Positions 1 through 64,000 of a stretch of DNA of 64,000 nucleotides are shown piece by piece; the stretch's first letter is position 1, and every line of letters begins with the position of its first letter. The DNA comes from an uncultured bacterium (GTDB taxonomy: Bacteria > Patescibacteriota > Patescibacteriia > CAIQCM01). The stretch covers positions 707,740 to 771,739 of the forward strand of contig OY970181.1 of the NCBI GenBank assembly GCA_963708045.1, given 5' to 3'. The translations under genes and the position numbers were made by a program. Below the pieces are notes generated by a model. The model had not been told where the DNA came from and searched no databases. It worked only from the letters and a program-made list of their open reading frames with translations.

Positions 1-713
1 TTGGTTTTTCTGGTGGTCATAATCGGCTCTTTGGGGTGGTTGACGCGCCGTATGTGTTTTGTGTTAATCAAGACGTTGTCTTGGACAATGATTATCTAAA
101 AGAAATTATTAAAACGTTTGATGCCGATAAACGTCTTGCCGCCGCCTCGGGCGTCTTGCGCCACGACGACGGAAAAATTGATACGGCCGGTCTTGCCAAA
201 AATTGGTACGAAAAGATTTTTGACATAACTAAAGAACCGTCAATCCCAATCACGCGCGTTTTTGGTGTGTCTGGCGCTCTGCCGGTTTATCGCCGAGCGG
301 CGGTTCTTGAGGTTTCGCCGGATGGTAAATTATTTGATGAAAGTTTTTTTTCTTACAAAGAAGATGTGGATTTGGCGTGGCGGCTAAATATTTTTAACTG
401 GCACGCTTGCGTCGTTTCTGGGGCGAGAGCAATTCACGAACGGGGTTTTGGTTCTGATAAAAAATGGGACGCGGCGCGGTTTGTCCGGCAAAAACTATCT
501 TCACGAAACCATCTTTTAACTTTGGTTAAAGACCTATCACCTCGCGAATTTTGGTTGCTCCCAGTGATCGTGTTTTATGAACTCGGGAAAACCGTATATT
601 TGGCGATTTTTGTGCCCAATGCCCTTGGTTTTATTCTGGAATTTTTTAAGATATTGCCTAACGCGCTTAAAGCCCGTAAAGTGATCTGGTCGCGGCTTCG
701 CGCCGCTCGTTGA
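1..713 (+). CDS. Glycosyltransferase family 2 (5'-truncated at window edge)
   Basis: Reading frame is open from nt 3 with no upstream stop; GT2-like C-terminal region (YKEDVDLAWR acidic motif typical of GT2 catalytic base region). Listed ORF starts at GTG 36 but gene likely continues upstream of the window. Confidence 0.6.
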   Translation, partial: GFSGGHNRLFGVVDAPYVFCVNQDVVLDNDYLKEIIKTFDADKRLAAASGVLRHDDGKIDTAGLAKNWYEKIFDITKEPSIPITRVFGVSGALPVYRRAAVLEVSPDGKLFDESFFSYKEDVDLAWRLNIFNWHACVVSGARAIHERGFGSDKKWDAARFVRQKLSSRNHLLTLVKDLSPREFWLLPVIVFYELGKTVYLAIFVPNALGFILEFFKILPNALKARKVIWSRLRAAR

Positions 714-1525
714 TTATGAATGATATTGCGGTAATCACCGTTAATTACAAGATGAAGGATTCCATTAAGCAGGCGCTCGCCACGCTTTTTTCGGATATAA
801 AAGAATCGTCGCTTAAGATTATTCCCGTTGTCGTTGATAATCATTCAGGCGACGGCGTTGGAAAAATGCTGGCGGCAGAATTTCCGCAAACGCTTTTTTT
901 GCAAAACGGAAAAAATCTCGGTTTTGGCGCGGCGAACAATAACGCCATTAAGGCGGTTCGCGCCAAGTATTATCTTTTTTTAAATCCTGACACAAGATTT
1001 GTTGAACCGGAAACCGTCGCGCGTTTGCATAATTTTATGGAAGAAAATCCAGCGGTCGGAATGTGTGCGCCGCGCTTGGTAAATTCTGACGGCACGCTTG
1101 GTCATTCTTGTTACCGATTTCCAACCGTAATGACGCCGTTTTATCGGCGCACGGCGCTTGGCCAGTTGCAATCTAAAGCAAGGCAGGTTGATAAATTTTT
1201 AATGAACGACTGGGAACACAACAGGCGACGAATGGTTGACTGGGTTATTGGTTCGGCAATGATGGTTCGCGCCGAAGCGGTGGAAAAAGTCGGGAGTTGG
1301 GATGAACGTTTTTTTATGTATTTTGAAGACACCGACTGGTGTCGGCGTTTTTGGCTTAATCATCTTCCGGTCTATTATCTTCCTGATATCAGTCTTTTCC
1401 ACGAACATCGCCGTTCGTCGGCCGAGCTTTCGGTGTGGCGCGGATTTTTTGTAAATAAAACCACCCGTTACCATATTGCAAGCTGGCTTCGTTATCTGCT
1501 TAAATATAGATTTAGCAAGTTCTAA
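710..1525 (+). CDS. Glycosyltransferase family 2
   Basis: DxD-type motif region (VVDNHSGDG..., YLFLNPDTRF), FMYFEDTDWCRR motif typical of GT2 (rhamnosyl/GalNAc transferase-like); 4-nt overlap with upstream GT2 suggests operon. Confidence 0.75.
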   Translation: MIMNDIAVITVNYKMKDSIKQALATLFSDIKESSLKIIPVVVDNHSGDGVGKMLAAEFPQTLFLQNGKNLGFGAANNNAIKAVRAKYYLFLNPDTRFVEPETVARLHNFMEENPAVGMCAPRLVNSDGTLGHSCYRFPTVMTPFYRRTALGQLQSKARQVDKFLMNDWEHNRRRMVDWVIGSAMMVRAEAVEKVGSWDERFFMYFEDTDWCRRFWLNHLPVYYLPDISLFHEHRRSSAELSVWRGFFVNKTTRYHIASWLRYLLKYRFSKF

Positions 1526-1528
1526 CGA

Positions 1529-1606
1529 ATGTACCACTTCACATGAACCATGTACCACGCACCATCCATTAACGAGTGGTTCATGGTTAATGGTACATGG
1601 TTAATG
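1529..1606. repeat. Intergenic heptamer-unit inverted repeat, family 1 (GTACCAT/ATGGTAC units)
   Basis: gtaccacttcacatgaaccatgtaccacgcaccat ... ggttcatggttaatggtacatggttaatg; left and right arms are reverse complements; 7-nt periodicity. Confidence 0.8.
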
Positions 1607-1620
1607 ATTCATAATTATAT

Positions 1621-2715
1621 ATGAAGAAATTCGCCGTCATCACCGCTCTCTATTATGAGGACAAATTTTTGCCCGCGTATTTTGACGCCTTAAAAAAAGT
1701 TAATTATCCGGCGAATGATTGGATGATAATTGTCGTTGATAATCGCAGTTCGGAAATAACGAAAAAGTGGGTGGACGAAAATGTTTTGCCGTGCGTCGGT
1801 AAAACGCTTCCCGAGTTTCATTTTTTGGAAACGGAACAGAATCTAGGTTTTGCTGGCGGCAATAATCTTTGTACACGCCTGGCAATGGAAAAGGGGTGCG
1901 AGGCGGTTTATTTGTTAAACGAAGACGCATGGCCGGATGCTGATTTTCTAAAACACGCGGGCGAACGGCTGGCCGACCCCTTGGTCGGCGCCGTGCAGTC
2001 GCTTATTGTTCTTGATCCGTGGGAAAGGGGAGCAAATTCTATCGGCAATGAGGTTCATTATTTAGGTTGGAGTTATTGCGGCGGCGCCGGCATGGACAGA
2101 GCGGATGCCGAAGGGCTCTTGCGCGTCAAAAAATTGACCGATCCCGAACTTAATATCCCCAGCGCCTCGGGTGCTGGCGTTGCTTTTAAAACCGAAGCTT
2201 TAAAACAAATCGGACTCTTTGACGAAAATTATCACCTTTATCATGAAGACGTGGATCTTTCCTGTCGCGCCCGGCTTGCCGGATGGAAAATCGTCATTGC
2301 GCCAGAGTCGGTCGTTTATCATACTTACGATTTTGCGCGGAGCACGGAAAAAATTTATTTGATGGAACGGAATCGTTTTCGTTTTATGTTGGAACACTAT
2401 AAAATTCCAACGTTGGTTATTATTTTTCCGGCATTTTTTGTCGCCGAACTTGGTCTCCTTGTTTTGGGCGTTAAAAATAAAACCTTTCGTCGTCGCCTCG
2501 CCGCGTACGGATACATTTTAAATCCAAAAAATTGGCGATCCATAGGAGAAAAAAGAAAACAAGTTCAGACGCTTCGCAAGATTTCCGATCGCGAATACTT
2601 AAAATTTGCGACGGGCGTTGTGCTTAGCGAATACGCGCCTGGATTTTTTGTTCGCGCTGGGAACGTTTGCTTTAGCGCCTATTGGTGGCTGATTAAGAAA
2701 ATAATTACCTGGTAG
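1621..2715 (+). CDS. Glycosyltransferase family 2
   Basis: VVDNRSSE (DxD region), YHEDVDLSCRARLAGWKI motif; C-terminal TM segment. Confidence 0.75.
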   Translation: MKKFAVITALYYEDKFLPAYFDALKKVNYPANDWMIIVVDNRSSEITKKWVDENVLPCVGKTLPEFHFLETEQNLGFAGGNNLCTRLAMEKGCEAVYLLNEDAWPDADFLKHAGERLADPLVGAVQSLIVLDPWERGANSIGNEVHYLGWSYCGGAGMDRADAEGLLRVKKLTDPELNIPSASGAGVAFKTEALKQIGLFDENYHLYHEDVDLSCRARLAGWKIVIAPESVVYHTYDFARSTEKIYLMERNRFRFMLEHYKIPTLVIIFPAFFVAELGLLVLGVKNKTFRRRLAAYGYILNPKNWRSIGEKRKQVQTLRKISDREYLKFATGVVLSEYAPGFFVRAGNVCFSAYWWLIKKIITW

Positions 2716-2718
2716 CCT

Positions 2719-3710
2719 ATGCATTTGCTCGTGACCGGCGGCGCCGGATTTATTGGTTCAAATTTTACGCGCGAATGGCTTAAAAATCATCCTGCGGATC
2801 ATCTTACTGTTCTTGACGCGCTCACTTATGCCGGCAATAAAAAATATTTGCGCGGCGTTGACTATTCGCGTTTGTCTTTTATTCGCGGCAACATAACGAA
2901 TCCCGCGGCCGTGGCTTTTGCGATGAAAGAAGCTGATGCAGTCGTTCATTTTGCCGCCGAATCGCACGTTGACCGTTCTATTGTCGACCCGGCCGCCTTT
3001 TAAAAACCAACGTTTTTGGCACGCACGTTCTTTTGGAAGAAGCGCGCCGCCGCGAAGGACAGATTGTCCGTTTTCACCACGTTTCCACGGACGAAGTTTT
3101 TGGCGCTTTGGAAATTACCGAAGCGCGGCGATTTCACGAACTAACGCCTTATGCGCCAGGTAGTCCTTATGCCGCTTCCAAAGCCGCTTCCGACCACCTC
3201 TGTCGCGCCTACTTTAACACCTACGGCGTTCCCGTGACGATTACGCACTCGTCAAACAATTACGGACCATATCAACACCCAGAAAAACTTATTCCCACGA
3301 TAATTATGTCAGCGATGGACAACCGCTCGGTTCCCGTTTACGGCGACGGTCTCTATGTTCGCGATTGGATCCATGTGATTGACCACTGTCGGGCAATAGA
3401 AGCGGTAATGATGAATGGAAAAGTCGGCGAATCTTATTGCGTTGGCGGGCGAACCGAAAAGCCGAATATAGAAATTGTCCGGACGATTTTGGAAATTTTG
3501 AACCGTCCGCATTCGCTTATCTCGTATACTAAAGATCGCCCTGGCCACGATCGGCGTTATGCCCTTGATCCAACCAAACTGGAGCGCGAACTTGGCTGGC
3601 GGCCGCGCTGGTCGTTTGTGGATGGGCTAAGAGAAACGATTAATTGGTATAAATTTAACCGCAGCCTTTGGAGCGCAATGCCGGAGGAAATAAAATCTGA
3701 CATAAAATGA
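2719..3710 (+). pseudogene. rfbB: dTDP-glucose 4,6-dehydratase (rfbB) interrupted by a -1 nt frameshift near nt 3000 (or sequencing error)
   Basis: ORF 2719-3003 encodes N-terminus (MHLLVTGGAGFIGSNF...ESHVDRSIVDPAAF*). The next frame continues KTNVFGTHVLLEEARR...YAASKAASDHL...(YxxxK catalytic motif) to 3710. Junction gccttttaaaaaccaacg lacks one nucleotide relative to expected ...AAF-I-K-TN.... Confidence 0.7.
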
Positions 3711-5284
3711 AAATATTAATTTTTGGAAAAGGCTTTATTGGAACGCGTTTGGCCGCCTCATGGCCAGACGCGGTTTTGAGTGCGGCGCGAATTGACGATC
3801 CTGTCGCCGTCGCCCAAGCGTTTGAAGAGCATCGTCCTGATGCGGTCGTTAATGCTGCCGGAAAAACTGGCCGGCCAAATGTTGATTGGTGTGAAACGCA
3901 TAAAGCCGAGACGGTCAAAGCAAATATTTCTGGTCCGATTATTCTTGCCGAAGCGTGCGTTAAATTTGGCGCGTATTTATTGCATTTGGGTTCGGGTTGT
4001 ATTTTTTACGGACCAGCGCACGATCCGTTGGGCTGGCGCGAAAACGATTTTGCCAACCCTGTGGCTTTTTACTCGCGAACAAAATACGCTGCCGATCTGG
4101 CGCTGCAGGCACTGCCAAACGTTGGTATTGTCCGACTTAGAATGCCGATTGATCACGTTCCCGGGGAACGAAATTTAATAACCAAACTGGCTGGCTATAA
4201 GCAGGTGATTGATGTCGCAAATAGCGTCACGGTTATTGACGATCTTGTCCAAGTTTGTCGCGGCTTAATTGAAAAGCGGGGCGAGGGAATTTTTCACGCG
4301 ACCAACCCTGGCACAATGAAACATCGCGAACTAATGGAACTGTATCGCACCTATGTTGATCCTAATTATGATTGCGAATGGATTAATGAAAGTGATTTGG
4401 AATCGCGCGGCTTGGTTGTGGCCAAGCGTTCTAACTGCCTTTTGCAAACAAAACGATTAAACGAGCTTGGTATAACGATGCGGCCGATTGCTGAAGCGCT
4501 AAAAGAGACGATGATTAAATATGCCGAAAATAAAAGATTATCCGCACCGACGGCTCCGCACCCAACACCGTTAAAAAAAATAAAAGGCGTGATTTGCGCC
4601 GGCGGGCTGGGAACGCGTTTGGCGCCGCTTACGAATATCACCAATAAACACTTGTTACCGATTTACAACAAGCCAATGGTGCTTTATCCGCTCCAAACGC
4701 TCGTTCGCGCCGGTGTTAATGAAATCATGATTGTTACAGGGCCGGAGTTTGCGCATCAATTTGTAAAATTGCTTGGTTCGGGCGCGGCTTACGGCGTAAA
4801 TATTACTTATCGCATTCAAGACAATCCTGGTGGGATTGCCGACGCACTTTATATGGCGCGGGATTTTGTCGGCAATGATAATTGCGCCGTTGTCTTGGGT
4901 GATAATATTTTTGACGAGGATTTTTCTCCTGCCTTTTGTTCGTTTAATTCCGGCGCCACGGTGTTTTATAAAGAAACCGAAAACGCGCGTGCGTATGGCG
5001 TTTTGGAAATAGACGCGCTTGGCAAAGTTTTGTCTATTGAAGAAAAACCCAGCGCGCCAAAGTCAAAACTGGCTCAAGTTGGTCTGTATCTTTTTGATCA
5101 TCGCGTTTTTGACGTGATTCACAATATTCATCCGTCTGCTCGGGGCGAGTTGGAAATTACCGATGTTACCGACGCCTATCGTCATAATGATGAACTTGTC
5201 GCGCGCCAAGTTAGCGGATCGTGGTGGGACGCGGGAACGTTTGAGGGAATGGCCGCGGCGAGCGATTATTTTTCTAAAAAATAA
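3707..5284 (+). CDS. Bifunctional fusion: dTDP-4-dehydrorhamnose reductase (RmlD-like, N-term ~290 aa) + glucose-1-phosphate thymidylyltransferase (RmlA-like, C-term)
   Basis: N-term MKILIFGKGFIGTRL...RPDAVVNAAG...YSRTKYAADL (RmlD-like Rossmann). C-term from ~aa 290: KGVICAGGLGTRLAPLTNITNKHLLPIYNKPMVLYPL (classic RmlA GGxGTRLxPLT / KxLLP / KPM motifs). Single uninterrupted ORF. Confidence 0.75.
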   Translation: MKILIFGKGFIGTRLAASWPDAVLSAARIDDPVAVAQAFEEHRPDAVVNAAGKTGRPNVDWCETHKAETVKANISGPIILAEACVKFGAYLLHLGSGCIFYGPAHDPLGWRENDFANPVAFYSRTKYAADLALQALPNVGIVRLRMPIDHVPGERNLITKLAGYKQVIDVANSVTVIDDLVQVCRGLIEKRGEGIFHATNPGTMKHRELMELYRTYVDPNYDCEWINESDLESRGLVVAKRSNCLLQTKRLNELGITMRPIAEALKETMIKYAENKRLSAPTAPHPTPLKKIKGVICAGGLGTRLAPLTNITNKHLLPIYNKPMVLYPLQTLVRAGVNEIMIVTGPEFAHQFVKLLGSGAAYGVNITYRIQDNPGGIADALYMARDFVGNDNCAVVLGDNIFDEDFSPAFCSFNSGATVFYKETENARAYGVLEIDALGKVLSIEEKPSAPKSKLAQVGLYLFDHRVFDVIHNIHPSARGELEITDVTDAYRHNDELVARQVSGSWWDAGTFEGMAAASDYFSKK

Positions 5285-5287
5285 TTT

Positions 5288-6166
5288 ATGCCGACGGGAA
5301 ACATTAAACACATTGGTTTTATAATGGACGGCAATCGTCGCTGGGCTAAGGGTAATGGTTTGCCGACTTTTGAAGGGCATCGGGTCGGTAATGATTTGGT
5401 TAAAAAAGTCGGGCCTTGGTGTTTGGCTCGCGGGATAAAGTATATTACTTTTTACGCTTTTTCAATTGAAAATTGGAAGCGCACCAAAGACGAAGTTGGA
5501 TATTTAATGGAGCTTTTGATGTCCGACATTACCAAAGAGTTGGATTATTTAACCAAGGACAATATAAGATTAAAAATAATCGGCCGGCGCGCCGACCTTT
5601 CTCCAAAACTGCAAAACGCGATTGCCGAAGCTGAAGAAAAAACCAAAAATTATTCCGCTGGCGTTATACAGCTCGCTGTTTCTTATGGCGGACGCGATGA
5701 GATTGTCCGTGCAGCCGTCAAGGCGGCTCTGGCTCAGGAAATTACCGAAGAGGGAATCGTAAAAAATTTAGACACCGCCGGAATCCCTGACCCTGATCTT
5801 ATTATTCGCACGTCGGGGGAGCAGCGCCTTTCTGGTTTTCTCACTTGGCAGTCAATTTACAGTGAACTTTTATTTTTAAATAAACATTGGCCAGATTTTT
5901 CCGAAGCCGATCTTGATGCGGCGATTGCTTGGTATTCTGAGAGAGATCGAAAGATACGGAAAATAGAAAACGGGGCACGGCGCTGTTGCGTCGTGCCCCG
6001 ATTGGTCGGCTGTGTCTACTTGGTTTTGGTGCCTAGAGCGGTGTGCGCAGTGGTGCCGTTTAAAGCGACTGACATTTGTATCATCGCTCTCTCTTTCATC
6101 ATAAACGGCCACCACCATCGCTTGCTCAACCGGTCAAGAAGTCCTTGGAAGTTCTTCCTGATCTGA
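5288..6166 (+). CDS. uppS: Undecaprenyl-diphosphate synthase (UppS); native C-terminus probably near nt ~5965, ORF reads through ~65 extra codons into foreign high-GC DNA
   Basis: DGNRRWA signature, RLSGFLTWQS...SELLF..WPDF; after ...AWYSERDRKIRK the reading frame continues across a 12-bp-stem hairpin (5973-6001) with no stop until 6166, overlapping a convergent ORF. Confidence 0.8.
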   Translation: MPTGNIKHIGFIMDGNRRWAKGNGLPTFEGHRVGNDLVKKVGPWCLARGIKYITFYAFSIENWKRTKDEVGYLMELLMSDITKELDYLTKDNIRLKIIGRRADLSPKLQNAIAEAEEKTKNYSAGVIQLAVSYGGRDEIVRAAVKAALAQEITEEGIVKNLDTAGIPDPDLIIRTSGEQRLSGFLTWQSIYSELLFLNKHWPDFSEADLDAAIAWYSERDRKIRKIENGARRCCVVPRLVGCVYLVLVPRAVCAVVPFKATDICIIALSFIINGHHHRLLNRSRSPWKFFLI

Positions 6167-6594
6167 CCTAGCTCTGTTTCAAGTTCAGCGCGCGACCTGC
6201 CGCTTTGAGATCCTTCGTAACTTTCGGTCGGGCGTATGGCGCCGGTGCGGATCTTATGCAAGAGTTCTCTCGCATCGCTAACCGTTTTTGCCACGATTTC
6301 GAGTCTATAAGAACTGTTGGAGCCGTCGTCGAAATCGAGCACCCCTTTCGCCGATCGCAGAGCGTAAGTTCCAGTTTCTCGCTCAACTCCAGGGGGCGTT
6401 GTAAAGATTGCGTGAACGGATACCTTATCAATGGCGCTGGTAACCCGTGGGTCAGTCCACGGATCAAGTTCGCTCTCACTATCAACCATGGTGTACCAAC
6501 GCCTGTCGGTGTCGGTTTTGATGTTGAGCCCTGGAATTCCATCGGCGGGTAGTTGTGTTCGGTCAATGTACGCGCGAATGCTTTGGATACTCAT
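6016..6594 (-). CDS. Hypothetical protein (192 aa), in a short region that looks higher in GC by eye
   Basis: Good SD (AGGAGAGAAACATG on minus strand at 6589-6606); non-repetitive globular-looking sequence; no recognisable family. C-terminal ~50 codons overlap uppS read-through. Confidence 0.5.
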   Translation of the reverse strand: MSIQSIRAYIDRTQLPADGIPGLNIKTDTDRRWYTMVDSESELDPWTDPRVTSAIDKVSVHAIFTTPPGVERETGTYALRSAKGVLDFDDGSNSSYRLEIVAKTVSDARELLHKIRTGAIRPTESYEGSQSGRSRAELETELGQIRKNFQGLLDRLSKRWWWPFMMKERAMIQMSVALNGTTAHTALGTKTK

Positions 6595-6773
6595 GTTTCT
6601 CTCCTTGGTTTTCGTGTCGCCTGGATTCCGTCGGGCTTACTGGACCCGTCCGTTCCGTGGGTTGACCGTGTTTGTGCACCGGATTTTTAGGCCGGATCTA
6701 AAAAATAATAGCTTAAATTGGGGTTATTGTCAAGCTCCTATGCCTCTATAGACAAATGATGTATGTTATAAAA

Positions 6774-6846
6774 GTAACAACTTTTAACTGTTAACTTTTA
6801 GGTTTTAGCAAGCCACTAACAGTTAAAAGTTAATAGTTAACAGTTG
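6774..6846. repeat. Intergenic heptamer-unit inverted repeat, family 4 (AACTGTT/AACTTTT ... AAAAGTT units)
   Basis: taacaacttttaactgttaacttttagg...ctaacagttaaaagttaatagttaacagttg immediately upstream of rarA start. Confidence 0.8.
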
Positions 6847-6848
6847 AT

Positions 6849-8096
6849 ATGTCCGATTTATTTGACTTAAAATTAGAACAAGAACTAAAGAAGTCCGCGC
6901 CGCTTGCTGATCGGATGCGTCCTGTTTCCTTGGACGACTATGTGGGGCAAGAAAAACTCATTGGGCCGGGCGCGACTTTGCGGACGCTGATTGATCGCGA
7001 TGAGCTTCCTTCAATGATTTTTTGGGGGCCGCCGGGAACGGGGAAAACAACTTTGGCACGCATTATCGCCAAACTAACGCGTTCGCGTTTTGAACAAGTG
7101 TCGGCGGTTTCTTCGGGCATTGCCGAATTGCGCCGCGTCGCGGACGAAGCTCGGGAAAAAAGAAAACTAACCAATACACGCACGATTCTTTTTGTTGACG
7201 AAATTCATCGCTGGAACAAATCACAGCAAGACGCTTTACTTCCCAGTGTTGAAAGCGGAATTATTACGCTTATTGGCGCGACGACCGAGAATCCGTCTTT
7301 TGAAGTTAACAGCGCCTTGCTTTCGCGCTCGCGCGTTTTTGTTCTTGAAAAACTTACCGCCGAGGATATTAAAAAATTGTTGGAGCGGGCGATTAAAAGT
7401 CCGAATGGACTGGACGGAAAGGTAAAAGTTGACGATCAAGCGCTTGATTTTTTGTCATACATTGCCGATGGCGATGCGCGCGTGGCTTTAAATTCTTTGG
7501 AAATTGCTGCTAAGGCTTTAAAAATTTCTAAGCGTCAAGTTTTAAAAGTAGAAGCGGTTAAATATGCGCTTGCCAAAACTCATTTGCGTTACGACAAAAC
7601 CGGCGAAGAGCACTACAACATTATTTCCGCCTTGCATAAATCAATGCGCGGCTCGGACGCTGACGCCGCTCTTTATTGGCTTGGGCGAATGCTTGAGGCG
7701 GGGGAAGATCCGCTTTATGTGGCGCGGCGTTTGGTTCGTTTTGCTTCGGAAGACGTTGGTCTTGCTGATCCGCAAGCGCTCGTTCTTGCTATGAGCGCGT
7801 ATAATGCCGCGCACGCCATTGGGATGCCCGAGTGTAATGTAATTTTGGCCGAAGCCGCCGCCTATCTGGCGACCGCGCCAAAATCAAACAAATTGTATGT
7901 CGCTTACGAAGCAGTGCAAAAAGACATTAGCGAACTTCCAAACGAGCCCGTGCCGCTCCATTTGCGCAACGCGCCGACCAAATTAATGAAAGAATTGGAC
8001 TATGGTAAGGATTACAAATATAACCCCGATTTTACCGAGCCGGTTAACCAAGATTATCTGCCGGAAAAGTTAAAAGGCAGAAAATATCTAAAATAA
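6849..8096 (+). CDS. rarA: Replication-associated recombination protein A (RarA/MgsA AAA+ ATPase)
   Basis: RMRPVSLDDYVGQE, Walker A GPPGTGKTTLA, Walker B ILFVDEIHRWNKSQQDALLP, C-terminal MgsA helical lid motifs. Confidence 0.9.
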   Translation: MSDLFDLKLEQELKKSAPLADRMRPVSLDDYVGQEKLIGPGATLRTLIDRDELPSMIFWGPPGTGKTTLARIIAKLTRSRFEQVSAVSSGIAELRRVADEAREKRKLTNTRTILFVDEIHRWNKSQQDALLPSVESGIITLIGATTENPSFEVNSALLSRSRVFVLEKLTAEDIKKLLERAIKSPNGLDGKVKVDDQALDFLSYIADGDARVALNSLEIAAKALKISKRQVLKVEAVKYALAKTHLRYDKTGEEHYNIISALHKSMRGSDADAALYWLGRMLEAGEDPLYVARRLVRFASEDVGLADPQALVLAMSAYNAAHAIGMPECNVILAEAAAYLATAPKSNKLYVAYEAVQKDISELPNEPVPLHLRNAPTKLMKELDYGKDYKYNPDFTEPVNQDYLPEKLKGRKYLK

Positions 8097-8168
8097 TTCT
8101 TGACTTTCTGTTTTTGGCTTTTAAGTGATAAAATGGTGGAGAAGCTAGGTTAATTAGCTACAAAGCCA

Positions 8169-9305
8169 ATGACAATGGTGCGAAGAAATTACATTTGGAT
8201 TATTTTGAGCGGAATAACGCTAATCTCCGTAATAATTCTTGCCGAACTTATCGCGACGATTATTTATTTGCGCTCGCCGGAACGGGTGGTCGCGGTTGCG
8301 TTTCAAAAACTTATTGATACGAAAAGTTATAGTTTTAGCGTTAACGCCGACGAGGCAAAGGGTGGTCTTGTGGCCAGTTTAAGCGGGGACATTGATCAAA
8401 AATCGCCAACGCGGCCAGTAGCATCGGCTGATTTTTCATTTATTATGGATGGCCGTTATTCATTAAAAGGAAAAATCGCCGCTGCGGACGGAAAAGCTTT
8501 TGTGCAATTTGAAAATACCGGTGGTCTGCCAGTCGGTTTGGCGAGCGCTTTGGGAAAAGCTTGGACGGGTGTGGACGTTAGCTCGCTTATTTTTCTGGCC
8601 GAAGAAAACGCTTTGTCGTTTTCGTCACGTCTTAACGACGCCGATATTAATGTTATTCTCGCGGCGCTAAAGAAAAATATTCCTTTCCGTGTCGCGGGCA
8701 AAGAGAATGACGAAATGCTTGGCAATGTTTACGTTGTCAGATACCCGATTGCTTTTGACAAAATTTCGGCGGTTAATTTTATTAATGATCTGCATATTTT
8801 GTTTGAAGGTCAAAAAATTTCCGAAGATAAATATCGAGCGATTATTAAGGCGATTTCGTCAACGCCGGTTTTTGTGGGCGATGTATGGATTGCTAAAAAC
8901 GATAGCACAATTAGGGCGATGCATTTTTTAATACCAGTTGCCGCGGGCGGATATCTTAATTTGACCTTGTCTTTTTCTGATCTTAATAAAAAAGTCTCGG
9001 CATCTCGGCCAGAAAAATTCTTGCCCCTACCAGAAATTTTAAAGGAAATTTTTGCGCCGACTTTAAATTCCGGTTCAGTCGCTGACTTATCTAATTCTCC
9101 CTTTGCCTCAATTTTTAAACCGTTAATAAATATTCCGACGGTTCCTTTGGAAAATAATACCGAGTCTAGCTTAAATTATTCCGTTCAAAAAGGAGGCGGG
9201 GGACTGATGGATGCAATTCTGCGGTTTATCTATGGCTCAAACCCGTTTTCGGGGAAAGGTGATAGCAAAGTATTAAACGATGTCTTTAATGTTAACGCCA
9301 AATAA
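8169..9305 (+). CDS. Hypothetical membrane-anchored/exported protein
   Basis: N-terminal TM helix (IWIILSGITLISVIILAELIATIIYL); no recognisable domain. Confidence 0.5.
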   Translation: MTMVRRNYIWIILSGITLISVIILAELIATIIYLRSPERVVAVAFQKLIDTKSYSFSVNADEAKGGLVASLSGDIDQKSPTRPVASADFSFIMDGRYSLKGKIAAADGKAFVQFENTGGLPVGLASALGKAWTGVDVSSLIFLAEENALSFSSRLNDADINVILAALKKNIPFRVAGKENDEMLGNVYVVRYPIAFDKISAVNFINDLHILFEGQKISEDKYRAIIKAISSTPVFVGDVWIAKNDSTIRAMHFLIPVAAGGYLNLTLSFSDLNKKVSASRPEKFLPLPEILKEIFAPTLNSGSVADLSNSPFASIFKPLINIPTVPLENNTESSLNYSVQKGGGGLMDAILRFIYGSNPFSGKGDSKVLNDVFNVNAK

Positions 9306-11113
9306 TGATTAAGAATTTTTCACGAAAAAAAAATTCTTTAGGCACGGTCGTTCGCGACCGTATTTTGGCTGGTCTCGCGGTTTTTATCGGGTTAGTTTGT
9401 CTCGTCCGCCTTTTTCAACTACAAGTTTTGGATGCTTCGTTTTATAAAGCTTTGGCCAGCGGCCAGCGCAATGTTTTTTCAAAATTAATCCCCGAACGCG
9501 GCGACATTTTGGTGCGCGATGCTGGTGGAAAAGAATATGCCGTCGCCGCCAATCGCGATATGTGGATGGTCTATGCTGATAATCGCAAAATAACCGACCC
9601 AGCCGCAACGGCCAAGGCGCTCGCGCCACTCCTTGTCGCGCCGGTTTTGGAAAAAGATAAAACACCAGAAGTAATTGTTGAAGAAAAAAAAGCAGCGCTG
9701 GCTACAAAAGAAGAAGAATTAAAAAAACGCTTGTCCGTTTCAACTAATGCGTATAATCCCTTGGCGCACGAATTGGATGACGTCGCTTGTACTGCTATTA
9801 AGTCGCTCGGTATCGCGGGAATTGAATTTACGCCGGAAAAAATTCGTTATTATCCCGATCAAAAATTTGGCGGCCAAGTGCTTGGTTTTTTTGGTTATGA
9901 AGGAAATGAAAAAGTCGGACGTTATGGGATAGAGGGCTATTGGGAAAAAGAGCTGGCTGGTACGCAAGGATTTTTAAAAAGCGAAAGCGATCCGCATGGC
10001 CGGACGATTACCGTTGCCAATACTTCTTTTCGCGAAAAGCAGGACGGCGCTGACCTTGTCCTCACGATTAATCGGACGCTTCAAGACGCTAGTTGTGGCT
10101 GGCTTGATGATTGGGTGAAACAACATGGCGCGAGCTCGGGTTCGCTCGTGATGCTGGATCCAAAAACCGGCGCGATAATGGCGATGTGTGGCTCGCCAAA
10201 TTTTGATCCAAATAATTATGAAAAAGTCGGGTCATCCGGCGATTACAACAATGCCGCCATTTGGAACGCTTATGAACCCGGATCGGTAATGAAAGCCATA
10301 ACCATGTCGGCGGCGCTGGATCAGGGCAAAGTAACCCCGACTACGACCTATACTGATTTTGGCGAACTTACGATTAACGGAAAGGTAATTAAAAATTCCG
10401 AACCAAATCCCTTTGGTGTTCAAACGATGATTCAGGTTTTGGATAATTCGCTCAACACTGGCGCGATTTTTGCGATGCGCCAAATTGGCGGCACGATGTT
10501 AAAAAATTATTTGTTCGCTTTTGGTTTTGGAAAAAAATTAGGCATAGAAACCGATACCGAATCGCCAGGAAATTTAGCCAGCCTTGACCAGAATCGTGAA
10601 ATTTTTGCCGCAACAGCCTCGTTTGGACAGGGGATTACGACCACTGTTCTTCAACTGGCTTCGGCTTACGGAGTAATGGCTAATGGTGGAAAGTTGATGA
10701 AGCCATATGTTGTTGATGAAGTTCGCAATTACGACGGGAAAATTGTAAAAACCGCGCCAAAATTAATTGGGCAAGCGATTTCCGAACACGCCGCCAATTT
10801 GATTACCGGTATGCTTGTTTCGGTGGTAAAAAATGGTCACGGCAAGCGTGCCGGCGTTCCTGGGTATCTTGTTGCTGGAAAAACCGGCACAGCGCAAATT
10901 CCGCGTATGGATGGCCTTGGTTATGAAGATAAGGATACAATCGGAACGTTTGCCGGCTATGCCCCAGTTTCCGACCCAAAATTTGTTTTGGTGGTGCGCG
11001 TTGACAGGCCGCAAGATGTTCAGTTTGCTGAAAGCTCGGCCGCGCCGCTTTTTGGCAAGATTGCCGCTTATACCTTGCAATACTTAGGCATTCCACCGGA
11101 TGATGTTAAGTGA
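9305..11113 (+). CDS. Penicillin-binding protein (FtsI/PBP2-type transpeptidase)
   Basis: N-terminal TM anchor, dimerisation domain, SxxK (GSVMK), SxN (LNTG) and KTGTA motifs. Confidence 0.85.
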   Translation: MIKNFSRKKNSLGTVVRDRILAGLAVFIGLVCLVRLFQLQVLDASFYKALASGQRNVFSKLIPERGDILVRDAGGKEYAVAANRDMWMVYADNRKITDPAATAKALAPLLVAPVLEKDKTPEVIVEEKKAALATKEEELKKRLSVSTNAYNPLAHELDDVACTAIKSLGIAGIEFTPEKIRYYPDQKFGGQVLGFFGYEGNEKVGRYGIEGYWEKELAGTQGFLKSESDPHGRTITVANTSFREKQDGADLVLTINRTLQDASCGWLDDWVKQHGASSGSLVMLDPKTGAIMAMCGSPNFDPNNYEKVGSSGDYNNAAIWNAYEPGSVMKAITMSAALDQGKVTPTTTYTDFGELTINGKVIKNSEPNPFGVQTMIQVLDNSLNTGAIFAMRQIGGTMLKNYLFAFGFGKKLGIETDTESPGNLASLDQNREIFAATASFGQGITTTVLQLASAYGVMANGGKLMKPYVVDEVRNYDGKIVKTAPKLIGQAISEHAANLITGMLVSVVKNGHGKRAGVPGYLVAGKTGTAQIPRMDGLGYEDKDTIGTFAGYAPVSDPKFVLVVRVDRPQDVQFAESSAAPLFGKIAAYTLQYLGIPPDDVK

Positions 11114-11200
11114 GGTGTTAGGTTTTAGGTATCAGGTGTTAGGTTTTAACATACGACCTTTGACCTGTAACCTTGAACCTTGCACCTTGAACCTAATAAC
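11114..11200. repeat. Intergenic heptamer-unit inverted repeat, family 3 (AGGTGTT/AGGTTTT ... AACCTTG units)
   Basis: aggtgttaggttttaggtatcaggtgttaggtttta...acctttgacctgtaaccttgaaccttgcaccttgaacctaa. Confidence 0.8.
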
Positions 11201-11203
11201 AAT

Positions 11204-12493
11204 ATGAAAAACCTTATTGAAAAAATATTGTCCGCGCTTGCAAGCGCGATCATAAAAAAGTATAAGCCGATGGTGGTCGCGGTTACTGGTTCGGCTGGTA
11301 AGACCTCGGCCAGAGAAGCGATTTACGCGGCGGTAAATACCGAGTTTGACGCGCGCGCTTCGCTAAAAAATTATAATAACGACCTTGGCTTGCCGCTTTC
11401 AATCATCAACGCTAAGTCGGTCGGAAAAAATATTTTTAGCTGGCTTAAAATTATTGCACGCGGCGTTTCGTTTATTGTTTTTTTGCGGCGTTTTCCCGGC
11501 GTTTTAATTTTAGAAATGGCGGCTGATCATCCGGGCGACCTCGCACGGCTCGTAAAAATTGCACCGCCGAATGTTTCCGTTATTACCTCAGTCGGTTCGG
11601 CGCATATGGAATTTTTCGGTTCCGAAAGCGCGATTGCCGAAGAAAAAGCAACCCTTGTTCATGCGCTGACCGTTGATGGCGTTGCTGTTTTGAATGCTGA
11701 CGATTCGCGGGTTAATGGTATGCGCTCGACTTGCAAAGGAAAAATTATAACTTTTGGAATAGACAATGTTGCCGACGTTCGTGCGACAAAAATTGAATAT
11801 CTTCGCGACACGCAATCGCTTGCGGTAACCGGACTTTGTGTTGAAGCCGCAATTAAAAATCAAAAAGTAAATTTTATTCTTCATGGTGCGATCGGAAAAA
11901 ATCATGTCTTGGCCGCGCTGGCTGGTTTGGCCGCTGCTTATGCGTTAAAAATAAAACCAGAAACCGCCGCGCTAAATTTGGAAAAAATAAAACTCGCCCC
12001 TGGTCGGTCGCATTTAATTCCGGGCATAAAAGAAACAATGATTATTGACGACTCATACAACGCTTCGCCGGCAACGGTTTTAAGTGCCTTAGTGGCGTTA
12101 AAAGATTATCCGGTCGTCGGAAACGGCCGACGCATTGCGCTTATCGGCGATATGCTTGAGCTTGGTGGCTATACCGAAACCGCGCATAAAAATGTTGGCG
12201 AAACGGCGGCAAGACTTGGTATTGATTTTTTGTACGGTGTTGGCGAACGAATGCACGACGCTTGCACCGCGGCGCGCGCCGCGGGAATGGGGGAGGAACA
12301 AATTATTCATATGGAAAATGCCGGCTCGGCCGCGCGCTTTCTTCAGGAACGTTTGCATCCAAACGACGTGATTTTAATTAAGGGCTCGCAAGGAATGCGC
12401 ACTGAACGCGCCGTCCGCGAACTAATGCTTGAACCGGAAAAAGCCGAAGAACTTCTTTGTCGGCAGGGGAAGGAGTGGGTGGATGGCACGTAG
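11204..12493 (+). CDS. murF: UDP-N-acetylmuramoyl-tripeptide--D-alanyl-D-alanine ligase (MurF)
   Basis: VVAVTGSAGKTS P-loop, Mur ligase middle/C-terminal motifs (DDSYNASP). Start moved to ATG 11204; upstream TTG lies inside the repeat. Confidence 0.85.
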   Translation: MKNLIEKILSALASAIIKKYKPMVVAVTGSAGKTSAREAIYAAVNTEFDARASLKNYNNDLGLPLSIINAKSVGKNIFSWLKIIARGVSFIVFLRRFPGVLILEMAADHPGDLARLVKIAPPNVSVITSVGSAHMEFFGSESAIAEEKATLVHALTVDGVAVLNADDSRVNGMRSTCKGKIITFGIDNVADVRATKIEYLRDTQSLAVTGLCVEAAIKNQKVNFILHGAIGKNHVLAALAGLAAAYALKIKPETAALNLEKIKLAPGRSHLIPGIKETMIIDDSYNASPATVLSALVALKDYPVVGNGRRIALIGDMLELGGYTETAHKNVGETAARLGIDFLYGVGERMHDACTAARAAGMGEEQIIHMENAGSAARFLQERLHPNDVILIKGSQGMRTERAVRELMLEPEKAEELLCRQGKEWVDGT

Positions 12494-12576
12494 CACGTGG
12501 CATGTGGCATGTGGCATGTGGCGTGTGGCACGTAGCACGTAGCGCGTGGCTTGTAGTACGTGATACGTAGTAGGTG
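12491..12576. repeat. Tandem heptamer array, family 2 (GCACGTG/GCATGTG/GCACGTA, ~11 units), overlapping murF stop
   Basis: tagcacgtggcatgtggcatgtggcgtgtggcacgtagcacgtagcgcgtggcttgtagtacgtgatacgtagtaggtgg; 7-nt periodicity; second copy at 19046-19092. Confidence 0.8.
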
Positions 12577-12604
12577 GTTACTGTGGAATTAATGAAAAAA
12601 TCTT

Positions 12605-12646
12605 TCGCATCACATTAAATCGCGATCGCGATTTAATGTGATGCGA
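12605..12646. repeat. 42-bp perfect palindrome centred on CGATCG
   Basis: tcgcatcacattaaatcgcgatcgcgatttaatgtgatgcga (perfect inverted symmetry). Confidence 0.85.
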
Positions 12647-12663
12647 GTAAATATTTGAATAAA

Positions 12664-12691
12664 CGAAAACCCTTGAGACACTCAAGGGTTT
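12664..12691. terminator. Bidirectional intrinsic terminator hairpin
   Basis: aaaacccttgagacactcaagggtttt: 10-bp GC-containing stem flanked by A-run and T-run. Confidence 0.6.
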
Positions 12692-12718
12692 TGCGGTTAA
12701 GAGGAAGTGACGGTTTGT

Positions 12719-13315
12719 TTATTTGTCCGGTAGAACGCCGGGGTGGGTGAAGCTGAAAAAGGCTTGGCCTGTTCTTTGGCTTATTTCCCCCCTGAGCGGT
12801 CCGACCGATATGCCGGGATAGACCGTGAAAATCTCCAGACTCCAACCACCCCCAATGCGCATGAAGTCGCAGGAAAAAGTCACGGCATAGGTGAGCATTG
12901 CTAAGTGATGCGTGCCTTGTTTGACCCTAAGCCCAGTACAGCTTCTGTTAAGGCCAAAGGGTTCAAGATCGTCAACTTCAAAGAGCGTGAGCGGCGCGGT
13001 TGAGGACCAGCCAACCTGACGAGAGTGGGTGACGGAAAAATACCTTTGCCGTTCACGGGAGCCGATGATGGCGTTGGTGATACTCGGCAATTCAGCGCAA
13101 AATCGCTGAACGAAATCTCCGTCGGCAAAAACTTCGTTAAAGTTGCGCCAAAGCAAGAAGTTGCCGGCAAGCGGTTCGCCACCTGGTCGGAAACAGGTGT
13201 TTCTAAGGCAAAGCTCAACAGTATCTCGACAGTAGACGGTTGTGTCGGCAAACCCAGGAATACGAAGGAACCGTGAGAACGCTACGTGTGATGGCATCGT
13301 GTGAATCCTTTGCAC
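12719..13315 (-). CDS. Hypothetical protein (198 aa)
   Basis: Long ORF in GC-richer DNA, divergent from 13541 gene; no recognisable domain. Confidence 0.45.
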   Translation of the reverse strand: MQRIHTMPSHVAFSRFLRIPGFADTTVYCRDTVELCLRNTCFRPGGEPLAGNFLLWRNFNEVFADGDFVQRFCAELPSITNAIIGSRERQRYFSVTHSRQVGWSSTAPLTLFEVDDLEPFGLNRSCTGLRVKQGTHHLAMLTYAVTFSCDFMRIGGGWSLEIFTVYPGISVGPLRGEISQRTGQAFFSFTHPGVLPDK

Positions 13316-13381
13316 GTTGTTACTGCCCCATTGTTAACTGTGGTAGCGGGCATCCGAAGATGATATTCTAACTCGCTGTTT

Positions 13382-13424
13382 TCGTCAAGGATCATTGACG
13401 AAACAGATAAAATATGATATAAAC
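13382..13424 (+). promoter_or_regulatory. Sigma70-like promoter (TTGACG-17-TATAAA) with near-palindromic operator tcgtcaaggatcattgacga overlapping -35
   Basis: tcgtcaaggatcattgacgaaacagataaaatatgatataaa; same operator recurs at 14819-14837. Confidence 0.55.
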
Positions 13425-13540
13425 TAACGTTGTTCTTTGACTGAAATTACGATCAGAATCAGGAATCTTTAGCTGAATTTTCGGCCGATGGTTCTTGATT
13501 CTGATTCATACCAAACCACAAAAATTGGACAGGAGCCGCT

Positions 13541-13915
13541 ATGATCAATGCATTCTTTTCACTCACGTCGCTTGTTGGTGGTATCAGTTCTGGGCGGTTT
13601 AGCCAGAATGATCTAGACACTGGTTTTTTCTGCCTTCTTCGGGAACGGCGGTTCGTGATGGATCAACCCGGGGAACTTCCTGGGACGGCTGAGGATTATC
13701 AACAAGTTGTTCGTGCGATTCAACAAGCTGAGAGTGATGGTCGTGCTCTTTGGTTTGATGGAATCCCAACCTACGGTCCGCTCTATGATTTTCTTCAGAA
13801 AAACGGTTTCCTTGAACTTGTTCAGGCAATCGGACGTAGGAGAGAAGATCGCTTGGTGTGTAGTGTCGTTCAAAAAGCGGCAATGAGTTTCAAAATCACG
13901 TTTATCTATTTTTGA
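13541..13915 (+). CDS. Hypothetical protein (124 aa)
   Basis: ORF following promoter/operator, 5'UTR contains inverted repeat atcagaatcaggaatc...gttcttgattctgat. Confidence 0.45.
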   Translation: MINAFFSLTSLVGGISSGRFSQNDLDTGFFCLLRERRFVMDQPGELPGTAEDYQQVVRAIQQAESDGRALWFDGIPTYGPLYDFLQKNGFLELVQAIGRRREDRLVCSVVQKAAMSFKITFIYF

Positions 13916-13927
13916 GTCGCGATTTCT

Positions 13928-13978
13928 TCACCCACCACAAAAGCATTCACTGCTTCCGTGGTGGGTGTTTTTGTTTTT
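13928..13978 (+). terminator. Intrinsic terminator (island terminator family)
   Basis: cacccaccacaaaagcattcactgcttccgtggtgggtgtttttgtttttt: 10-bp stem + T-run. Confidence 0.7.
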
Positions 13979-14020
13979 TAATTCTTCCAACTTTTTCCGA
14001 TCGGAAAAAGTTGGAAGAAT
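13979..14020. repeat. 42-bp perfect palindrome centred on CGATCG (copy 1 of 2 near-identical)
   Basis: aattcttccaactttttccgatcggaaaaagttggaagaatt; near-identical copy at 15581-15622. Confidence 0.85.
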
Positions 14021-14140
14021 TTAAAAATAGAAAGTCAAAGGAATTAAGTCTAATTCTTGACATAACCTCTCTGAAGTATCGGCAGGGAAATACGTGGTTC
14101 TTTGAGTTTAGAATGTGGGAAGTGATATAATAACGTCGTT

Positions 14141-14656
14141 ATGACGAAGTGTTGTTTTCGCACACAAACACCAAACCGTGCGGCGTTCACACTGGTTGAA
14201 CTTTTGGTTGTGATTGCGATTATTGGCTTGCTTTCAACAATCGCGGTGGTGGCTTTGGGTTCGGTGAGAAGGCAGGCGCGAAACACCAAACGGATTGCCG
14301 ATGTTAAACAGCTTGTAACAGCTTTTAGTTTGGGACTTGATGCCAATGGCACCTATCCGTCGTCTGGTGGCGATGTTTACGCCTGTATTGCTTCAACTTG
14401 TACCGCCAGTTGGAGTGGCTTTGCCCCCAACGAGATAGTTAACACCTTTTTTCAAACGTATATGGCAACCAAGCCAACAGACCCCAATGACAATAATTCT
14501 CGTTTGCAAGGCGGATATCTTTATAACGGACAAGACCCCTCCCTTGGAGGTGTTCCTGGAATAAATTACCTCCTTGAGCCGCCAGCCACTTGCGGAGTTG
14601 GGCAACTCATCGGAACGAACGCAAACTACGTTTGGTGTGGCGTTAAGCTTGAGTAA
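14141..14656 (+). CDS. Type IV pilin-like protein (class III signal peptide)
   Basis: N-terminal prepilin motif RAAFTLVELLVVIAIIGLLSTIAVVAL (conserved with the other pilins in this window); C-terminal Cys pairs. Confidence 0.7.
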   Translation: MTKCCFRTQTPNRAAFTLVELLVVIAIIGLLSTIAVVALGSVRRQARNTKRIADVKQLVTAFSLGLDANGTYPSSGGDVYACIASTCTASWSGFAPNEIVNTFFQTYMATKPTDPNDNNSRLQGGYLYNGQDPSLGGVPGINYLLEPPATCGVGQLIGTNANYVWCGVKLE

Positions 14657-14712
14657 GTGTTATTGGCACTCGTTGTAAACTTTTAGCTCAATACTCCACG
14701 CTAATGGATAAC

Positions 14713-14862
14713 TTTATAAATAGGGTCAGGTCTGATTTTAAATGTAAAAAAATTTTAGATTGAATGTTGGGGTTTTGGTTGACACATTAGGTGGCGCAGT
14801 GGGTATAGAACGCGGGGTTCGTCAAGGATCATTGACAAAGTGTTAAAAAACCGTATACTTTT
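14713..14862 (+). promoter_or_regulatory. Conserved ~100-nt upstream module (copy A) + operator cgtcaaggatcattgaca overlapping TTGACA-16-TATACT promoter
   Basis: tttataaatagggtcagg...ttaggtggcgcagtgggtatagaacgcggggttcgtcaaggatcattgacaaagtgttaaaaaaccgtatact. Confidence 0.55.
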
Positions 14863-14900
14863 TTTGACTGAAGAAACTCGGAAACAAAAGGGGGAAAAGG

Positions 14901-15455
14901 ATGAAAAATTTGATGTTCGTTTTGGTTGCGCTCTTTGCAATAAACTGCAGTTCGTCGGATGGTGGCAAAACGTCTTCGCCTGCGGGTGTGAACGCACCCG
15001 CTCTAATTTGCGGAAGCGATGTCTCTTGCGGAGGTGATCTTTCTGGGGAATGGCTCGTCACGGAAACGTGCATGAGCAAAGAATTTCGGGATAATTTTGA
15101 CAAACTTTCAAAGGGGAATTCTTACCAATCATGCGTTTCGTCGGCGGAAATGAAACTACTCTCGCCTGGTGTTGTGGTGACATTTCCGAATGGGAATTGG
15201 TTCACCAATGATAGTATCAAAATCGTTCTTGAGTATTCAATGTCAGAGGCTTGCCTGCAAAAGTACGGTAAGAATTGTGCTGTGATGGGAACAAATTTGG
15301 ACTGTTCGCTCACCAACAACGATCTCTGTACGTGTGCTACGATTCCAGAGGGAACGGAAGAACAGGAATCAATGCACAACTACTGCGTTCAGGGCGACAC
15401 GCTCGTATTTTCCACCGGCGTTGGCGTGGCTTTTTTTCTTACGCGGATGAAATAA
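14901..15455 (+). CDS. Cysteine-rich putative lipoprotein (184 aa)
   Basis: Strong RBS aaagggggaaaaggATG; signal peptide with lipobox-like LFAINC; ~12 Cys. Confidence 0.6.
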   Translation: MKNLMFVLVALFAINCSSSDGGKTSSPAGVNAPALICGSDVSCGGDLSGEWLVTETCMSKEFRDNFDKLSKGNSYQSCVSSAEMKLLSPGVVVTFPNGNWFTNDSIKIVLEYSMSEACLQKYGKNCAVMGTNLDCSLTNNDLCTCATIPEGTEEQESMHNYCVQGDTLVFSTGVGVAFFLTRMK

Positions 15456-15495
15456 AAGACAATACCAAACAGCGTAGGGTGCGACTTAATCTCAC

Positions 15496-15546
15496 ACCCG
15501 CGACAAAAGCACCTACTGCTTCTTTCGCGGGTGTTTTTGTTTTTGA
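15496..15546 (+). terminator. Intrinsic terminator (island terminator family)
   Basis: cacccgcgacaaaagcacctactgcttctttcgcgggtgtttttgtttttg. Confidence 0.7.
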
Positions 15547-15580
15547 ATTTTTTTGTATGTGATTATATTTTTATTTTTTA

Positions 15581-15622
15581 AATTCTTCCGACTTTTTCCG
15601 ATCGGAAAAAGTCGGAAGAATT
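15581..15622. repeat. 42-bp perfect palindrome centred on CGATCG (copy 2)
   Basis: aattcttccgactttttccgatcggaaaaagtcggaagaatt. Confidence 0.85.
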
Positions 15623-15637
15623 ATAATAGATGGAAAA

Positions 15638-15770
15638 TTTATAAAATATGGACAAGCTATATTTATGATAAAAATACCGAGATTGAATCTTGGGATTTTT
15701 AAGTGGCGCAATGAATATAGAACGCGGGGACTAAGTATCTTGACAAAATGGCCAAAATATAGTAAGAGTT
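15638..15770 (+). promoter_or_regulatory. Conserved upstream module (copy B) with promoter-like hexamers
   Basis: tttataaaatatggacaagctatatttatgataaaaataccgagattgaatcttgggatttttaagtggcgcaatgaatatagaacgcgggg...cttgacaaaatggccaaaatatagt. Confidence 0.5.
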
Positions 15771-15820
15771 CAGTAGCTGCTTAAAAAAGCAGCTCCTCTC
15801 AACATAGGAAGGAGCTCGGA

Positions 15821-16627
15821 ATGCAGACACAACACGATCAGACCAGGAGCGCTATTCCCTCCATTGCCACTAAATCTGTGGCATCCGCGAGATATGGTAT
15901 AGACAACCCGCCGCTATCTGAAGAATCGGCTGCCACGCGAATAGAGACTCTGGTTGGCGAAATTCAGGTCGTTGAAACAGACTTGGAGATGAGCAACCCC
16001 GAGACATATGCAGGTTTGGGAACCTATGCCGAGTGGCGCAAACGCGCGGTTAGTGCGCTCGGACACATAAAGAAGGAACTCAAGTTCCTGCGTCGATGGG
16101 TTGATCAACAACGTGTGGCGAAAAAAGCGGCCAAGCGCCAGGTCGCCGACGAGTCCGCCATCCGTAATTACGAAGGACTCGGCATTATCGCTCGCGGGAT
16201 CAAGGCTCGAGCAATCGAGTTGGCGGTGAAAATTGGTGGGGCGTATGAGGTGCGCTATAGAGAGTCCGTCTCGCCCCCTGATTTGCTAACAGCGATTGCA
16301 AGACGCACCGAGCTCGTCGCAATCAAGGAAAGTTTGGGGGATGCTTTTCAGGAAATAACGGCTGCGTGGACCAGTCATCCGTTGCGTCGTGAAGAGATGG
16401 GTGTTGCCAAGGCACCGCTCAATAAAATCCTCAAATGCGTTGAAAGGGAACTTGGTGTGATAAAGGTGTACATCGCTCAGAGTACACCTCGACAACCCAC
16501 TCCAGTTGCTGGATGGAAGACTATCTGCATTGGTTTTTTCGAGAGGATGCTCGAAAACGGCGCTGATTTAACTCAGGAAGAAGTGGCAGTATTGGTTTGG
16601 TTAAAAGCCACCAAGATGCCTGCCTAG
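15821..16627 (+). CDS. Hypothetical protein (268 aa)
   Basis: RBS aggaaggagctcggaATG; hairpin agctgcttaaaaaagcagct in 5'UTR; no recognisable domain. Confidence 0.5.
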   Translation: MQTQHDQTRSAIPSIATKSVASARYGIDNPPLSEESAATRIETLVGEIQVVETDLEMSNPETYAGLGTYAEWRKRAVSALGHIKKELKFLRRWVDQQRVAKKAAKRQVADESAIRNYEGLGIIARGIKARAIELAVKIGGAYEVRYRESVSPPDLLTAIARRTELVAIKESLGDAFQEITAAWTSHPLRREEMGVAKAPLNKILKCVERELGVIKVYIAQSTPRQPTPVAGWKTICIGFFERMLENGADLTQEEVAVLVWLKATKMPA

Positions 16628-16641
16628 ACGTCCACAACCCG

Positions 16642-16687
16642 CACCCGCGACAGAAGTATTCGTTACTTCTCTCGCGGGTGTTTTTTA
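16642..16687 (+). terminator. Intrinsic terminator (island terminator family)
   Basis: cacccgcgacagaagtattcgttacttctctcgcgggtgttttttaag: ~17-bp stem, one mismatch. Confidence 0.75.
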
Positions 16688-16761
16688 AGTTTTTTTTAAG
16701 GATTGACAGATGCTTTAAACTGGGTTGATATAGAAGAGCCATTTATGGGCGAGGAGGGAAA

Positions 16762-17532
16762 ATGAATCCTTATATAGGCATAACCGATTTCACCGAATCG
16801 AATCAAGTTCGTCGCATACTCGAAGTATTTCATACTGTTTTTCCTGATGGTACGAATTGGCGTCTGCATGTCGGCGTGATGATGAGTTACAAAACACTCA
16901 GAGGGTTGCCGACAAAGTGGCAAGCATCTTTTCCGGCCAAGGAAAAAATCGCCAGCATTTTCTTTTCTCATGAGGCCTATAACTGTCTGCACTACGCCGA
17001 CTACGACGCCAATCATGAACTGTCAAAAATCTTGAGTGAGGCGATTTGTTGGTGCGGGCGCGGATTAAACGCTGTTCAGCTTGATATGATCTGGCCTAAC
17101 CCCGGGGAAGTCGCAGAAGCAATTCATCGTTCACGCATAAACATTGAGGTCATTCTACAGCTTGGCGCAAACGCTCTGGCGGAAACAGGTGGTGATCCAG
17201 CTGTCACTGTGAACCGTCTTCGCGATTACGAAGGAGTAATCCACCGTGTGCTCATTGACAAGAGCATGGGTCGCGGGCTCGTCATGGACGCCAACGTGCT
17301 TCTTCCTTTCGTTTCCGCCATCCGACAACATTTCCCGACATTGGGCATAGGCGTGGCTGGTGGTCTGGGGCCAGGCACGGTCGAGGCGGCACAACCACTC
17401 CTTAGAGCTTTTCCTGATCTAAGTATTGACGCCCAAGGACGACTTCGTCCAAGTGGAAACGCTCTGGATCCAATTGATTGGGATATAGCCTCGGAATACC
17501 TAGTTCAAGCCGCCTCAATCATTAGAGAATAG
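16762..17532 (+). CDS. TIM-barrel protein resembling phosphoribosylanthranilate isomerase (TrpF-like)
   Basis: YIGITDF (cf. KICGIT), GLNAVQLDM (cf. LNAVQLHG), VLIDKSMGRGLVMD, IGVAGGLGPGTV (cf. LSGGLNPENV) pattern match recalled TrpF motifs; not verified by search. Confidence 0.4.
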   Translation: MNPYIGITDFTESNQVRRILEVFHTVFPDGTNWRLHVGVMMSYKTLRGLPTKWQASFPAKEKIASIFFSHEAYNCLHYADYDANHELSKILSEAICWCGRGLNAVQLDMIWPNPGEVAEAIHRSRINIEVILQLGANALAETGGDPAVTVNRLRDYEGVIHRVLIDKSMGRGLVMDANVLLPFVSAIRQHFPTLGIGVAGGLGPGTVEAAQPLLRAFPDLSIDAQGRLRPSGNALDPIDWDIASEYLVQAASIIRE

Positions 17533-17567
17533 ACTCTCAAACGAAGGAAATACGACCCTCGTTTCAC

Positions 17568-17607
17568 ACCCGCGACAGAAGTATTCGTTACTTCTCTCGC
17601 GGGTGTT
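17568..17607 (+). terminator. Intrinsic terminator (near-identical to 16642-16687)
   Basis: cacccgcgacagaagtattcgttacttctctcgcgggtgtttttgtttttt. Confidence 0.75.
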
Positions 17608-17652
17608 TTTGTTTTTTAATTTTTGTATATTGTAATTTAAATAGACGAAAAA

Positions 17653-17785
17653 TTTATAAATAGGATCAAGCTATGCTTCTGATAAAAAATACTGAGATTA
17701 AATCCTGAAATTTTTAAGTGGTGCGTTGGATATGGAAGGGGGGATTAAAGTCGGCTATTGACTTTTTGATGACTGCGAACTATTC
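17653..17785 (+). promoter_or_regulatory. Conserved upstream module (copy C) followed by TTGACT-17-TATTCT promoter
   Basis: tttataaataggatcaagctatgcttctgataaaaaatactgagattaaatcctgaaatttttaagtggtgcgttggatatggaagggggg...ttgactttttgatgactgcgaactattct. Confidence 0.5.
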
Positions 17786-17847
17786 TTTTGAATCCTTTTG
17801 GCAAGGCCGAAGGTAAAGTTCTGTAAACAAAAACAACGGGGGTTGTC

Positions 17848-18768
17848 ATGGGCTATTACGAAGAACGAAGACTCGAGCTTGCGCAAGAATTAGGTGAACA
17901 GGTAGCTTTAGTTGTCAAGATTGGAGATAGGCTGGTTCATGGGCGAGCTGTTCTTGGTGAGTTGGAACAAAAACACGCTCGGGTATCATGGTTTCCAGTT
18001 GCTGGTAATGTTGACGCGGCTGGATTGCGACTTACGGAGGCAAGGGAAAGGCTAGTCAAAGCGGTCGGGTATTTAGGGAATTGTGATCGTCAGGCGATTA
18101 ACCAAATGGACGTCTTGATTGACACGGCACGCCAGCGTTTGCTCCAGGCGAGCAACTGCATAGAATCGCTTACGGTTTGTCGCGATACACTTGCAGAACT
18201 AGAAAAAGGCTCGAGGCTTAACGTTCCAAGATTGTCTGAATTGTTAGTTGTGGCAAGTCGCTGTTCTCAAGATAGCGATATGACGGAGGTTAACAATTTA
18301 ATGCGTCAAACTAGTGACGAAGATGGCAAACAACACCCCGACCTTCTACTGATCGCTGATTTGCACGGTCGCGCTGAAGTGGCTCTAAATAGTATTTTGG
18401 CGAAGCGTGGAGATTCGCGAATGGTTGAATGGGAAACAAGGCGTCTTGGGAACGTTCAGTTTGTTGCGAGAATAATTATCAAACTCTTGGAGCAGTACGT
18501 GCTTGACCACTATGAGGCTTTTGTTCCTCAGCCGCCGGATCTCTCCGCCCTCCGAACGCTTCTCAGTTTGTCTGAGTTCGGGCCGCCACGACAAAATCTC
18601 AAAGTGCAGATGCAATATGCTGAGAGGGCATTGCGCGATGCTCGTGATAATCTCGTCAAGGCGGAAGCGGTGGGTGGTTGCTATGTCGGTGTGAAAGGGC
18701 GAACAAAAATGCAATATAACTTGGCCAGTTTGCACGGCGGCGATAATGCCGCACCAGATCCGCATTAA
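17848..18768 (+). CDS. Hypothetical protein (306 aa), predominantly alpha-helical-looking
   Basis: RBS acgggggttgtcATG; no recognisable domain; followed by hairpin cacccc/agggtg + T-run (18842-18872). Confidence 0.5.
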   Translation: MGYYEERRLELAQELGEQVALVVKIGDRLVHGRAVLGELEQKHARVSWFPVAGNVDAAGLRLTEARERLVKAVGYLGNCDRQAINQMDVLIDTARQRLLQASNCIESLTVCRDTLAELEKGSRLNVPRLSELLVVASRCSQDSDMTEVNNLMRQTSDEDGKQHPDLLLIADLHGRAEVALNSILAKRGDSRMVEWETRRLGNVQFVARIIIKLLEQYVLDHYEAFVPQPPDLSALRTLLSLSEFGPPRQNLKVQMQYAERALRDARDNLVKAEAVGGCYVGVKGRTKMQYNLASLHGGDNAAPDPH

Positions 18769-18964
18769 CCGAATGACTTAAGACAAACGACCTCGCCTGG
18801 TACGCCGGGCGGGGTTTTTCTTTATTTATAAAATACAAAAGACCACCCCGATTAAAGGGTGATCTTTTTTGCTGAGCCGACCTCGGTCCAAGTAGGCAAG
18901 CTAAGCTTGTCTTGTGGTAGCGAAGCTGAGCTTCGCCGTCATTCTTGAAACCGAGCTCTGCTCG

Positions 18965-19041
18965 GGTAGCCCCAACCGGATTTGAACCGGTGTATCCACG
19001 TTGAGAACGTGGCGTCCTAGGCCAGACTAGACGATGAGGCC
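18965..19041 (-). tRNA. tRNA-Glu (anticodon CUC)
   Basis: Reverse complement GGCCTCATCGTCTAGTCTGGCCTAGGACGCCACGTTCTCAACGTGGATACACCGGTTCAAATCCGGTTGGGGCTACC folds as cloverleaf: 7-bp acceptor with G1-U72 and U5-G68 wobbles, anticodon stem CCACG/CGTGG with loop TTCTCAA, T-arm ACCGG-TTCAAAT-CCGGT; strongly resembles bacterial tRNA-Glu D-arm (TCGTCTAG...AGGAC). Confidence 0.65.
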
Positions 19042-19045
19042 GTAT

Positions 19046-19092
19046 TGGCACGTGGCACGTAGCACGTGGCACGTAGTTTGTAGTCTGTGTTG
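19046..19092. repeat. Tandem heptamer array, family 2 (second copy)
   Basis: gcacgtggcacgtagcacgtggcacgtagtttgtagtctgtg directly abutting tRNA-Glu 5' end. Confidence 0.8.
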
Positions 19093-19186
19093 TTAAACAG
19101 AAAATATTATCACAATTTTAGAATAAAAAATCAATAGTCCCGTCGGCGTCGGCGGGACTATGTTGAGCGGGGAAGGGTGCGGCTAG

Positions 19187-19498
19187 TTAGTCGCCCAGTC
19201 CCTGTACTCGTGGCGGGTCGTTTGTGAGATGTGCTGTTCTGGGTACGCCGCTTCGCACTCTGACGCCTGATCTGATTCTCGGTCTTTTGCGGACAAGTTC
19301 TGTTGGCTCTGGTTCTTTCCATGTTTTTAAAATCAACAGAATGGCGAACAGTATTGAAACTAGGGGTAAACCGATTAGAGGCGCTAAGTCACCATATTGA
19401 ATGTTTTCCCAGACGATGCTTTTGGGTGTGTTTTGTTCAAGGTATAGCGTCGCGGTAAACGGTACGACTACTCCGATGATTAAAAGAACGTTTTTCAT
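19187..19498 (-). CDS. Small hypothetical membrane protein (~104 aa, 2 TM)
   Basis: Start chosen at ATG with SD GGGAGGAATCAAGATG; longer listed ORF N-terminus is unlikely. Confidence 0.5.
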   Translation of the reverse strand: MKNVLLIIGVVVPFTATLYLEQNTPKSIVWENIQYGDLAPLIGLPLVSILFAILLILKTWKEPEPTELVRKRPRIRSGVRVRSGVPRTAHLTNDPPRVQGLGD

Positions 19499-19579
19499 CT
19501 TGATTCCTCCCAATGTTTTCCGACAAATAAATTTATCACGCCGCGTTTTAGGCGTCAATGTTGACCGCAAAGCGCCGGC

Positions 19580-20296
19580 GTGGGAATATTTGAGCGTATG
19601 TTAAATGCTTTAAGCTGGTTCTGGGATAAATTTTTGTACGCGCCGCTATTTAATGCGTTAATTTGGCTTTATAACGGACCGGCCGACCAAAATTTGGGCG
19701 CGGCGGTTATTTTGCTAACCATCGGCATTCGCCTTCTAATTTTGCCGGTTTCAATTTTAGCGGAACGCAGTAAGCATATTTACGTTACGGTTGAAGAAGA
19801 AATTTTGGAAATTGAAAAACAGCATAAAAACGATCCGGAAATTCAAAAAGAACGGATTCGCGAACTTTTGCGCAAACGTCACGTGTCGCCGTGGTCGCGG
19901 GTGGCCTCACTTGGGCTCCAGCTTTTAGTGCTCATCATTTTGTACCAGGTATTTATGGATGGTATTAAAATGAGTAACTTTAAAGCGCTCTATCCGTCCG
20001 TTATCCACCCTGACATTGTCTTTACTTATTTTTGGGGAATTAATTTGGGCGCGCGCGATTGGATCGGCGCGGCGGTCATCGCCCTTTGGTTATATTTTGA
20101 AATTAGTCACGATCAAAAAAAACACGGCGAAAGCGTAACTAAGGCTGATATTTTTTATCGCGTGGCGTTTCCGATTTTTTCCTTTGTCGCGCTTTATTGG
20201 TTGCCGTCGGTTAAGTCCCTCTTTATCTTGACCTCTATGATCTTTTCCGTTATAATCAGCTCATTCAGAAAGATATTTTTCGGGCACAAAGAATAA
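19580..20296 (+). CDS. yidC: Membrane protein insertase YidC/Oxa1 family (short form)
   Basis: LTIGIRLLILPVSI conserved YidC TM2 motif, multi-TM; start could be 19595. Confidence 0.75.
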   Translation: MGIFERMLNALSWFWDKFLYAPLFNALIWLYNGPADQNLGAAVILLTIGIRLLILPVSILAERSKHIYVTVEEEILEIEKQHKNDPEIQKERIRELLRKRHVSPWSRVASLGLQLLVLIILYQVFMDGIKMSNFKALYPSVIHPDIVFTYFWGINLGARDWIGAAVIALWLYFEISHDQKKHGESVTKADIFYRVAFPIFSFVALYWLPSVKSLFILTSMIFSVIISSFRKIFFGHKE

Positions 20297-20303
20297 GTAA
20301 AAT

Positions 20304-20870
20304 ATGGCAGAATCATTAGATAAAATAATGTATTCGTTCGTGGTTGAAGACGTCATTAAAGGACTCTTCATTCACGTGCCGCCGGGCTACGTTGCCTGCG
20401 TTTATGATATGGGCAGGGGAGTCTTGCGCAAGGTTTTAACCCCCGGCCTTCACCTTAAAATTCCTTTTTGGCAAAAAGCCAAACTATTTAATATTCAAAC
20501 GCTGGAGTATTCTATTAGTCGCGATTTTAATTTAGATGATTTGAAAACGCTGGGCGACGTGCCGATTCCGGTTGTGACCGCCGATGGCAAACGCGTTAGC
20601 ATTGAAGGAACAATTTTGCTTCGTTTGGATATTGAACACATCCCCGCGATTTGGCAGTGGGTTGGCGAGGACTTTGTCGCTAAAATCGTGCGGCCGACCG
20701 TGCGCTCGCGTCTCAGAATGATCGCGGCCAAGTATGCGCATCAGGATATGTTGTCGCAGTCGCGGGTTGCTGTTGAAGCTGATACCAAGTCAGAATTAGA
20801 AGGAATTTTTCATCCGCGCGGAATCCGCGTAGAAAACGTTTTGCTTTCCGAGATTGCTTCGCAGAAGTGA
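20304..20870 (+). CDS. SPFH/band-7 domain protein (prohibitin/HflC-like)
   Basis: HLKIPFWQKA, VPIPVVTADG, ILLRLD, VRPTVRSRLRMIAAKY, ENVLLSEI matches SPFH domain pattern. Confidence 0.6.
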   Translation: MAESLDKIMYSFVVEDVIKGLFIHVPPGYVACVYDMGRGVLRKVLTPGLHLKIPFWQKAKLFNIQTLEYSISRDFNLDDLKTLGDVPIPVVTADGKRVSIEGTILLRLDIEHIPAIWQWVGEDFVAKIVRPTVRSRLRMIAAKYAHQDMLSQSRVAVEADTKSELEGIFHPRGIRVENVLLSEIASQK

Positions 20871-20884
20871 CGATAAACAGGGTC

Positions 20885-20923
20885 TTGACGAACTAATTAG
20901 CACTCTATACAATAGAGTGCTAA
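20885..20923 (+). promoter_or_regulatory. hrcA promoter (TTGACG-17-TACAAT) with perfect CIRCE operator TTAGCACTC-N9-GAGTGCTAA
   Basis: ttgacgaactaaTTAGCACTCtatacaataGAGTGCTAAaat; CIRCE consensus 20897-20923. Confidence 0.9.
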
Positions 20924-20932
20924 AATGTTTTT

Positions 20933-21592
20933 ATGAAGAAACTAGAGGTCAGAAAGGAAACAATTCTGGATTCTTTGGTTAGAGAATACGTAAAAACCGC
21001 CGAGCCGGTAAGTTCGCTGTACCTTTCGGAAAAAGCCGAGTTGGCGGTTTCTTCGGCAACGGTTAGAAATGAATTGGCCGATTTGGAAAACGAGGGGTTT
21101 CTTGTTCAGCCGCATACGTCCGCCGGCCGTATTCCAACCGAAAATGCTTACCGGTATTTTGTTGAATATTTGTCGCGGCCGCAAAAAAACGACAGCGTTT
21201 TTGTTGCTCGGCTGCAATCGTTTTTTAAAGAACGCGACGACGCCAAAGCCGCGGCCAAGATGCTGGCGGCCGAAACTAAGGAATGCGTTTTTGTTCTGTT
21301 TGAACCGAATGATACCTATTATACCGGACTGACTAATCTTTTTTCGCAGCCGGAATTTGGCGAGCGCGAGATTGCCTTAAATATTTCCGGCGCCCTTGAT
21401 CAGTTGGACGAAGCTGTGTCCAAATTAAAACACGAAGGCGGCGTTAAAACGCTTATTGGTCGCGAGTGTCCGCTTGATCGGCGCTCTTCAATTGTTTATG
21501 TGGGCGCTGGAAAGCGGATCGTCGGTGTTGTTGGGTTGGTGCGAATGGATTACGAAAAAATTATTGGGCTCTTAAATTCACTCAATAAATAA
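20933..21592 (+). CDS. hrcA: Heat-inducible transcription repressor HrcA (short form)
   Basis: AEPVSSLYLSEK...VSSATVRNELADLENEGFLVQPHTSAGRIPTENAYRYFV matches HrcA N-terminal wHTH; preceded by CIRCE. Confidence 0.85.
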   Translation: MKKLEVRKETILDSLVREYVKTAEPVSSLYLSEKAELAVSSATVRNELADLENEGFLVQPHTSAGRIPTENAYRYFVEYLSRPQKNDSVFVARLQSFFKERDDAKAAAKMLAAETKECVFVLFEPNDTYYTGLTNLFSQPEFGEREIALNISGALDQLDEAVSKLKHEGGVKTLIGRECPLDRRSSIVYVGAGKRIVGVVGLVRMDYEKIIGLLNSLNK

Positions 21593-21657
21593 CTGTTAAC
21601 TGTTAACTTTTAACTATTAGGTTGCTAAAAGTTAAAAGCTAAAAGTTAAAAGTTAAT
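21591..21657. repeat. Intergenic heptamer-unit inverted repeat, family 4
   Basis: aactgttaactgttaacttttaactattaggttgctaaaagttaaaagctaaaagttaaaagttaat. Confidence 0.8.
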
Positions 21658-22101
21658 ATGGAAGAAATAAATAATAATCAACAAGAACCAATAATTGAAG
21701 AATTAAAAAAGCAGGCCGAAGAAAATTTAAACGGTTGGAAACGATGCAAAGCTGATCTGATAAATTTGCAGAACGATACTGCGCGCGAACGCATTGAATG
21801 GGCAAAATTTGCCGCCGCCGGTTCGCTCCAAAGACTGCTCCCGGCCATTGACACGCTTGCCGCCGCCGCCGCGCATCTTCCTGAATTAAATGACACCGTT
21901 CGCAAGTTTGAAGAGTATTTAAAAGGTGAAGGTATTACGGAAGTTGAAGCGGTTGGTATATACAATCCTTCGCTACACGAGGTAATCAGCAAAGAAAAAA
22001 AAGAAGGCGCCGAAGCGGACGTGATCACGACGGTTGTTCAAAAGGGGTACCGGCTACACGACAAATTACTCCGCCCAGCCAAAGTGATTATTGCGGAATG
22101 A
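21658..22101 (+). CDS. grpE: Nucleotide exchange factor GrpE
   Basis: GrpE coiled-coil + C-terminal beta domain pattern (RERIEWAKFAAAG..., GYRLHDKLLRPAKV). Confidence 0.8.
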   Translation: MEEINNNQQEPIIEELKKQAEENLNGWKRCKADLINLQNDTARERIEWAKFAAAGSLQRLLPAIDTLAAAAAHLPELNDTVRKFEEYLKGEGITEVEAVGIYNPSLHEVISKEKKEGAEADVITTVVQKGYRLHDKLLRPAKVIIAE

Positions 22102-22133
22102 AATAAAAAAATTTGATAAACTGTTGATTAGGT

Positions 22134-22238
22134 GGCGTCATTCCGAGCCTGTCTGGTCGCTCTGTCCAAGGCGAGGAATCACGAAGCTTGCTAGAGACTT
22201 TGAGTTCCCTCATCGCTTCGGCTCTTCGGGATGACGCC
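22134..22238 (+). repeat. 105-nt structured repeat element (copy 1) with ~14-bp terminal inverted repeats
   Basis: ggcgtcattccgagcctgtctggtcgctctgtccaaggcgaggaatcacgaagcttgctagagactttgagttccctcatcgcttcggctcttcgggatgacgcc; ~88% identical by eye to the reverse complement of 35827-35931. Confidence 0.8.
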
Positions 22239-22290
22239 AAAAACGGATTAGGTATTAGATATTAGAAATTAGATATTAATAATAAAATAT

Positions 22291-22707
22291 ATGTCCTTAA
22301 CTCCTTGGCACGACCCGTTTGAAGAAGTTGAACAAATGATGAAAGATTTTCGTCCGTCAATTTCGGGCGGCAATTTCTCATTTGCTCCCTCCGTTAACGT
22401 TTACGAAACCGAAAAAGCGGTTGTGGTTGAGTCGGCGATCCCTGGCGTTGATCCGAGTGACGTTGAAATTTTTATTGAAAACGATGTTTTGACGATAAAA
22501 GGCCAGACAAAAAAATCTTCGGAGCTTGATGAAAAAGATTTTTATCGCAAAGAAATACGTGAAGGTGGTTTCTTACGCCGCGTCGCCTTGCCGGTTGGGG
22601 TTTTGGGCGAACAAACAGAAGCAGAATTTAAAGACGGTTTATTAAAAATAACAGCACCTAAGGCAGAATCGCCAAAGGCAAAAACGATCAAAATTAACAT
22701 CAAATAA
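22291..22707 (+). CDS. Small heat shock protein (Hsp20/alpha-crystallin family)
   Basis: Alpha-crystallin domain pattern (FRRVALPVGV...DGLLKITAPK). Confidence 0.85.
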   Translation: MSLTPWHDPFEEVEQMMKDFRPSISGGNFSFAPSVNVYETEKAVVVESAIPGVDPSDVEIFIENDVLTIKGQTKKSSELDEKDFYRKEIREGGFLRRVALPVGVLGEQTEAEFKDGLLKITAPKAESPKAKTIKINIK

Positions 22708-22721
22708 AATAATATTTACTT

Positions 22722-24551
22722 ATGCCAAAAATAATTGGAATTGATTTAGGAACGTCAAACAGCGCCGCTTCGGTTATGCAAGGCGACGCACCGATAATGA
22801 TTCCCGCGGCTGAAGGCGCGTCTATCGGCGGCAAGGCGTTTCCGTCGTATGTCGCAATGACCAAAGACGGACAGTTGCTCGTCGGCGAACCAGCACGTCG
22901 CCAGGCGGTCGCTAACCCCGAAGGAACGGTTTACGCGGCCAAGCGCAAGATGGGAACGAGCGAAAAAATAACCATGGCCGGTAAGGAATATACTCCTCAG
23001 CAAATTTCCGCGTTTATTCTTCAAAAAATAAAGCGTGACGCAGAGGCATATTTGGGTGAACCGGTTTCAAAAGCGGTTATTACCGTGCCAGCGTATTTTA
23101 ACGATGCCCAACGCCAAGCAACTAAGGATGCTGGCGCGATTGCTGGGCTGGAAGTTGTTCGCATTGTAAACGAACCAACAGCGGCGGCTTTGGCCTATGG
23201 TTTAGACAAAGGTCATAAGGATCAAACGATTTTAGTTTTTGATCTTGGGGGTGGAACCCTGGACGTTACAGTAATGAAATTCGGTGGCGGCGTTTTTGAA
23301 GTTATTTCAACTTCTGGCGACACGCATTTGGGCGGGACGGATATGGATAATGCAATCACAAGCTTTGTCGTTTCCGAATTTAAACGCGAAAGCGGCATTG
23401 ATATTTCCGTCAACAAAATGGCGACGATTCGTCTTAAAGAAGGTGTGGAAAAAGCTAAGATAGAACTTTCCACGGTTTTGGAAACGGAAATTAATTTGCC
23501 GTTTATTACCGCTGACGCAACGGGACCAAAACATTTGGTAATGAAATTAACGCGCGCCAAACTAGAAGAATTAGTCGGGCCAACGATTGATCGTTGTCGT
23601 CATCCGTTAGAGCAGGCGCTTACCGATGCCAAACTTACGCCAACCGAAGTTGGCGCGGTAATTATGGTCGGTGGTCCAACGCGAATGCCGATCGTCTCCG
23701 GTTTTGTGGAAAAATATTTAAACAAAAAAGTTGAACGCGGCGTTGACCCAATGGAATGTGTTGCCAAGGGCGCGGCGGTTCAAGCGGCAATTCTTTCGGG
23801 CGACGTTAAGGATGTATTGCTTTTGGACGTTACGCCGCTTACCCTTGGTATTGAAACAATGGGCGGTGTTTCCACGCCGCTTATCACGAGAAATACAACT
23901 GTCCCAACTTCAAAGAGCCAGGTCTTTTCCACGGCCGCGGACAACCAGCCGTCGGTTGAAATCCACGTCCTTCAAGGCGAACGTCCGATGGCTTCCGACA
24001 ATCGCACGCTTGGACGCTTTATGCTAGACGGAATTCCGCCGTCGCCGCGCGGCTTGCCGCAAATTGAAGTAATTTTTGACATTGACGCAAACGGCATTCT
24101 TACGGTTACGGCCAAAGACAAAGCGACAAACAAAATGCAAAATATCGTCATTCGCGATACCTCGGCGCTTTCTAAGGAAGAAATTGAACGGATGCAAAAA
24201 GAAGCGCAGGCGCACGCCGAAGAAGATCGCAAAAAGAAAGAAATTATTGAATTGCGCAATCAAGCCGACGCCACTATTTACCAAACGGAAAAAACAATTA
24301 AAGAAGTTGGTGAAAAAGTTCCGGCTGATATTAAAAAAGCGATTGACGAAAAAATCGCGGCGGTTAAGGCGGCCAAAGACGGCACCGACGCGGCCACGCT
24401 TAAAAAAGCGCTGGACGAACTTTCCGAAACAATCCAAAAGATCGGCGCCGAACTCTACAAAAATCAAACCCCGCCCGCGGGCAACCCGACGACTGAACCG
24501 AAAAAAGATGATAATGTTGTTGAAGGCGAAGTCGTTGATGACAAGAAATAG
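22722..24551 (+). CDS. dnaK: Chaperone DnaK (Hsp70)
   Basis: [19 protein letters not shown], full-length Hsp70 with acidic/Lys-rich C-terminus. Confidence 0.95.
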
Positions 24552-24562
24552 ATTAAAACCTG

Positions 24563-25621
24563 ATGAAAGATTATTACAAATCTCTCGGTATAGATAAAAA
24601 CGCCACGACGGAAGACATTAAAAACGCCTTCCGTCGTTTGGCGATGGAACATCATCCGGACAAGGGCGGTGAAGCGGAAAAGTTTAAAGAAATCAACGAG
24701 GCGTATCAGGTGCTTTCCGACGAAAAAAAGCGCGGCCAGTATGATCGCTATGGCACGGTTAATGATAATCCTTTCCAAGGCGGGGGCGCGCAAGGGTTTG
24801 GTGGACAAGGTTTTAATGTTAATTTTGAAGACCTCGGCGATATTTTTGGCGGCTTTGGCGATATTTTTGGAATGGGTGGGCGAGGCGAACGCGCTAATCG
24901 CGCCGGCGCCGACATTCACGCCGACATCACGCTTGATTTTAACGAAGCGGTTTTTGGCACGGAAAAAAATGTTGATTTGTATAAACAAGTCGTTTGCCAT
25001 AACTGTACCGGCACGGGTGGTGAACCGGGTTCCAAAGAAAAGAAATGCAACGAGTGTCATGGTAGTGGTCAGGTAACACGGACACAGCGCACAGTTTTTG
25101 GCCAGTTTAATACGGCGGCAACTTGCACGACCTGCGGCGGACGCGGCAAGACTTATGAAAGCAAATGTTCTCATTGTTCCGGACGGGGGATTGTCAAAGA
25201 AACAAAAAATCTCAAAATTAAAATTCCAGCGGGAATTGACAACGGTTCAACACTTCGGGTAAGGGGCGAGGGCGAAGCGATGGCGAGCGCCGCGGCTGGG
25301 GACTTGTATATCACGATGCGCGTTAAGCCAAGTCCTGACTTTGTCCGCGACGAATATAATATTTTAAGTGATTTGGTTTTGTCGTACCCAGCGGCCGCGC
25401 TTGGTACGGTTAAGCCGGTGAAAACGGTTGATGGCGAGGTTGAACTTAAAATCCCCGCAGGCACGCAAAGCGGAAGTGTGATAAAATTAAAAAACAGGGG
25501 AGTGCCAAGGTTAAACGCTGACGTTCGCGGCGATCATCTAGTACGAGTAATTGTTGAAGTGCCGCGCAAGCTTTCTAAGAAGCAGAAACAGCTCTTGGAG
25601 CAGTTACGAGATAATGAATAA
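24563..25621 (+). CDS. dnaJ: Chaperone DnaJ
   Basis: J-domain with HPD ([10 protein letters not shown]), G/F-rich region, four CxxCxGxG zinc-finger repeats. Confidence 0.95.
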
Positions 25622-25712
25622 TTAAGAGGTTTCAGGTTCAAGGTTCAAGGTTTTAGGTGATTAACGTTACGACGTGCTACCTAACACCTAACACCTAAAA
25701 CCTTGAACCTAA
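25622..25712. repeat. Intergenic heptamer-unit inverted repeat, family 3 (second copy)
   Basis: ggtttcaggttcaaggttcaaggttttaggtg...cacctaacacctaacacctaaaaccttgaacctaaac. Confidence 0.8.
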
Positions 25713-25715
25713 ACA

Positions 25716-26234
25716 ATGAGAGATTTCTTTTCCAACTTCAACCCCGCCAACCCGACCTGGGACTTATTCCTGATCCTGTTTTTTGTCATTGCCACTTTTC
25801 TTTACGGCCTCACGCTTGGCCGCGCTAAAGTGGTTGTGCAGATTGTTTCGTCGTATATGACGGTGGCGATTCTTGCCTCGGCGCCTTTTCTTGGCAGGTT
25901 TGAAGCGCAGACGCCGCTTAATCACACGCTTTTTTATTTAGCCGCCTTTTTTGCCGTTTTTACTTTGCTTTGCGTGATGCTTTCAAAAAGCGCTTTTCAT
26001 CTGCACCTTGCCGAAGGCAAGGGTGGCTGGTTGGATGTGCTGATTCTTTCAATCGTTCAAATCGGCTTTTTGTCGTCAATTGTTTTGTCTTCAATGTCGG
26101 GTTTTATTTTAAGCCACCTGTCGCCGATAACCAGGAAATTATTTGCCGAAGAACCGGCGCAGTTTATCTGGACGATTTTGCCAATCATGGCGCTCATAAT
26201 TATCCGCGGCCGACCAAAGAAGTTGGTTAAATAA
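25716..26234 (+). CDS. Hypothetical polytopic membrane protein
   Basis: 4-5 hydrophobic helices; no clear family. Confidence 0.45.
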   Translation: MRDFFSNFNPANPTWDLFLILFFVIATFLYGLTLGRAKVVVQIVSSYMTVAILASAPFLGRFEAQTPLNHTLFYLAAFFAVFTLLCVMLSKSAFHLHLAEGKGGWLDVLILSIVQIGFLSSIVLSSMSGFILSHLSPITRKLFAEEPAQFIWTILPIMALIIIRGRPKKLVK

Positions 26235-26244
26235 ATTTGTCTGT

Positions 26245-26775
26245 TTAAAACGTTTGAAAAGAAATTTTTGTCGCGTCAAAAGAATCTGATTGGGAGATGT
26301 CGTTGTCCGCAAAAGCGGTTACGACCATTGTCAGTTTGATGTCTGTTGGATCAATATTTATTTCGCGCATCGGTGAAGGCGGGGCGACGATTATTCCTTT
26401 TTTAAAATCAGCTTGAAATTTTTTTAGATCAGCTTTTATTTCGGCGGCCGATTTGCTCACCATAGCGACAAATTTAGTGTTAGGAGTAAAGTGGGCAATT
26501 TTTGTTTCGGTTTTTGGGTCAGCGCCGGAACCGTTAGTTGGGGTAAAGGCAATAATTAGATCGTTTTTGTCAACGCTTTTAACAGTGCCGGTGATATTAG
26601 TAATCGGCGAGCCTTTGACTTTGGTGGTATTTTTGGTTCCTATCTCATTGATTCGGCTGCCTTCGGTCAAGTCTTTGATAAGCGTGGTATTGGAGACGAT
26701 ATTTACGATGGACAAAGATAGACCGGTTAAAATGACGAAAACCAAAATGAGCCAATATATTCGCGTTAATTTCAT
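26245..26775 (-). CDS. Hypothetical membrane-anchored exported protein
   Basis: N-terminal TM anchor (IYWLILVFVILTGLSLSIV); Thr/Asn-rich. Confidence 0.45.
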   Translation of the reverse strand: MKLTRIYWLILVFVILTGLSLSIVNIVSNTTLIKDLTEGSRINEIGTKNTTKVKGSPITNITGTVKSVDKNDLIIAFTPTNGSGADPKTETKIAHFTPNTKFVAMVSKSAAEIKADLKKFQADFKKGIIVAPPSPMREINIDPTDIKLTMVVTAFADNDISQSDSFDATKISFQTF

Positions 26776-26873
26776 AGGTTTTGATTTATTTACGAAATCA
26801 GTTTTTCACCGATATTAATTCATTATATATCTATGGACGAGAAAATGAAATAAAGCTATTCTGTAGTCATAAT

Positions 26874-28295
26874 ATGCTGCAAATCTATAATACTCTTACG
26901 AGAGAAATTGAAGAATTTAAAACCTTAAATGGCAAGCGGGTATCAATGTATAATTGTGGTCCAACGGTTTATAGTTATCCGCACATTGGTAATCTCCGCG
27001 CTTGTCTTTTTGCCGATACCCTGCGGCGGTATCTGGAATTTTCGGGTTTCAAAGTTAGGCAAGTAATGAATATAACGGATGTTGGGCATATGCAAGGCGA
27101 TGCCGATACCGGAACGGACAAAATGGAAGCGGCCGCCGCTAAGGAAAAAATTGATCCGCTGGCTGTCGCGCGCAAATACGAAAAAATATTTTTTGAATAC
27201 ATAAATTTGCTTAATTGCGAGCCAGCTTATAAATATCCTCGCGCTTCGGAACATGTGAAGGAAATGATTAAAATCATCGCGTCTTTGCTTAAAAATGGCT
27301 ATGCGTATCTTTCGGAAAATGATGTTTATTTTGACGTTACAAAATTCTCCGCCTATGGCAATCTTTCTGGAAACACCATTGCCGCTTTGGAAGCCGGGCA
27401 TCGTGTGGAAATAAATTCTAAAAAACGTAATCCGGCTGATTTTGCGCTGTGGATTCATAATCCTAACCACCTGCTACAGTGGGACGCGCCGTGGAGCCGC
27501 GGCTACCCAGGTTGGCATATTGAATGCTCGGCAATGTCAATGAAATATTTAGGCGAAACGATTGATCTTCACACCGGCGCCGAAGACAACAAGTTTCCCC
27601 GTCATGAGTGCGAAATTGCGCAGTCAGAAGGCGCGACTGGAAAAAAGTTTGTCCGTTATTGGTTGCACTTGTCGTTTCTTTTAGTTGACGGAAAAAAGAT
27701 GGCCAAATCGGATAATAATTTTTATACTTTGGACGATCTTACAAAGAAGGGCTATGAGCCGCGCGCGGTGCGTTTTGCGCTTATCTCGGCTCATTACCGC
27801 GAACAGCAGAATTTTACGTTTGCCGCGCTTGATGCGGCAAAAAGCGCTGTTTCCAAATTGGACGCGGTTTGGTCGCGCCTTTCGGAGAAAAAAGTTTTGT
27901 CTAAAAATACTGAGCCAACGGATTTAATATTATTGTCGGATAAAGCTAGAGAAGGTTTTATTGCGGCAATGGATGACGACCTTGGTATGCCAAAGGCACT
28001 TGGTATCTTGTTTGAATTTATTCGCGATACCAACGCGGCTTTGGATAAAGGTGCGACTGGTCAAGCGGCAGCTAAAAAACTCATCAAAGACGTGGTTTTT
28101 GGTGTTCTTGGGCTTGAATTAAAAAATATTGCCGCCGAAATTGTTCCGGCGGCGGTGGCTGAGCTGCTTAAAGAACGGATCGCCGCGCGAATAGCAAAAG
28201 ATTATAAAAAAGCCGACGAACTTCGCGGCCAAATAAACTCATTGGGTTTTGAAATAGAAGACGGAAGCGCTGGCGCGCGCGTTAAGAAAATTTAG
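26874..28295 (+). CDS. cysS: Cysteine--tRNA ligase
   Basis: CGPTVYSYPHIGN (HIGH motif), KMAKS (KMSKS), class I aaRS architecture; start moved to ATG 26874. Confidence 0.9.
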   Translation: MLQIYNTLTREIEEFKTLNGKRVSMYNCGPTVYSYPHIGNLRACLFADTLRRYLEFSGFKVRQVMNITDVGHMQGDADTGTDKMEAAAAKEKIDPLAVARKYEKIFFEYINLLNCEPAYKYPRASEHVKEMIKIIASLLKNGYAYLSENDVYFDVTKFSAYGNLSGNTIAALEAGHRVEINSKKRNPADFALWIHNPNHLLQWDAPWSRGYPGWHIECSAMSMKYLGETIDLHTGAEDNKFPRHECEIAQSEGATGKKFVRYWLHLSFLLVDGKKMAKSDNNFYTLDDLTKKGYEPRAVRFALISAHYREQQNFTFAALDAAKSAVSKLDAVWSRLSEKKVLSKNTEPTDLILLSDKAREGFIAAMDDDLGMPKALGILFEFIRDTNAALDKGATGQAAAKKLIKDVVFGVLGLELKNIAAEIVPAAVAELLKERIAARIAKDYKKADELRGQINSLGFEIEDGSAGARVKKI

Positions 28296-28298
28296 ATT

Positions 28299-29234
28299 CT
28301 AGATCCATTTTTTCTTTTTTAGATACAAGAAAGTCGTAATGCCGATTAAAAGCATTAAGCCGTTGGTAATGAAAAAACCGTAAGGCGGGCCAAAGGGCGA
28401 ACCGTCCGCGGTATTTATTCCAATAATCGTCGCGAAAAGTTCCATGGTAAAAATAACCGTTGTAACACTGGTTAAAATTTTCATTATTCGGTTGATATGG
28501 TTTGAGACGAGGGTGTTCATTGTGTCGTGAAGCGTATCAATTGTTTCACGGTCAGCTTCTAACGAATTCCAAATATCCACCGTTTGGTTGATTACCTGGT
28601 TAAAGTTGACGATATTAACCGGTGAAAGCTGGGAAACGGCGTCTTTTAATTGAATAAGAGTATAGCGGTGGGTTTTGAGAGCTTTTCTAACGCGAGTATT
28701 GTTGTTTTTAAGGATTAGCGACTCGCGAATGATTTTATCGTTGTCGTAGTTCGTAAACATTCTTTCTTCAACATCGCGAATGTCGCGTGACAATTCCAAA
28801 AGAAGCGGGAACATTGAGCGATATATCTTTTCTAAGATAAAAAGCAAAACGTTTGATGGCGATTCGGAAAGAAAGTGTTCACGACTGGTGGCGTTTCCCA
28901 TTTCGTCCAAAATAGAGACCATTTCCACGAGTCGGTTGGCGTGATTTACAGTGATGAGTGTATTTTCATTTAAAATGATGTCCAATTCAACCTCGTGGAT
29001 ATCTCTGGTTTTTTCGTCGCGAACTGGCAAGATTAAAACCAAAAAGACATAATCTTTACGGATGATGCATTTGGTATTTTGGAGGGGCGGCAAAAGTTCG
29101 CGCAAGTCGTGCTCGTGAAGCGGAAAACGTGCGTTTAGCTCGCGAAGTGTATGCAAATTAGCCTCGGAAACATTAAGCCAAGTCGTGCGGCGGCCGGTAA
29201 ATTCTTGAATTTTTGTGGAAACTTTCTTTGCCAT
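28299..29234 (-). CDS. CorA-family divalent cation transporter (GIN variant of GMN motif)
   Basis: CorA-like cytoplasmic domain then two C-terminal TM helices; ATIIGINTADG where canonical CorA has YGMNF; terminal KKKKWI. Confidence 0.6.
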   Translation of the reverse strand: MAKKVSTKIQEFTGRRTTWLNVSEANLHTLRELNARFPLHEHDLRELLPPLQNTKCIIRKDYVFLVLILPVRDEKTRDIHEVELDIILNENTLITVNHANRLVEMVSILDEMGNATSREHFLSESPSNVLLFILEKIYRSMFPLLLELSRDIRDVEERMFTNYDNDKIIRESLILKNNNTRVRKALKTHRYTLIQLKDAVSQLSPVNIVNFNQVINQTVDIWNSLEADRETIDTLHDTMNTLVSNHINRIMKILTSVTTVIFTMELFATIIGINTADGSPFGPPYGFFITNGLMLLIGITTFLYLKKKKWI

Positions 29235-29294
29235 AAAAATATTATACCACAGAGTGGGAATGCAGGCTTTTGATTTTTTTGTTATACTATAACA

Positions 29295-29768
29295 ATGCCT
29301 GAAGATATAGAAAAAAATCTATCGTCAGCCGAGACGCCAAAGTTGGAATCCGAACCAGTTTTGGAAAAAGAAAAAGTTTCCTCTGCCGAAACAGCGCCAA
29401 CCAAAGAAGCTCTGCCTGAGCCGGTTTTGGCGACGCCGATTTCAATGAGTGCGCCCATAAGTGCGCCGCCCGCTCGCGTTGATCCAATTACCGAATCAGT
29501 GGAAAAAATTCTGTCCGAGGACTTGGCCGATTTTTATCGGGCAATGCCGCCGGCTGATCGGGAAAAGTTTAAAATCAAGGGCGAAGAAACCGTTTCCAAA
29601 ATTCGCAAGATTATGGACGGCACGACAATTAAAGTAAAAGAAGTGCTTAAGCTTATCGTCATTTGGATTAAACTAATCCCGGGAATAAATAAATTTTTTC
29701 TTGAACAAGAATCAAAAATAAAAACCGATAAGATCATTGAACTTCATAGCCGGATGCATGGTAAGTAA
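29295..29768 (+). CDS. Hypothetical protein (157 aa), acidic/Pro-rich N-terminus
   Basis: ORF directly upstream (21-nt gap) of VirD4-like ATPase; possibly co-transcribed. Confidence 0.4.
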   Translation: MPEDIEKNLSSAETPKLESEPVLEKEKVSSAETAPTKEALPEPVLATPISMSAPISAPPARVDPITESVEKILSEDLADFYRAMPPADREKFKIKGEETVSKIRKIMDGTTIKVKEVLKLIVIWIKLIPGINKFFLEQESKIKTDKIIELHSRMHGK

Positions 29769-29788
29769 TTTGGTCTAGGAGGATAATT

Positions 29789-32326
29789 ATGCTGCAACTT
29801 GTTGGCACCATTCAACCTGAAATATTAGAAACCACAACCCAAGGGACTGTGCCGCTTGTTGCTTATGTTTTATTGGTCTTGCTTGGCGTTTATGCGGTCG
29901 TTTTTTTGTCTCTTTTGTGCGTCCGAAAATATTTTCGCAAAAAACATCGTGAAACGCGCGGTTTTAAAAACGAAGTTTTGCAGATTACCGTTCCTAAAGA
30001 GGCGTCCGAAAAAAATTCGGTAAAAGACGGCGAAAAATCAATGAGCGAGATTCAGGAAAAGATTGGCGCCGCGGAATCGCTTTTTGCCGCCCTTGGCGGG
30101 ATGAAGCCGGAGAAGGGTATAAAAAAGTGGTTATTTGGTCGTGAAGATGAAATTTCTTTTGAAGTTATCGCTCACGACGGGCTGGTTAAATTTTATGTTG
30201 CCGTGCCGCCCGCGCTCCGAAATTTTTTAGAAGAACAGATCCACGCCAACTATCCGCACGCCGAAATTGAAGATATAGAAGATTATAATATTTTTACGCC
30301 CAAAGGGGCGATTGTCGGCGCTTATTTAACTTTAAAAAAGAAGAATTATTTTACTTTAAAAACTTACCGTAAACTTGAAATAGACCCGATGTCCAATATT
30401 ACGAGTTCGCTCGCGACGGTGAATATTCCCGATGGTGCGGCGATTCAGATAATTGTTCGTCCGGCCAAGAGCGAATGGCGCAAGGTTGGCGTAAAAATTG
30501 CGTCGTATATGCACCAGGGAATGTCACTTGGAAAAGCTCAAGACAAGGCAAGGGGTGGAGTCTTTGAGATAATCCGTCAGTTGCAAACCAAGAAAAAAGG
30601 CGAGCCGGAAAAAGAACACCACCTTTCTTCGCTTGAGGAAGAAATGGCCAAGGGGATTGAAGAAAAGGTTTCTAAAGCCGGACTCCAGGCGGTGATTCGT
30701 GTGGTTGCGAGCGCCGAAACCGAACTGACCGCCAGTCGCCACCTTAATGATATTATAAACGCGATGAGCCAGTTTAATATTTACGAGTATGGCAACGCTT
30801 TTCAAAAAATAGAACCGCGCGGTAAGACGAATTTTATCAACGGATTTATTTACCGCAGTTTTGACGAAAAGAAAAAAATAATTTTGAATGCCGAGGAAAT
30901 GGCCTCGGTTTATCATTTGCCTGGTCACTGGATTGAAACGCCGAATATTAATTGGTTGCTCGCGCGGCATGCGGCGCCGCCGATTAATATGCCGAAAGAT
31001 GGTATTTCTTTAGGATGGAATGAATTTCGCGGTATTGAAACGGTTGTTAAAATTAAACGCGGCGATCGTCGTCGCCATCTTTACACCATTGGTCGCTCTG
31101 GTACCGGAAAATCGCAATTTATGGAACAAATGGCCATTCAAGATATTCAGAATGGCGACGGTGTTTGTATTGTTGATCCGCATGGCGACTTTGTTGACCA
31201 CGTCTTGCCGCATATTCCGCCCGAACGCGCCGACGACGTGATTATTTTTGATCCCTCGGACGTCGCACGTCCGGTTGGGCTAAATATGCTTGAAGCTGGT
31301 TCAACCGACCAAAAAGATATGGCTGCCCAAGAAATGGTTTCCATATTTTACGAACTTTTTGGCGCGGAAATGATTGGCCCCATGTTTGAGCACCAGATGC
31401 GCAACGTGATGTTGACCTTAATGTCCGACGATGAAAATACTGGCACGATTGCCGAAATTCCACGGATGTTTTCGGACGCTGATTTTCAGAAAAAATGGGT
31501 GAAGAAAGTAACTGACCCCGTGATTCGCGCTTTTTGGGAAAAAGAAATGGCCAAGACTTCGGACTTTCACAAATCGGAAATGCTTGGCTATCTTGTTTCT
31601 AAAGTTGGCCGGTTTGTGGAAAACGAAATGATGCGTAACATCATCGGCCAAACGCATTCGTCGTTTAATTTCCGCGACGTGATGGACAAGAAAAAAATCC
31701 TGCTCATAAATCTTTCTAAGGGAAAAACCGGCGACGTGAACGCGCGGCTTCTTGGTCTCATTGTTGTTTCTAAGCTCACCATGGCGGCGCTTTCGCGCGC
31801 TGATACGCCCGAAGAAGATCGGCACGATTTTTATCTCTACATTGACGAGTTCCAAAATTTTATTACCGAATCCATTAGCACGATTTTGTCCGAAGCACGC
31901 AAATACAAATTAAACTTGATTATTGCCCATCAGTATATGGGACAGCTTTCGCCCAAGGGCGACACCAAAATTCGCGATGCCGTCCTTGGAAACGCGGGTA
32001 CGATTGCGACGTTCCGCATTGGCGTTGAAGACGCCGAAATTCTTGAGAAAGAATTTGCGCCGACTTTTAACGCTTTTGATCTCGTCAACGTTGAAAAATA
32101 CACGGCCTACATAAAATTGCTGATTGATAATACTGGTTCAAAACCGTTTAATATGCACACTTATCCGCCGCGCAAGGGAAATCCCGAGCTCGCGGCGGCC
32201 ATTAAACAGCTGTCGCGCCTTAAGTACGGCCGTGATCGCACCATTGTTGAGGCTGAAATATTGGAGCGCTCCCAGCTTGGCGCTTCGCTTGTCCCGCCAA
32301 ATTTTGGTCCGGAAAAGACGGCTTAA
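29789..32326 (+). CDS. Membrane-anchored VirD4/TraG-type (T4SS coupling protein-like) P-loop ATPase
   Basis: N-terminal TM (VPLVAYVLLVLLGVYAVVFLSLL), Walker A GRSGTGKS, Walker B YLYIDEFQNF; overall resembles TrwB/TraG/VirD4 DNA-transfer ATPases (family assignment from memory, not searched). Confidence 0.55.
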   Translation: MLQLVGTIQPEILETTTQGTVPLVAYVLLVLLGVYAVVFLSLLCVRKYFRKKHRETRGFKNEVLQITVPKEASEKNSVKDGEKSMSEIQEKIGAAESLFAALGGMKPEKGIKKWLFGREDEISFEVIAHDGLVKFYVAVPPALRNFLEEQIHANYPHAEIEDIEDYNIFTPKGAIVGAYLTLKKKNYFTLKTYRKLEIDPMSNITSSLATVNIPDGAAIQIIVRPAKSEWRKVGVKIASYMHQGMSLGKAQDKARGGVFEIIRQLQTKKKGEPEKEHHLSSLEEEMAKGIEEKVSKAGLQAVIRVVASAETELTASRHLNDIINAMSQFNIYEYGNAFQKIEPRGKTNFINGFIYRSFDEKKKIILNAEEMASVYHLPGHWIETPNINWLLARHAAPPINMPKDGISLGWNEFRGIETVVKIKRGDRRRHLYTIGRSGTGKSQFMEQMAIQDIQNGDGVCIVDPHGDFVDHVLPHIPPERADDVIIFDPSDVARPVGLNMLEAGSTDQKDMAAQEMVSIFYELFGAEMIGPMFEHQMRNVMLTLMSDDENTGTIAEIPRMFSDADFQKKWVKKVTDPVIRAFWEKEMAKTSDFHKSEMLGYLVSKVGRFVENEMMRNIIGQTHSSFNFRDVMDKKKILLINLSKGKTGDVNARLLGLIVVSKLTMAALSRADTPEEDRHDFYLYIDEFQNFITESISTILSEARKYKLNLIIAHQYMGQLSPKGDTKIRDAVLGNAGTIATFRIGVEDAEILEKEFAPTFNAFDLVNVEKYTAYIKLLIDNTGSKPFNMHTYPPRKGNPELAAAIKQLSRLKYGRDRTIVEAEILERSQLGASLVPPNFGPEKTA

Positions 32327-32505
32327 GTCTCAAATTAATCAGTATTTAGCCAATATCTACTTCTTGCGGTTACTCATGATTGACAAGAGTGTGGATAAAT
32401 GATAGCATTCATCTAAGGTCAAAGATCCCAAAAGCGGTGAGTAATCAATTCGTTTGCAAGGTCATGGCCACTTAAAGGTCGTTAAATCACAATCTAAACA
32501 ATACT

Positions 32506-32718
32506 ATGGCCTTCTCAAATCAAGGCGGTTTTGGTGGACAGGGCGGTTTCGCCCCTCGCCAAATGGTAGACGTTACGGCTATGAATCTGAAGTGCAGCGA
32601 ATGCGGCGCTCCGATCACCGAACTCCCATTTAGCCCGGATCCATCTCGCACTGCCACCCTGAAGTGCCGCGATTGCATGCGCAAATTTAAGCAAGCTCGC
32701 GGACCTCGCCGCTTCTAA
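32506..32718 (+). CDS. Small zinc-ribbon protein (70 aa) with Gly-rich N-terminus
   Basis: CSECG...KCRDC (CxxC-N19-CxxC); followed by strong terminator. Confidence 0.5.
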   Translation: MAFSNQGGFGGQGGFAPRQMVDVTAMNLKCSECGAPITELPFSPDPSRTATLKCRDCMRKFKQARGPRRF

Positions 32719-32737
32719 TTGAAGCAACTAAAAACAT

Positions 32738-32770
32738 CCCCGCCAATGGCGGGGATGTTTTGGTTTTAAA
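32738..32770 (+). terminator. Intrinsic terminator
   Basis: aaaacatccccgccaatggcggggatgttttggtttt: 10-bp GC stem + T-run. Confidence 0.8.
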
Positions 32771-32892
32771 ATTCTGTAGCAATTTTTTTCTTGCCTCAAA
32801 AATCAGATATGATGCCGTTTGTGAATATGTTGGCGTTGGTAATTTTTTTGGCTTAACCGTTTCGGCAAGAAAAAATTTGCAACAGAATTTTA
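32771..32892. repeat. Long-range inverted repeat (~28-bp arms, ~65-nt loop) between convergent genes
   Basis: aaaattctgtagcaatttttttcttgcc ... ggcaagaaaaaatttgcaacagaatttt. Confidence 0.6.
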
Positions 32893-32904
32893 AATAACGG
32901 TTAG

Positions 32905-33531
32905 TTAGTGGGTCTCTGGGTTTTCAAAATGGTGGCGAAGGAGGTTGTTTCTAATCGCGCGAGCGGTTAGTTGAAGTCGCCAAAGATCGTCCTGTTTTCT
33001 GAGACTGCGCAGAGTATCAATTTTTTTGACACAGTCGTCAATAAATATCTCCATTCGCCTAAGTAATTTTTCACAAACACCGTTTAAGCTACAGTCGGAA
33101 AGTTCATTATCAAATTCTTTGGAAATTTCGGCGGCGAGTTCGCGATCGCTCGTAACCGATGTTACATAATCGCGAATGTCGTGTACTTGTTGGGGTAAGA
33201 TTGGTTCTGGTACCGGCGTTTTGGTTTCATTGCGCCGCGCTTGGTTGTCAAAATAATGGATAAACGCGCGCGCGGTTTCTAAAGCGTTGGCGTCGTCTGC
33301 TTTTAGTGCGCGAACGGTTTCTTGTTCAAATAATGGTAAAATGCCGCGCTCGCGCTCGGTGCCCCATTTTTCTCTAACTTGCTCCCAACCGGGCGTGCCT
33401 TCGTGCTCGTGAATAAACGTTAATAAATCTTTTTCCGTCTTCAAACCCATCCGCTCCGAGCGGCGTTCTAAAACGGCTTTTTGATTGATAAATGATTCTC
33501 CTCGTGGCATAAAATTAGTGGTGCGTTTCAC
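32905..33531 (-). CDS. Hypothetical protein (~200 aa); start ambiguous (GTG 33531 or ATG 33510)
   Basis: ORF immediately downstream of era on the minus strand; no recognisable family. Confidence 0.45.
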   Translation of the reverse strand: MKRTTNFMPRGESFINQKAVLERRSERMGLKTEKDLLTFIHEHEGTPGWEQVREKWGTERERGILPLFEQETVRALKADDANALETARAFIHYFDNQARRNETKTPVPEPILPQQVHDIRDYVTSVTSDRELAAEISKEFDNELSDCSLNGVCEKLLRRMEIFIDDCVKKIDTLRSLRKQDDLWRLQLTARAIRNNLLRHHFENPETH

Positions 33532-34375
33532 GGTCTATCCAATGTTCGTCAACTTCAACTTCTAAATCTAAAAAGATTTTTGTTTGCATTGCCGTTTCCA
33601 ACTCGTACCTTGCGGCGGAGCCAATTTCTTTAATTTTTTCGGCATTTTTTCCGATGATCATTTTTTTGTAGCGCTTGTCGGTTGTTAAAATGTCAGCGCG
33701 AATATATAACGTGCCGTCGGGGCGTTTTTCCATTTCTGCAACTTCCACCGTTGCCGAATATGGTATTTCTTGGTGCATTTGAATAAAAACTTTTTCACGG
33801 ATCAGTTCCTCTACCCATTTTTTCGTTTCCATGTCCGAGAATTGGAATTCGGGATAATACGGTTCGCCTTCGGGGAGGAGCTCAAAGATTTTATCTTTAA
33901 GCGCATTAAGATTGGTTTCGTTGAGGGCGGAAATTTCTATGAGCGCGTCGCATTTTTCACCAAGACGGCGGAATTCAAAAATAAACGGCTTCTTTTTGTC
34001 GGGAAGGTCGCATTTATTAATGACCATTATTTTTGGTCGCCGAGTCGCTTCAATTAAGTTCCAAATGCGATGTTCTTCCGAACCAATGGCGCGGGTCGGG
34101 TCGGCAACATAAACAATAAGCTCAGCACCGTCCAAGGCTGATCTGACTTCGCGGTTAAGCGCTTCGGTTAGTTTGTCGCGGCTTTTATCAAAAACTCCCG
34201 GCGTATCAACAAAAACCGCCTGACCGCGGGGATCATGAAGAATCCCGCGGATGTTTTGGCGGGTCGTTTGCGGCTTGGGCGTAACAATTGCGACCTTAGT
34301 GCCGACAAGCGAGTTAAGCAAAGTTGATTTGCCGACGTTTGACCGTCCGGCGAGAATAACGAAACCTGATTTCAT
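33515..34375 (-). CDS. era: GTPase Era
   Basis: GRSNVGKST (G1), DTPG (G3), NKCD (G4), C-terminal KH domain. Confidence 0.9.
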   Translation of the reverse strand: MKSGFVILAGRSNVGKSTLLNSLVGTKVAIVTPKPQTTRQNIRGILHDPRGQAVFVDTPGVFDKSRDKLTEALNREVRSALDGAELIVYVADPTRAIGSEEHRIWNLIEATRRPKIMVINKCDLPDKKKPFIFEFRRLGEKCDALIEISALNETNLNALKDKIFELLPEGEPYYPEFQFSDMETKKWVEELIREKVFIQMHQEIPYSATVEVAEMEKRPDGTLYIRADILTTDKRYKKMIIGKNAEKIKEIGSAARYELETAMQTKIFLDLEVEVDEHWIDRETHH

Positions 34376-34555
34376 AAAAATGGACGATGAACTATGAACA
34401 ATGGACGATTAATATTTGGCTCGGTTCGTCCGGGTTGTTCATTGTTTGTTGTTCGTCGTTCATCAATCCTGCGCTTAAAAGAAGAAAAAGTCAATTACGA
34501 CAGGCGCGGTAATGAAAACGAGGGCACGATGGTTAATGTGTTTTTTCATTTGAAA

Positions 34556-35128
34556 TTACTCTATAGTGATGGCGCACCAGTATTTGTTGTTTTTTGTGCA
34601 GGTTGGGGCACAAGCAAAAGCGGCGAAAGTCCCGCCCATACAAAGGTTTACATTTGTCACTTGTTCCATTCCCCAGTGCAGAGTTGGACCCACAACCAAG
34701 CCTTGTTGAGCAGTTAAGTTATACAAAAAAGCATCGCCAATCCACCCGTTATTGGTTGGATCAGGATCGTCGGGAATTTTGGCGATATACGGAGCCAAAG
34801 CATTATCCAGAGAAGTGCAACCATGAAACGGAGCTCCATACCAACACGTTCCTGCGTCTCCGTGTCCTAAACAGTACCAACCTGATGACCCAGCGGCACA
34901 GGCCGGGGATAGTGTTCCGGGGTCTGGGAAATTTCCGTTAACTTCGCGATAAAGCTGGATAGCTGTTTTTATTTGTTTGGCATCGGCAATACGTATTGCG
35001 TCGCGCGCTTTGCTTCTCGTGGAAACCAAAGACACGACCGCAATTGTGGAAAGCAGGCCAATAATTGCGATGACAACCAAGAGTTCAATAAGAGTGAAAG
35101 CGCGGCGATTGTGAAAATGTTTTCTCAT
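34556..35128 (-). CDS. Type IV pilin (paralog 1 of tandem pair)
   Basis: RRAFTLIELLVVIAIIGLLSTIAVVSL prepilin N-terminus; ARSKARDAIRIADAKQ conserved with neighbour. Confidence 0.8.
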   Translation of the reverse strand: MRKHFHNRRAFTLIELLVVIAIIGLLSTIAVVSLVSTRSKARDAIRIADAKQIKTAIQLYREVNGNFPDPGTLSPACAAGSSGWYCLGHGDAGTCWYGAPFHGCTSLDNALAPYIAKIPDDPDPTNNGWIGDAFLYNLTAQQGLVVGPTLHWGMEQVTNVNLCMGGTFAAFACAPTCTKNNKYWCAITIE

Positions 35129-35131
35129 TGT

Positions 35132-35683
35132 TTATGGTGTTAGGGTCAAGGCGCACCAGTAGCGGTTTCGTCCGGCGCTGTCACCATCCCATCTGCCGAA
35201 AGTACCTCCAAAACAATTGGTGGCGTTGGTCACTTGGTCATAGCCCCAATGAAGAGCTGGAGCTGACGATCCGCCGACCGAACCTTGATTCATATACAAA
35301 TAAGCGTCGCCGTAGGTGTTCGGGGCATGCTCCGGATCGTCGGGGATGTTTGCGATGTAAGGCACAAGAGCGTTGTTTAAAGCCGTGCACCCACGAGCGG
35401 TATTGGTATGGCAGCTGACGCCGTCGACGTGGCCAAGACAGCACATACCTAAAATGGATGTGCCACAATTGCAGCCGAGCGCGCCGCTCGCGTCGGGATA
35501 TTTGTTATTGGCATCGTAGTATAGTTGCATAGCCGTTATGAGCTGTTTGATATCGGCTTGCCGCTTGGTGTCGCGCGCCTTGCTTCTTGCAGAACTCAAA
35601 GACACGACCGCGATTGTGGAAAGCAATCCAATGATCGCGATAACGACTAATAGTTCGATAAGAGTAAAGGCGCGGCGAGACAT
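35132..35683 (-). CDS. Type IV pilin (paralog 2 of tandem pair)
   Basis: MSRRAFTLIELLVVIAIIGLLSTIAVVSLSSARSKARDTKRQADIKQ; listed N-terminal extension to 35803 rejected (runs into repeat element). Confidence 0.8.
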   Translation of the reverse strand: MSRRAFTLIELLVVIAIIGLLSTIAVVSLSSARSKARDTKRQADIKQLITAMQLYYDANNKYPDASGALGCNCGTSILGMCCLGHVDGVSCHTNTARGCTALNNALVPYIANIPDDPEHAPNTYGDAYLYMNQGSVGGSSAPALHWGYDQVTNATNCFGGTFGRWDGDSAGRNRYWCALTLTP

Positions 35684-35826
35684 AGACGAAAAATACCTAA
35701 TATCTTCCGCCCATCTCCCGCTTCGGCGGGATTGGGCGGATCCGCTCACACAAATGTGATGAGCGGAAATTTTTAATCCGGACGACCAAATTATTAACAT
35801 CAAATCTTGTCATTGCAAAACTTTCG

Positions 35827-35931
35827 CCGTCATCCCGAAGCGCCGAAGCGATGAGGGAACTCAAAGTCTCTAAACAGGCTCCGTGATTCCTCGTCCTAGG
35901 CAAAGCGACTAAACGGACTCGGAATGACGCC
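35827..35931 (-). repeat. 105-nt structured repeat element (copy 2, inverted orientation)
   Basis: Reverse complement ggcgtcattccgagtccgtttagtcgctttgcctaggacgaggaatcacggagcctgtttagagactttgagttccctcatcgcttcggcgcttcgggatgacgg aligns with copy 1. Confidence 0.8.
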
Positions 35932-35966
35932 ACTGTGACGGATGTTATTTTCGTATTATAACACAA

Positions 35967-37307
35967 TTACTTTAGTGTAAGTGCGACAACTGTTTCAATG
36001 TGTGGCGTTTGCGGGAAGAGATCAAGACAACGAGTTTGTTTAATGTCGTAGACCGCGAGTAATTGTTTAAGGTCGCGAGCTAGGGACACGGGATTACACG
36101 AAACGTAAACCAGTCGCTTGGCTTGGTAAGCCACAAGTTCGGAAAGGGCGGACGGGTGAAGTCCTGGTCTTGGCGGGTCAACAACAATTACGTCTGGCTT
36201 GTCGCGCGAAAGAACAATTGGCAAAATTGATTCGGAAGTGCCGGAAGAAAAAATTACGTTGGCGACTTTGTTTAGCATGGCGTTTTCTCGTGCCGCGGCG
36301 ACGGCGGATTCATCCAACTCCACGCCAATTGTTTCCTTGGCCGTTTTTGCGAGGGCAAGGGTAAGAAAACCCGCGCCGCAATAAAGATCAAGGCAAGTTT
36401 CGGTCTTTTTAACGTCGGCAAATTCACAAACGGTATTTTGCAGTTCAGCGGCCATTGCGCTGTTGGTTTGAAAAAACGAGGCTGGCTGAATTTTGTAAAT
36501 AAGGTCGTTAATTTTTTCTGTTAAAAATGGGTTTCCAAAGAGTGGGCGAATTGTTTTGGGAATGGAAAGATCGGTTATTTCCGGATTAATGCCGTGGATG
36601 ATTGAAGTTGCAAAAGGGGAGAGGTTGTCAATTAATTTTTTTTCCGCCGGCAAAGTTGGGGATTCGGCTGAGGTAATAATCATTACCATTCGTTCGCCAG
36701 TATTTTTTCCTTCGCGGATAACGACGTAACGCAAAAGTCCCTTGCCGCTTTTTTGATCGTATGGCGCGACTTTATTTTTTTTAACATAAGCGCGAATAAC
36801 GTCCAAAATTTTTGGGGCGACTTCCGAAAGCATCAAACAATTTGGAAGATTTAATACTTTATTCCAGTGCTCAGGTTCTTTAAGACCGATTTCGCCATTA
36901 AGGCCAATAACATAATCCATTCGGTTGCGATGATGTAACTGGCTTGTAGCACTTTGCAAATGGCTTATCGTTACGGCAAGACCCTCGGCGGCCATTGCCT
37001 TATTTACTGATTCAAGTTTAAGTTCAGACTGACGATCATACTTAATCATCTGCCATGGACAGCCGCCGCAAACACCGGCGCTTTCACAAGGTGGCGGTAT
37101 GCGATCGGATGAAGGGGAAACGATCTCAAGTATTTTAAGGCGCAGCGCGCCTTTGGTTCGCGAGGTTATTATTCCGCGAACGGTTTCGCCGGGTAGGACG
37201 AAATACGCTAAACCATCGCGTTCGTCAATTTTAAAAAGACCGCGCCCTTTTTCGTCGGTGGCATCAATTTTTACGGTAATTTCATCATTTATCTTCGGGC
37301 GTGACAT
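35967..37307 (-). CDS. rlmD: 23S rRNA (uracil-5)-methyltransferase RlmD/RumA-type (TRAM + Fe-S + SAM MTase)
   Basis: N-terminal TRAM domain, Cys cluster (CESAGVCGGCPWQ), SAM-binding DLYCGAGFLTL, catalytic VVDPPRPG. Confidence 0.85.
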   Translation of the reverse strand: MSRPKINDEITVKIDATDEKGRGLFKIDERDGLAYFVLPGETVRGIITSRTKGALRLKILEIVSPSSDRIPPPCESAGVCGGCPWQMIKYDRQSELKLESVNKAMAAEGLAVTISHLQSATSQLHHRNRMDYVIGLNGEIGLKEPEHWNKVLNLPNCLMLSEVAPKILDVIRAYVKKNKVAPYDQKSGKGLLRYVVIREGKNTGERMVMIITSAESPTLPAEKKLIDNLSPFATSIIHGINPEITDLSIPKTIRPLFGNPFLTEKINDLIYKIQPASFFQTNSAMAAELQNTVCEFADVKKTETCLDLYCGAGFLTLALAKTAKETIGVELDESAVAAARENAMLNKVANVIFSSGTSESILPIVLSRDKPDVIVVDPPRPGLHPSALSELVAYQAKRLVYVSCNPVSLARDLKQLLAVYDIKQTRCLDLFPQTPHIETVVALTLK

Positions 37308-37339
37308 AATTGGCTGTTTTTGGTAATATATTATTCAAT

Positions 37340-38095
37340 ATGGAAAAAGGAAAACCCCTTCTTTCAATCATCATACCAACCTTGGATGAAGAAACAAACC
37401 TGCCGCGGCTTCTTGAAACGATTGCTAAACAAACGTTTCGTGATTTTGAGGTGATTGTCGCAAATTCGCCAAGGTCAGTAGACAAAACAGAAGAAATCGC
37501 GCTTGCCGCCGGTTGCCGCGTAGTAGAGGGCGGGGCGGTGTCGGCCGGACGAAACAACGGCGCTGCCGCGGCTCTGGGTAGCTTTTTTTTGTTTCTTGAC
37601 GCGGACGTGGTTTTACCAAATAATTTTTTTCTTGAAGATACCGCAAACGAATTTGTTGCCCGCGATCTTGATTTGGCGACTTGTCGCATTCGGGCGCTAG
37701 AGAATGGACTTTATGACCGGATGTTTTATGGTGTTTATAATGCGTATACGGTTGTCTTGGAAAAAATTTTGCCGCACATCCCGGGTTTTTGTTTCTTTAT
37801 CAAACGCTCAGTTTATGAAGCGGTCGGCGGCTTTGACGAGGAAATTCGTTTGGCCGAAGATCATGACCTCGCGCGCCGCGGCGCGAAGATCGGAACGTTT
37901 GGTTTTTTGAATACGCAAATAATTCCGGTTTCTAGCCGGCGCTTTGATCGCGATGGTCGGTTTGCGACCGCTGTAAAATATATTCTTTGCGAATTGCATA
38001 TGTTGACGATCGGTCCGGTCAAGTCAAATATTTTTAAATACAATTGGGGGCACGGCGACCACAAGCTAGATGCGTCTGAACTGCATAAAAAATAA
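37340..38095 (+). CDS. Glycosyltransferase family 2
   Basis: LLSIIIPTLDEETNLPRLL, LFLDADVV (DxD), AEDHDLARR. Confidence 0.75.
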   Translation: MEKGKPLLSIIIPTLDEETNLPRLLETIAKQTFRDFEVIVANSPRSVDKTEEIALAAGCRVVEGGAVSAGRNNGAAAALGSFFLFLDADVVLPNNFFLEDTANEFVARDLDLATCRIRALENGLYDRMFYGVYNAYTVVLEKILPHIPGFCFFIKRSVYEAVGGFDEEIRLAEDHDLARRGAKIGTFGFLNTQIIPVSSRRFDRDGRFATAVKYILCELHMLTIGPVKSNIFKYNWGHGDHKLDASELHKK

Positions 38096-38097
38096 AC

Positions 38098-39720
38098 ATG
38101 TTAGGAAAATTTTGGAATAACGAATCAAAGACCATAACTTCTGCCGCCATTCTTTTGGGCGGCGCGTCGCTGGCTTCAAAAGCTTTGGGCGTACTTCGTG
38201 ATCGGACACTTGCTGGTGTTTTTGGCGCCGGCGATACACTTGATGCCTACTATGCGGCCTTTCGTTTGCCGGATATGATTTTTAATTTGCTTGTCGCTGG
38301 CGCTCTTTCGGCTGGCTTTATTCCCGTGATTGCGGAATATTTTTTACGCGATCGCCAAAATAAGACCGGAACAGCTTGGAAATTGACCAACGAAATGATG
38401 AGTGTTCTCGCGGTGTTACTTTTGGTTCTTTCTGGCTTGGCCGCGCTTTTGGCTCCCTACCTTATCCCAATGATCACGCCGGGATTTTCCGGTGCCAAGC
38501 TTGAACTCACGATCCATTTGTCACAGATAATGTTCGTCTCGCCAATTGTGATGGGTATTTCCGCGATTCTTGGTGGTGTCCTTCAGAGCACAAAAAGATT
38601 TTTGTTTTTCGCTGCGGCGCCACTTTTTTATAATGCCGGAATTATTTTTGGTGCGCTTGTTTTTTGCCGGTATTTTGGAACTTATGGTTTGGCAATGGGC
38701 GTTGTTTTGGGCGCTCTTCTCCATCTTATTATTCAATTAGTTCCCGTTCGCAAACTCGGTTGGCGTCCGCGTTTTTCTTTGCCAAGCGACGGGGGAGTTA
38801 AAAGAATCTTTTTGCTTTCCGCGCCGCGCGTGCTTTCGATGGCCGTTTCGCAGATTGATCTCGTCGCCGCGACAATCGTCGCTTCGCTCCTTGCGACCGG
38901 CGCTGTTTCTATCATCAATTTGGCAAGTAATTTGCAAGCGGTGCCGGTTTCGTTTATCGGCATTTCATACGCGGTCGCGGCTTTTCCCGCGCTTTCCCGC
39001 CTTGCGGCTGAAAATAACAAAAGCGAATTCATTAATAATGTGAGCCGAGTTAGTCGGCAAATTTTGTTTTTTGTTGTGCCTTTTGCTGCCTTGTTTTTAT
39101 TACTTCGTGCGCAAACCGTTCGCTTGGTTTTGGGAAGTGGCAATTTTGATTGGAACGATACAATTCGCACCGCCGACGCCTTGGCGTTTTTTTCGCTGTC
39201 CATTCCGGCACAGGCGATCGTTCCGCTGCTTGCCCGTGCCTTTTATTCTTTAAAGGATTCAACAACGCCGCTCCTTGTTGCACTCGTTGCCGTTGGTGCT
39301 GATATTATTGGTAATTTGACTTTGGGACGAATGATGGGCGTAGCTGGTTTGGCGCTCTCGTTTACAATTTCATCATATATCTACGCAATGTTGCTTTGGG
39401 TAATGTTGCGGTTAAAACTGGGGACGCTTTTAGAAAGTCAGGTTGTTAAATCGCTTGCCAAGATAACGGTTGCTGTTGCCCCGATGGCACTCGTTGTTCA
39501 ACTTGTTAAAACGGCAATTGGCGGGTTTGTTAATATGCAAACGTTTGTTGGTGTTGCGATCCAGTTTGTTATTGCCGGCGGCGCAGGGATTATTGTTTAC
39601 TGTGGCGTCGCTGCTTTGGTTAAGTCTGATGAAGCTAATTCGTTATTAATGTCGCTCCGGCGGCGGATGGGTTTTAAAGACTTGCCGCTTATGGAAGCCG
39701 ATGAAGTGGTGGAAGTATGA
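38098..39720 (+). CDS. murJ: Lipid II flippase MurJ (MviN)
   Basis: ASKALGVLRDRTLAGVFGAGDTLDAYYAAFRLPDMIFNLLVAGALSAGFIPV matches MurJ N-terminus; 14 TM. Confidence 0.85.
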   Translation: MLGKFWNNESKTITSAAILLGGASLASKALGVLRDRTLAGVFGAGDTLDAYYAAFRLPDMIFNLLVAGALSAGFIPVIAEYFLRDRQNKTGTAWKLTNEMMSVLAVLLLVLSGLAALLAPYLIPMITPGFSGAKLELTIHLSQIMFVSPIVMGISAILGGVLQSTKRFLFFAAAPLFYNAGIIFGALVFCRYFGTYGLAMGVVLGALLHLIIQLVPVRKLGWRPRFSLPSDGGVKRIFLLSAPRVLSMAVSQIDLVAATIVASLLATGAVSIINLASNLQAVPVSFIGISYAVAAFPALSRLAAENNKSEFINNVSRVSRQILFFVVPFAALFLLLRAQTVRLVLGSGNFDWNDTIRTADALAFFSLSIPAQAIVPLLARAFYSLKDSTTPLLVALVAVGADIIGNLTLGRMMGVAGLALSFTISSYIYAMLLWVMLRLKLGTLLESQVVKSLAKITVAVAPMALVVQLVKTAIGGFVNMQTFVGVAIQFVIAGGAGIIVYCGVAALVKSDEANSLLMSLRRRMGFKDLPLMEADEVVEV

Positions 39721-39789
39721 AACATGAACCATGTACCATGAACCATCCGTTTGGTACATGGTACATGGTTAATGGTTCATGTAAAAAAT
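39721..39789. repeat. Intergenic heptamer-unit inverted repeat, family 1
   Basis: aaacatgaaccatgtaccatgaaccatccgtttggtacatggtacatggttaatggttcatg. Confidence 0.8.
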
Positions 39790-41571
39790 ATGGATGAAAA
39801 AAAGATTAGAAATTTTGTTATCACTGCCCACATTGATCATGGCAAGTCCACGCTTTCCGATCGGCTTTTGGAAATAACCGGAACGGTGGCAATGCGCGAA
39901 ATGAAGGCGCAAATTTTGGATGCGATGGATTTGGAGCGCGAGCGGGGAATTACGATCAAGCTCGCGCCGGCACGAATGAATTGGAAAGGTAACGAATTGA
40001 ATTTGATTGATACGCCGGGACACGTAGATTTTACTTATGAAGTTTCGCGTTCGCTCTCGTCGGTTGAGGGCGCGGTTTTGCTCGTTGACGCGACGCAAGG
40101 CGTTCAGGCGCAAACGATCGCCAATTTGTATTTGGCACTTGAACAGAATTTAAAAATAATTCCTGTTGTCAATAAAATTGATTTGCCAGCGGCCGAGCCC
40201 GAAGAAACGCGCGACGAACTCGTAAAACTTTTGGGTTGTCTACCAGAAGAAGTTTTGTTTGTTTCGGGAAAGTCGGGCAAAGGCGTGCCTGAGCTTTTGG
40301 ATGCCCTCGTGGAGCGTCTACCAATGCCAATGGGAAATCCGGATGCGCCTCTCCGTGCGCTTATTTTTGATTCATTCTATGACGAGTATAAGGGTGTCGT
40401 TGCGTACATTCGCATTGTGGACGGTGCTCTCCAGACCAAAGATCGCGTTCGTTTTATGGCAACCGGTTTTAAGTCGGAAGCTTTGGAGGTTGGGGTAATG
40501 CAACCAAAAATGAAAGAAACTGGTCGGCTCACTGCTGGCGAGATTGGTTATATTGTTACCGGCGAAAAAGATATTTCCGGCATTCGCGTCGGCGATACGG
40601 TCACGCTTATTGACGCGCACCCCGAAGCGCTTCCAGGTTATCGCGAAGTTAGACCGATGGTTTTTGCGGGAATTTTTGCCAAAGAAGGTTCGAGCTATGA
40701 ACGCTTGCGCGAAGCGATGCTTAAATTAAAACTTTCCGATGCTTCGCTTATTTTTGAACCAGAACAATCAACGGCGCTTGGTTTTGGTTTTCGCGTTGGC
40801 TTTCTTGGTTTGTTGCATTTGGAAATTATTCAAGAACGTTTGCGGCGCGAATATGGCTTGGACTTAATCGTGACCGCGCCGTCGGTTGCGTATCGTGTGA
40901 CCAAAACCGATGGCAAAGAACTTATTGCCAAGTCGCCGCAGGATTTGCCCGATGCTACATATCTTGAAGGCGTGGCCGAGCCGTGGGTAAAACTCGCTGT
41001 CATCTGCCGCGAAACTGACATTGGCGGCGTCCTTGGCCTTGTTGCCGACAAGCGCGGAGTTTATAAAAATACCGAATATCTTGGCGAAGAACACAAGCGG
41101 GTGATTATTTCCGCCGAACTGCCACTGTCCGCGATTGTTATTGATTTTTACGACAAGCTTAAATCAGTCAGCTCGGGCTATGCGTCAATGTCGTACGAAT
41201 TTTGCGATTATCGGCCGGCAGACGTTGTCAGAATGAATATTTTGGTTGCCGAAGAACCGGTTGAAGCGTTGGCGTCGCTTGTTTACCGCAATGAAGCTCA
41301 ACGGGTTGGCCGCAAGATTGTGGAAACACTTAAAGAGTCAATTCCGCGCCAAATGTTTGAAGTGAAAATTCAGGCCGCGATTGGTGGCAAGGTTGTCGCT
41401 TCGGAGCGAATTCCCGCAATGCGCAAGGATATGCTCGCCAAAATGAGCGGGGGAGACGTAACTCGTAAAATGAAACTTTTAAAGAAACAGAAAGAAGGTA
41501 AAAAGAAAATGAAAGCCGCCGGCCACGTTGACCTCCCGCCCGAAACTTATTTGGCGGTGTTGAAGAGGTAG
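39790..41571 (+). CDS. lepA: Elongation factor 4 (LepA)
   Basis: IRNFVITAHIDHGKSTLSDRLL, DTPGHVDF, NKIDLP, LepA-specific C-terminal domain. Confidence 0.95.
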   Translation: MDEKKIRNFVITAHIDHGKSTLSDRLLEITGTVAMREMKAQILDAMDLERERGITIKLAPARMNWKGNELNLIDTPGHVDFTYEVSRSLSSVEGAVLLVDATQGVQAQTIANLYLALEQNLKIIPVVNKIDLPAAEPEETRDELVKLLGCLPEEVLFVSGKSGKGVPELLDALVERLPMPMGNPDAPLRALIFDSFYDEYKGVVAYIRIVDGALQTKDRVRFMATGFKSEALEVGVMQPKMKETGRLTAGEIGYIVTGEKDISGIRVGDTVTLIDAHPEALPGYREVRPMVFAGIFAKEGSSYERLREAMLKLKLSDASLIFEPEQSTALGFGFRVGFLGLLHLEIIQERLRREYGLDLIVTAPSVAYRVTKTDGKELIAKSPQDLPDATYLEGVAEPWVKLAVICRETDIGGVLGLVADKRGVYKNTEYLGEEHKRVIISAELPLSAIVIDFYDKLKSVSSGYASMSYEFCDYRPADVVRMNILVAEEPVEALASLVYRNEAQRVGRKIVETLKESIPRQMFEVKIQAAIGGKVVASERIPAMRKDMLAKMSGGDVTRKMKLLKKQKEGKKKMKAAGHVDLPPETYLAVLKR

Positions 41572-41718
41572 TGCCTTGTCGGGGTCGCGAGAAAGGGCTA
41601 TGATAATGCCTTATGAAATTTAAACGACGAGTTTTATTTAAAATAGTTTGGTTGGTGATTGCTTTCCTTACTATTTTATCAATGGTCGCGTTCTCAATTG
41701 GAATAGGATAATAGTAAT

Positions 41719-43440
41719 ATGACAAAGCAGTGGCTCGTCGCCGAACCTTATCCAGCTGATTTTGGGAAAAATTTTTCCCATCTTTCTCCGGTTACGCTCC
41801 AATTGCTTTGGAATCGGGGCATGCGTGAAGAGAAAGAGATTGACGAATTTTTAGTCGCCGATTATGGGCGGCATATTTACGACCCGTTTTTATTCCGCGA
41901 TATGAAGACGGCAGTCGCGCGGATTTTTTCGGCGATTGATAAAAAAGAAAATATTTGCGTTTTTGGCGATTTTGACGCCGATGGCGTGGACGCGTCAATA
42001 ATTTTATGCACGACGCTCAGACTTTATGGCGTTAATCCGCGCGTTTATATTCCGCATCGCGAAACCGAAGGCTATGGGTTAAATGCCGGAGCGGTGGAAT
42101 ATCTTGCGAAAGAGGGCGACAATTTGATTATCACTTGCGATTGCGGAATTTCTAATGCCGCTGAAATTGCGATTGCCGTGGAAAAAGGGATGGACGTGAT
42201 CGTGACCGACCATCACGCCGAGCCAAAAGTTTTGCCTGACAAAGCGATTGCCTTAATTCATCCAAAACTCGCGCACGAAAATTATCCTTGCAAAAATCTT
42301 TCCGGCGGCGCCGTTGCTTTTAAAGTGGCGCAGGCGCTGCTTCGGACGCGTTCACCGCTTACGCCGGCGCAAACAGAAAATTTCATCAAGCGCCTAACCG
42401 AACTCGCGGCGATTTCGCTTGTTGCTGACATGGTGCCCTTGCTTGGTGAAGCGCGGACAATTACCAAGTACGGACTGATTGTTTTAAACAAAACAACGCG
42501 GCTTGGATTAAAAAAATTATTTGAAGCCGCCGGTGTCGTGCCTGGGCGGATTGACTCGCGCACAATCGGTTTTCAGATCGCGCCACGGATTAATGCCGCC
42601 GGACGGATGGATCACGCTAATGCCGCCTTTGCACTCTTGGACGCGAGCGACGACGAATCAGCAGTGCGCTTCGCAATTAATTTGAACGCGGCAAACGACG
42701 AGCGGCGCAAAGCAACGGAAACGCTTGTTGCTGAAGCGCGGGAAGAAATAATTAAAACCAACCAAGAAGAAGCGCCAGTCATCATTGTTTATAATGAGCG
42801 TTGGCCAATCGGACTGCTCGGTCTTGCTGCCGGTGAAATCGTTAAGGAATATAATCGACCGGCCTTTGTTTTTTCAAAAAAAACCAACGACGAAATGGTC
42901 GGCTCGGCGCGTTCTATTCCGGCGGTAAATGTAATTTTGGCAATGCAAAAAATGCCCGACGCCTTTTTGCGTTTTGGCGGACACCCGGGCGCGGCTGGAA
43001 TGAGTATTGTCCCAAACAAGTTTGATGAATTTAAAGAACGTTTTGCGGCCATTGTAAAAACCGAACTCAATGGAAAAGATTTAACGCCGTCAATAAATAT
43101 AGATGCTGAGCTTACGATTGCCGATATAAACTGGGATATTTTTGGTGATATTGAAAGATTCGCACCTTATGGAATGGGAAACAGGAAGCCATGTTTTTTG
43201 GCTCGTAATCTAACGGTTGTTTCGGCCGAGGCGATTGGCAAAGACGGCAAGCATCTGCGACTTTTGGTTTGTGCCGCGGGCGGCGAACGACGGAAGTGTA
43301 TTGCTTTTAGTTTTGGCGACCTTTCGGCCGAATTAAAAAGTGGGGATAAAGTTGATGTCGTTTTTGAATTGGAAAATAATGAATGGAACGGTCGCAACGA
43401 ATTGCAATTGAATATAACGGATTTGACGATTGTTAAATGA
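41719..43440 (+). CDS. recJ: Single-stranded-DNA-specific exonuclease RecJ
   Basis: DHH motifs (VFGDFDADGV, ITDHH), DHHA1 domain, C-terminal OB fold. Confidence 0.9.
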   Translation: MTKQWLVAEPYPADFGKNFSHLSPVTLQLLWNRGMREEKEIDEFLVADYGRHIYDPFLFRDMKTAVARIFSAIDKKENICVFGDFDADGVDASIILCTTLRLYGVNPRVYIPHRETEGYGLNAGAVEYLAKEGDNLIITCDCGISNAAEIAIAVEKGMDVIVTDHHAEPKVLPDKAIALIHPKLAHENYPCKNLSGGAVAFKVAQALLRTRSPLTPAQTENFIKRLTELAAISLVADMVPLLGEARTITKYGLIVLNKTTRLGLKKLFEAAGVVPGRIDSRTIGFQIAPRINAAGRMDHANAAFALLDASDDESAVRFAINLNAANDERRKATETLVAEAREEIIKTNQEEAPVIIVYNERWPIGLLGLAAGEIVKEYNRPAFVFSKKTNDEMVGSARSIPAVNVILAMQKMPDAFLRFGGHPGAAGMSIVPNKFDEFKERFAAIVKTELNGKDLTPSINIDAELTIADINWDIFGDIERFAPYGMGNRKPCFLARNLTVVSAEAIGKDGKHLRLLVCAAGGERRKCIAFSFGDLSAELKSGDKVDVVFELENNEWNGRNELQLNITDLTIVK

Positions 43441-43520
43441 AACATGGAATCATGTACCACACACCATGAACCATGTACCATACGCAAAATGGTTTATGGT
43501 GCGTGGTATATGGTCCATTT
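43441..43520. repeat. Intergenic heptamer-unit inverted repeat, family 1
   Basis: aaacatggaatcatgtaccacacaccatgaaccatgtaccatacgcaaaatggtttatggtgcgtggtatatggtccat. Confidence 0.8.
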
Positions 43521-43528
43521 AATAAAAT

Positions 43529-43942
43529 ATGCCTAAAATCCTAACAATTTTTACAGACGGTGGCGCGCGCGGTAACCCTGGACCGGCTGGAATTGGCGTG
43601 GTTATAAAAAATGATTATGAAGTTGTTGAATCTTTTGGCCACTATATTGGCGAAACTACAAATAATCAGGCGGAATACAAAGCGCTGATTGCTGCGCTAG
43701 AACGCGCTTCCGCTCTTCGCGCCGAAGAGGTACAATGTAAGCTAGATTCCGAATTGGTTGTAAAACAAATGCGCCGCGAATATAAAGTGCGCGAACCTGG
43801 GCTCCAAAAGTTATTTCTTGAAGCTTGGAATCTGTCGCTCGCCTTCAAAAAAATTACTTTTTCCCATATTCCTCGCGAACAAAATAGCGAAGCTGACGCC
43901 GAAGTCAATAAGGCGATAGATGAACACGTGGGAAAAGCTTAA
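43529..43942 (+). CDS. rnhA: Ribonuclease HI
   Basis: TDGGARGNPGPAGIGVV, NNQAEYKALIAALE, C-terminal D residue pattern. Confidence 0.85.
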   Translation: MPKILTIFTDGGARGNPGPAGIGVVIKNDYEVVESFGHYIGETTNNQAEYKALIAALERASALRAEEVQCKLDSELVVKQMRREYKVREPGLQKLFLEAWNLSLAFKKITFSHIPREQNSEADAEVNKAIDEHVGKA

Positions 43943-43993
43943 TCTATTTTGTGTATCGCTAGACTTGGTTTTGGACAAACGTTTAGATATTTT

Positions 43994-45490
43994 ATGAAGT
44001 CATTTTTTTATAAATTAGCAGGTATTACAACGATTGTTGCTTTTTTATTGCAACCGTTTGTAACCAAGGCGAGTTCTACGGACTGGTTTAAGGGCTGGGT
44101 TTGGTCGCCGAATATTGGTTGGGTTTCGTTAAACGCGATCAATACCGCGGCGGGGACTGATTTTGGCCTAACCATTAATCCGTCTAGCGGATACAGTCTA
44201 ACGGGCTGGGCATGGTCGGAAAATGTTGGCTGGATTTGTTTTGGAAGCACTTGTGTTAATGCGTCAAATAGTGCGCTTTGTCCGGCAAGTTGGTTGTCAT
44301 TTCTAGGTACGGCGACACCAAACGCGGCAATGAACCGGGCAGTTACTCCCTACGAGCTCACTGGTTGGGCGCGACTGTCGTCGCAAGATTTTTCAACAAA
44401 TTCGTCGCTCACAACCGCCGAACGGTGTAATCAGGGGTGGATATCGTTAAATTGTTCAAATAAAGCGAGTTGTGGGTCGCATGGCTATAACGTCAATGTA
44501 TATTCCTCAAACGGTTATTCGCTAAATGGTTATGCTTGGAGTTCAACAACTCCCGCTAACTACGGTGGGCTTGGTTGGATCAGGTTTGATCCAAATTACA
44601 GCGTTGACGAATATCAAAACCCTGAAACATATCAAGGAACAAAAGCCGGCGTGCCGTGGTTGCAGGTTGTTTACGGGAGCTTATATTCAAAGGGCGACGT
44701 AAAAACTTTTACGCCTTTTGCACAAACGTTTGGCGGAGCAAACGTGGCTTATTGTATTGATACCGGTGTTGGCGCGACGGTTTCTAATACTAACAATGGT
44801 GTTTGTACCGCTGCTGCTGGAACGGGGAACATTAACGCCGAACAAACGGTAAACGTAAATATTCCAACCGCGGCAACGCACTACTCTAATCTTTTTGGCA
44901 GAATTGATTTTGCTGGCATTCATGCCGGAACTTATGGAACGGTAAATAATTTAACGTCGGCGGCAAATATTACCAATCAACTAACGTCGGTTCTTGGTGG
45001 AAATATTTACGAAACACCAAATGGAACAACAACCTACACAATGTCGGCGAAAACCTTTAATAATGCTAGTGCTGGGCAAAATGGTTCCGGTCTTATAATT
45101 GTTCATGGGAATCTTAATATTACTGGGGATATCTCCTATCAGCTTGGTACGATTACCAAACTTTCTCAATTGGCTAGTTTGGGAATTGTTGTTCTTGATG
45201 ATGGGTCGGGTAATTATGGAAACGTGACGATTAGCCCGTCGGTTAAAACGGTCTCGGCAAATATTTTTGCGGAAGGTAAAATTTCAACCGGCACAACTGG
45301 AGTTGCTAAAAACGACGTCGCGCTAACGATTAACGGCGTCACTGTTGCTAAACAATATAATTTACAGCGGCTTTATGCCGGTTCGCCGTCGCAAGGATCG
45401 GAAAAAATTGTCTACGATGGACGGGTTATTGCCAACACGCCGCCGGGAATGAGCGACATTATTAAATCACTTCCCGTTATCAGCAATTAA
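43994..45490 (+). CDS. Secreted repeat-containing protein (GW-x-WS-x-N-x-GW motif repeats; Ser/Thr/Asn/Gly-rich), adjacent to pilus locus
   Basis: Signal peptide MKSFFYKLAGITTIVAFLLQPFVTKA; repeats FKGWVWSPNIGWVSL / LTGWAWSENVGWICF / NQGWISLNC / LGWIRFDP. Confidence 0.55.
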   Translation: MKSFFYKLAGITTIVAFLLQPFVTKASSTDWFKGWVWSPNIGWVSLNAINTAAGTDFGLTINPSSGYSLTGWAWSENVGWICFGSTCVNASNSALCPASWLSFLGTATPNAAMNRAVTPYELTGWARLSSQDFSTNSSLTTAERCNQGWISLNCSNKASCGSHGYNVNVYSSNGYSLNGYAWSSTTPANYGGLGWIRFDPNYSVDEYQNPETYQGTKAGVPWLQVVYGSLYSKGDVKTFTPFAQTFGGANVAYCIDTGVGATVSNTNNGVCTAAAGTGNINAEQTVNVNIPTAATHYSNLFGRIDFAGIHAGTYGTVNNLTSAANITNQLTSVLGGNIYETPNGTTTYTMSAKTFNNASAGQNGSGLIIVHGNLNITGDISYQLGTITKLSQLASLGIVVLDDGSGNYGNVTISPSVKTVSANIFAEGKISTGTTGVAKNDVALTINGVTVAKQYNLQRLYAGSPSQGSEKIVYDGRVIANTPPGMSDIIKSLPVISN

Positions 45491-45513
45491 TTGTGCTATA
45501 ATAAAAGTATTGT

Positions 45514-46590
45514 ATGGGACTTTTTGGAATCGGGAAAATAAAAACCTTTCTTGGAGTGGATATCGGTACGGCTGGCGCGAAGATTATTCAACTTAAGGAA
45601 GAAAACGGTAGGTGCAAACTTCATACCTACGCTTTTTTTGATCGCCCGCTTAAAGATACCGCCCAAAGCCTTGTGGAAGCGCCTGATTATACGATTGCAA
45701 GCTTAAAGGAAATGATCAAACGGGCAAAATGCACGGCGGCAAAAGCGGTCGTTAGTTTGCCGATTTCTTCGGTTTTTATGTCGGTTTTAAGCATTCCGCG
45801 TCTTAATGAAAAAGAACAGCGCGGCGCGATTGAAGTTCAGGCGAGAAAAATTATCCCCATCCCGCTTGAAGAAATGATTTTGGACATTAAAAATATCGTA
45901 AATCCGGAAGATGAAAAAAAGCCAAAATCAGAACTTTCTAAAAATACCAAAATTCTCCTTACCGCGGCGCCAAAAAAACTTGTCGCTAAGTATATGGCCA
46001 TACTTAAGGGTGCAGGTTTGGAAATTGGGTCAATAGAACCCGAAGCCTTTTCTTTAATTAGATCGCTTGTTGGCAAAGATCGTTCCACCTCAATGATTAT
46101 TGACATTGGCGCGTTGCGCACATCGGTAATGGTTGTTGCTGAGGGGATTCCATATCTTACGCGTTCAATTGACGCTGGTGGAAATCGGTTTACAAAAGCG
46201 GCCGCTGTTTCGCTTAATGTTTCCGAAGAAGAAGCTGACTTAATGAAAGCGGATTTGCGGCCAGACCCAACGCTCCCACCGGGGAGCGTGGCTAAAGTGT
46301 TTGAAACGCCAGCAATGCAAATTGTTAACGAAATCGCTTTCTCATTAAAACTTTTTTCCGGATTAGCGGAAGCTCAAGGGAAAACGATTGATAAGATTAT
46401 TCTTACCGGCGGTGGTTCGCTTTTGCCGAATCTTGACGCTTTTATATCGGCAAAAGTAAATTTACGCGTTTTTCGCGGTGATCCTTGGGCACGAATTTTG
46501 TATCCCGACGCGGCACGCTCGGCGCTTGATGATATCGGTCCTCGTTTTTCCGTCGCCGTTGGTTTGGCGATGCGTGAATTTGATCAATAA
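45514..46590 (+). CDS. pilM: Type IV pilus assembly protein PilM
   Basis: Actin-like ATPase fold motifs (LGVDIGTAGAKIIQL, ILTGGGSLLPNL). Confidence 0.85.
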   Translation: MGLFGIGKIKTFLGVDIGTAGAKIIQLKEENGRCKLHTYAFFDRPLKDTAQSLVEAPDYTIASLKEMIKRAKCTAAKAVVSLPISSVFMSVLSIPRLNEKEQRGAIEVQARKIIPIPLEEMILDIKNIVNPEDEKKPKSELSKNTKILLTAAPKKLVAKYMAILKGAGLEIGSIEPEAFSLIRSLVGKDRSTSMIIDIGALRTSVMVVAEGIPYLTRSIDAGGNRFTKAAAVSLNVSEEEADLMKADLRPDPTLPPGSVAKVFETPAMQIVNEIAFSLKLFSGLAEAQGKTIDKIILTGGGSLLPNLDAFISAKVNLRVFRGDPWARILYPDAARSALDDIGPRFSVAVGLAMREFDQ

Positions 46591-46592
46591 AA

Positions 46593-47198
46593 ATGGCAAA
46601 TGAAAAAGAAAATTTGATCGGCAATGCGATGGATAAGGTTGGTTTTAAGGTTTCGCTGATGCCAAAAGAAACGAAAGCGCCGAGTCCAAAAGCGCGCCTT
46701 CGTTTGTTCTATATAATTTTCTTTGCTGGTCTTGCGCTTGTGGTGGTTGTCTCGGCAATTTTGTGGGCGATAGTTTTTTTACGGCAGTCAAAAATTACCG
46801 CGGCGAATAATAATCTCGCGGCGATCAATCAAAAAATCTCCGATCTTAACTCATCTTTTGAAACCGCAAAAAAAGAACAAGCAACGCTAACGACGCTCGC
46901 GGGAATTATAGAAAATCATATCTACTCCTCAAATATTTTTGATTGGCTTCAAACTGATACTTTGCCGCAGGTTTCTTGGGGGAATTTAAATTTTACTTCT
47001 GGTGGCAGTTTTTCTCTTACGGGTACGGCATCTACTTATGAAATGTTTGTCGCGCAAGTTGAAACAATAAAAAACGACCCGCTCGTAACCGCAGTGTCGT
47101 TTTCTGGTGTTAATGGAGATTTTGACGAAAATAAGGTTATGAAGGGTGTTAATTTTAATTTAAGCGTTAGCTTAAAACCGGATTATCTAAAAAAATAG
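46593..47198 (+). CDS. pilN: Type IV pilus assembly protein PilN-like
   Basis: Single TM + coiled coil, position after pilM. Confidence 0.7.
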   Translation: MANEKENLIGNAMDKVGFKVSLMPKETKAPSPKARLRLFYIIFFAGLALVVVVSAILWAIVFLRQSKITAANNNLAAINQKISDLNSSFETAKKEQATLTTLAGIIENHIYSSNIFDWLQTDTLPQVSWGNLNFTSGGSFSLTGTASTYEMFVAQVETIKNDPLVTAVSFSGVNGDFDENKVMKGVNFNLSVSLKPDYLKK

Positions 47199-47206
47199 TT
47201 CTACAA

Positions 47207-47803
47207 ATGGCTACTGACACTACTCCAATAAATAAAAAAACCGAGCTTTCTTCAATCGGCAAAACGCTCGCACAACACCCCGCGCTTTACGCATTTTTTT
47301 TGGTATTTATTATTGCCGCTGGTGCATTTTTTGTCCTGATCGTGCCAGCCGTTCGGTCGCTTCAAAGCGGCGGTTCCTCGTCCTTAAGCGATCTAAATAT
47401 TAAAATTACTGATGCCCAAGCACGGTTTGATTACGAAAATAAAATTGTTACAGCAATAACTTCTCTTTCCGACGCTGATCGTGCAAGAATAAAATACGCC
47501 CTACCTTCTGAACCGGACACGCTTGGTCTGCTTTTGCAAATTGCGGCAATTGTGAAATCGGCTGGGAGTATGGTTCCGAGTATTGATTTTAGTTTGGCGA
47601 GCGATACGGCGGTTGAAGAACTTGGCGGTAACGTTGGGGCGGTAGAAACATCAATAAACGTGAGTGGAATGGACTACGAAAAATTTAAAATTCTACTTAA
47701 TGCTATTCAGAACAACTTGCGCATTATTGATATTAAAAATTTTGTTTTTTCGGCAACGGGTGATTCGGTTTCACTAAATTTGCGGACATACTACCAGAAA
47801 TAA
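47207..47803 (+). CDS. pilO: Type IV pilus assembly protein PilO-like
   Basis: Single TM, synteny pilM-pilN-pilO. Confidence 0.65.
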   Translation: MATDTTPINKKTELSSIGKTLAQHPALYAFFLVFIIAAGAFFVLIVPAVRSLQSGGSSSLSDLNIKITDAQARFDYENKIVTAITSLSDADRARIKYALPSEPDTLGLLLQIAAIVKSAGSMVPSIDFSLASDTAVEELGGNVGAVETSINVSGMDYEKFKILLNAIQNNLRIIDIKNFVFSATGDSVSLNLRTYYQK

Positions 47804-47806
47804 AAC

Positions 47807-48136
47807 TTGTTTATGAATCGTACCCAAATACTATACGGAATCTTGTCACTAATAGCCGTTGTTGCGATCGGCTACTTTGCGTTTAGTTATCTTGCACCGC
47901 AAGGCGCTTCAATTCCTGGGATGATGGAAATCAAACCAGCGGATATTAGTTTTGTAAAAAGTGATAAATTTTCTTCGTTAAAAAGTTATGTTGATTTACC
48001 GATTAAAGCAACTGAAGTTGGTTGGCCGCTACCATTTCAATCAATTTACGATCGTGGTTTGCCTGGAATCTACGTAATGCCTAAAGAAACGACCGATAAC
48101 GAGTCTGCGAACAATGCTAATACTCCGAAACCGTAA
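47807..48136 (+). CDS. Small membrane-anchored hypothetical protein in pilus operon (PilP-position)
   Basis: TM helix ILYGILSLIAVVAIGYFAF; between pilO and pilB. Confidence 0.45.
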   Translation: MFMNRTQILYGILSLIAVVAIGYFAFSYLAPQGASIPGMMEIKPADISFVKSDKFSSLKSYVDLPIKATEVGWPLPFQSIYDRGLPGIYVMPKETTDNESANNANTPKP

Positions 48137-48145
48137 TGAACGTCA

Positions 48146-49906
48146 ATGCCGACAACAACCCCAACAACAACCCTAACTCCGGACGAACAGCTCTTGGAAA
48201 CGCTTCGTGCCGATGGAATTCTTACGGCCGATATCGTTGCCCGCGTTATTGACGAATCCAAAAAAAGCGATATTGATGCCGAGGAAATAATTCGTCGTGA
48301 TCGGCTCGCTAACGAAGAGGACGTCGCCAAGGCTAAGGGAAAAATTTTAAACATTGAATTTTTTGATCTAACAGGGAAAGTTATTCCTGTTAACGCTCTT
48401 TCAATTATTCCCGAACAAACGGCTGAAAGTTTTAGCGTTATCCCGATCGCTGTTGATGGGAATGTTCTGGAAGTTGGAATGGTGAACCCGTCGGACTATC
48501 GGGCGATTGAATCGGTAGAATTTTGCGCTCGCGGCAATGGCCTGGGTGTCATCTATAAGATTATTTCGCCTCGCGCTTGGCGCACGGCAATGCGCGCTTA
48601 TGAACTTGCAGGAAAAGAGGTTGCTCACGCCGTTGCCGTTGCTACGGAAAAATTTAAACCGACGGAAACGGAAAAACCAGCCGAGTCAAACAACCTTGAC
48701 CAAGTTGTTAAAGGGGCACCGGTTTCTAGAATCGTTTCGGTTATTTTAAAATCGGCCGTTGACCAAAATGCGTCCGATATTCATATAGAACCGTTTGGTA
48801 ATATTACGCGCGTTCGTTTTCGCGTTGACGGTATGCTTAAAGCGGCTTTAACGTTACCCCTCTTTCTTCATCCGGCGATTGTGTCACGCATTAAAGTTCT
48901 TTCAGGACTAAAATTAGACGAAACGCGCATTCCGCAGGACGGTCGTATTAGACAAATTGTTTCCGGACGCACGCTTGACTTTCGCGTTTCCACAATGCCG
49001 GTTGTTGATTATGAAAAAGTCGTGATGCGAATTCTCTCGGCCGGCGACGAAAATACGCCGACGCTTGAGGCACTTGGCTTTAGAAAAGAATCTATTGACG
49101 TTTGGAAAGAGCAAATCAAGCATCCACACGGACTTTTTCTTGTGACTGGTCCGACTGGTTGTGGTAAATCAACCACGCTCTACACGGTTCTTTCAATGCG
49201 CAACGAAGAAGGTGTTAATATCGTGACCTTGGAAGATCCAATTGAATACTACATTAAAGGCGCAAACCAATCGCAAATCCGTCCGGAAATTAATTATAGT
49301 TTTGCAACCGGTCTTCGGGCGATTTTGCGTCAAGATCCGAACATTATTATGGTCGGTGAAATTCGTGACCGGGAAACGGCCGAACTCGCCGTCCATGCCG
49401 CCTTAACCGGTCACTTGATTTTTTCAACCTTGCACACCAACGACGCTTTTGGTGTCATTCCCCGTCTGATTGATATCGGTGTTGAGCCGTTTTTGCTCGC
49501 CGCGACTTTGAATGTTACGATTGCTCAGCGTTTGGCACGAAGAATCTGCGAACATTGTCGCGTTCCGTTTGAACTATCAACCGAGGCACGCGAGTACTTG
49601 TTAACAGAGCTCAACCGTATTCCGAAAAAATATCTCGTTGGCCGCGATCTTGACAATATGGTTGTTTATCATGGGCCGGGCTGTCAGCGCTGTAATGGCA
49701 CCGGTTATATTGGTCGCGTCGCCGTTTCCGAATATCTGCTCGTTAACGACCGGATGCGTAAAATTATTGAAGACGGTTTTCCAATTGATGAAGCGCGCAA
49801 CGAGGCGATTGCTCAGGAAATGTTGAACCTAAAACAGGATGGCGTTTTAAAAATTCTTGACGGCCAGACGACGCTTGAAGAAGTGATGAGAATCACCAAA
49901 GAATAA
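48146..49906 (+). CDS. pilB: Type IV pilus assembly ATPase PilB (GspE family)
   Basis: N-terminal T2SSE_N domain, Walker A GPTGCGKSTTLY, Asp box, His box, tetracysteine CEHC...CQRC. Confidence 0.9.
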   Translation: MPTTTPTTTLTPDEQLLETLRADGILTADIVARVIDESKKSDIDAEEIIRRDRLANEEDVAKAKGKILNIEFFDLTGKVIPVNALSIIPEQTAESFSVIPIAVDGNVLEVGMVNPSDYRAIESVEFCARGNGLGVIYKIISPRAWRTAMRAYELAGKEVAHAVAVATEKFKPTETEKPAESNNLDQVVKGAPVSRIVSVILKSAVDQNASDIHIEPFGNITRVRFRVDGMLKAALTLPLFLHPAIVSRIKVLSGLKLDETRIPQDGRIRQIVSGRTLDFRVSTMPVVDYEKVVMRILSAGDENTPTLEALGFRKESIDVWKEQIKHPHGLFLVTGPTGCGKSTTLYTVLSMRNEEGVNIVTLEDPIEYYIKGANQSQIRPEINYSFATGLRAILRQDPNIIMVGEIRDRETAELAVHAALTGHLIFSTLHTNDAFGVIPRLIDIGVEPFLLAATLNVTIAQRLARRICEHCRVPFELSTEAREYLLTELNRIPKKYLVGRDLDNMVVYHGPGCQRCNGTGYIGRVAVSEYLLVNDRMRKIIEDGFPIDEARNEAIAQEMLNLKQDGVLKILDGQTTLEEVMRITKE

Positions 49907-49910
49907 ATTT

Positions 49911-51122
49911 ATGCCAGAATTTGTATACAAAGCGCAAGAAAGCGGCGGCGAAATCGCTGAGGGTATTGTTGAGGCCGAAAACGCCAACGAAGCAACAAAC
50001 ATTCTTTCGGATAAAGGATTGAACGTTATTTCGTTAATCGCGCGCGAAACAAAAACAACCATTGACCAACCGCTTCAACTTTTTGTCCGCGTCAAATTGC
50101 GCGATATTGTTATTTTTTCACGACAATTTGCCGTCCTTGTTGCGGCTAACGTGGCGGTTGTTGAATCGCTTCGGATTGTTGCTCGTCAGACGACCAACAG
50201 CAAACTGAGAATGGTTTTGGGCGAAGTCGCCGACGAAGTTGAATCGGGAACAAAACTTTCGGCGGCTTTTGGCAAGCGCGACAAAATTTTCTCGCTGTTT
50301 TACGTTAATATGATTCGTTCGGGTGAGACGTCGGGAAGATTAGATGAAGTTTTGTCGTATCTTGCCGACCAAATGGAAAAAGATTTTGATCTCACTTCTC
50401 GGGTTAAAGGATCAATGTATTATCCGGCCTTTATCATTGCCGGTATGTTTATCGCCGGTTTTGTAATGATGTCGTTTGTGATTCCAAAACTAACTGAAAT
50501 TTTTACCGAAACTGGCGGACAATTGCCTTTTTCAACACGCGCGCTGATCGCTGTTTCTGGATTTTTTAGTACTTTTTGGTGGGCGATGGCCATTGTTTTT
50601 ATCGGTGGGGCGGCTTGGGTTGGTTGGTGGTTTCGTACGGAGCGGGGGAGTCGCGTTTGGGGTTATATTTCTATTAGAATGCCGATTTTTGGACAGATTT
50701 TTCAAAAGCTTGCTGTTGTTAGAGTACTTCGCAGTATGAAAACCTTGCTTGAAGGTGGTGTGGACACAGTCACGGCGCTAGAAATTTCCGCCGATGTTTC
50801 GGGTAATGCACTGCTTAAGGATATTTTGCTAAAAGCTTCAAGGGATGTTCGTGATGGCCAGCCTTTTTCCGTCGCGCTTGCCAAAGAAACAAAAGTCGTC
50901 CCGATTATGGTTTCGCAAATGATTGCGGTCGGCGAAGACACAGGAAAACTGACGGAAATTATTGAACGATTGGCTTTATTTTATTCGCGCGAAATTGATA
51001 ACTTAATCGGCGGCCTCGTGACGCTGATTGAGCCGGTAATTATTGTCATCATCGGAATCGTTGTCGGTATATTGGTTTCGGCGATTATGCTTCCGCTCTA
51101 TAATATGTCGCAACAATTCTGA
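49911..51122 (+). CDS. pilC: Type IV pilus platform protein PilC (GspF family)
   Basis: Two GspF repeats, 3 TM segments. Confidence 0.9.
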   Translation: MPEFVYKAQESGGEIAEGIVEAENANEATNILSDKGLNVISLIARETKTTIDQPLQLFVRVKLRDIVIFSRQFAVLVAANVAVVESLRIVARQTTNSKLRMVLGEVADEVESGTKLSAAFGKRDKIFSLFYVNMIRSGETSGRLDEVLSYLADQMEKDFDLTSRVKGSMYYPAFIIAGMFIAGFVMMSFVIPKLTEIFTETGGQLPFSTRALIAVSGFFSTFWWAMAIVFIGGAAWVGWWFRTERGSRVWGYISIRMPIFGQIFQKLAVVRVLRSMKTLLEGGVDTVTALEISADVSGNALLKDILLKASRDVRDGQPFSVALAKETKVVPIMVSQMIAVGEDTGKLTEIIERLALFYSREIDNLIGGLVTLIEPVIIVIIGIVVGILVSAIMLPLYNMSQQF

Positions 51123-51250
51123 CGTATGTACCATGAACCACACACCATGAACCATATGTAATTTGGTATGCGGTACATGTTTCATGTTTTATGGTACATG
51201 GTACATGGTGCGTGGTACATGGGATATGGTGTGTGGTATAATGTGTGTAC
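51123..51250. repeat. Intergenic heptamer-unit inverted repeat, family 1 (largest copy, ~128 nt)
   Basis: gtaccatgaaccacacaccatgaaccat ... atggtacatggtacatggtgcgtggtacatgggatatggtgtgtggtat; right arm ~7 tandem (A/G)TGGT(A/G)C units. Confidence 0.85.
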
Positions 51251-51344
51251 AAATCAAAGAGCTTGCTGTTTTTTCTTCGTGTTGATCCAGCTGGAAACAC
51301 GATTTAAAGAATCCAAGCGAAGATTTTTGAAGGGAGGTATATGC

Positions 51345-51833
51345 ATGATTAAAACTAAAAAAGGCTTTACCCTCGTAGAACTCTTGGTCGTTATCGCGAT
51401 CATCGGTATGCTTTCAACGATCGCTGTTGTTTCGCTCGGTGGCGCGCGCGCCAAAGCTCGTGACGCTAAGCGTATTGCTGATATGCGGCAAGTCGGTGCG
51501 GCGCTTGAACTTTATTACTCCGATCAGAGCGCTTACCCTGTTTACAGCACCGGTAACGGTGCGACGCTAAACGCAATGTGTATTAGCTCAACAAACGGCG
51601 TCGCGGCAACTTGTGCCGGTACGTCATATATGACCACCGTTCCAACTTATCCTGGTGGAACAATTGACGCCTGTGCGGCAACCGCAGTAAGAAATTATTG
51701 TATGGTTAGCACGGCTTCGGCTTATACGATTAAGTATTTGCTTGAATCTGGTACCTCATATCCTGGTGGCGCTGCGGCTTCAACCCATTGTGTTATGACC
51801 GCCGGCGGAACGACTTGCGATTCTTCTAGCTAA
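51345..51833 (+). CDS. Type IV pilin (probable major pilin)
   Basis: GGGAGG RBS 7 nt upstream; MIKTKKG|FTLVELLVVIAIIGMLSTIAVVSLGGARAKARDAKRIADMRQ; located directly after pilC and before pilD. Confidence 0.8.
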   Translation: MIKTKKGFTLVELLVVIAIIGMLSTIAVVSLGGARAKARDAKRIADMRQVGAALELYYSDQSAYPVYSTGNGATLNAMCISSTNGVAATCAGTSYMTTVPTYPGGTIDACAATAVRNYCMVSTASAYTIKYLLESGTSYPGGAAASTHCVMTAGGTTCDSSS

Positions 51834-51880
51834 TCTCTCAAACTCTGTAAAAACAAAGAACGTCGTGGTATAATTAATTT

Positions 51881-52654
51881 ATGATCACGGCGTTTTTTGT
51901 TTTTATTTTAGGCGCTTGCACGGGAAGTTTTCTCTCGGTGATTTTGTATCGGACAAGAACAAACGAGTCTTTTTGCGTTGGTCGTTCAAAATGCCCCAAG
52001 TGTTCGCACGTTCTTGGTGTTTTTGATTTAATTCCGCTTTTAAGCTGGCTTATTTCCGGCGGCAAATGTCGTTATTGTAAAAAATCAGTCAGTTGGCAAT
52101 ACCCAGCTATAGAATTCGCAATGGGGCTTTGTTTTGCGTTAGTGTTGTATTTTCAGCGTCCGGATTTTTTTATTTTCAATCTTAATGAATGGATTGGTTT
52201 TATTGCCGCACTAGTTTTGGTTTCGGTTTTTGCGCTCATCTTTGTTTATGACGCGCGCTGGGGCGAAGTGCCAGATATATTTTCGCTTGTGGCGATTGCC
52301 GTTGGGCTTGCGGCGAATATTTTTATTGACCCGCATAATTTTTGGAAGTATCTTTTGGCGGTTCTTATTGGTGCTGGTTTTTTTGCCCTTCAATATTTTG
52401 TGAGCAAAGGAATGTGGATTGGTTCTGGTGATATTTTAATCGGCGCGGCAATCGGCGCGGCAACTGGGCTTTGGGGTTTGGCAATTGCTCTTTTTATCGC
52501 TTATAACACTGGGCTTGTCGCAACGATTATTCTTTTGCTGACAAAAAAGAAAACCCTTAAGTCAACGATCCCGCTTGGACCGTTTTTGGCATTTGGCGCG
52601 GCGGTGGTTATTATTATGAAATTAAGCGGTAGACTATTAGGATTTTATGGTTAG
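51881..52654 (+). CDS. pilD: Prepilin peptidase PilD (A24 family)
   Basis: N-terminal CPKC...CRYC zinc site, polytopic membrane domain with conserved Asp region. Confidence 0.85.
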   Translation: MITAFFVFILGACTGSFLSVILYRTRTNESFCVGRSKCPKCSHVLGVFDLIPLLSWLISGGKCRYCKKSVSWQYPAIEFAMGLCFALVLYFQRPDFFIFNLNEWIGFIAALVLVSVFALIFVYDARWGEVPDIFSLVAIAVGLAANIFIDPHNFWKYLLAVLIGAGFFALQYFVSKGMWIGSGDILIGAAIGAATGLWGLAIALFIAYNTGLVATIILLLTKKKTLKSTIPLGPFLAFGAAVVIIMKLSGRLLGFYG

Positions 52655-53249
52655 AAAGGCTTTCACAGTTGTTGAAGTGTTGGTTATGACGACGGTTTTT
52701 GTGGTGATCGCCGCAACGGCGCTTGCTAATTTTACGTTTACGGGTGGGGGAGCGCGATTACGCAACGCGGCCAATGAATTAGCAGCTAATATTAAAAGGG
52801 CGCAAACTTTGGCGTATGTAAATTTAAGTTTGCCGATTTGTTCGGATTTTAAGGTTTGCGGTTCGGGTTCATCTTGCGACGCTGGAATGCCGACGGGTTG
52901 CACGGATACGCCAATTCTAAGCTACGGCGTTGCCCTAAACGTCGGGAGTGATTCCAAAACCTATGTTATTTTTGCCGACGCAAATTATAACGGTGTTTAT
53001 GATGCTGGCGAAGCTATTTCTGGTGGGACAAAAAAGCTTCCATCGGGCGTAACGTTTACATCAATCACGCCTCCGGCCAATAACCCGCTCATTTTTTCCT
53101 ATAATGCCGGTAATACCGCGCCCTTTGTTTATTGCTCGCCGGCGCCAAATTGCACAACTGTGATAACGCTTCGCGCCGACAATGTAACGGTCGTGCGGAA
53201 AATTGAAGTATCGGTTCAGACGGGAAAAATAAATTCTTACGAAGAATAG
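52647..53249 (+). CDS. Minor pilin/pseudopilin
   Basis: MVRKAFTVVEVLVMTTVFVVIAATALA prepilin-like N-terminus. Confidence 0.65.
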   Translation: MVRKAFTVVEVLVMTTVFVVIAATALANFTFTGGGARLRNAANELAANIKRAQTLAYVNLSLPICSDFKVCGSGSSCDAGMPTGCTDTPILSYGVALNVGSDSKTYVIFADANYNGVYDAGEAISGGTKKLPSGVTFTSITPPANNPLIFSYNAGNTAPFVYCSPAPNCTTVITLRADNVTVVRKIEVSVQTGKINSYEE

Positions 53250-53250
53250 T

Positions 53251-53859
53251 ATGTTGTCTACCAAAAGAAAAGGACAAAGTTTGCTTGAGACAATTATTGC
53301 AATGTCAATTCTTATCGTTGGCGTTGTTTCTATGATTTCTATGGTTAGCGCAATGCTTATTGCGCGGACGGCGGCGGAGTATGAAACTGTTGCCACCAAC
53401 CTGGCGCGCGAGGGGATAGAGGTTGCTCGTAATGCTCGTGACAGTAATTGGATGAAAAATGTTCCTTTTGATCAGGGAATTTTTAATTCAAAAATTAGTT
53501 GTCTTTCTTTTGAACCAACCAATACCGACGGTAATCATCCAAACGGCTGGCGTTTGACCGTAGATGATTTGGCCTATAGTCATAAGGCGATTTATAGGTA
53601 TACAACTGGTCCTTATGCGGGTTTTTATACCCAAATTTGTACTGGTGAAACTGCAAAATGGGCGACTGCGTCAACGCTTTTTAATAGGCAACTATTGCTT
53701 CAGGATATTTGTTTAAACGGCGATATTAGGCCTGGTGACGACCCTTGTCCTGCTGGTACCTCTGTGGGAATTCAAGTACTCAGTCAGGTTGGCTGGACAG
53801 AGCGTGGTCGCTTAAACCACAAGGTATGGTTATATGAAAATATTTATGATTGGCGGTAA
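53251..53859 (+). CDS. Minor pilin/pseudopilin (PilV-like)
   Basis: KGQSLLETIIAMSILIVGVVSMISMV prepilin-like N-terminus. Confidence 0.65.
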   Translation: MLSTKRKGQSLLETIIAMSILIVGVVSMISMVSAMLIARTAAEYETVATNLAREGIEVARNARDSNWMKNVPFDQGIFNSKISCLSFEPTNTDGNHPNGWRLTVDDLAYSHKAIYRYTTGPYAGFYTQICTGETAKWATASTLFNRQLLLQDICLNGDIRPGDDPCPAGTSVGIQVLSQVGWTERGRLNHKVWLYENIYDWR

Positions 53860-54478
53860 TAATCGGCGCACCACAAAAAAAAGAAAAGCCTTTACCGTAA
53901 TAGAAGCGGTAGTGGTGCTTGCGATTTTTTCAATTCTCGTTGTTTCGTTTTCCGAAATTTACATACGGACGTCACAAAGCGCCTTACAAACAGCTAATCG
54001 CGCTCGTGTGCAGGCCGATGCGCGAACAATGCTTGAGTCTGTTGTCCGTGCTGCCCGCGTTTCTAATATTGACTACGCGACTTACGCCGCGAATGGTGTT
54101 GCAATTGCCAATATGCAGCCAGTTAGCGAGCTTAATCTGGTAAACCCCGACGCCAATACTGCTTATCAAATAAAACTATTTTCAACCGACGTCTTTTGTG
54201 GCAACGCCAACAGTAATCCTTGCCTTGCGGTTTCAACCGATGGTGGTGTTTCTTGGTCAAAACTTTCTCCACTTAACGCTAAAATTATAAAGTTCACGGT
54301 TGTTTTATCACCAGCAACGGATCCTTTTGTGCTTGATCCGTCTACTGGTACCTATGCGAATGATGTGGCGCCGTTAATCACGGTTAATTTGGGATTACAG
54401 GGTTACGCCCTAAGAGATATTGATAAATGGACTTATTCGGTGCAAACAACAATAACACCGCGTTATTATAAACGTTAA
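53834..54478 (+). CDS. Minor pilin/pseudopilin (PilW-like)
   Basis: KAFTVIEAVVVLAIFSILVVSF prepilin-like N-terminus; 26-nt overlap with upstream gene. Confidence 0.6.
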   Translation: MKIFMIGGNNRRTTKKRKAFTVIEAVVVLAIFSILVVSFSEIYIRTSQSALQTANRARVQADARTMLESVVRAARVSNIDYATYAANGVAIANMQPVSELNLVNPDANTAYQIKLFSTDVFCGNANSNPCLAVSTDGGVSWSKLSPLNAKIIKFTVVLSPATDPFVLDPSTGTYANDVAPLITVNLGLQGYALRDIDKWTYSVQTTITPRYYKR

Positions 54479-54479
54479 T

Positions 54480-55355
54480 ATGAAACGCCGATCAAGCACT
54501 GTCCTCCTTGCTATCCTCACCCTTTCCACACTCGTTGTTGCGGCGGTTTCGGTTTCGGAAATTGTCCGCACCGAACTTTTGATTTCACGGAGTATTGATT
54601 ACGTAACCGTCGCAACTTATGCTGCCGAGTCGGGTCTTGAATATAATGCTTGGAAACTTCGCAAAGATCCAACAACAACCATCGCTAGTATTAATAATAC
54701 CGTCTCTCCTATTTTAAACGGTACGTCTTGGTCGCTTAAGGCGAGTGGGGCGAGCCCTGGGCTTTTTGTGGCAACGTTAAATCCGAACGAACTTGTTTCG
54801 TTTAGCGCCTATGACCCGGATAATCCGACCTTGGGTGGCGGCAAACAATCAATAAAAATCTTGCGCGACAATACCAAGACAGTCGCAAATTATACTTATT
54901 TTACTTCACAAATATTGGATCTTGCCTTTACTTATTTTGTGCCTGGCTCGGGGACGATCGCGCCGCCGACGAACAATAATGTTACTTCGTCAAAATATGG
55001 CTGGTATGCAACTGGCGGTGGCGGCGCAACCGATCAGACAATTGTTAACAATAGTATTAACTCTGGACAAATTTTTAATTTCACCTTAAAAAATTATTGC
55101 ACCACCTCATCTTGTGGTGTTTATCCGCCGTTTACCGTTCAGCTTTGTTCTTTGCCCAATGGCGGCGGGGTTTGTGATATACCCGGCCGCGCCTACCTAA
55201 CCTCCACGGGCGTTTACAAGGGGATTCGTCGTGTTTTAATTATGGATATGCCGCGTATTTCCGGACCGTCCGGTCTTTGGTCGCACTCGTTATTTTCTGA
55301 GTGTCAGCTTATTAAAGATCCAAATCAGCCATCGCCACCGTGTACAGGTTCGTAA
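54480..55355 (+). CDS. Pilus-associated protein (PilX-like N-terminal TM)
   Basis: SSTVLLAILTLSTLVVAAVSVSEIVRTELLISRS N-terminus; last gene of pilus block. Confidence 0.5.
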   Translation: MKRRSSTVLLAILTLSTLVVAAVSVSEIVRTELLISRSIDYVTVATYAAESGLEYNAWKLRKDPTTTIASINNTVSPILNGTSWSLKASGASPGLFVATLNPNELVSFSAYDPDNPTLGGGKQSIKILRDNTKTVANYTYFTSQILDLAFTYFVPGSGTIAPPTNNNVTSSKYGWYATGGGGATDQTIVNNSINSGQIFNFTLKNYCTTSSCGVYPPFTVQLCSLPNGGGVCDIPGRAYLTSTGVYKGIRRVLIMDMPRISGPSGLWSHSLFSECQLIKDPNQPSPPCTGS

Positions 55356-55361
55356 AATGTT

Positions 55362-57428
55362 ATGACAAAAACGGAAGCCAAAGAACGAATAGAAAAATTA
55401 AAGCGCGAAGTGGAGCGTCACCGATATCTTTATCACGTGCTTGATCGCGTGGAAATTTCCGACGCCGCGCTGGATTCGCTTAAACACGAATTATACCGGT
55501 TGGAACAGTCGCATCCTGAGTTTATAACGAGCGACTCGCCAACGCAGCGCGTGGGCGGGGAGCCACTTCCTGAGTTTAAAAAAGTCCGCCATCTTGAAGC
55601 AATGCTTTCAATGGAGGATGTTTTTAGTTTTGACGAGTTTACCGATTGGCATAAGCGAAATAAAAAAATTATTTCGGCTCTTCCTGATGATTTTTATGGG
55701 GAAATAAAAATGGATGGCTTGGCGGTTTCACTCGTTTACGAGAATGGTGTTTTTGTAAACGGTTCTACGCGCGGCGACGGTATGATTGGTGAAGATGTGA
55801 CAAAAAATTTAAAAACAATTGAATCAATCCCGCTAACATTACGCGTTCCTCCAGAAAAAGAAATTGCCGATTTTTTAAAAAATTATCCGGGAACCGATCA
55901 GAAAAAATTTCGTGAACTCGTTACGGCGCACCACGGGCGGATTGAGATTCGTGGCGAGGCGTATATGCGGAAAAAGGTTTTTGAAAAACTTAACGCCGCG
56001 GCAAAAAAAAATAACGAACCGCCTTTTGCGAACCCGCGGAACGCTGCCGCTGGCGCGATTCGCCAGCTTGACTCAAAAATAACTGCGTCGCGGCATTTGT
56101 CGTTTTTTGGCTATGCCCTTGCTACGGATTTTGGCGAAACAACGCACGAAGCGACGCACCAGATTATTCAAATGCTTGGCGCGCCGGTTAACCCGCTTGT
56201 CGCTCGTTGCCAATCGCTTACCGACGTCCAAAATTTTTACGACAAGGTAAAAAAAGAACGCGAGCGGTTGGACTATTGGTTAGATGGGGTTGTTGTGGTT
56301 ATAAATAGCAATAAAAATTTTCAGCGTTTGGGAGTTGTCGGAAAAACGCCGCGCGGACACATTGCTTATAAATTTCCCGCCGAACAAGTTACTACCGTGG
56401 TTCAAGAAGTTGTTTGGGGTGTCGGACGGATGGGGACGGTAACGCCGGTCGCGCATGTTCGTCCAGTGTTTGTCGGTGGAACAACGGTAACAAACGCGAC
56501 TTTACATAATCTTGATGAGGTCGGAAGACTGGGTGTTAAAATTGGCGACACAGTAATTTTGGAAAAAGCCGGCGACGTAATTCCTAAAATCGTGCGCGTG
56601 CTTCCTAATTTGCGAACGGGAAAAGAAAAAACGATTCATCCGCCAAAACATTGTCCAATTTGCGGAACGGAACTTGTTCGTCGTGAAAATGAAGTCGCAA
56701 TTGTTTGCCCAAATAAAAATTGTTTTGCCCGAAATTCCGCCGGCATAAAACATTTTGTCGCGCGTAAGGCGATGAACATAGAAGGCTTGGGCGAAAAAAC
56801 AATTGAACAGTTTTTAAACGAGGGACTGATTCGCGACCCGTCCGACCTTTATGATCTTAAGGTTGGCGATGTTTTGCCGCTTGAGCGCTTTGCTGAAACC
56901 TCGGCCGACAATATTGTTTCTGCGATTAGCGCGGCGCGTGAGGCAACGCTTGCTCGTTTTCTTTTCGCTTTGGGAATAGAACATTTGGGCGAGGAAACCG
57001 CCCGTCTTCTCGCAGAACATTTTGGAACCATAGAACGTTTGCGTCATGCAACTCAGATAGAGCTTGCCGAAGTCGCTGGCGTGGGCGAGATAGTAGCGGC
57101 AAGCGTCCAAAGCTGGTTTGCCGATCGTTTGCACGCCGCGTATCTTGATCGTTTGCTTAAAAAAATTAAAGTCACAAACGCGACGCCAAAAATTGCAGGC
57201 CCGCTTTCGGGCAAGACCTTTGTTTTTACTGGCGAACTTGAAAATATGTCGCGCGACGAAGCAAAAGAAAAGGTTCGCGAAAAAGGCGGCAAGGCTTCGG
57301 AAAGCGTTTCTAAAAAAACCGATTACGTTGTCGCGGGACCGGGTGCTGGCGACAAGCTTGAGAAGGCGCGCAAACTAAACGTTGGGGTCTTGAACGAAAA
57401 AGAGTTTCTCGCTATGATCCATAAGTAA
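55362..57428 (+). CDS. ligA: NAD-dependent DNA ligase LigA
   Basis: KMDGLAV (KxDG adenylation motif), Zn finger CPICGTEL...CPNKNC, HhH and C-terminal BRCT domains. Confidence 0.95.
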   Translation: MTKTEAKERIEKLKREVERHRYLYHVLDRVEISDAALDSLKHELYRLEQSHPEFITSDSPTQRVGGEPLPEFKKVRHLEAMLSMEDVFSFDEFTDWHKRNKKIISALPDDFYGEIKMDGLAVSLVYENGVFVNGSTRGDGMIGEDVTKNLKTIESIPLTLRVPPEKEIADFLKNYPGTDQKKFRELVTAHHGRIEIRGEAYMRKKVFEKLNAAAKKNNEPPFANPRNAAAGAIRQLDSKITASRHLSFFGYALATDFGETTHEATHQIIQMLGAPVNPLVARCQSLTDVQNFYDKVKKERERLDYWLDGVVVVINSNKNFQRLGVVGKTPRGHIAYKFPAEQVTTVVQEVVWGVGRMGTVTPVAHVRPVFVGGTTVTNATLHNLDEVGRLGVKIGDTVILEKAGDVIPKIVRVLPNLRTGKEKTIHPPKHCPICGTELVRRENEVAIVCPNKNCFARNSAGIKHFVARKAMNIEGLGEKTIEQFLNEGLIRDPSDLYDLKVGDVLPLERFAETSADNIVSAISAAREATLARFLFALGIEHLGEETARLLAEHFGTIERLRHATQIELAEVAGVGEIVAASVQSWFADRLHAAYLDRLLKKIKVTNATPKIAGPLSGKTFVFTGELENMSRDEAKEKVREKGGKASESVSKKTDYVVAGPGAGDKLEKARKLNVGVLNEKEFLAMIHK

Positions 57429-57429
57429 T

Positions 57430-57729
57430 ATGTCAAAGATTTCACAAGAAGAAATAATCAAATTAATCGGCTTGGCTAAATTGCCCTTGGACACTACGGC
57501 TCTAAAGAGCCGTGAAAACGATATGGAGGAAATTTTGGGTTATGTCGCCAAGTTGTCCGAAGTAGACCTTAGGGATGTTGTTCCTGTTCCTGGAGGAACG
57601 GATTTGGTTAATCAGTTACGTTCAGACGAGCTTGACCCTTCGGCTGAGGCGTTAAAAGCCGCCCTACGTGATTCATTTGCGACCCAAGAAGCACAAATGG
57701 CCAAGGTACCGCCGGTTTTAAGCAAATAG
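57430..57729 (+). CDS. gatC: Asp/Glu-tRNA amidotransferase subunit C
   Basis: Size, position before gatA, GatC-like pattern. Confidence 0.8.
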   Translation: MSKISQEEIIKLIGLAKLPLDTTALKSRENDMEEILGYVAKLSEVDLRDVVPVPGGTDLVNQLRSDELDPSAEALKAALRDSFATQEAQMAKVPPVLSK

Positions 57730-57730
57730 T

Positions 57731-59155
57731 ATGACGGAATTTTCTAAGAAAAACATTAACGAAACGCTGGCCGCTTATCGTGATAAAACTTTAAAACCAT
57801 CCGCCGTTGCCGCGGAAATTTTTAAGATCATTAAAACAAAGGATGGCGAAGTTGGTGCGTATTTGCGCACTTACGAAGACGAGGCAATGCTCGCGGCCAA
57901 GGCGGCTGATAAGGCATACGAAAACGGTACCGCGCGTCCGCTTGAAGGAATTTTTGTCGCGATTAAGGATAATATGCTCGTCGCGGGCACGATTACGACT
58001 TCGGCTTCGGCTATCCTTTCAAAATATCGCGCGCCATATACCGGAACGGCGGTGCAAAAACTTTTAGACGCTGGCGCAATTATGGTTGGAAAAACGAATA
58101 TGGACGAGTTTGCGATGGGTTCGTCAACCGAATCGTCGGCTTTTCAGCAAACACGCAATCCACGCGACCTTTCGTGTGTTCCTGGTGGTTCGTCGGGTGG
58201 TTCGGCCGCCGCCGTGGCCGCGGAAATGTGCCACGTCGCCCTTGGCTCAGACACTGGCGGTTCTATTCGTCAACCGGCGTCGTTTTGTGGCGTCACTGGT
58301 TTTAAACCGTCATACGGTTCGGTTTCGCGCTATGGTCTGATGGCAATGGCATCAAGCTTAGACGTCATTGGTCCGATTGGTCGCAATGTTTCCGATTGTC
58401 GCGTTATCTACGAAACAATTTGCGGCGCGGACGGACGCGACGGCACGAGCTGGAATCTTGCTTCAAAAAAAACACTTGTGAACGGATCGCTTCAAGGCGT
58501 TAAGGTTGGCGTACCGGCCGAATATTTTTTGCCAGGCTTGGATCCTGAAGTGGAAAGCTGTATTCAAAAAGGCTTGAAAAAAATGAAAGATGCCGGCGCC
58601 GAGCTTGTTAATATTTCCCTTCCTAATACGGAATACGGCCTTGCCACATACTACGTGATTATGCCAGCCGAAGCCTCCACTAATCTTTCGCGTTATGATG
58701 GCGTTCGCTATCAAACCTCGGAAATGCCGACGGCTTCGTCGCTTGAAGATGGCTATATAAAAACCCGCGCCCATTTTGGCACCGAAGTCCAACGTCGTAT
58801 TCTTATTGGAACTTATGTTCTTTCGGCTGGCTATTACGATGCTTATTATCGCCAAGCGCAAAAAATGCGCGGGATGTTGATTAAAGATTTTAATGACGCC
58901 TGGCAAAAAGTTGATTGTATTGTCAGCCCAACATCGCCGTCGGTCGCTTGGAAGATTGGGGAAAAAATTAGTGATCCGCTTGCAATGTATCTTTCTGATG
59001 TTTTCACTGTTACCGCTAATTTGGCGCGAATTCCGGGCATTGCCGTTCCTTGCGGCGAAGCCTCGGGCATGCCTGTTGGCATGCAAATTTTTGCGCCGGT
59101 AGGTGAGGATCGCTATTTGCTTGACATTGCCGCCGCGTTTGAAAAACTTAAATAA
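57731..59155 (+). CDS. gatA: Glu-tRNA(Gln) amidotransferase subunit A
   Basis: Amidase signature GGSSGGSAAAVA, KDN motifs. Confidence 0.9.
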   Translation: MTEFSKKNINETLAAYRDKTLKPSAVAAEIFKIIKTKDGEVGAYLRTYEDEAMLAAKAADKAYENGTARPLEGIFVAIKDNMLVAGTITTSASAILSKYRAPYTGTAVQKLLDAGAIMVGKTNMDEFAMGSSTESSAFQQTRNPRDLSCVPGGSSGGSAAAVAAEMCHVALGSDTGGSIRQPASFCGVTGFKPSYGSVSRYGLMAMASSLDVIGPIGRNVSDCRVIYETICGADGRDGTSWNLASKKTLVNGSLQGVKVGVPAEYFLPGLDPEVESCIQKGLKKMKDAGAELVNISLPNTEYGLATYYVIMPAEASTNLSRYDGVRYQTSEMPTASSLEDGYIKTRAHFGTEVQRRILIGTYVLSAGYYDAYYRQAQKMRGMLIKDFNDAWQKVDCIVSPTSPSVAWKIGEKISDPLAMYLSDVFTVTANLARIPGIAVPCGEASGMPVGMQIFAPVGEDRYLLDIAAAFEKLK

Positions 59156-59173
59156 TTTTTAATAAATAAAAAA

Positions 59174-59746
59174 ATGCTCATTAGACCTTTGGGACAAAAA
59201 AAGAATGGTGGTTTTATTTCAGGAAAGTCTAAGCCGGCGTCGTCGCAGTCTTATACGCCTCGGGTTCCGCATTGGTGGAAAAAAGAAAATACTGGGCTTA
59301 AAAGCGTCGCGATTTGTCCGCGCTGTCAGGCAATTTATTACGACAAACATTGGCATTCGTGGCAAAAACCAAGCCGCCATCTTCCTAAAGATTTGCGCGC
59401 TAGCGAAACTTATTGTCTGGCTTGTGCCGCGATCATTTCGGGAAATGATAATTCAGGACGTGGTTTTGCTGGCGAGGTGGTTTTCTCTGGGCTTGATCGT
59501 TTGGCTGAACGGTTGGAAGTTGTTAATTTGATTAAAAATATCGGTAAGCGAGCGCTTAAGCGCAATCCTGAAGACCAGATTGTAAAAATTGAAGACAAAA
59601 ATAACGCGCTCAGAGTGACGACGGTTAAAAACCAACTTGCGGTTTCGCTTGGTAAACAGGTAGACGCGGCGCTAAAAGGGGGAAAGCTAACAATTTCGTG
59701 GTCGCGCGAAGACGAACCGGCGCGCGTTCGTTGGGTTGCACCGTAA
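59174..59746 (+). CDS. Hypothetical protein with zinc-ribbon (CPRC...CLAC)
   Basis: CxxC-N32-CxxC; basic N-terminus; no confident family. Confidence 0.45.
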   Translation: MLIRPLGQKKNGGFISGKSKPASSQSYTPRVPHWWKKENTGLKSVAICPRCQAIYYDKHWHSWQKPSRHLPKDLRASETYCLACAAIISGNDNSGRGFAGEVVFSGLDRLAERLEVVNLIKNIGKRALKRNPEDQIVKIEDKNNALRVTTVKNQLAVSLGKQVDAALKGGKLTISWSREDEPARVRWVAP

Positions 59747-59761
59747 TTAAATTTTAACTAT

Positions 59762-60013
59762 ATGTATCCAAAAGCAAATATTGTCGCGATTGGAATTGCC
59801 GTTGGCACGAGCGCAGCAATTGCGGTAATCATTTATACCATTTTCGCGTATTTTTTCGGTTACGGCATAGAAGCGGAGATTGTTTTGGATGGATTTTTTC
59901 CAGGCTATGCGCTTTCTATGGCCGGCGCCGTTATTGGCGCTGTTTGGGCATTTTCTTTGGGATATTTATTCTCAGCGCTCATTGCTTGGTTTTATAACAA
60001 GTTAAACAAGTAG
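59762..60013 (+). CDS. Small hypothetical membrane protein (2 TM)
   Basis: Hydrophobic 83-aa ORF. Confidence 0.4.
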   Translation: MYPKANIVAIGIAVGTSAAIAVIIYTIFAYFFGYGIEAEIVLDGFFPGYALSMAGAVIGAVWAFSLGYLFSALIAWFYNKLNK

Positions 60014-60087
60014 CGTTCTTGACACAAACCTTGTTCTTGTCTTGGTTCGTACTATATAATAGATAATCTTAATAATAATTTTAATAT

Positions 60088-60909
60088 TTGTTTATGAGTG
60101 AAAATTCCTCGTCAGAATCAGCAAAGAAGAAAAGCGTGTTTGATGCCTTTACCTCCAAAACTACTTTTTGGTCGGGTTTTGTTATTGGGATAATGGCTTT
60201 TTGCACGATTGTTTTTATTTTAATGGTCGGTACGAAAACCGATTGGAAGTCTTTTGGTTTTAGTAATTTGCAAAATGGTTGGAAAACAAATCCGCCAGTT
60301 GCGGCAAACGGCAATGACAATGCCAACACGAATGCGCCGGCGAAGGCTGCCGATAAACTCCCTGCGATTACGGGCGCCGACCATGTTCGCGGCGATCTTA
60401 ATAAAGCTAAAGTCGTGATGGTTGAATATTCTGATTTTGAATGCCCATACTGCAAGCGTTTTGATACAACCATTCAGCAGGTCTATAAGGATTACGGGGC
60501 AGACATTGCCTGGGTTTATCGTCATTTCCCACTCACAAGCATTCACGCTAATGCGACTAAAGAAGCCGAAGCGACCGAATGCGCGGCCGAGCTTGGTGGC
60601 AATGATGCCTTTTGGAAATATGCCGACGCGCTTTATGCGCGGACAGCTTCCGGTGGCACGGGTTTTGCACTTACCAAACTTGGACCGCTTGCAAAAGAAC
60701 TTGGTCTTGACCAGAAGAAGTTTCAATCTTGCCTAGATTCCGGCAAATATACCGCTAAGGTTCAAGCCGATGAACAAGGTGGAGAAACGGCTGGCGTAAC
60801 CGGCACTCCGGCGACCTTTGTCATAAATCGCAATGGCGACTCTGAATTGATTGTTGGCGCCGAATCGGTTGCCAACGTAAAGAAAGTAATTGACGCGCTT
60901 ATTAAATAG
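60088..60909 (+). CDS. DsbA-family thiol:disulfide oxidoreductase (membrane-anchored)
   Basis: N-terminal TM, thioredoxin-fold CPYC active site (EYSDFECPYCKRF). Confidence 0.8.
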   Translation: MFMSENSSSESAKKKSVFDAFTSKTTFWSGFVIGIMAFCTIVFILMVGTKTDWKSFGFSNLQNGWKTNPPVAANGNDNANTNAPAKAADKLPAITGADHVRGDLNKAKVVMVEYSDFECPYCKRFDTTIQQVYKDYGADIAWVYRHFPLTSIHANATKEAEATECAAELGGNDAFWKYADALYARTASGGTGFALTKLGPLAKELGLDQKKFQSCLDSGKYTAKVQADEQGGETAGVTGTPATFVINRNGDSELIVGAESVANVKKVIDALIK

Positions 60910-60978
60910 GGTTTAGGGTATAGCGTGTAGCGTTTAGTATTTAGAGGGGCGATCCGGTTTATCGGATCGCCCTTTCTG
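60910..60978. repeat. Tandem heptamer array, family 5 (GGGTTTA/GGGTATA/GCGTGTA...) followed by terminator hairpin
   Basis: gggtttagggtatagcgtgtagcgtttagtatttag then gggcgatccggtttatcggatcgccc + T-rich. Confidence 0.7.
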
Positions 60979-61067
60979 GACTAAAAGTTAAAAATAAGGT
61001 AAAAATAGTTAATCCCGTAAGGGGGTAGTTTTTTAAAAATTAATAGAAGATAGCTTAGTTTTCAAAG

Positions 61068-61300
61068 CGGAAGCGTGGCCGATCGAGCAAAGCGAGATCC
61101 CGCCGAAGGCGATGGGTGGCCGATGTGTGTAAAACGGAAGCGTGGCCGAGTGGCCGATGGCGCACGCTTGGAAAGCGTGTAAACCGCAAGGTTTCAGAGG
61201 TTCAAATCCTCTCGCTTCCGTTTTGTACATATGGCGCCCCGATGGACATCGGGGTAAACCGCAAGGTTTCAGAGGTTCAAATCCTCTCGCTTCCGCTTTG
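61068..61300 (+). repeat. tRNA-Ser-derived partial duplications flanking the intact tRNA (5' fragment 61068-61130 with internal insertion; exact 42-nt 3'-half copy 61259-61300)
   Basis: 3' duplicate gtaaaccgcaaggtttcagaggttcaaatcctctcgcttccg is identical to 61179-61220; upstream fragment ggaagcgtggccga...ggccgatg matches tRNA 5' end. Confidence 0.75.
61136..61220 (+). tRNA. tRNA-Ser (anticodon GGA)
   Basis: GGAAGCGTGGCCGAGTGGCCGATGGCGCACGCTTGGAAAGCGTGTAAACCGCAAGGTTTCAGAGGTTCAAATCCTCTCGCTTCCG: 7-bp acceptor, long variable arm, anticodon loop CTTGGAAAG. Confidence 0.8.
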
Positions 61301-61320
61301 AAAATTATCAACCACCATTT

Positions 61321-62265
61321 ATGGAACTTATCCGCGACTTTAAGAAGATAAATAAAAACGATGCGCCGCTTGCGGGCGGCAAGGGTGCGTCGCTTGGGGA
61401 AATGACCGGCGCTGGAATTCCGGTTCCGCCTGGATACGTTATTTTATCTGCTTCTTTTGAAAAATTTTTAGAAGCGACTGATTTGAATGTAGAAATTGAT
61501 GCGATCCTTCACACGGTTCACCACGAAGAAATGCATACCGTGGAAAACGCTTCGGAAAAAATTCAAGGGCTTATTTTAAATGCTGATTTTCCAAAAGACA
61601 TTTCCGACGAGGTGCAAAAGTATTTTAAAAAGTTGGATGCTAAATTTGTTGCTGTCCGTTCCAGCGCCACGGCCGAGGATGGCGCGGAAAACGCTTGGGC
61701 TGGCCAACTGGATAGTTTTTTAAATACGACCGAAGAGACATTGCTTCAAAACGTTAAACGTTGTTGGTCGTCGCTTTTTACGCCGCGCGCGATTTTTTAT
61801 CGTTTTGAAAAACAATTGCACAAGCAAAAAATCTCCGTCGCGGTTGTCGTGCAAAAAATGGTCGCGTCCGACGTTTCGGGAATCGCTTTTTCGGTGCATC
61901 CCGTAACGCAAGACAGAAACCAGCTGATTATTGAAGCAGGTTTCGGGCTTGGCGAAGCGATCGTCTCGGGACAGATTACGCCCGACAGCTATGTCGTAGA
62001 AAAAAGCGAAATGGCGATTTTGGACGCGAACATCGCGGAGCAAGAAAGAATGATTGTTAAAAAAGCTGGCGGCGGAAATGAGTGGGTGGAAGTCGCGCCC
62101 GAAAAACGAAATGAACAAAAACTTTCCGGCAAGCAAGTAATGGAGCTTTCTAAAATCGTCATTGGCATTGAAAAGCATTACGGTTTTCCTTGCGACATAG
62201 AATGGGCAATGGAAAAATCAGTTTTTTACATCACCCAATCGCGTCCCATTACGACTTTGGGATAA
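61321..62265 (+). CDS. PEP-utilising enzyme N-terminal (PPDK_N / ATP-grasp nucleotide-binding) domain protein
   Basis: LAGGKGASLGEM...GIPVPPGYVI, AVRSSATAEDGAENAWAGQ typical of pyruvate-phosphate dikinase/PEP synthase N-domain; stand-alone 314 aa. Confidence 0.65.
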   Translation: MELIRDFKKINKNDAPLAGGKGASLGEMTGAGIPVPPGYVILSASFEKFLEATDLNVEIDAILHTVHHEEMHTVENASEKIQGLILNADFPKDISDEVQKYFKKLDAKFVAVRSSATAEDGAENAWAGQLDSFLNTTEETLLQNVKRCWSSLFTPRAIFYRFEKQLHKQKISVAVVVQKMVASDVSGIAFSVHPVTQDRNQLIIEAGFGLGEAIVSGQITPDSYVVEKSEMAILDANIAEQERMIVKKAGGGNEWVEVAPEKRNEQKLSGKQVMELSKIVIGIEKHYGFPCDIEWAMEKSVFYITQSRPITTLG

Positions 62266-62268
62266 ATT

Positions 62269-62856
62269 ATGTCGCGCCTTGACGAATTAAAGAAAAAAAT
62301 TGACGAGCTTTACCTGTCCAAAAATAAAAATCGCGCGGACTGGGCGGATTGGTTGTATAAAAATCATATTTTTCTTGTTGCCGAAGAAGCGGGGCGTTTA
62401 GCTGATCGCTATGACGCGGACAAGGATTTAACGATTGCCGCGGCAATGCTTCACGATGTTGCCGATGCGGTAATGAAGCGAGAAGATACTGGTCACGAAG
62501 AAATGAGCGCCAAAATTGCTATAGAATATTTGTCGGCTTCTGGGTTTTCCCCAGCTGAAATTGGCATTATTGTAAATGACGCGATGAAATTGCATGGTTG
62601 CGCTGGCGGGGAGTTTCCACTTTCTTTTGAAGGGAAAATAATGGCGACCGCCGACGCTGTCGTGCACCTCACTACCAATTTTTACGAACACTGTATTGAA
62701 GTTTTAAAAAATGAAGAGCCGGTGCCAGAAATTAGGAAATGGGCGCTAAAAAAATTAGAACGCGATTTTTACAACAAGATCCAGCTTGAAGCGATTCGGG
62801 AAGAAGTAAAAAATGATTATGAAAAATTAAAAGAATTTTTATCGGGTGAATTTTAA
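62269..62856 (+). CDS. HD-domain phosphohydrolase
   Basis: AAMLHDVAD (HD motif), helical; 4 nt after upstream gene. Confidence 0.6.
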   Translation: MSRLDELKKKIDELYLSKNKNRADWADWLYKNHIFLVAEEAGRLADRYDADKDLTIAAAMLHDVADAVMKREDTGHEEMSAKIAIEYLSASGFSPAEIGIIVNDAMKLHGCAGGEFPLSFEGKIMATADAVVHLTTNFYEHCIEVLKNEEPVPEIRKWALKKLERDFYNKIQLEAIREEVKNDYEKLKEFLSGEF

Positions 62857-62858
62857 AT

Positions 62859-63218
62859 ATGAAAATTATTATTCAAAATCTTAAAGACAATTCGCGCACG
62901 CTGATCCGCCACGCGGGCTATGGCGAGCATTATGATAACCGAACTCGGGAAGTAAGTTATCATCGCCGACTTGGGCAAACTGTTTTTCCCAATTTCCACG
63001 TTTACCTAAAAGATATGGCGAATGGCGTTGAAGTGTCTTTGCATTTGGACCAAAAACAGCCAAGCTATGGCGCAGGCCATATGCACTCAGGCGATTATGA
63101 CGGACCGCTTATAGAACGCGAGCTTGAACGTATTAAAACGTCATTTGAAAACGCCGCGGCGCCGGAAGTTGACGAACCTGAGGAAAAGAAAGGATTTTTT
63201 TCAAAATTGTTTGGATAA
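62859..63218 (+). CDS. Hypothetical protein (119 aa)
   Basis: ORF in operon-like arrangement with two upstream genes. Confidence 0.4.
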   Translation: MKIIIQNLKDNSRTLIRHAGYGEHYDNRTREVSYHRRLGQTVFPNFHVYLKDMANGVEVSLHLDQKQPSYGAGHMHSGDYDGPLIERELERIKTSFENAAAPEVDEPEEKKGFFSKLFG

Positions 63219-63305
63219 TTATATGTCGGAATTTGACGCTTTCAACAAAAGCCAGCAAGATAAGGCATGATATGATTGCGTCACAAAGTCGCTAAAGCAT
63301 CACCT

Positions 63306-63341
63306 GTCTAAAAGTTAATAGTTAACAGTTAAAAGTTAAAC
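63306..63341. repeat. Intergenic heptamer-unit repeat, family 4 (third copy)
   Basis: ctaaaagttaatagttaacagttaaaagttaaacg just upstream of dnaG. Confidence 0.75.
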
Positions 63342-63343
63342 GC

Positions 63344-64000
63344 ATGCACGATCCGGTTATAGACGAGATAAAACAGCGGGTAAATATTGTTGAGGTTGTT
63401 CAGGAGTATTTGCCGCTAAAGAAAGCAGGGACAAACTGGAAAGGGTTGTGTCCGTTCCACGGCGAAAAGTCGCCGTCGTTTATGGTCTCCGAAGACAGAA
63501 TGATTTTTCATTGTTTTGGCTGTGGCGAGGGTGGTGATGTTTTTGCTTTTCTTATGAAAATGGAGGGGTACGAATTCCCCGAGGTTTTAAAACTGCTCGC
63601 CGATCGCGCTGGCGTTAAATTGGAACGCCACGACCCACGAATTCAACATGAACGAAATTTACTGACCGAAATTACTGACCTTGCCTCGCGATTTTACGCC
63701 AAAGTTTTGGAAGAGTCGCCGCAGGCCGAAACCGCTCGGGAGTATTTAAAAAATCGCTCATTGAAACCGGAAACGATTAAAAATTTTGGCATTGGCTTTG
63801 CGCCCGAAGGTTGGGAAACGTTATGTAATTTTTTGGCTAAGCGCGGTTACAAAGACGAAGACATTATTAATTCGGGAATGGCCTTGCGCTCGGTAAATCG
63901 CCGCGGCATTTATGATCGTTTTAGAAAACGGGTAATGTTTACGATTAGAAATACGCACGGCCAAGTCGTTGGTTTTACCGGACGCCTACTTCCTGAAGAC
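63344..64000 (+). CDS. dnaG: DNA primase DnaG (3'-truncated at window edge)
   Basis: Zinc-binding CPFHGEKSPSFMV...FHCFGCGEGGDVF, then TOPRIM-leading region; ORF continues to window end. Confidence 0.9.
   Translation, partial: MHDPVIDEIKQRVNIVEVVQEYLPLKKAGTNWKGLCPFHGEKSPSFMVSEDRMIFHCFGCGEGGDVFAFLMKMEGYEFPEVLKLLADRAGVKLERHDPRIQHERNLLTEITDLASRFYAKVLEESPQAETAREYLKNRSLKPETIKNFGIGFAPEGWETLCNFLAKRGYKDEDIINSGMALRSVNRRGIYDRFRKRVMFTIRNTHGQVVGFTGRLLPED

Follow-up and report, generated by a model that had tools for sequence, protein, structure and literature searches.

The IR-IR junction of IS30 acts as a promoter, and ISAba125 and IS4351 are examples of insertion sequences (IS) whose outward -35 elements form hybrid promoters. 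Integration directed by transcription signals is known from the yeast retrotransposons, where Ty3 and Ty1 integrate at Pol III genes and Tf1 at Pol II promoters, and from the terminator-directed group IIC introns of bacteria. In T4-type phages the promoter/stem-loop (PeSL) cassettes are terminator-promoter units flanking small unrelated ORFs. For IS30 of E. coli a dual target specificity, an IR-IR junction and a 2-bp target duplication have been described (PMC9333248). Decay has been described for the ISApl1-mcr-1 composite transposon, in which the flanking IS30-family copies are lost and the cassette is left IS-free or with a single-ended remnant (PMC5821093), and outward -35 elements of IS30-family members are reported to form hybrid promoters (cited in PMC13548323). 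Here we compare with these systems a block repeated in front of several genes in one 64-kb stretch of DNA, the whole of which is referred to as the window.

Results

Repeated modules in a variable island

We confirmed that the repeated block before three island genes is real and present in three plus strand copies, named modules A, B and C (Table 1). Each is about 110 nt long. Delimited slightly differently, they span 14701-14821 (A), 15626-15733 (B) and 17641-17748 (C). An nhmmer profile made from them recovered all three at E 2e-25 to 7e-28, and beyond them nothing in the 64-kb window matched below E 0.03. The alignment gave identities of 69% (A-B), 64% (A-C) and 78% (B-C), all above the 60% line which the sequence-only reading had drawn for generic promoter similarity, although its description of B and C as nearly identical was overstated. 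The similarity ends at the 3' tip, and the 5' boundary is almost identical in three differing contexts, the left neighbour being the 3' end of a gene (A), a palindrome (B) or a terminator (C). The same reading had proposed a search for further copies, which within the 64 kb yielded a core-only copy D and no other full module.

Copy D precedes the pilin-like ORF 14141. Its internal TTGAGT, 18 nt and a following TGaTATAAT make up a hybrid promoter-like site at 14102-14131, directly 5' of this ORF. A candidate fifth trace near 13340-13380 was not significant; only the adjoining spacer and -35 segment at 13381-13412 matches 14818-14848. The four or five copies are confined to 5 kb, and the rest of the 64 kb has none.

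Table 1. Positions in the window of the modules and of neighbouring features
Feature	Position	Strand	Remarks
Copy D	14093-14119	+	Degenerate, IRL-like core only (GTGGTTCTTTGAGTTTAGAATGTGGG); foreign-IRL profile E 2.7e-4
Module A	about 14701-14816	+	AT-rich 5' part of ~85 nt and IRL-like core 14785-14816; tip 14816; foreign-IRL profile E 2.6e-3
Promoter-like site of ORF 14901	14832-14859	+	TTGACA-16-TATACT; begins 15 nt past tip of A
Hairpin terminator, conserved, followed by T run	15494-15534	+	One of a family of four
Palindrome, 52 nt	15575-15626		Inserted between terminator and module B
Module B	about 15619-15728	+	5' part and IRL-like core 15695-15728; tip 15728; foreign-IRL profile E 8.6e-5
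Promoter-like site of ORF 15821	15740-15768	+	TTGACA-17-TAAGAG; begins 11 nt past tip of B
Terminator hairpin directly upstream of module C	17566-17606	+	Same four-member family
Module C	about 17634-17743	+	5' part and IRL-like core 17712-17743, most decayed; partial match to foreign-IRL profile, E 28
Promoter-like site of ORF 17848	17758-17786	+	TTGACT-17-TATTCT; begins 14 nt past tip of C
tRNA-Glu(CTC)	18965-19041	-	Right border of variable island (about 12.5-19.05 kb)

The region from 12.5 to 19 kb was flagged as an island rich in ORFans and shaped by mobile DNA, sited at a tRNA-Glu hotspot, and is flanked by arrays of the heptamer TGGCACG at 12484-12562 and 19046-19076. None of its proteins received a Pfam, NCBIfam, PHROG or PADLOC assignment, save for a prepilin-type signal in ORF 14141, and ORF 15821 is an ORFan. 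The order in the window is terminator, module, a spacer of 11-15 nt and -35. The terminators form a family of four (13929-13967, 16642-16681 and the two in Table 1), each closing the preceding ORF. We tried the terminator hairpin as a surrogate repeat, and found only CCCGCG and TATTC in common with the IS repeat described below; because of this small likeness and the compensatory stem changes in the copy at 13929 it was treated as a terminator. The palindrome has a second copy at 13976-14027, with 94% identity to the first.

In the island one single-gene unit follows another, every gene having a promoter and a terminator to itself, and in the closest relative a large serine recombinase occupies the tRNA-Glu hotspot in place of the island. 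Such a setting could suit an integron-like or other site-specific recombinase site for the exchange of cassettes. We give this idea hardly any credence, as no island ORF contains an integrase or recombinase domain, the module sits at the 5' side of genes and has no attC-type dyad symmetry, and its motif is accounted for by the left end of IS30-family elements. Among the three functions that the sequence-only reading had offered (enhancer or UP-like element, leader RNA, recombination site) the last nevertheless came closest, since the 3' motif is homologous to a recognition end of a transposase; what fell away was the integron-like cassette exchange.

The suggestion of a leader RNA was not supported. 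Copy B alone folds better than its shuffled versions (z -2.8), and a small hairpin with a T run behind it is present in this copy (15677-15693), as might be expected of a transcribed structured leader or small RNA, but copy C folds worse than shuffles. RNAalifold found no conserved consensus fold (-1.96 kcal/mol, with a positive covariation term), so that the proposed covarying structure was not seen, three sequences giving such a comparison little power. The modules had no Rfam match at E <= 1, nor at the gathering threshold, and they end upstream of the predicted -35. From Rfam, RNAalifold and single folds of both strands an RNA element was rejected, and we consider this explanation highly improbable. 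A tRNA-like origin of the GTGGCGCAGTGGG... motif was likewise rejected, ARAGORN reporting two real tRNAs only, as was a sigma-54 promoter, for which the GG/GC spacing judged by eye is unfit.

Homology of the core to IS30-family left ends

About 30 nt at the 3' end of each module (GTGGCGCAaTGaaTATAGAACGCGGG), here called the core, have their homologue in the left terminal inverted repeat (IRL) of IS30-family elements of 1.05-1.12 kb. With a profile built from foreign IRLs, without any sequence from the window, copies B, D and A were the sole significant matches in the window, all on the plus strand and all in the island. In shuffled sequence the number of matches to the core pattern expected by chance is 0, and a scan of GTDB genomes with this pattern gave 26 matches, mainly in Patescibacteria/Uhrbacteria MAGs. 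Most of these are at contig ends, which points to a multi-copy repeat.

The transposase of the foreign elements, 321-337 aa, is encoded on the strand opposite to the core, and its gene starts upstream of the core. The protein has the architecture HTH_38 + rve and was assigned to NCBIfam NF033563 'IS30 family' at E 1e-70; a sigma-70 region-4-like domain was also looked for in the transposases of the clade and gave one faint match only (E 0.06). The elements measure 1048-1120 bp and have imperfect terminal repeats of 26-28 bp with a common CAATGCACCAC. Target duplications of 3 bp were found at loci L031 (TTA), L034 (TAG), L041 (ATT) and L042 (TTG), and none of this length at L017, L018, L028 and L032.

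Judged by their sequence, the foreign elements have a -10 in the left repeat and a -35 in the right one. Joined over a spacer of 2-3 bp the ends would read TTGACT-N17-TATACT, that is TTGACT and 5-6 nt, 2-3 bp, then 9 nt and TATACT, and another junction would read TTGATT...TAAACT. In the cores of the window, on the reverse strand and 9 nt from the tip, A has TATACC, B has TATATT and C has CATATC. This bears on the promoter hexamers that the sequence-only reading had placed inside the block. Its TATAGA is the reverse complement of the inward -10 element of the IRL, which belongs to the IS30-type circle-junction promoter, and the TTGACA of copy A is part of an 11-nt insertion found only in this module; the actual -35 and -10 are outside the block, 11-15 nt downstream.

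No IS30-type transposase gene is present in the window: tblastn with the L017 transposase gave a best E of 5.7, and the island ORFs contain no such domains. A right-repeat-like sequence is absent from the window as well, as found by a profile of five foreign right repeats (IRR; nothing below E 1), an inverted-repeat search and a gapped scan. A 23-mer resembling the IRR at 12893-12916 was rejected as within chance expectation, with no transposase remnant nearby.

For the 5' part of the module, about 75 nt, neither pairwise tests nor a profile gave a statistically significant match to sub-terminal sequence of the foreign IS copies. It shares with foreign ends only short colinear blocks, such as CAAGCTATGC, common to it and the P0221-type left end (uncorrected p about 0.002), and AC(C/T)GAG. 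Full-length IS with the IRL variant of the modules (GTGGCGCA...ACGCGGGG) were not found in the GTDB, metagenome and viral scans. As for closer relatives of the modules, the metagenome scan gave two matches, both of the generic type, the viral scan none, and GTDB no GTGGCGCA variant.

Could the module be a MITE-like non-autonomous derivative, moved and aimed at promoters by a transposase encoded elsewhere? The left and right boundaries are equal in three contexts, every copy occupies the canonical target slot, and a unit of about 110-145 nt would equal two IS ends and the untranslated left region. A MITE has both terminal repeats round a short interior together with target duplications, but here a right repeat is missing, no inverted repeat joins the module ends, and the IRR-like stretch to the left of A (14674-14699) scores below chance matches elsewhere in the window. 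No target duplications were identified; none could be read, the left boundary of the modules being undefined. Identities of 64-78% also argue against recent movement, and hence we regard a MITE as unlikely.

Position relative to promoters

In 23 of the 28 foreign matches, as in window copy A, TTGAC is found 15-16 nt past the IRL tip. Five other sub-lineages, with transposase identities of 44-60%, supplied 13 more distinct sites, and 12 of these have the same arrangement. The consensus of the flank is N15-TTGACA-N10-TTnTGnTAnnnT, and at least five IS sub-lineages have a TTGACA -35 at 15-16 nt from the tip, with N16-18 and then a TAnnnT -10 behind it. The adjoining promoter is directed away from the IS, the neighbouring gene is divergent from the transposase gene (11 of the first 12 loci), and the opposite flank of the IS is often a terminator. 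When the empty site of L031 was reconstructed it read terminator hairpin and T7, insertion point, -35. Solo truncated left ends with equal promoter spacing occur in other genomes, at L005, L022, L024 and L027.

A constant position just upstream of the -35, along with the retention in A, B and D of core positions invariant in the clade (GTGG, C9, TAGA), might also be expected of a host cis-regulatory region, an operator or UP/enhancer common to co-regulated island genes, its IS likeness being convergent or the IS having borrowed it. However, genuine IS30 elements of 1.1 kb, with target duplications, have this very motif as their terminal repeat, and the motif is missing from the syntenic region of relatives and from the other promoters of the window. 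The core is as diverged among the copies as the rest of the module. A UP element would show an A/T tract at about -40 to -60, and this stretch here consists of ...TATAGAACGCGGGG and an unconserved spacer, the 20 nt beside the -35 being the G+C-rich tip of the repeat. A regulatory origin is therefore improbable to us and the UP or enhancer function put forward from the sequence was dropped as an origin, though an effect on the promoter is possible as a side effect.

Discussion

We suggest that each module is quite probably the decayed or non-autonomous, transposase-less left end of an IS30-family IS, made up of the left terminal repeat (the 3' ~30 nt) and adjoining sub-terminal sequence. The parent IS, of a clade common in Patescibacteria, would insert in the gap between a terminator and the promoter that follows it, so that the -35 comes to lie 15-16 bp downstream of the left tip and the transposase gene faces away from the promoter. 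Such a preference for one slot would explain why the modules are found directly before island genes, each beside a different promoter. The 5' ~75 nt may stem from the sub-terminal region of a lineage-specific variant of the IS.

The copies could go back to insertions that later lost the IS body, to one relic spreading by recombination among mosaic intergenic regions, or to both. The near-equal 5' boundary in three contexts is more in keeping with a discrete mobile unit, or with the duplication of a single relic, than with three separate decays, and simple promoter targeting does not account for the clustering within 5 kb. The modules would now be inert save for possible side effects, namely an outward -35-like TTGAGT (seemingly used in copy D), a target for IR-directed insertion, and homology for rearrangement. 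For the window this means that a candidate new regulatory module is replaced by a transposon relic.

Insertions of at least six sub-lineages suggest that the parent clade settles beside promoters with base-pair regularity, which looks like promoter-targeted insertion. Further, we lean towards the view that this Patescibacteria IS30 clade inserts 15-16 bp upstream of sigma-70-type -35 elements in a fixed orientation, by readout of TTGACA or by docking on promoter-bound RNA polymerase; decayed ends would then persist close to promoters, able to donate a -35 or to bind transposase. Mimicry, in which a promoter is mistaken for the right repeat, was rejected since the orientation and distance of TTGAC are unfit. 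The modules themselves are fairly ordinary; the promoter-proximal targeting of the parent clade may be new. Insertion next to promoters is a plausible safe-site strategy in the compact genomes of Patescibacteria, and insertions of the clade could serve as a ready-made promoter marker in organisms with hardly any mapped promoters. A simple DDE transposase would, if the targeting is mechanistic, have its target choice tied to a transcription signal.

Comparison with known systems

The foreign elements are like IS30 in their transposase, in their length, in their terminal repeats and 3-bp target duplications, and in a -35/-10 arrangement at the predicted junction that, with its 2-3-bp spacer, matches the IR-IR junction and the 2-bp target duplication of IS30 (PMC9333248). 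They differ in their targets, as the preferred sites of IS30 are a palindromic hot spot or its own repeats, whereas the foreign clade is found 15-16 bp upstream of TTGACA in one orientation. The copies of the window are unlike IS30 in that they have neither transposase nor right repeat.

The ISApl1-mcr-1 transposon has two IS bracketing one plasmid resistance cassette, whereas the relics of the window precede several unrelated ORFan genes in a chromosomal island and are left ends of ~110 nt. Copy D resembles the IS with outward -35 elements, its repeat-internal TTGAGT being placed 18 nt before a flanking TGnTATAAT; the promoters at A, B and C appear complete without the IS end, unlike in hybrid promoters. 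The PeSL cassettes share with the island a mosaic of recombination-prone, repeated terminator-promoter units, but they are not transposon ends, and there are no phage genes among the island ORFs.

The enzymes and mechanisms of the yeast retrotransposons and group IIC introns are unrelated to those of the IS clade, for which tethering to the transcription machinery is our hypothesis. If true, promoter targeting by the clade would be the DNA-transposon counterpart in bacteria of the promoter-directed integration of yeast retroelements. The retrotransposons, the introns and, on this reading, the IS clade would share the choice of a safe site for which a transcription signal sets both distance and orientation.

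The repeated module lies upstream of the island promoters

We confirmed that a repeated module stands in front of the island genes, as the sequence-only reading had reported. A profile made from the three copies (A, B and C, each ~110 nt) scores them at E 1e-25 to 1e-28 over the whole window, where it gave no further match below E 0.03. The coordinates and consensus first reported agree with this profile and with the pairwise identities of 69% (A-B), 64% (A-C) and 78% (B-C), the last showing that "nearly identical" overstated the likeness of B and C. The 3' core of ~30 nt, TAAGTGGCGCAnTGnnTATAGAACGCGGGG, has zero chance expectation in shuffled sequences, and a looser core pattern matches a fourth, core-only copy, D.

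Similarity among the modules stops at a ...GCGGG(G) tip, which is followed by 15, 11 and 14 unrelated bases (A, B and C, respectively), TTGACA/TTGACT, a 16-17-nt spacer and the -10. As the modules end before the -35 they lie upstream of the promoters and outside the transcripts. This speaks against the leader RNA once proposed, as does the lack of a conserved fold when the copies were folded and of any Rfam match to the module; the sole weak Rfam matches were generic hairpin models on the palindromes. The TTGACA pointed out in copy A is there, but inside an 11-nt insertion unique to A. Whole-window searches found the module at no other promoter.

Features of the island, and period-7 arrays in the window and in foreign sequences (L numbers)
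Feature	Position	Strand	Remark
Module A	14701-14821	+	profile from the three copies
Module B	15626-15733	+	profile from the three copies
Module C	17641-17748	+	profile from the three copies
Copy D (core only)	14094-14113		looser core pattern
Terminator (block T)	13929-13967, 15494-15534, 16642-16681, 17566-17606
Palindrome (block P), 52 nt	13976-14027, 15575-15626		near-perfect, AATTCTTCCGACTTTTTCCGATCGGAAAAAGTCGGAAGAATT; copies 94% identical
Spacer/-35 block	13381-13412 (promoter)		also in A
tRNA-Glu(CTC)	18965-19041	-
Period-7 arrays, window	6817-6849, 11113-11194, 12484-12562, 19046-19076, 21590-21656, 22247-22278, 25679-25703, 39717-39746, 51172-51238, 63309-63340
Period-7 arrays, foreign	L017 4813-4941; L027 370-400, 1190-1259

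The modules belong to a 6.5-kb run of single-gene units reaching from murF (11180-12493) to tRNA-Glu/yidC, each unit ordered as sigma-70-like promoter, ribosome-binding site, ORF and conserved terminator (hairpin and T run). The genes are ORFans, with the prepilin signal of ORF 14141 as sole exception, and the DNA between them is a mosaic built from four kinds of block: terminator, palindrome, module and spacer/-35 block. The four terminators are 40-nt hairpins, 63-94% identical, that close unrelated ORFs; the copy at 13929 keeps its stem by compensatory changes (CGCGA/TCGCG to CCACCAC/GTGGTGG). Compared with C, the palindrome in B looks inserted between terminator and module; it could be a small mobile element of palindromic form, and was matched in Rfam only by sub-threshold generic hairpin models.

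In copy D a repeat-internal TTGAGT is followed after 18 nt by TGaTATAAT, ending 9 nt before the ATG of ORF 14141, and it is plausible that D forms a hybrid promoter, from which a nearly leaderless mRNA would start. This ORF has no Shine-Dalgarno sequence (14126-14143), and its mRNA may be translated without a leader.

Tandem arrays of period 7 (3.6-9.6 copies, with a different 7-nt unit per array) mostly occupy the short stretches separating a stop codon from the start codon that follows. On both sides of the island the unit is TGGCACG, and in L017 such an array forms a 60-nt hairpin adjoining the IS right end.

The core matches the left end of an IS30-family element

A degenerate core pattern scanned over 185,579 GTDB genomes gave 26 matches, mostly in Patescibacteria/Uhrbacteria MAGs, with a few in MAGs that carry the label Methylomirabilis or Gammaproteobacteria. 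The majority lie within 30-140 nt of a contig end, the sign of a multi-copy repeat. An opposite-strand ORF (MRGQPLTLYEREKIE...) starts ~85 nt upstream of the core, and on longer contigs proves to be an IS30-family transposase of 329-337 aa (NF033563, E 1e-70 to 1e-73) with HTH_38 and rve domains. These foreign elements are 1048-1120 bp long and end in CGCATAGTCAACTTAGCAATGCACCAC on the other side. The inner CAATGCACCAC is common to this end and the reverse complement of the core, which identifies the core as the left terminal inverted repeat (IRL).

The IS30 junction acts as a promoter, and the ends of the foreign elements, joined with 2-3 bp, would give TTGACT-N17-TATACT as read from their sequences. 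The TATAGA earlier taken as promoter-like in the module is the -10 of this predicted junction, read on the other strand. Target duplications of 3 bases surround four foreign insertions; IS30 itself is described to form an IR-IR junction and a 2-bp duplication (PMC9333248).

A profile built from foreign IRLs only and run on the whole window found B (E 8.6e-5), D (2.7e-4) and A (2.6e-3) as the only significant matches, and C as a partial match.

In the MAGs assigned to unrelated phyla (Candidatus Methylomirabilis-labelled: L001, L002, L014, L020, L021, L025; Gammaproteobacteria-labelled: L004, L008, L012, L026 and others) the Patescibacteria-type IS30 stands on short contigs in promoter-adjacent insertions, which suggests binning contamination or horizontal spread. 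Identical copies of the P0234-type IS (L031-L040) share their left flank and have different right flanks across samples (L034 vs L035; L039 vs L031 and L037), indicating that IS copies have recombined with each other or that strains differ by rearrangements.

Parent elements stand at a fixed distance from promoters

A TTGAC-type hexamer begins 15-16 nt past the IRL tip in 23 of 28 foreign matches and in copy A. The 15-nt class (22 foreign sites and A) has the consensus N15-TTGACA-N10-TTnTGnTAnnnT, a predicted full promoter with extended -10, and no conservation in the 15 bases between tip and TTGACA. Divergent members obtained via their transposases (44-60% identity; tips ...ACTGC, ...TTGGG, ...TCGGC) repeat the arrangement of 15-16 nt, TTGACA, N17 and TAnnnT in 12 of 13 further distinct sites, the rplJ promoter among them. 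In 11 of the first 12 loci the transposase gene and the gene next to the insertion are divergent, and on the far side of the element there is often a terminator; for L031 the empty site, as reconstructed, reads hairpin-T7, insertion, 12 nt, TTGACA.

Copies within one MAG differ from the first base past the tip, thus the promoters are target DNA and not cargo of the IS. The fixed distance argues that the target is chosen by a mechanism, rather than that only harmless insertions have survived. Right-repeat mimicry was considered as the basis of such a choice and rejected, as the orientation does not fit. The clade transposases have an ordinary domain set.

The modules as probable relic left ends in a variable island

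In orientation and place the modules match the insertions of this IS clade: a terminator comes first, then the element, 11-15 nt and the -35. No transposase was found with them in the window, nor any right repeat (IRR) by inverted-repeat search, IRR profile and scan of the window. An IRR-like 23-mer, CGCATCACTTAGCAATGCTCACC (12893-12916, minus strand, inside ORF 12719-13315), resembles the IS right repeat and matches L017 exactly over 12 nt; it was discarded, ~0.6 such matches being expected by chance, and no transposase remnant was found nearby. Solo left ends with 40-80 nt of recognisable sub-terminal IS sequence and the same promoter spacing occur elsewhere (L005, L022, L024, L027), so relics are a recurrent outcome. 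Our conclusion is that the modules are left ends of an IS, relic or possibly non-autonomous.

The weak point of this relic reading is the 5' ~75 nt of the module, which is homologous among A, B and C and has no significant similarity to any foreign left end; short colinear blocks, for instance CAAGCTATGC and AC(C/T)GAG, are common to both. Scans of GTDB, metagenomes and viruses found no IS with the IRL variant of the window. The 5' boundary of A, B and C is near-identical in three contexts, which suggests either that one relic was spread by recombination among the mosaic spacers or that the module is a mobile mini-element not yet recognised. With no transposase and one repeat only, the window copies lack the defining features of an IS, and likewise those of a MITE; they are fragments of an IS30-family element, and mobile-DNA debris, rather than a new regulatory device, is the best explanation of the modules.

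In the 1.19-Mb source genome, assigned to Patescibacteria by its MurF homologues, the murF-yidC interval (12494-19579) is a 7-kb ORFan stretch. In the closest relative (81% MurF identity) the interval (L029 3133-6753) codes instead for a large serine recombinase and an HTH protein, and a relative at 68% has a gap of only 1.1 kb (L030 11287-12454), with tRNA-Glu inverted relative to the window and two partial tRNA-Glu 5' repeats. Module and IRL-like core are absent from this region of both relatives. Around tRNA-Glu(CTC) the interval is a hotspot of variation. The modules are thus part of a variable island located at an integration hotspot, which may explain why four or five copies cluster there and none stands at a promoter elsewhere in the window.

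Comparison with known IS30 elements

In our literature searches we found no report of an IS30-family element that targets a constant distance upstream of -35 boxes, though a prior description is possible. For IS30, a preference for its own repeats or palindromic hot spots is reported (PMC9333248), as are hybrid promoters and an enrichment between syntenic gene pairs (PMC13548323). In how it works the parent clade is an ordinary IS30-type element, apart from its unusual target, a set number of bases upstream of the -35; that a Patescibacteria IS30 clade targets sites next to promoters is the by-product worth following.

Follow-up and report, generated by a model that had tools for sequence, protein, structure and literature searches.

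An intergenic 105-nt repeat upstream of hsp20 and pilin genes in a Patescibacteria/CPR-like organism as a probable inverted pair of Ssn-related hairpin motifs

The closest described counterparts of the element considered here are the SRM/NTS repeats and the Ssn family of GIY-YIG single-stranded DNA (ssDNA) nucleases reported by Chenal et al. (2025, Nat Commun 16:2388; PMC11893778). Binding of SsnA to the forward NTS requires the latter to be ssDNA, and cleavage takes place on the upstream side of the motif; the enzyme is inactive on double-stranded DNA (dsDNA), on RNA and on the reverse strand. Forward-strand ssDNA binding, 5' cleavage and the lack of activity on dsDNA and RNA were reported for four Ssn homologues, and SsnA lowers transformation by NTS-bearing DNA (PMC11893778). 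The arrangement NTS-ssnA-NTS was likened by these authors to an IS and compared with REP/RAYT/BIME (PMC11893778). We have analysed a 64-kb stretch of DNA (hereafter, the window) that contains two copies of a repeat of about this kind, and each 105-nt copy is very probably an inverted pair of Ssn-related hairpin motifs from the NTS/SRM repeat family described in that paper. The likeness lies in the oriented layout and in the boxes: an unpaired CGTC, a stem starting with ATTCC, a closing GGAAT and then a C. In contrast to the published repeats, the window stem is broken by a tandem GA/GA and its inner stem is both long and variable, the boxes of the left unit being 25 nt apart, and the host is a small-genome Patescibacteria/CPR-like organism. 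The dRS3 repeats and intergenic mosaic elements of Neisseria are also similar in having a palindromic core, ATTCC(C)...(G)GGAAT, and unit pairs that enclose short variable segments, these being intergenic and often next to surface-protein genes; they differ in their Neisseria-specific names, in the continuous 6-9-bp GC-rich core of the stem and in numbering hundreds per genome (PMC11893778), as against two doublets in the window.

Copy A, which is 105 nt long, occupies the context hrcA-grpE-[A]-hsp20-dnaK on the plus strand, and copy B the context rlmD-like methyltransferase-[B]-pilin-pilin on the minus strand, as judged from Pfam matches (Table 1). The former starts 32 nt past the grpE stop codon, and 52 nt separate its end from the hsp20 ATG, whereas the corresponding distances for the latter are 35 nt from the rlmD stop codon and 142 nt from the pilin ATG (35683). 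An earlier note, made from the letters of the window, had placed the copies between these same genes, some 50 and 140 nt upstream of the respective start codons, each inside a same-strand gene pair and both oriented alike with respect to the downstream gene. All of this agrees with the measured distances and the Pfam context, and the one correction to the positions is that copy B starts at 35826 rather than 35827, owing to a single extra base in this copy. The identity, put at ~88% by eye, is 86.9% by alignment, 93 columns of 107 being identical. When a profile was made from the two copies and run against the window, it recovered each of them with E ~1e-32, far beyond chance, and found no further copies there. 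The two doublets amount to four units in 64 kb, all of them intergenic, such that the repeat is both multi-copy and predominantly intergenic.

Table 1. Positions of the two doublets, their constituent parts and the CIRCE operator in the window
Feature	Position	Strand	Remarks
Copy A, whole doublet	22134..22238	+	left unit, spacer and inverted right unit, plus GGC/GCC extension of the outer stem
Copy A, left unit	22136..22180	+	CGTC-ATTCC-GA-GCCTGTCTGGTCGCTCTGTCCAAGGC-GA-GGAAT-C
Copy A, central spacer	22181..22203	+	place of the ssn gene in full-length elements
Copy A, right unit	22204..22236	-	CGTC-ATCCC-GA-AGAGCCGAAGCGAT-GA-GGGAA-C; degenerate, last stem base A instead of T
Copy B, whole doublet	35826..35931	-	106 nt
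Copy B, left unit	35885..35929	-	inner stem with compensatory changes relative to copy A
Copy B, central spacer	35861..35884	-	1-nt insertion relative to copy A
Copy B, right unit	35828..35860	+	degenerate closing box GGGAA-C, as in copy A
CIRCE operator, perfect	20897..20923	+	TTAGCACTC-N9-GAGTGCTAA, upstream of hrcA

Each copy consists of two inverted hairpin units on either side of a short spacer. The units conform to the formula (C)GTC-ATTCC-GA-[inner stem]-GA-GGAAT-C, in which the 5' (C)GTC is left unpaired, ATTCC and GGAAT form a stem of 5 bp, a tandem GA/GA comes next and a variable stem-loop lies innermost; the unit ends in a 3' C. Folded as DNA, the left unit of copy A is predicted to adopt the structure ....(((((..((((...(((...)))))))..))))).., which has the same shape as the Neisseria NTS. 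The left units of both copies read CGTC-ATTCC...GGAAT-C, with the CGTC unpaired in the DNA fold, like the NTS control. The right units, which close with GGGAA-C for GGGAT-C, may no longer be substrates; this degeneracy is a further difference from the published repeats. The ends of the element had been described as terminal inverted repeats of ~14 bp. Inverted ends do exist, but the 3' arm had been idealised: it reads CTTCGGGATGACGCC in copy A and CTTCGGGATGACGGC in copy B, rather than CTCGGAATGACGCC, and the terminal stem therefore includes two G-T pairs, with one more mismatch in copy B. Moreover, these ends are simply the outer halves of the hairpin units. The patches of substitutions observed between identical cores are real, and fall within the left unit, in its variable inner stem; some of the changes there are compensatory (GCCU/AGGC in copy A versus GUCC/GGAC in copy B). 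The predicted energies of single-unit DNA hairpins are not significantly better than those of shuffled sequences (z -1.5 to 0.0). A generic scan of the window for 'GTC + 5-mer ... reverse complement + C' gave 18 matches, compared with a shuffle mean of 7.5 and a maximum of 15; only the two known left units stand out, the other 16 matches being unlike the units. The GATTAGGT repeat near copy A is part of a local heptamer array.

The doublet is widespread. The search pattern GTCATTCCGAG-H1-GAGGAATC-H2-GATYCCTC-H3-YCGGRATGAC, which both window copies fit, matched at least 120 loci in genomes from more than 10 phyla; among the matches listed, the hosts belong to the Acidobacteriota, Chloroflexota, Verrucomicrobiota, Gemmatimonadota, Planctomycetota, Omnitrophota, Proteobacteria, Bacteroidota and Firmicutes, and to several lineages of the candidate phyla radiation (CPR). 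Hairpin units are found as singlets, inverted doublets and clusters, with up to 13 units at a single locus; they are extragenic, and across more than 10 phyla the neighbours of the doublets are unrelated genes. The stems covary: in the right unit of the listed doublets, the Y of GATYCC and the R of GGRAT are combined as C-G (52 cases), T-A (61) and T-G (1), with no instance of C-A, and in 140 of 150 units adjoining ssn genes the 5-mers are perfectly complementary, over at least eight stem variants. The conserved entity is thus the unit hairpin, and the functional module is this ~30-45-nt unit, not the 105-nt stem. Patterns specific to the window's subfamily had 0 matches in viral contigs and 0 in metagenome contigs, i.e. 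its exact subfamily was not found in either, and the literal sequence of the element matched only PCR primers in the literature.

The connection with Ssn is provided by the genes that the units enclose. An all-against-all comparison of the ORFs near doublets gave one cluster of small ORFs that spans three phyla, and this is a GIY-YIG protein (PF01541) bracketed by units. The reverse test began from the protein: in 80 metagenome loci (L174-L253), picked by similarity to the ~94-aa GIY-YIG protein alone, boxes lie no more than 350 bp from the gene in 66 loci and on both sides of it in 45, the far-flank background being 0.43 boxes per kb. The canonical layout at the GIY-YIG gene is B1-H1-B2-leader-ORF-B3-H3-B4. 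In full-length relatives, a ~94-aa single-domain GIY-YIG gene (ssn) is situated where the doublet has its spacer; the window copies are, therefore, gene-less miniature versions of SRM-ssn-SRM. With hhalign, the unit-bracketed proteins align end to end with SsnA of N. gonorrhoeae (probability 99.4%, E 6.8e-22, 39% identity over 88 columns), an orthologue of 94 aa that is likewise flanked by NTS units, inverted doublets among them. Additionally, the boxes themselves are shared: the NTS reads CGTCATTCC...GGAATC, or is also given as CGTCATTCCC...GGGAATC (PMC11893778), and the window unit reads CGTCATTCC-GAG...CGA-GGAATC. Since the doublet boxes bracket GIY-YIG genes, and the encoded protein aligns with SsnA, we take the boxes to be Ssn-related motifs (NTS/SRM).

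The window differs from the Neisseria loci in having no ssn gene or GIY-YIG ORF within its 64 kb, the contig as a whole measuring 1,188,223 bp. Moreover, the published SRM search sequence, HGTCWYN(0-2)YYVSBRHN(0-5)WNVSBRGN(0-2)RNCYNB, has 0 matches in the window; of the controls, the NTS consensus matches it and the Neisseria ssnA locus does so 7 times. The window units are missed because the pattern disallows both the tandem-GA bulge and the long inner stem. Given that it also misses 143 of the 143 units adjoining ssn homologues in the aforementioned metagenome loci, this failure reflects a narrow pattern rather than non-homology.

The same evidence bears on whether a RAYT (Y1 HUH) transposase could be what mobilises the repeat, which would then be a REP/BIME (REPIN) element. 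The architecture would fit, as REPs too are short ssDNA-hairpin repeats that occur extragenically as singlets, inverted doublets and clusters, and their associated small nuclease gene is itself flanked by repeats. This origin is nevertheless very improbable: a search of ~1.2 Mb of element-bearing loci (172 loci) with E. coli RayT as the probe found only three RAYT-like ORFs, each of which is flanked by a different palindrome family and not by GTCATTCC...GGAATC units, and the gene that the units do bracket encodes a GIY-YIG nuclease, not a Y1 HUH transposase. Conservation of the repeat sequence across phyla, as in the window family, is unusual for REPs.

Occupancy differs between relatives at three intergenic sites, the flanking proteins of these relatives being 57-84% identical to those of the window. 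Between grpE and hsp20, L254 shares the element with the window, whereas L255 and L256 lack it despite having the same synteny. None of L258, L259 and L260 has the element 3' of rlmD, where the window does, and in the band7-hrcA spacer two different doublets occur in L254 and L255, with none in the window or L256. The relatives' spacers are too diverged for the insertion point to be defined by empty-site alignment. As relatives lack the element at both window loci and have other doublets elsewhere, it is subject to gain and loss instead of being retained as a regulator would be. Next to copy B, two type IV pilin genes make up an insertion that is missing from the closest relatives.

Such a pattern recalls a mobile element, and the MITE-like interpretation was indeed the closest of the three that the earlier note had offered: the repeat is an interspersed multi-copy family, present or absent at the same spacer. 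Where that interpretation falls short is in the particulars, as the associated protein is a GIY-YIG ssDNA nuclease (Ssn), not a transposase. A classical MITE would be the deletion derivative of an IS that encodes a DDE transposase, with terminal inverted repeats and target-site duplications. The ~14-bp inverted ends, the length of about 100 bp, the copy number and the presence/absence polymorphism are all in keeping with this, and Correia-type MITEs similarly are about 100 bp long, have inverted ends, show insertion polymorphism and lie between genes of one operon. However, no direct repeat was seen at the flanks of 144 doublets; instead of a target-site duplication, the flanks extend the palindrome (T/C before GTCAT and A/G after ATGAC). 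Furthermore, conservation of the internal boxes equals that of the ends, each end is half of an autonomous hairpin unit of a kind also found alone, the full-length form carries just a 94-aa nuclease, and no DDE-transposase IS sharing these ends was seen as a possible parent. Descent from a classical MITE is thus very improbable.

The long stem, the compensatory substitutions and the position upstream of a heat-shock gene make the element look like a regulatory RNA, and a thermometer, attenuator or small RNA common to stress and pilus genes had indeed been proposed. In a cis-regulatory RNA of this type, the transcribed hairpin would control translation of, or read-through into, both hsp20 and the pilin gene. 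Each copy lies on the sense strand upstream of a gene, the RNA fold of copy A (-44.1 kcal/mol) is better than that of shuffled sequences (z -2.6), and the G-U pairs of the terminal stem work on the sense strand only. In contrast, the fold of copy B is no better than shuffles (z -0.6), and the covariation favours the unit hairpins, on both strands, not one oriented RNA. Rfam 15 was run on the window, on the region around the element and on 12 related loci, and no family matched the element at either the gathering or the E-value thresholds; in the window, only two tRNAs were matched, and the best E-value near the element was 1. Because copy A ends well before the hsp20 ATG, the ribosome-binding site cannot be masked, and it is not occluded in the case of copy B either. 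The ROSE and fourU thermometers are similarly structured sequences upstream of an hsp20 gene; unlike these, the window element excludes the ribosome-binding site and start codon, is not conserved at orthologous hsp20 loci, is not matched by Rfam and recurs beside unrelated genes. Moreover, the operon in which copy A and hsp20 lie has a perfect CIRCE operator, its canonical regulator, which already explains the heat-shock control. The proposal is largely refuted by the empty orthologous sites at the hsp20 spacer (L255 and L256) and 3' of rlmD (L258-L260), and, taken with the unrelated neighbours of the family, we regard a shared regulatory RNA as scarcely credible. A hammerhead-like core noticed by eye on the minus strand (GAUGAG...AAAG) was rejected, as it lacks both U4 and the GAAA box and has no match in Rfam.

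The fallback in the earlier note, a duplicated terminator, is not borne out by the sequence that follows either copy, there being no T-run. In a related scheme, the doublet would now serve mainly as a hairpin at the 3' end of RNA, i.e. as a transcript stabilizer or weak terminator for grpE and rlmD, in the manner of E. coli REPs. It is appealing that both copies begin 32-35 nt past the stop codon of the upstream gene, that a doublet in the Acidobacteriota also lies 32 nt past an rlmD homologue, and that RNA of the complete element folds into a long stem; but the intrinsic terminator scan was negative and the element is dispensable in relatives. As the main role it is very improbable, and it may instead be secondary, existing alongside the identity of the repeat as a pair of Ssn-related motifs without replacing it.

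Beyond the identity of the repeat, we infer its behaviour throughout, and for the mechanism we draw on the published enzymology of SsnA. Replication, DNA uptake or repair could expose either strand of an NTS/SRM doublet as ssDNA, whereupon the forward unit of the exposed strand would be expected to fold. A putative cognate Ssn would bind the folded unit and nick a few nucleotides 5' of it, which corresponds to a position just outside the doublet on each strand; neither binding nor nicking would be expected on dsDNA or RNA. By this route, the repeats may be places at which ssDNA breaks or recombines, and they may spread or be lost as IS-like or REP-like selfish DNA. Their location beside hsp20 and the pilin genes is presumably incidental, and a link between copy B and the pilin-gene insertion that it borders is speculative. 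More tentatively still, the gene-less SRM doublets could be non-autonomous mobile elements, moved or copied in trans by Ssn via a single-strand DNA route and still active in this CPR lineage, and, by analogy with the NTS clusters at Neisseria surface-protein genes, SRM/Ssn may shape recombination or the uptake-linked exchange of pilin cassettes; we consider this extended scenario possible, albeit rather unlikely.

The assignment has several consequences. It removes a tempting but false RNA lead, since the covariation in fact derives from the DNA hairpin units of nuclease-associated repeats, and RNA-discovery scans will keep matching a family that has no Rfam entry and is distributed over more than 10 phyla. 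Repeats of this type also seed spurious small ORFs, and they break short-read assemblies. The structural relation between the two forms is clarified, as the ssn gene sits exactly at the spacer position of the gene-less doublets. Overall, the published family is extended by a large variant class, characterized by the tandem-GA stem and the long inner stem-loop, and by CPR hosts, both of which the published pattern had missed.

The element occurs twice in the window, copy A starting 32 nt beyond the grpE stop codon and copy B 35 nt beyond that of rlmD; the earlier note had placed both copies correctly, though copy B has one extra base and starts at 35826. The two agree in 93 of 107 aligned columns (86.9% identity), and a profile made from both recovers each at an E-value of ~1e-32 in the 64-kb window; neither this profile nor motif searches allowing mismatches found a third copy in the 64 kb. 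The stretch that separates copy B from the pilin ATG holds, at ~35700-35775 on the minus strand, two GC-rich hairpins, CCGCTCATCACATTTGTGTGAGCGG and CCGCCCAATCCCGCCGAAGCGGGAGATGGGCGG, the second of which has a TCCCGC/GCGGGA palindrome reminiscent of the GC-rich palindrome at the core of the Neisseria NTS/dRS3. A 13.5-kb Logan short-read contig (run ERR12035931) bearing hsp20 begins inside copy A, at window position 22213 and 78 nt upstream of hsp20, and its far end, as placed by the size of the contig, stops ~100 nt before reaching copy B; short-read assemblies appear to break at the repeat.

Coordinates of the elements, neighbouring genes and other repeats (window positions unless a locus is named)
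Feature	Position	Strand	Remarks
Copy A	22134-22238	+	Between grpE and hsp20
Copy B	35826-35931	-	Between RlmD-like methyltransferase and pilin genes; one base longer than A
CIRCE operator	20897-20923		Perfect; in heat-shock operon
hrcA	20933-21592	+	Pfam
grpE	21658-22101	+	Pfam
hsp20	22291-22707	+	Pfam; dnaK next on same strand
RlmD-like methyltransferase	35967-37307	-	Pfam
Type IV pilin genes, two	35132-35683 and 34556-35128	-	Pfam
Pilin paralogues	34950-35108, 35520-35678, 14183-14323, 51366-51482		N-terminal regions, 70-77% identical
7-nt-periodic arrays	1531-1626, 6779-6847, 11113-11199, 12477-12576, 19046-19089, 21590-21670, 25622-25712, 34368-34470, 39712-39794, 43447-43518, 51107-51238, 63308-63339
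Hairpin-plus-T-run repeat, ~67 nt, four copies	13926-13992, 15492-15558, 16639-16705, 17564-17630
AT-rich palindromes, two	13968-14033, 15569-15626		Near-identical
Doublet in relative L254	1475-1628		band7-hrcA spacer; stem type GTCATCGCGAG.../...CTCGCAAAGAC
Doublet in relative L255	1539-1719		band7-hrcA spacer; stem type GTCATCCCGAG.../...TCAGGACGAC
RAYT-like genes	L128:4267-4746, L023:3747-4364, L015:1410-2165		Own unrelated REP families, e.g. GGGGGTCGGAGCTTCAGCTCCGAC in L128
IMG/VR phage contigs with units	L007, L012, L014, L015, L017, L021-L023, L031, L033, L035, L036

The ends of the element had been taken for terminal inverted repeats; the inversion stands, not as one hairpin with such ends, but as two inverted units in the order B1-H1-B2-spacer-B3-H3-B4, in which B1 to B4 are conserved boxes and H1 and H3 variable hairpins. 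Box searches of public collections found that GTCATTCCGAG-variable hairpin-CGAGGAATC is very widespread as a stand-alone unit, and that it also occurs as an inverted pair, B3 and B4 being the reverse complements of B2 and B1, respectively; both window copies conform to this scheme. In right units, the Y of GATYCC covaries with the R of GGRAT (C-G 52, T-A 61, T-G 1 and C-A 0), and the 5-mers are perfectly complementary in 140 of the 150 units adjoining nuclease genes, where they cover at least eight stem variants (ATTCT/AGAAT, ATTCC/GGAAT, ATCCT/AGGAT, ATCCC/GGGAT and others). Left and right variants differ in about half of the doublets, such that the end-to-end stem is imperfect while each unit hairpin is perfect; what is conserved is hence the unit rather than the long stem. 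Its parts are an unpaired (C)GTC, a stem of 5 bp, the tandem GA/GA, a stem-loop inside this and, on the 3' side, a C. The left units of copies A and B are predicted to take exactly this shape when folded as DNA, and their right units are degenerate. The patches of substitutions to which the earlier note drew attention are real; they lie within the inner stem, and some of the changes are compensatory.

An all-against-all comparison of the ORFs near genomic doublets gave a single small-ORF cluster common to three phyla: a protein of 92-103 aa, consisting of one GIY-YIG domain (PF01541), whose gene is tightly bracketed by units in loci from Portnoybacteria (L068, gene at 3530-3811), Methylophilus (L127) and Alistipes (L158). 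The reverse test is decisive for this association: among 80 metagenome loci chosen solely by similarity to the GIY-YIG protein, boxes lie within 350 bp of the gene in 66, and on both sides in 45, against a far-flank background of 0.43 boxes per kb. Usually B1-H1-B2 comes first, then a short leader and the ORF, and B3-H3-B4 last; the gene thus sits exactly at the spacer position of the gene-less doublets. No ssn gene lies within the 64-kb window of the 1.19-Mb source. The REP/RAYT system was also considered, and is rejected: with Escherichia coli RayT as probe, only three RAYT-like ORFs were found in ~1.2 Mb of element-bearing loci, all of them flanked by other palindrome families.

The association of such hairpin units with a GIY-YIG nuclease gene has already been published. 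In Chenal et al. 2025 (PMC11893778), the NTS of Neisseria, CGTCATTCCCGCGMAVGCGGGAATCYRG, with the dRS3 palindrome inside it, is generalized to Ssn-related motifs (SRM) and paired with SsnA, which has 94 aa and a single GIY-YIG domain (cd10448). Binding of SsnA to the forward hairpin requires ssDNA, and the cut falls a few nucleotides upstream; the enzyme has no activity on dsDNA, RNA or the reverse strand, and it reduces transformation by NTS-bearing DNA. The same authors liken NTS-ssnA-NTS to an insertion sequence and compare it with REP/RAYT/BIME. PLSDB has two 2.17-Mb Neisseria gonorrhoeae chromosomes filed as plasmids (NZ_CP119140.1 and NZ_CP119142.1), and the orthologue was taken from such a chromosome. 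It is 94 aa long and has tyrosines 6 and 17, matching the published protein; its gene is flanked by NTS units, inverted doublets among them, and it aligns end to end with the three GIY-YIG proteins found here (probability 99.4%, E 6.8e-22, 39% identity). The NTS and the window unit have CGTCATTCC and GGAATC in common, in the same arrangement. Nothing in the window fits the published degenerate SRM pattern; the pattern also matches none of the 143 units adjoining ssn homologues in the metagenome set, against seven matches at the Neisseria control locus, and it permits neither the GA-interrupted stem nor the long inner stem-loop of window-type units. Consequently, despite the failure of the pattern, copies A and B are assigned to the SRM family as a variant member.

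The earlier note had also entertained a cis-regulatory RNA, for which we find no support. No Rfam family matches the element, the heat-shock operon has a CIRCE operator, and the element is missing from some relatives with the same gene order. The grpE-hsp20 spacer carries it in the window (189 nt) and in L254 (184 nt; Hsp20 84% identical to that of the window), and lacks it in L255 (84%; 106 nt) and L256 (62%; 43 nt). Likewise, it is missing from the 3' side of rlmD in L258, L259 and L260 (75%, 74% and 57% identity, respectively); in the first two, the closest relatives, both pilin paralogues adjoining copy B are missing as well, and era directly follows rlmD. The band7-hrcA spacer presents the reverse pattern, with doublets of differing stem type immediately 5' of the promoter and CIRCE in L254 and L255, and none in the window (62-nt spacer) or L256. 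From these orthologous spacers, it follows that the element is acquired and lost over short evolutionary distances. A duplicated terminator had been suggested too, but no T-run comes after either copy. The left unit of copy A is nearest to its L254 orthologue (91.5%), whereas the remainder is nearer to copy B (90%) than to L254 (78%), a mosaic that suggests gene conversion between the copies within the genome.

The window holds other repeats. Many intergenic spacers contain arrays of 7-nt-periodic repeats, such as TGGTACA/TGGTTAA and AACTGTT/AAAAGTT, often forming long palindromes; a similar array is kept upstream of era in L258, and in L254 the element itself is flanked by arrays. The ~67-nt repeats and AT-rich palindromes lie within 4 kb, apparently after paralogous genes. 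A tRNA at 61136-61220 has its 3' half repeated, at 94% identity, 34 nt downstream (61254-61305), an arrangement suggestive of an att site or scar left by an integrated element.

Beyond the window, a scan with each species represented by one genome, the counts from which are lower bounds, found doublets at at least 120 genome loci; those listed include Acidobacteriota, Chloroflexota, Verrucomicrobiota, Gemmatimonadota, Planctomycetota, Omnitrophota, Proteobacteria, Bacteroidota, Firmicutes and CPR (Portnoy-, Gottesman-, Wolfe-, Doudna- and Magasanikbacteria). Units number as many as 13 per locus and are arranged singly, as doublets or in clusters. Related high-GC phage contigs in IMG/VR, with many proteins in common, also bear units, several per contig in some cases. 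In an Acidobacteriota locus (L069:1-1163), a doublet lies 32 nt past the stop codon of an rlmD homologue, a position like that of copy B, which may be coincidence.

Given the published enzymology, the forward unit of each strand would be expected to fold when the DNA is single-stranded, and a cognate Ssn would bind the folded unit and nick on its immediate 5' side; with a doublet, the nick would thus fall just outside the element on either strand. By analogy, gene-less doublets may be miniature SRM-ssn-SRM derivatives, or targets that receive gene copies, and may spread as selfish DNA. Overall, copies A and B are a real feature, best read as an element of a kind known since 2025; what is new here is an additional host group and a sequence variant that lies beyond the published search pattern.
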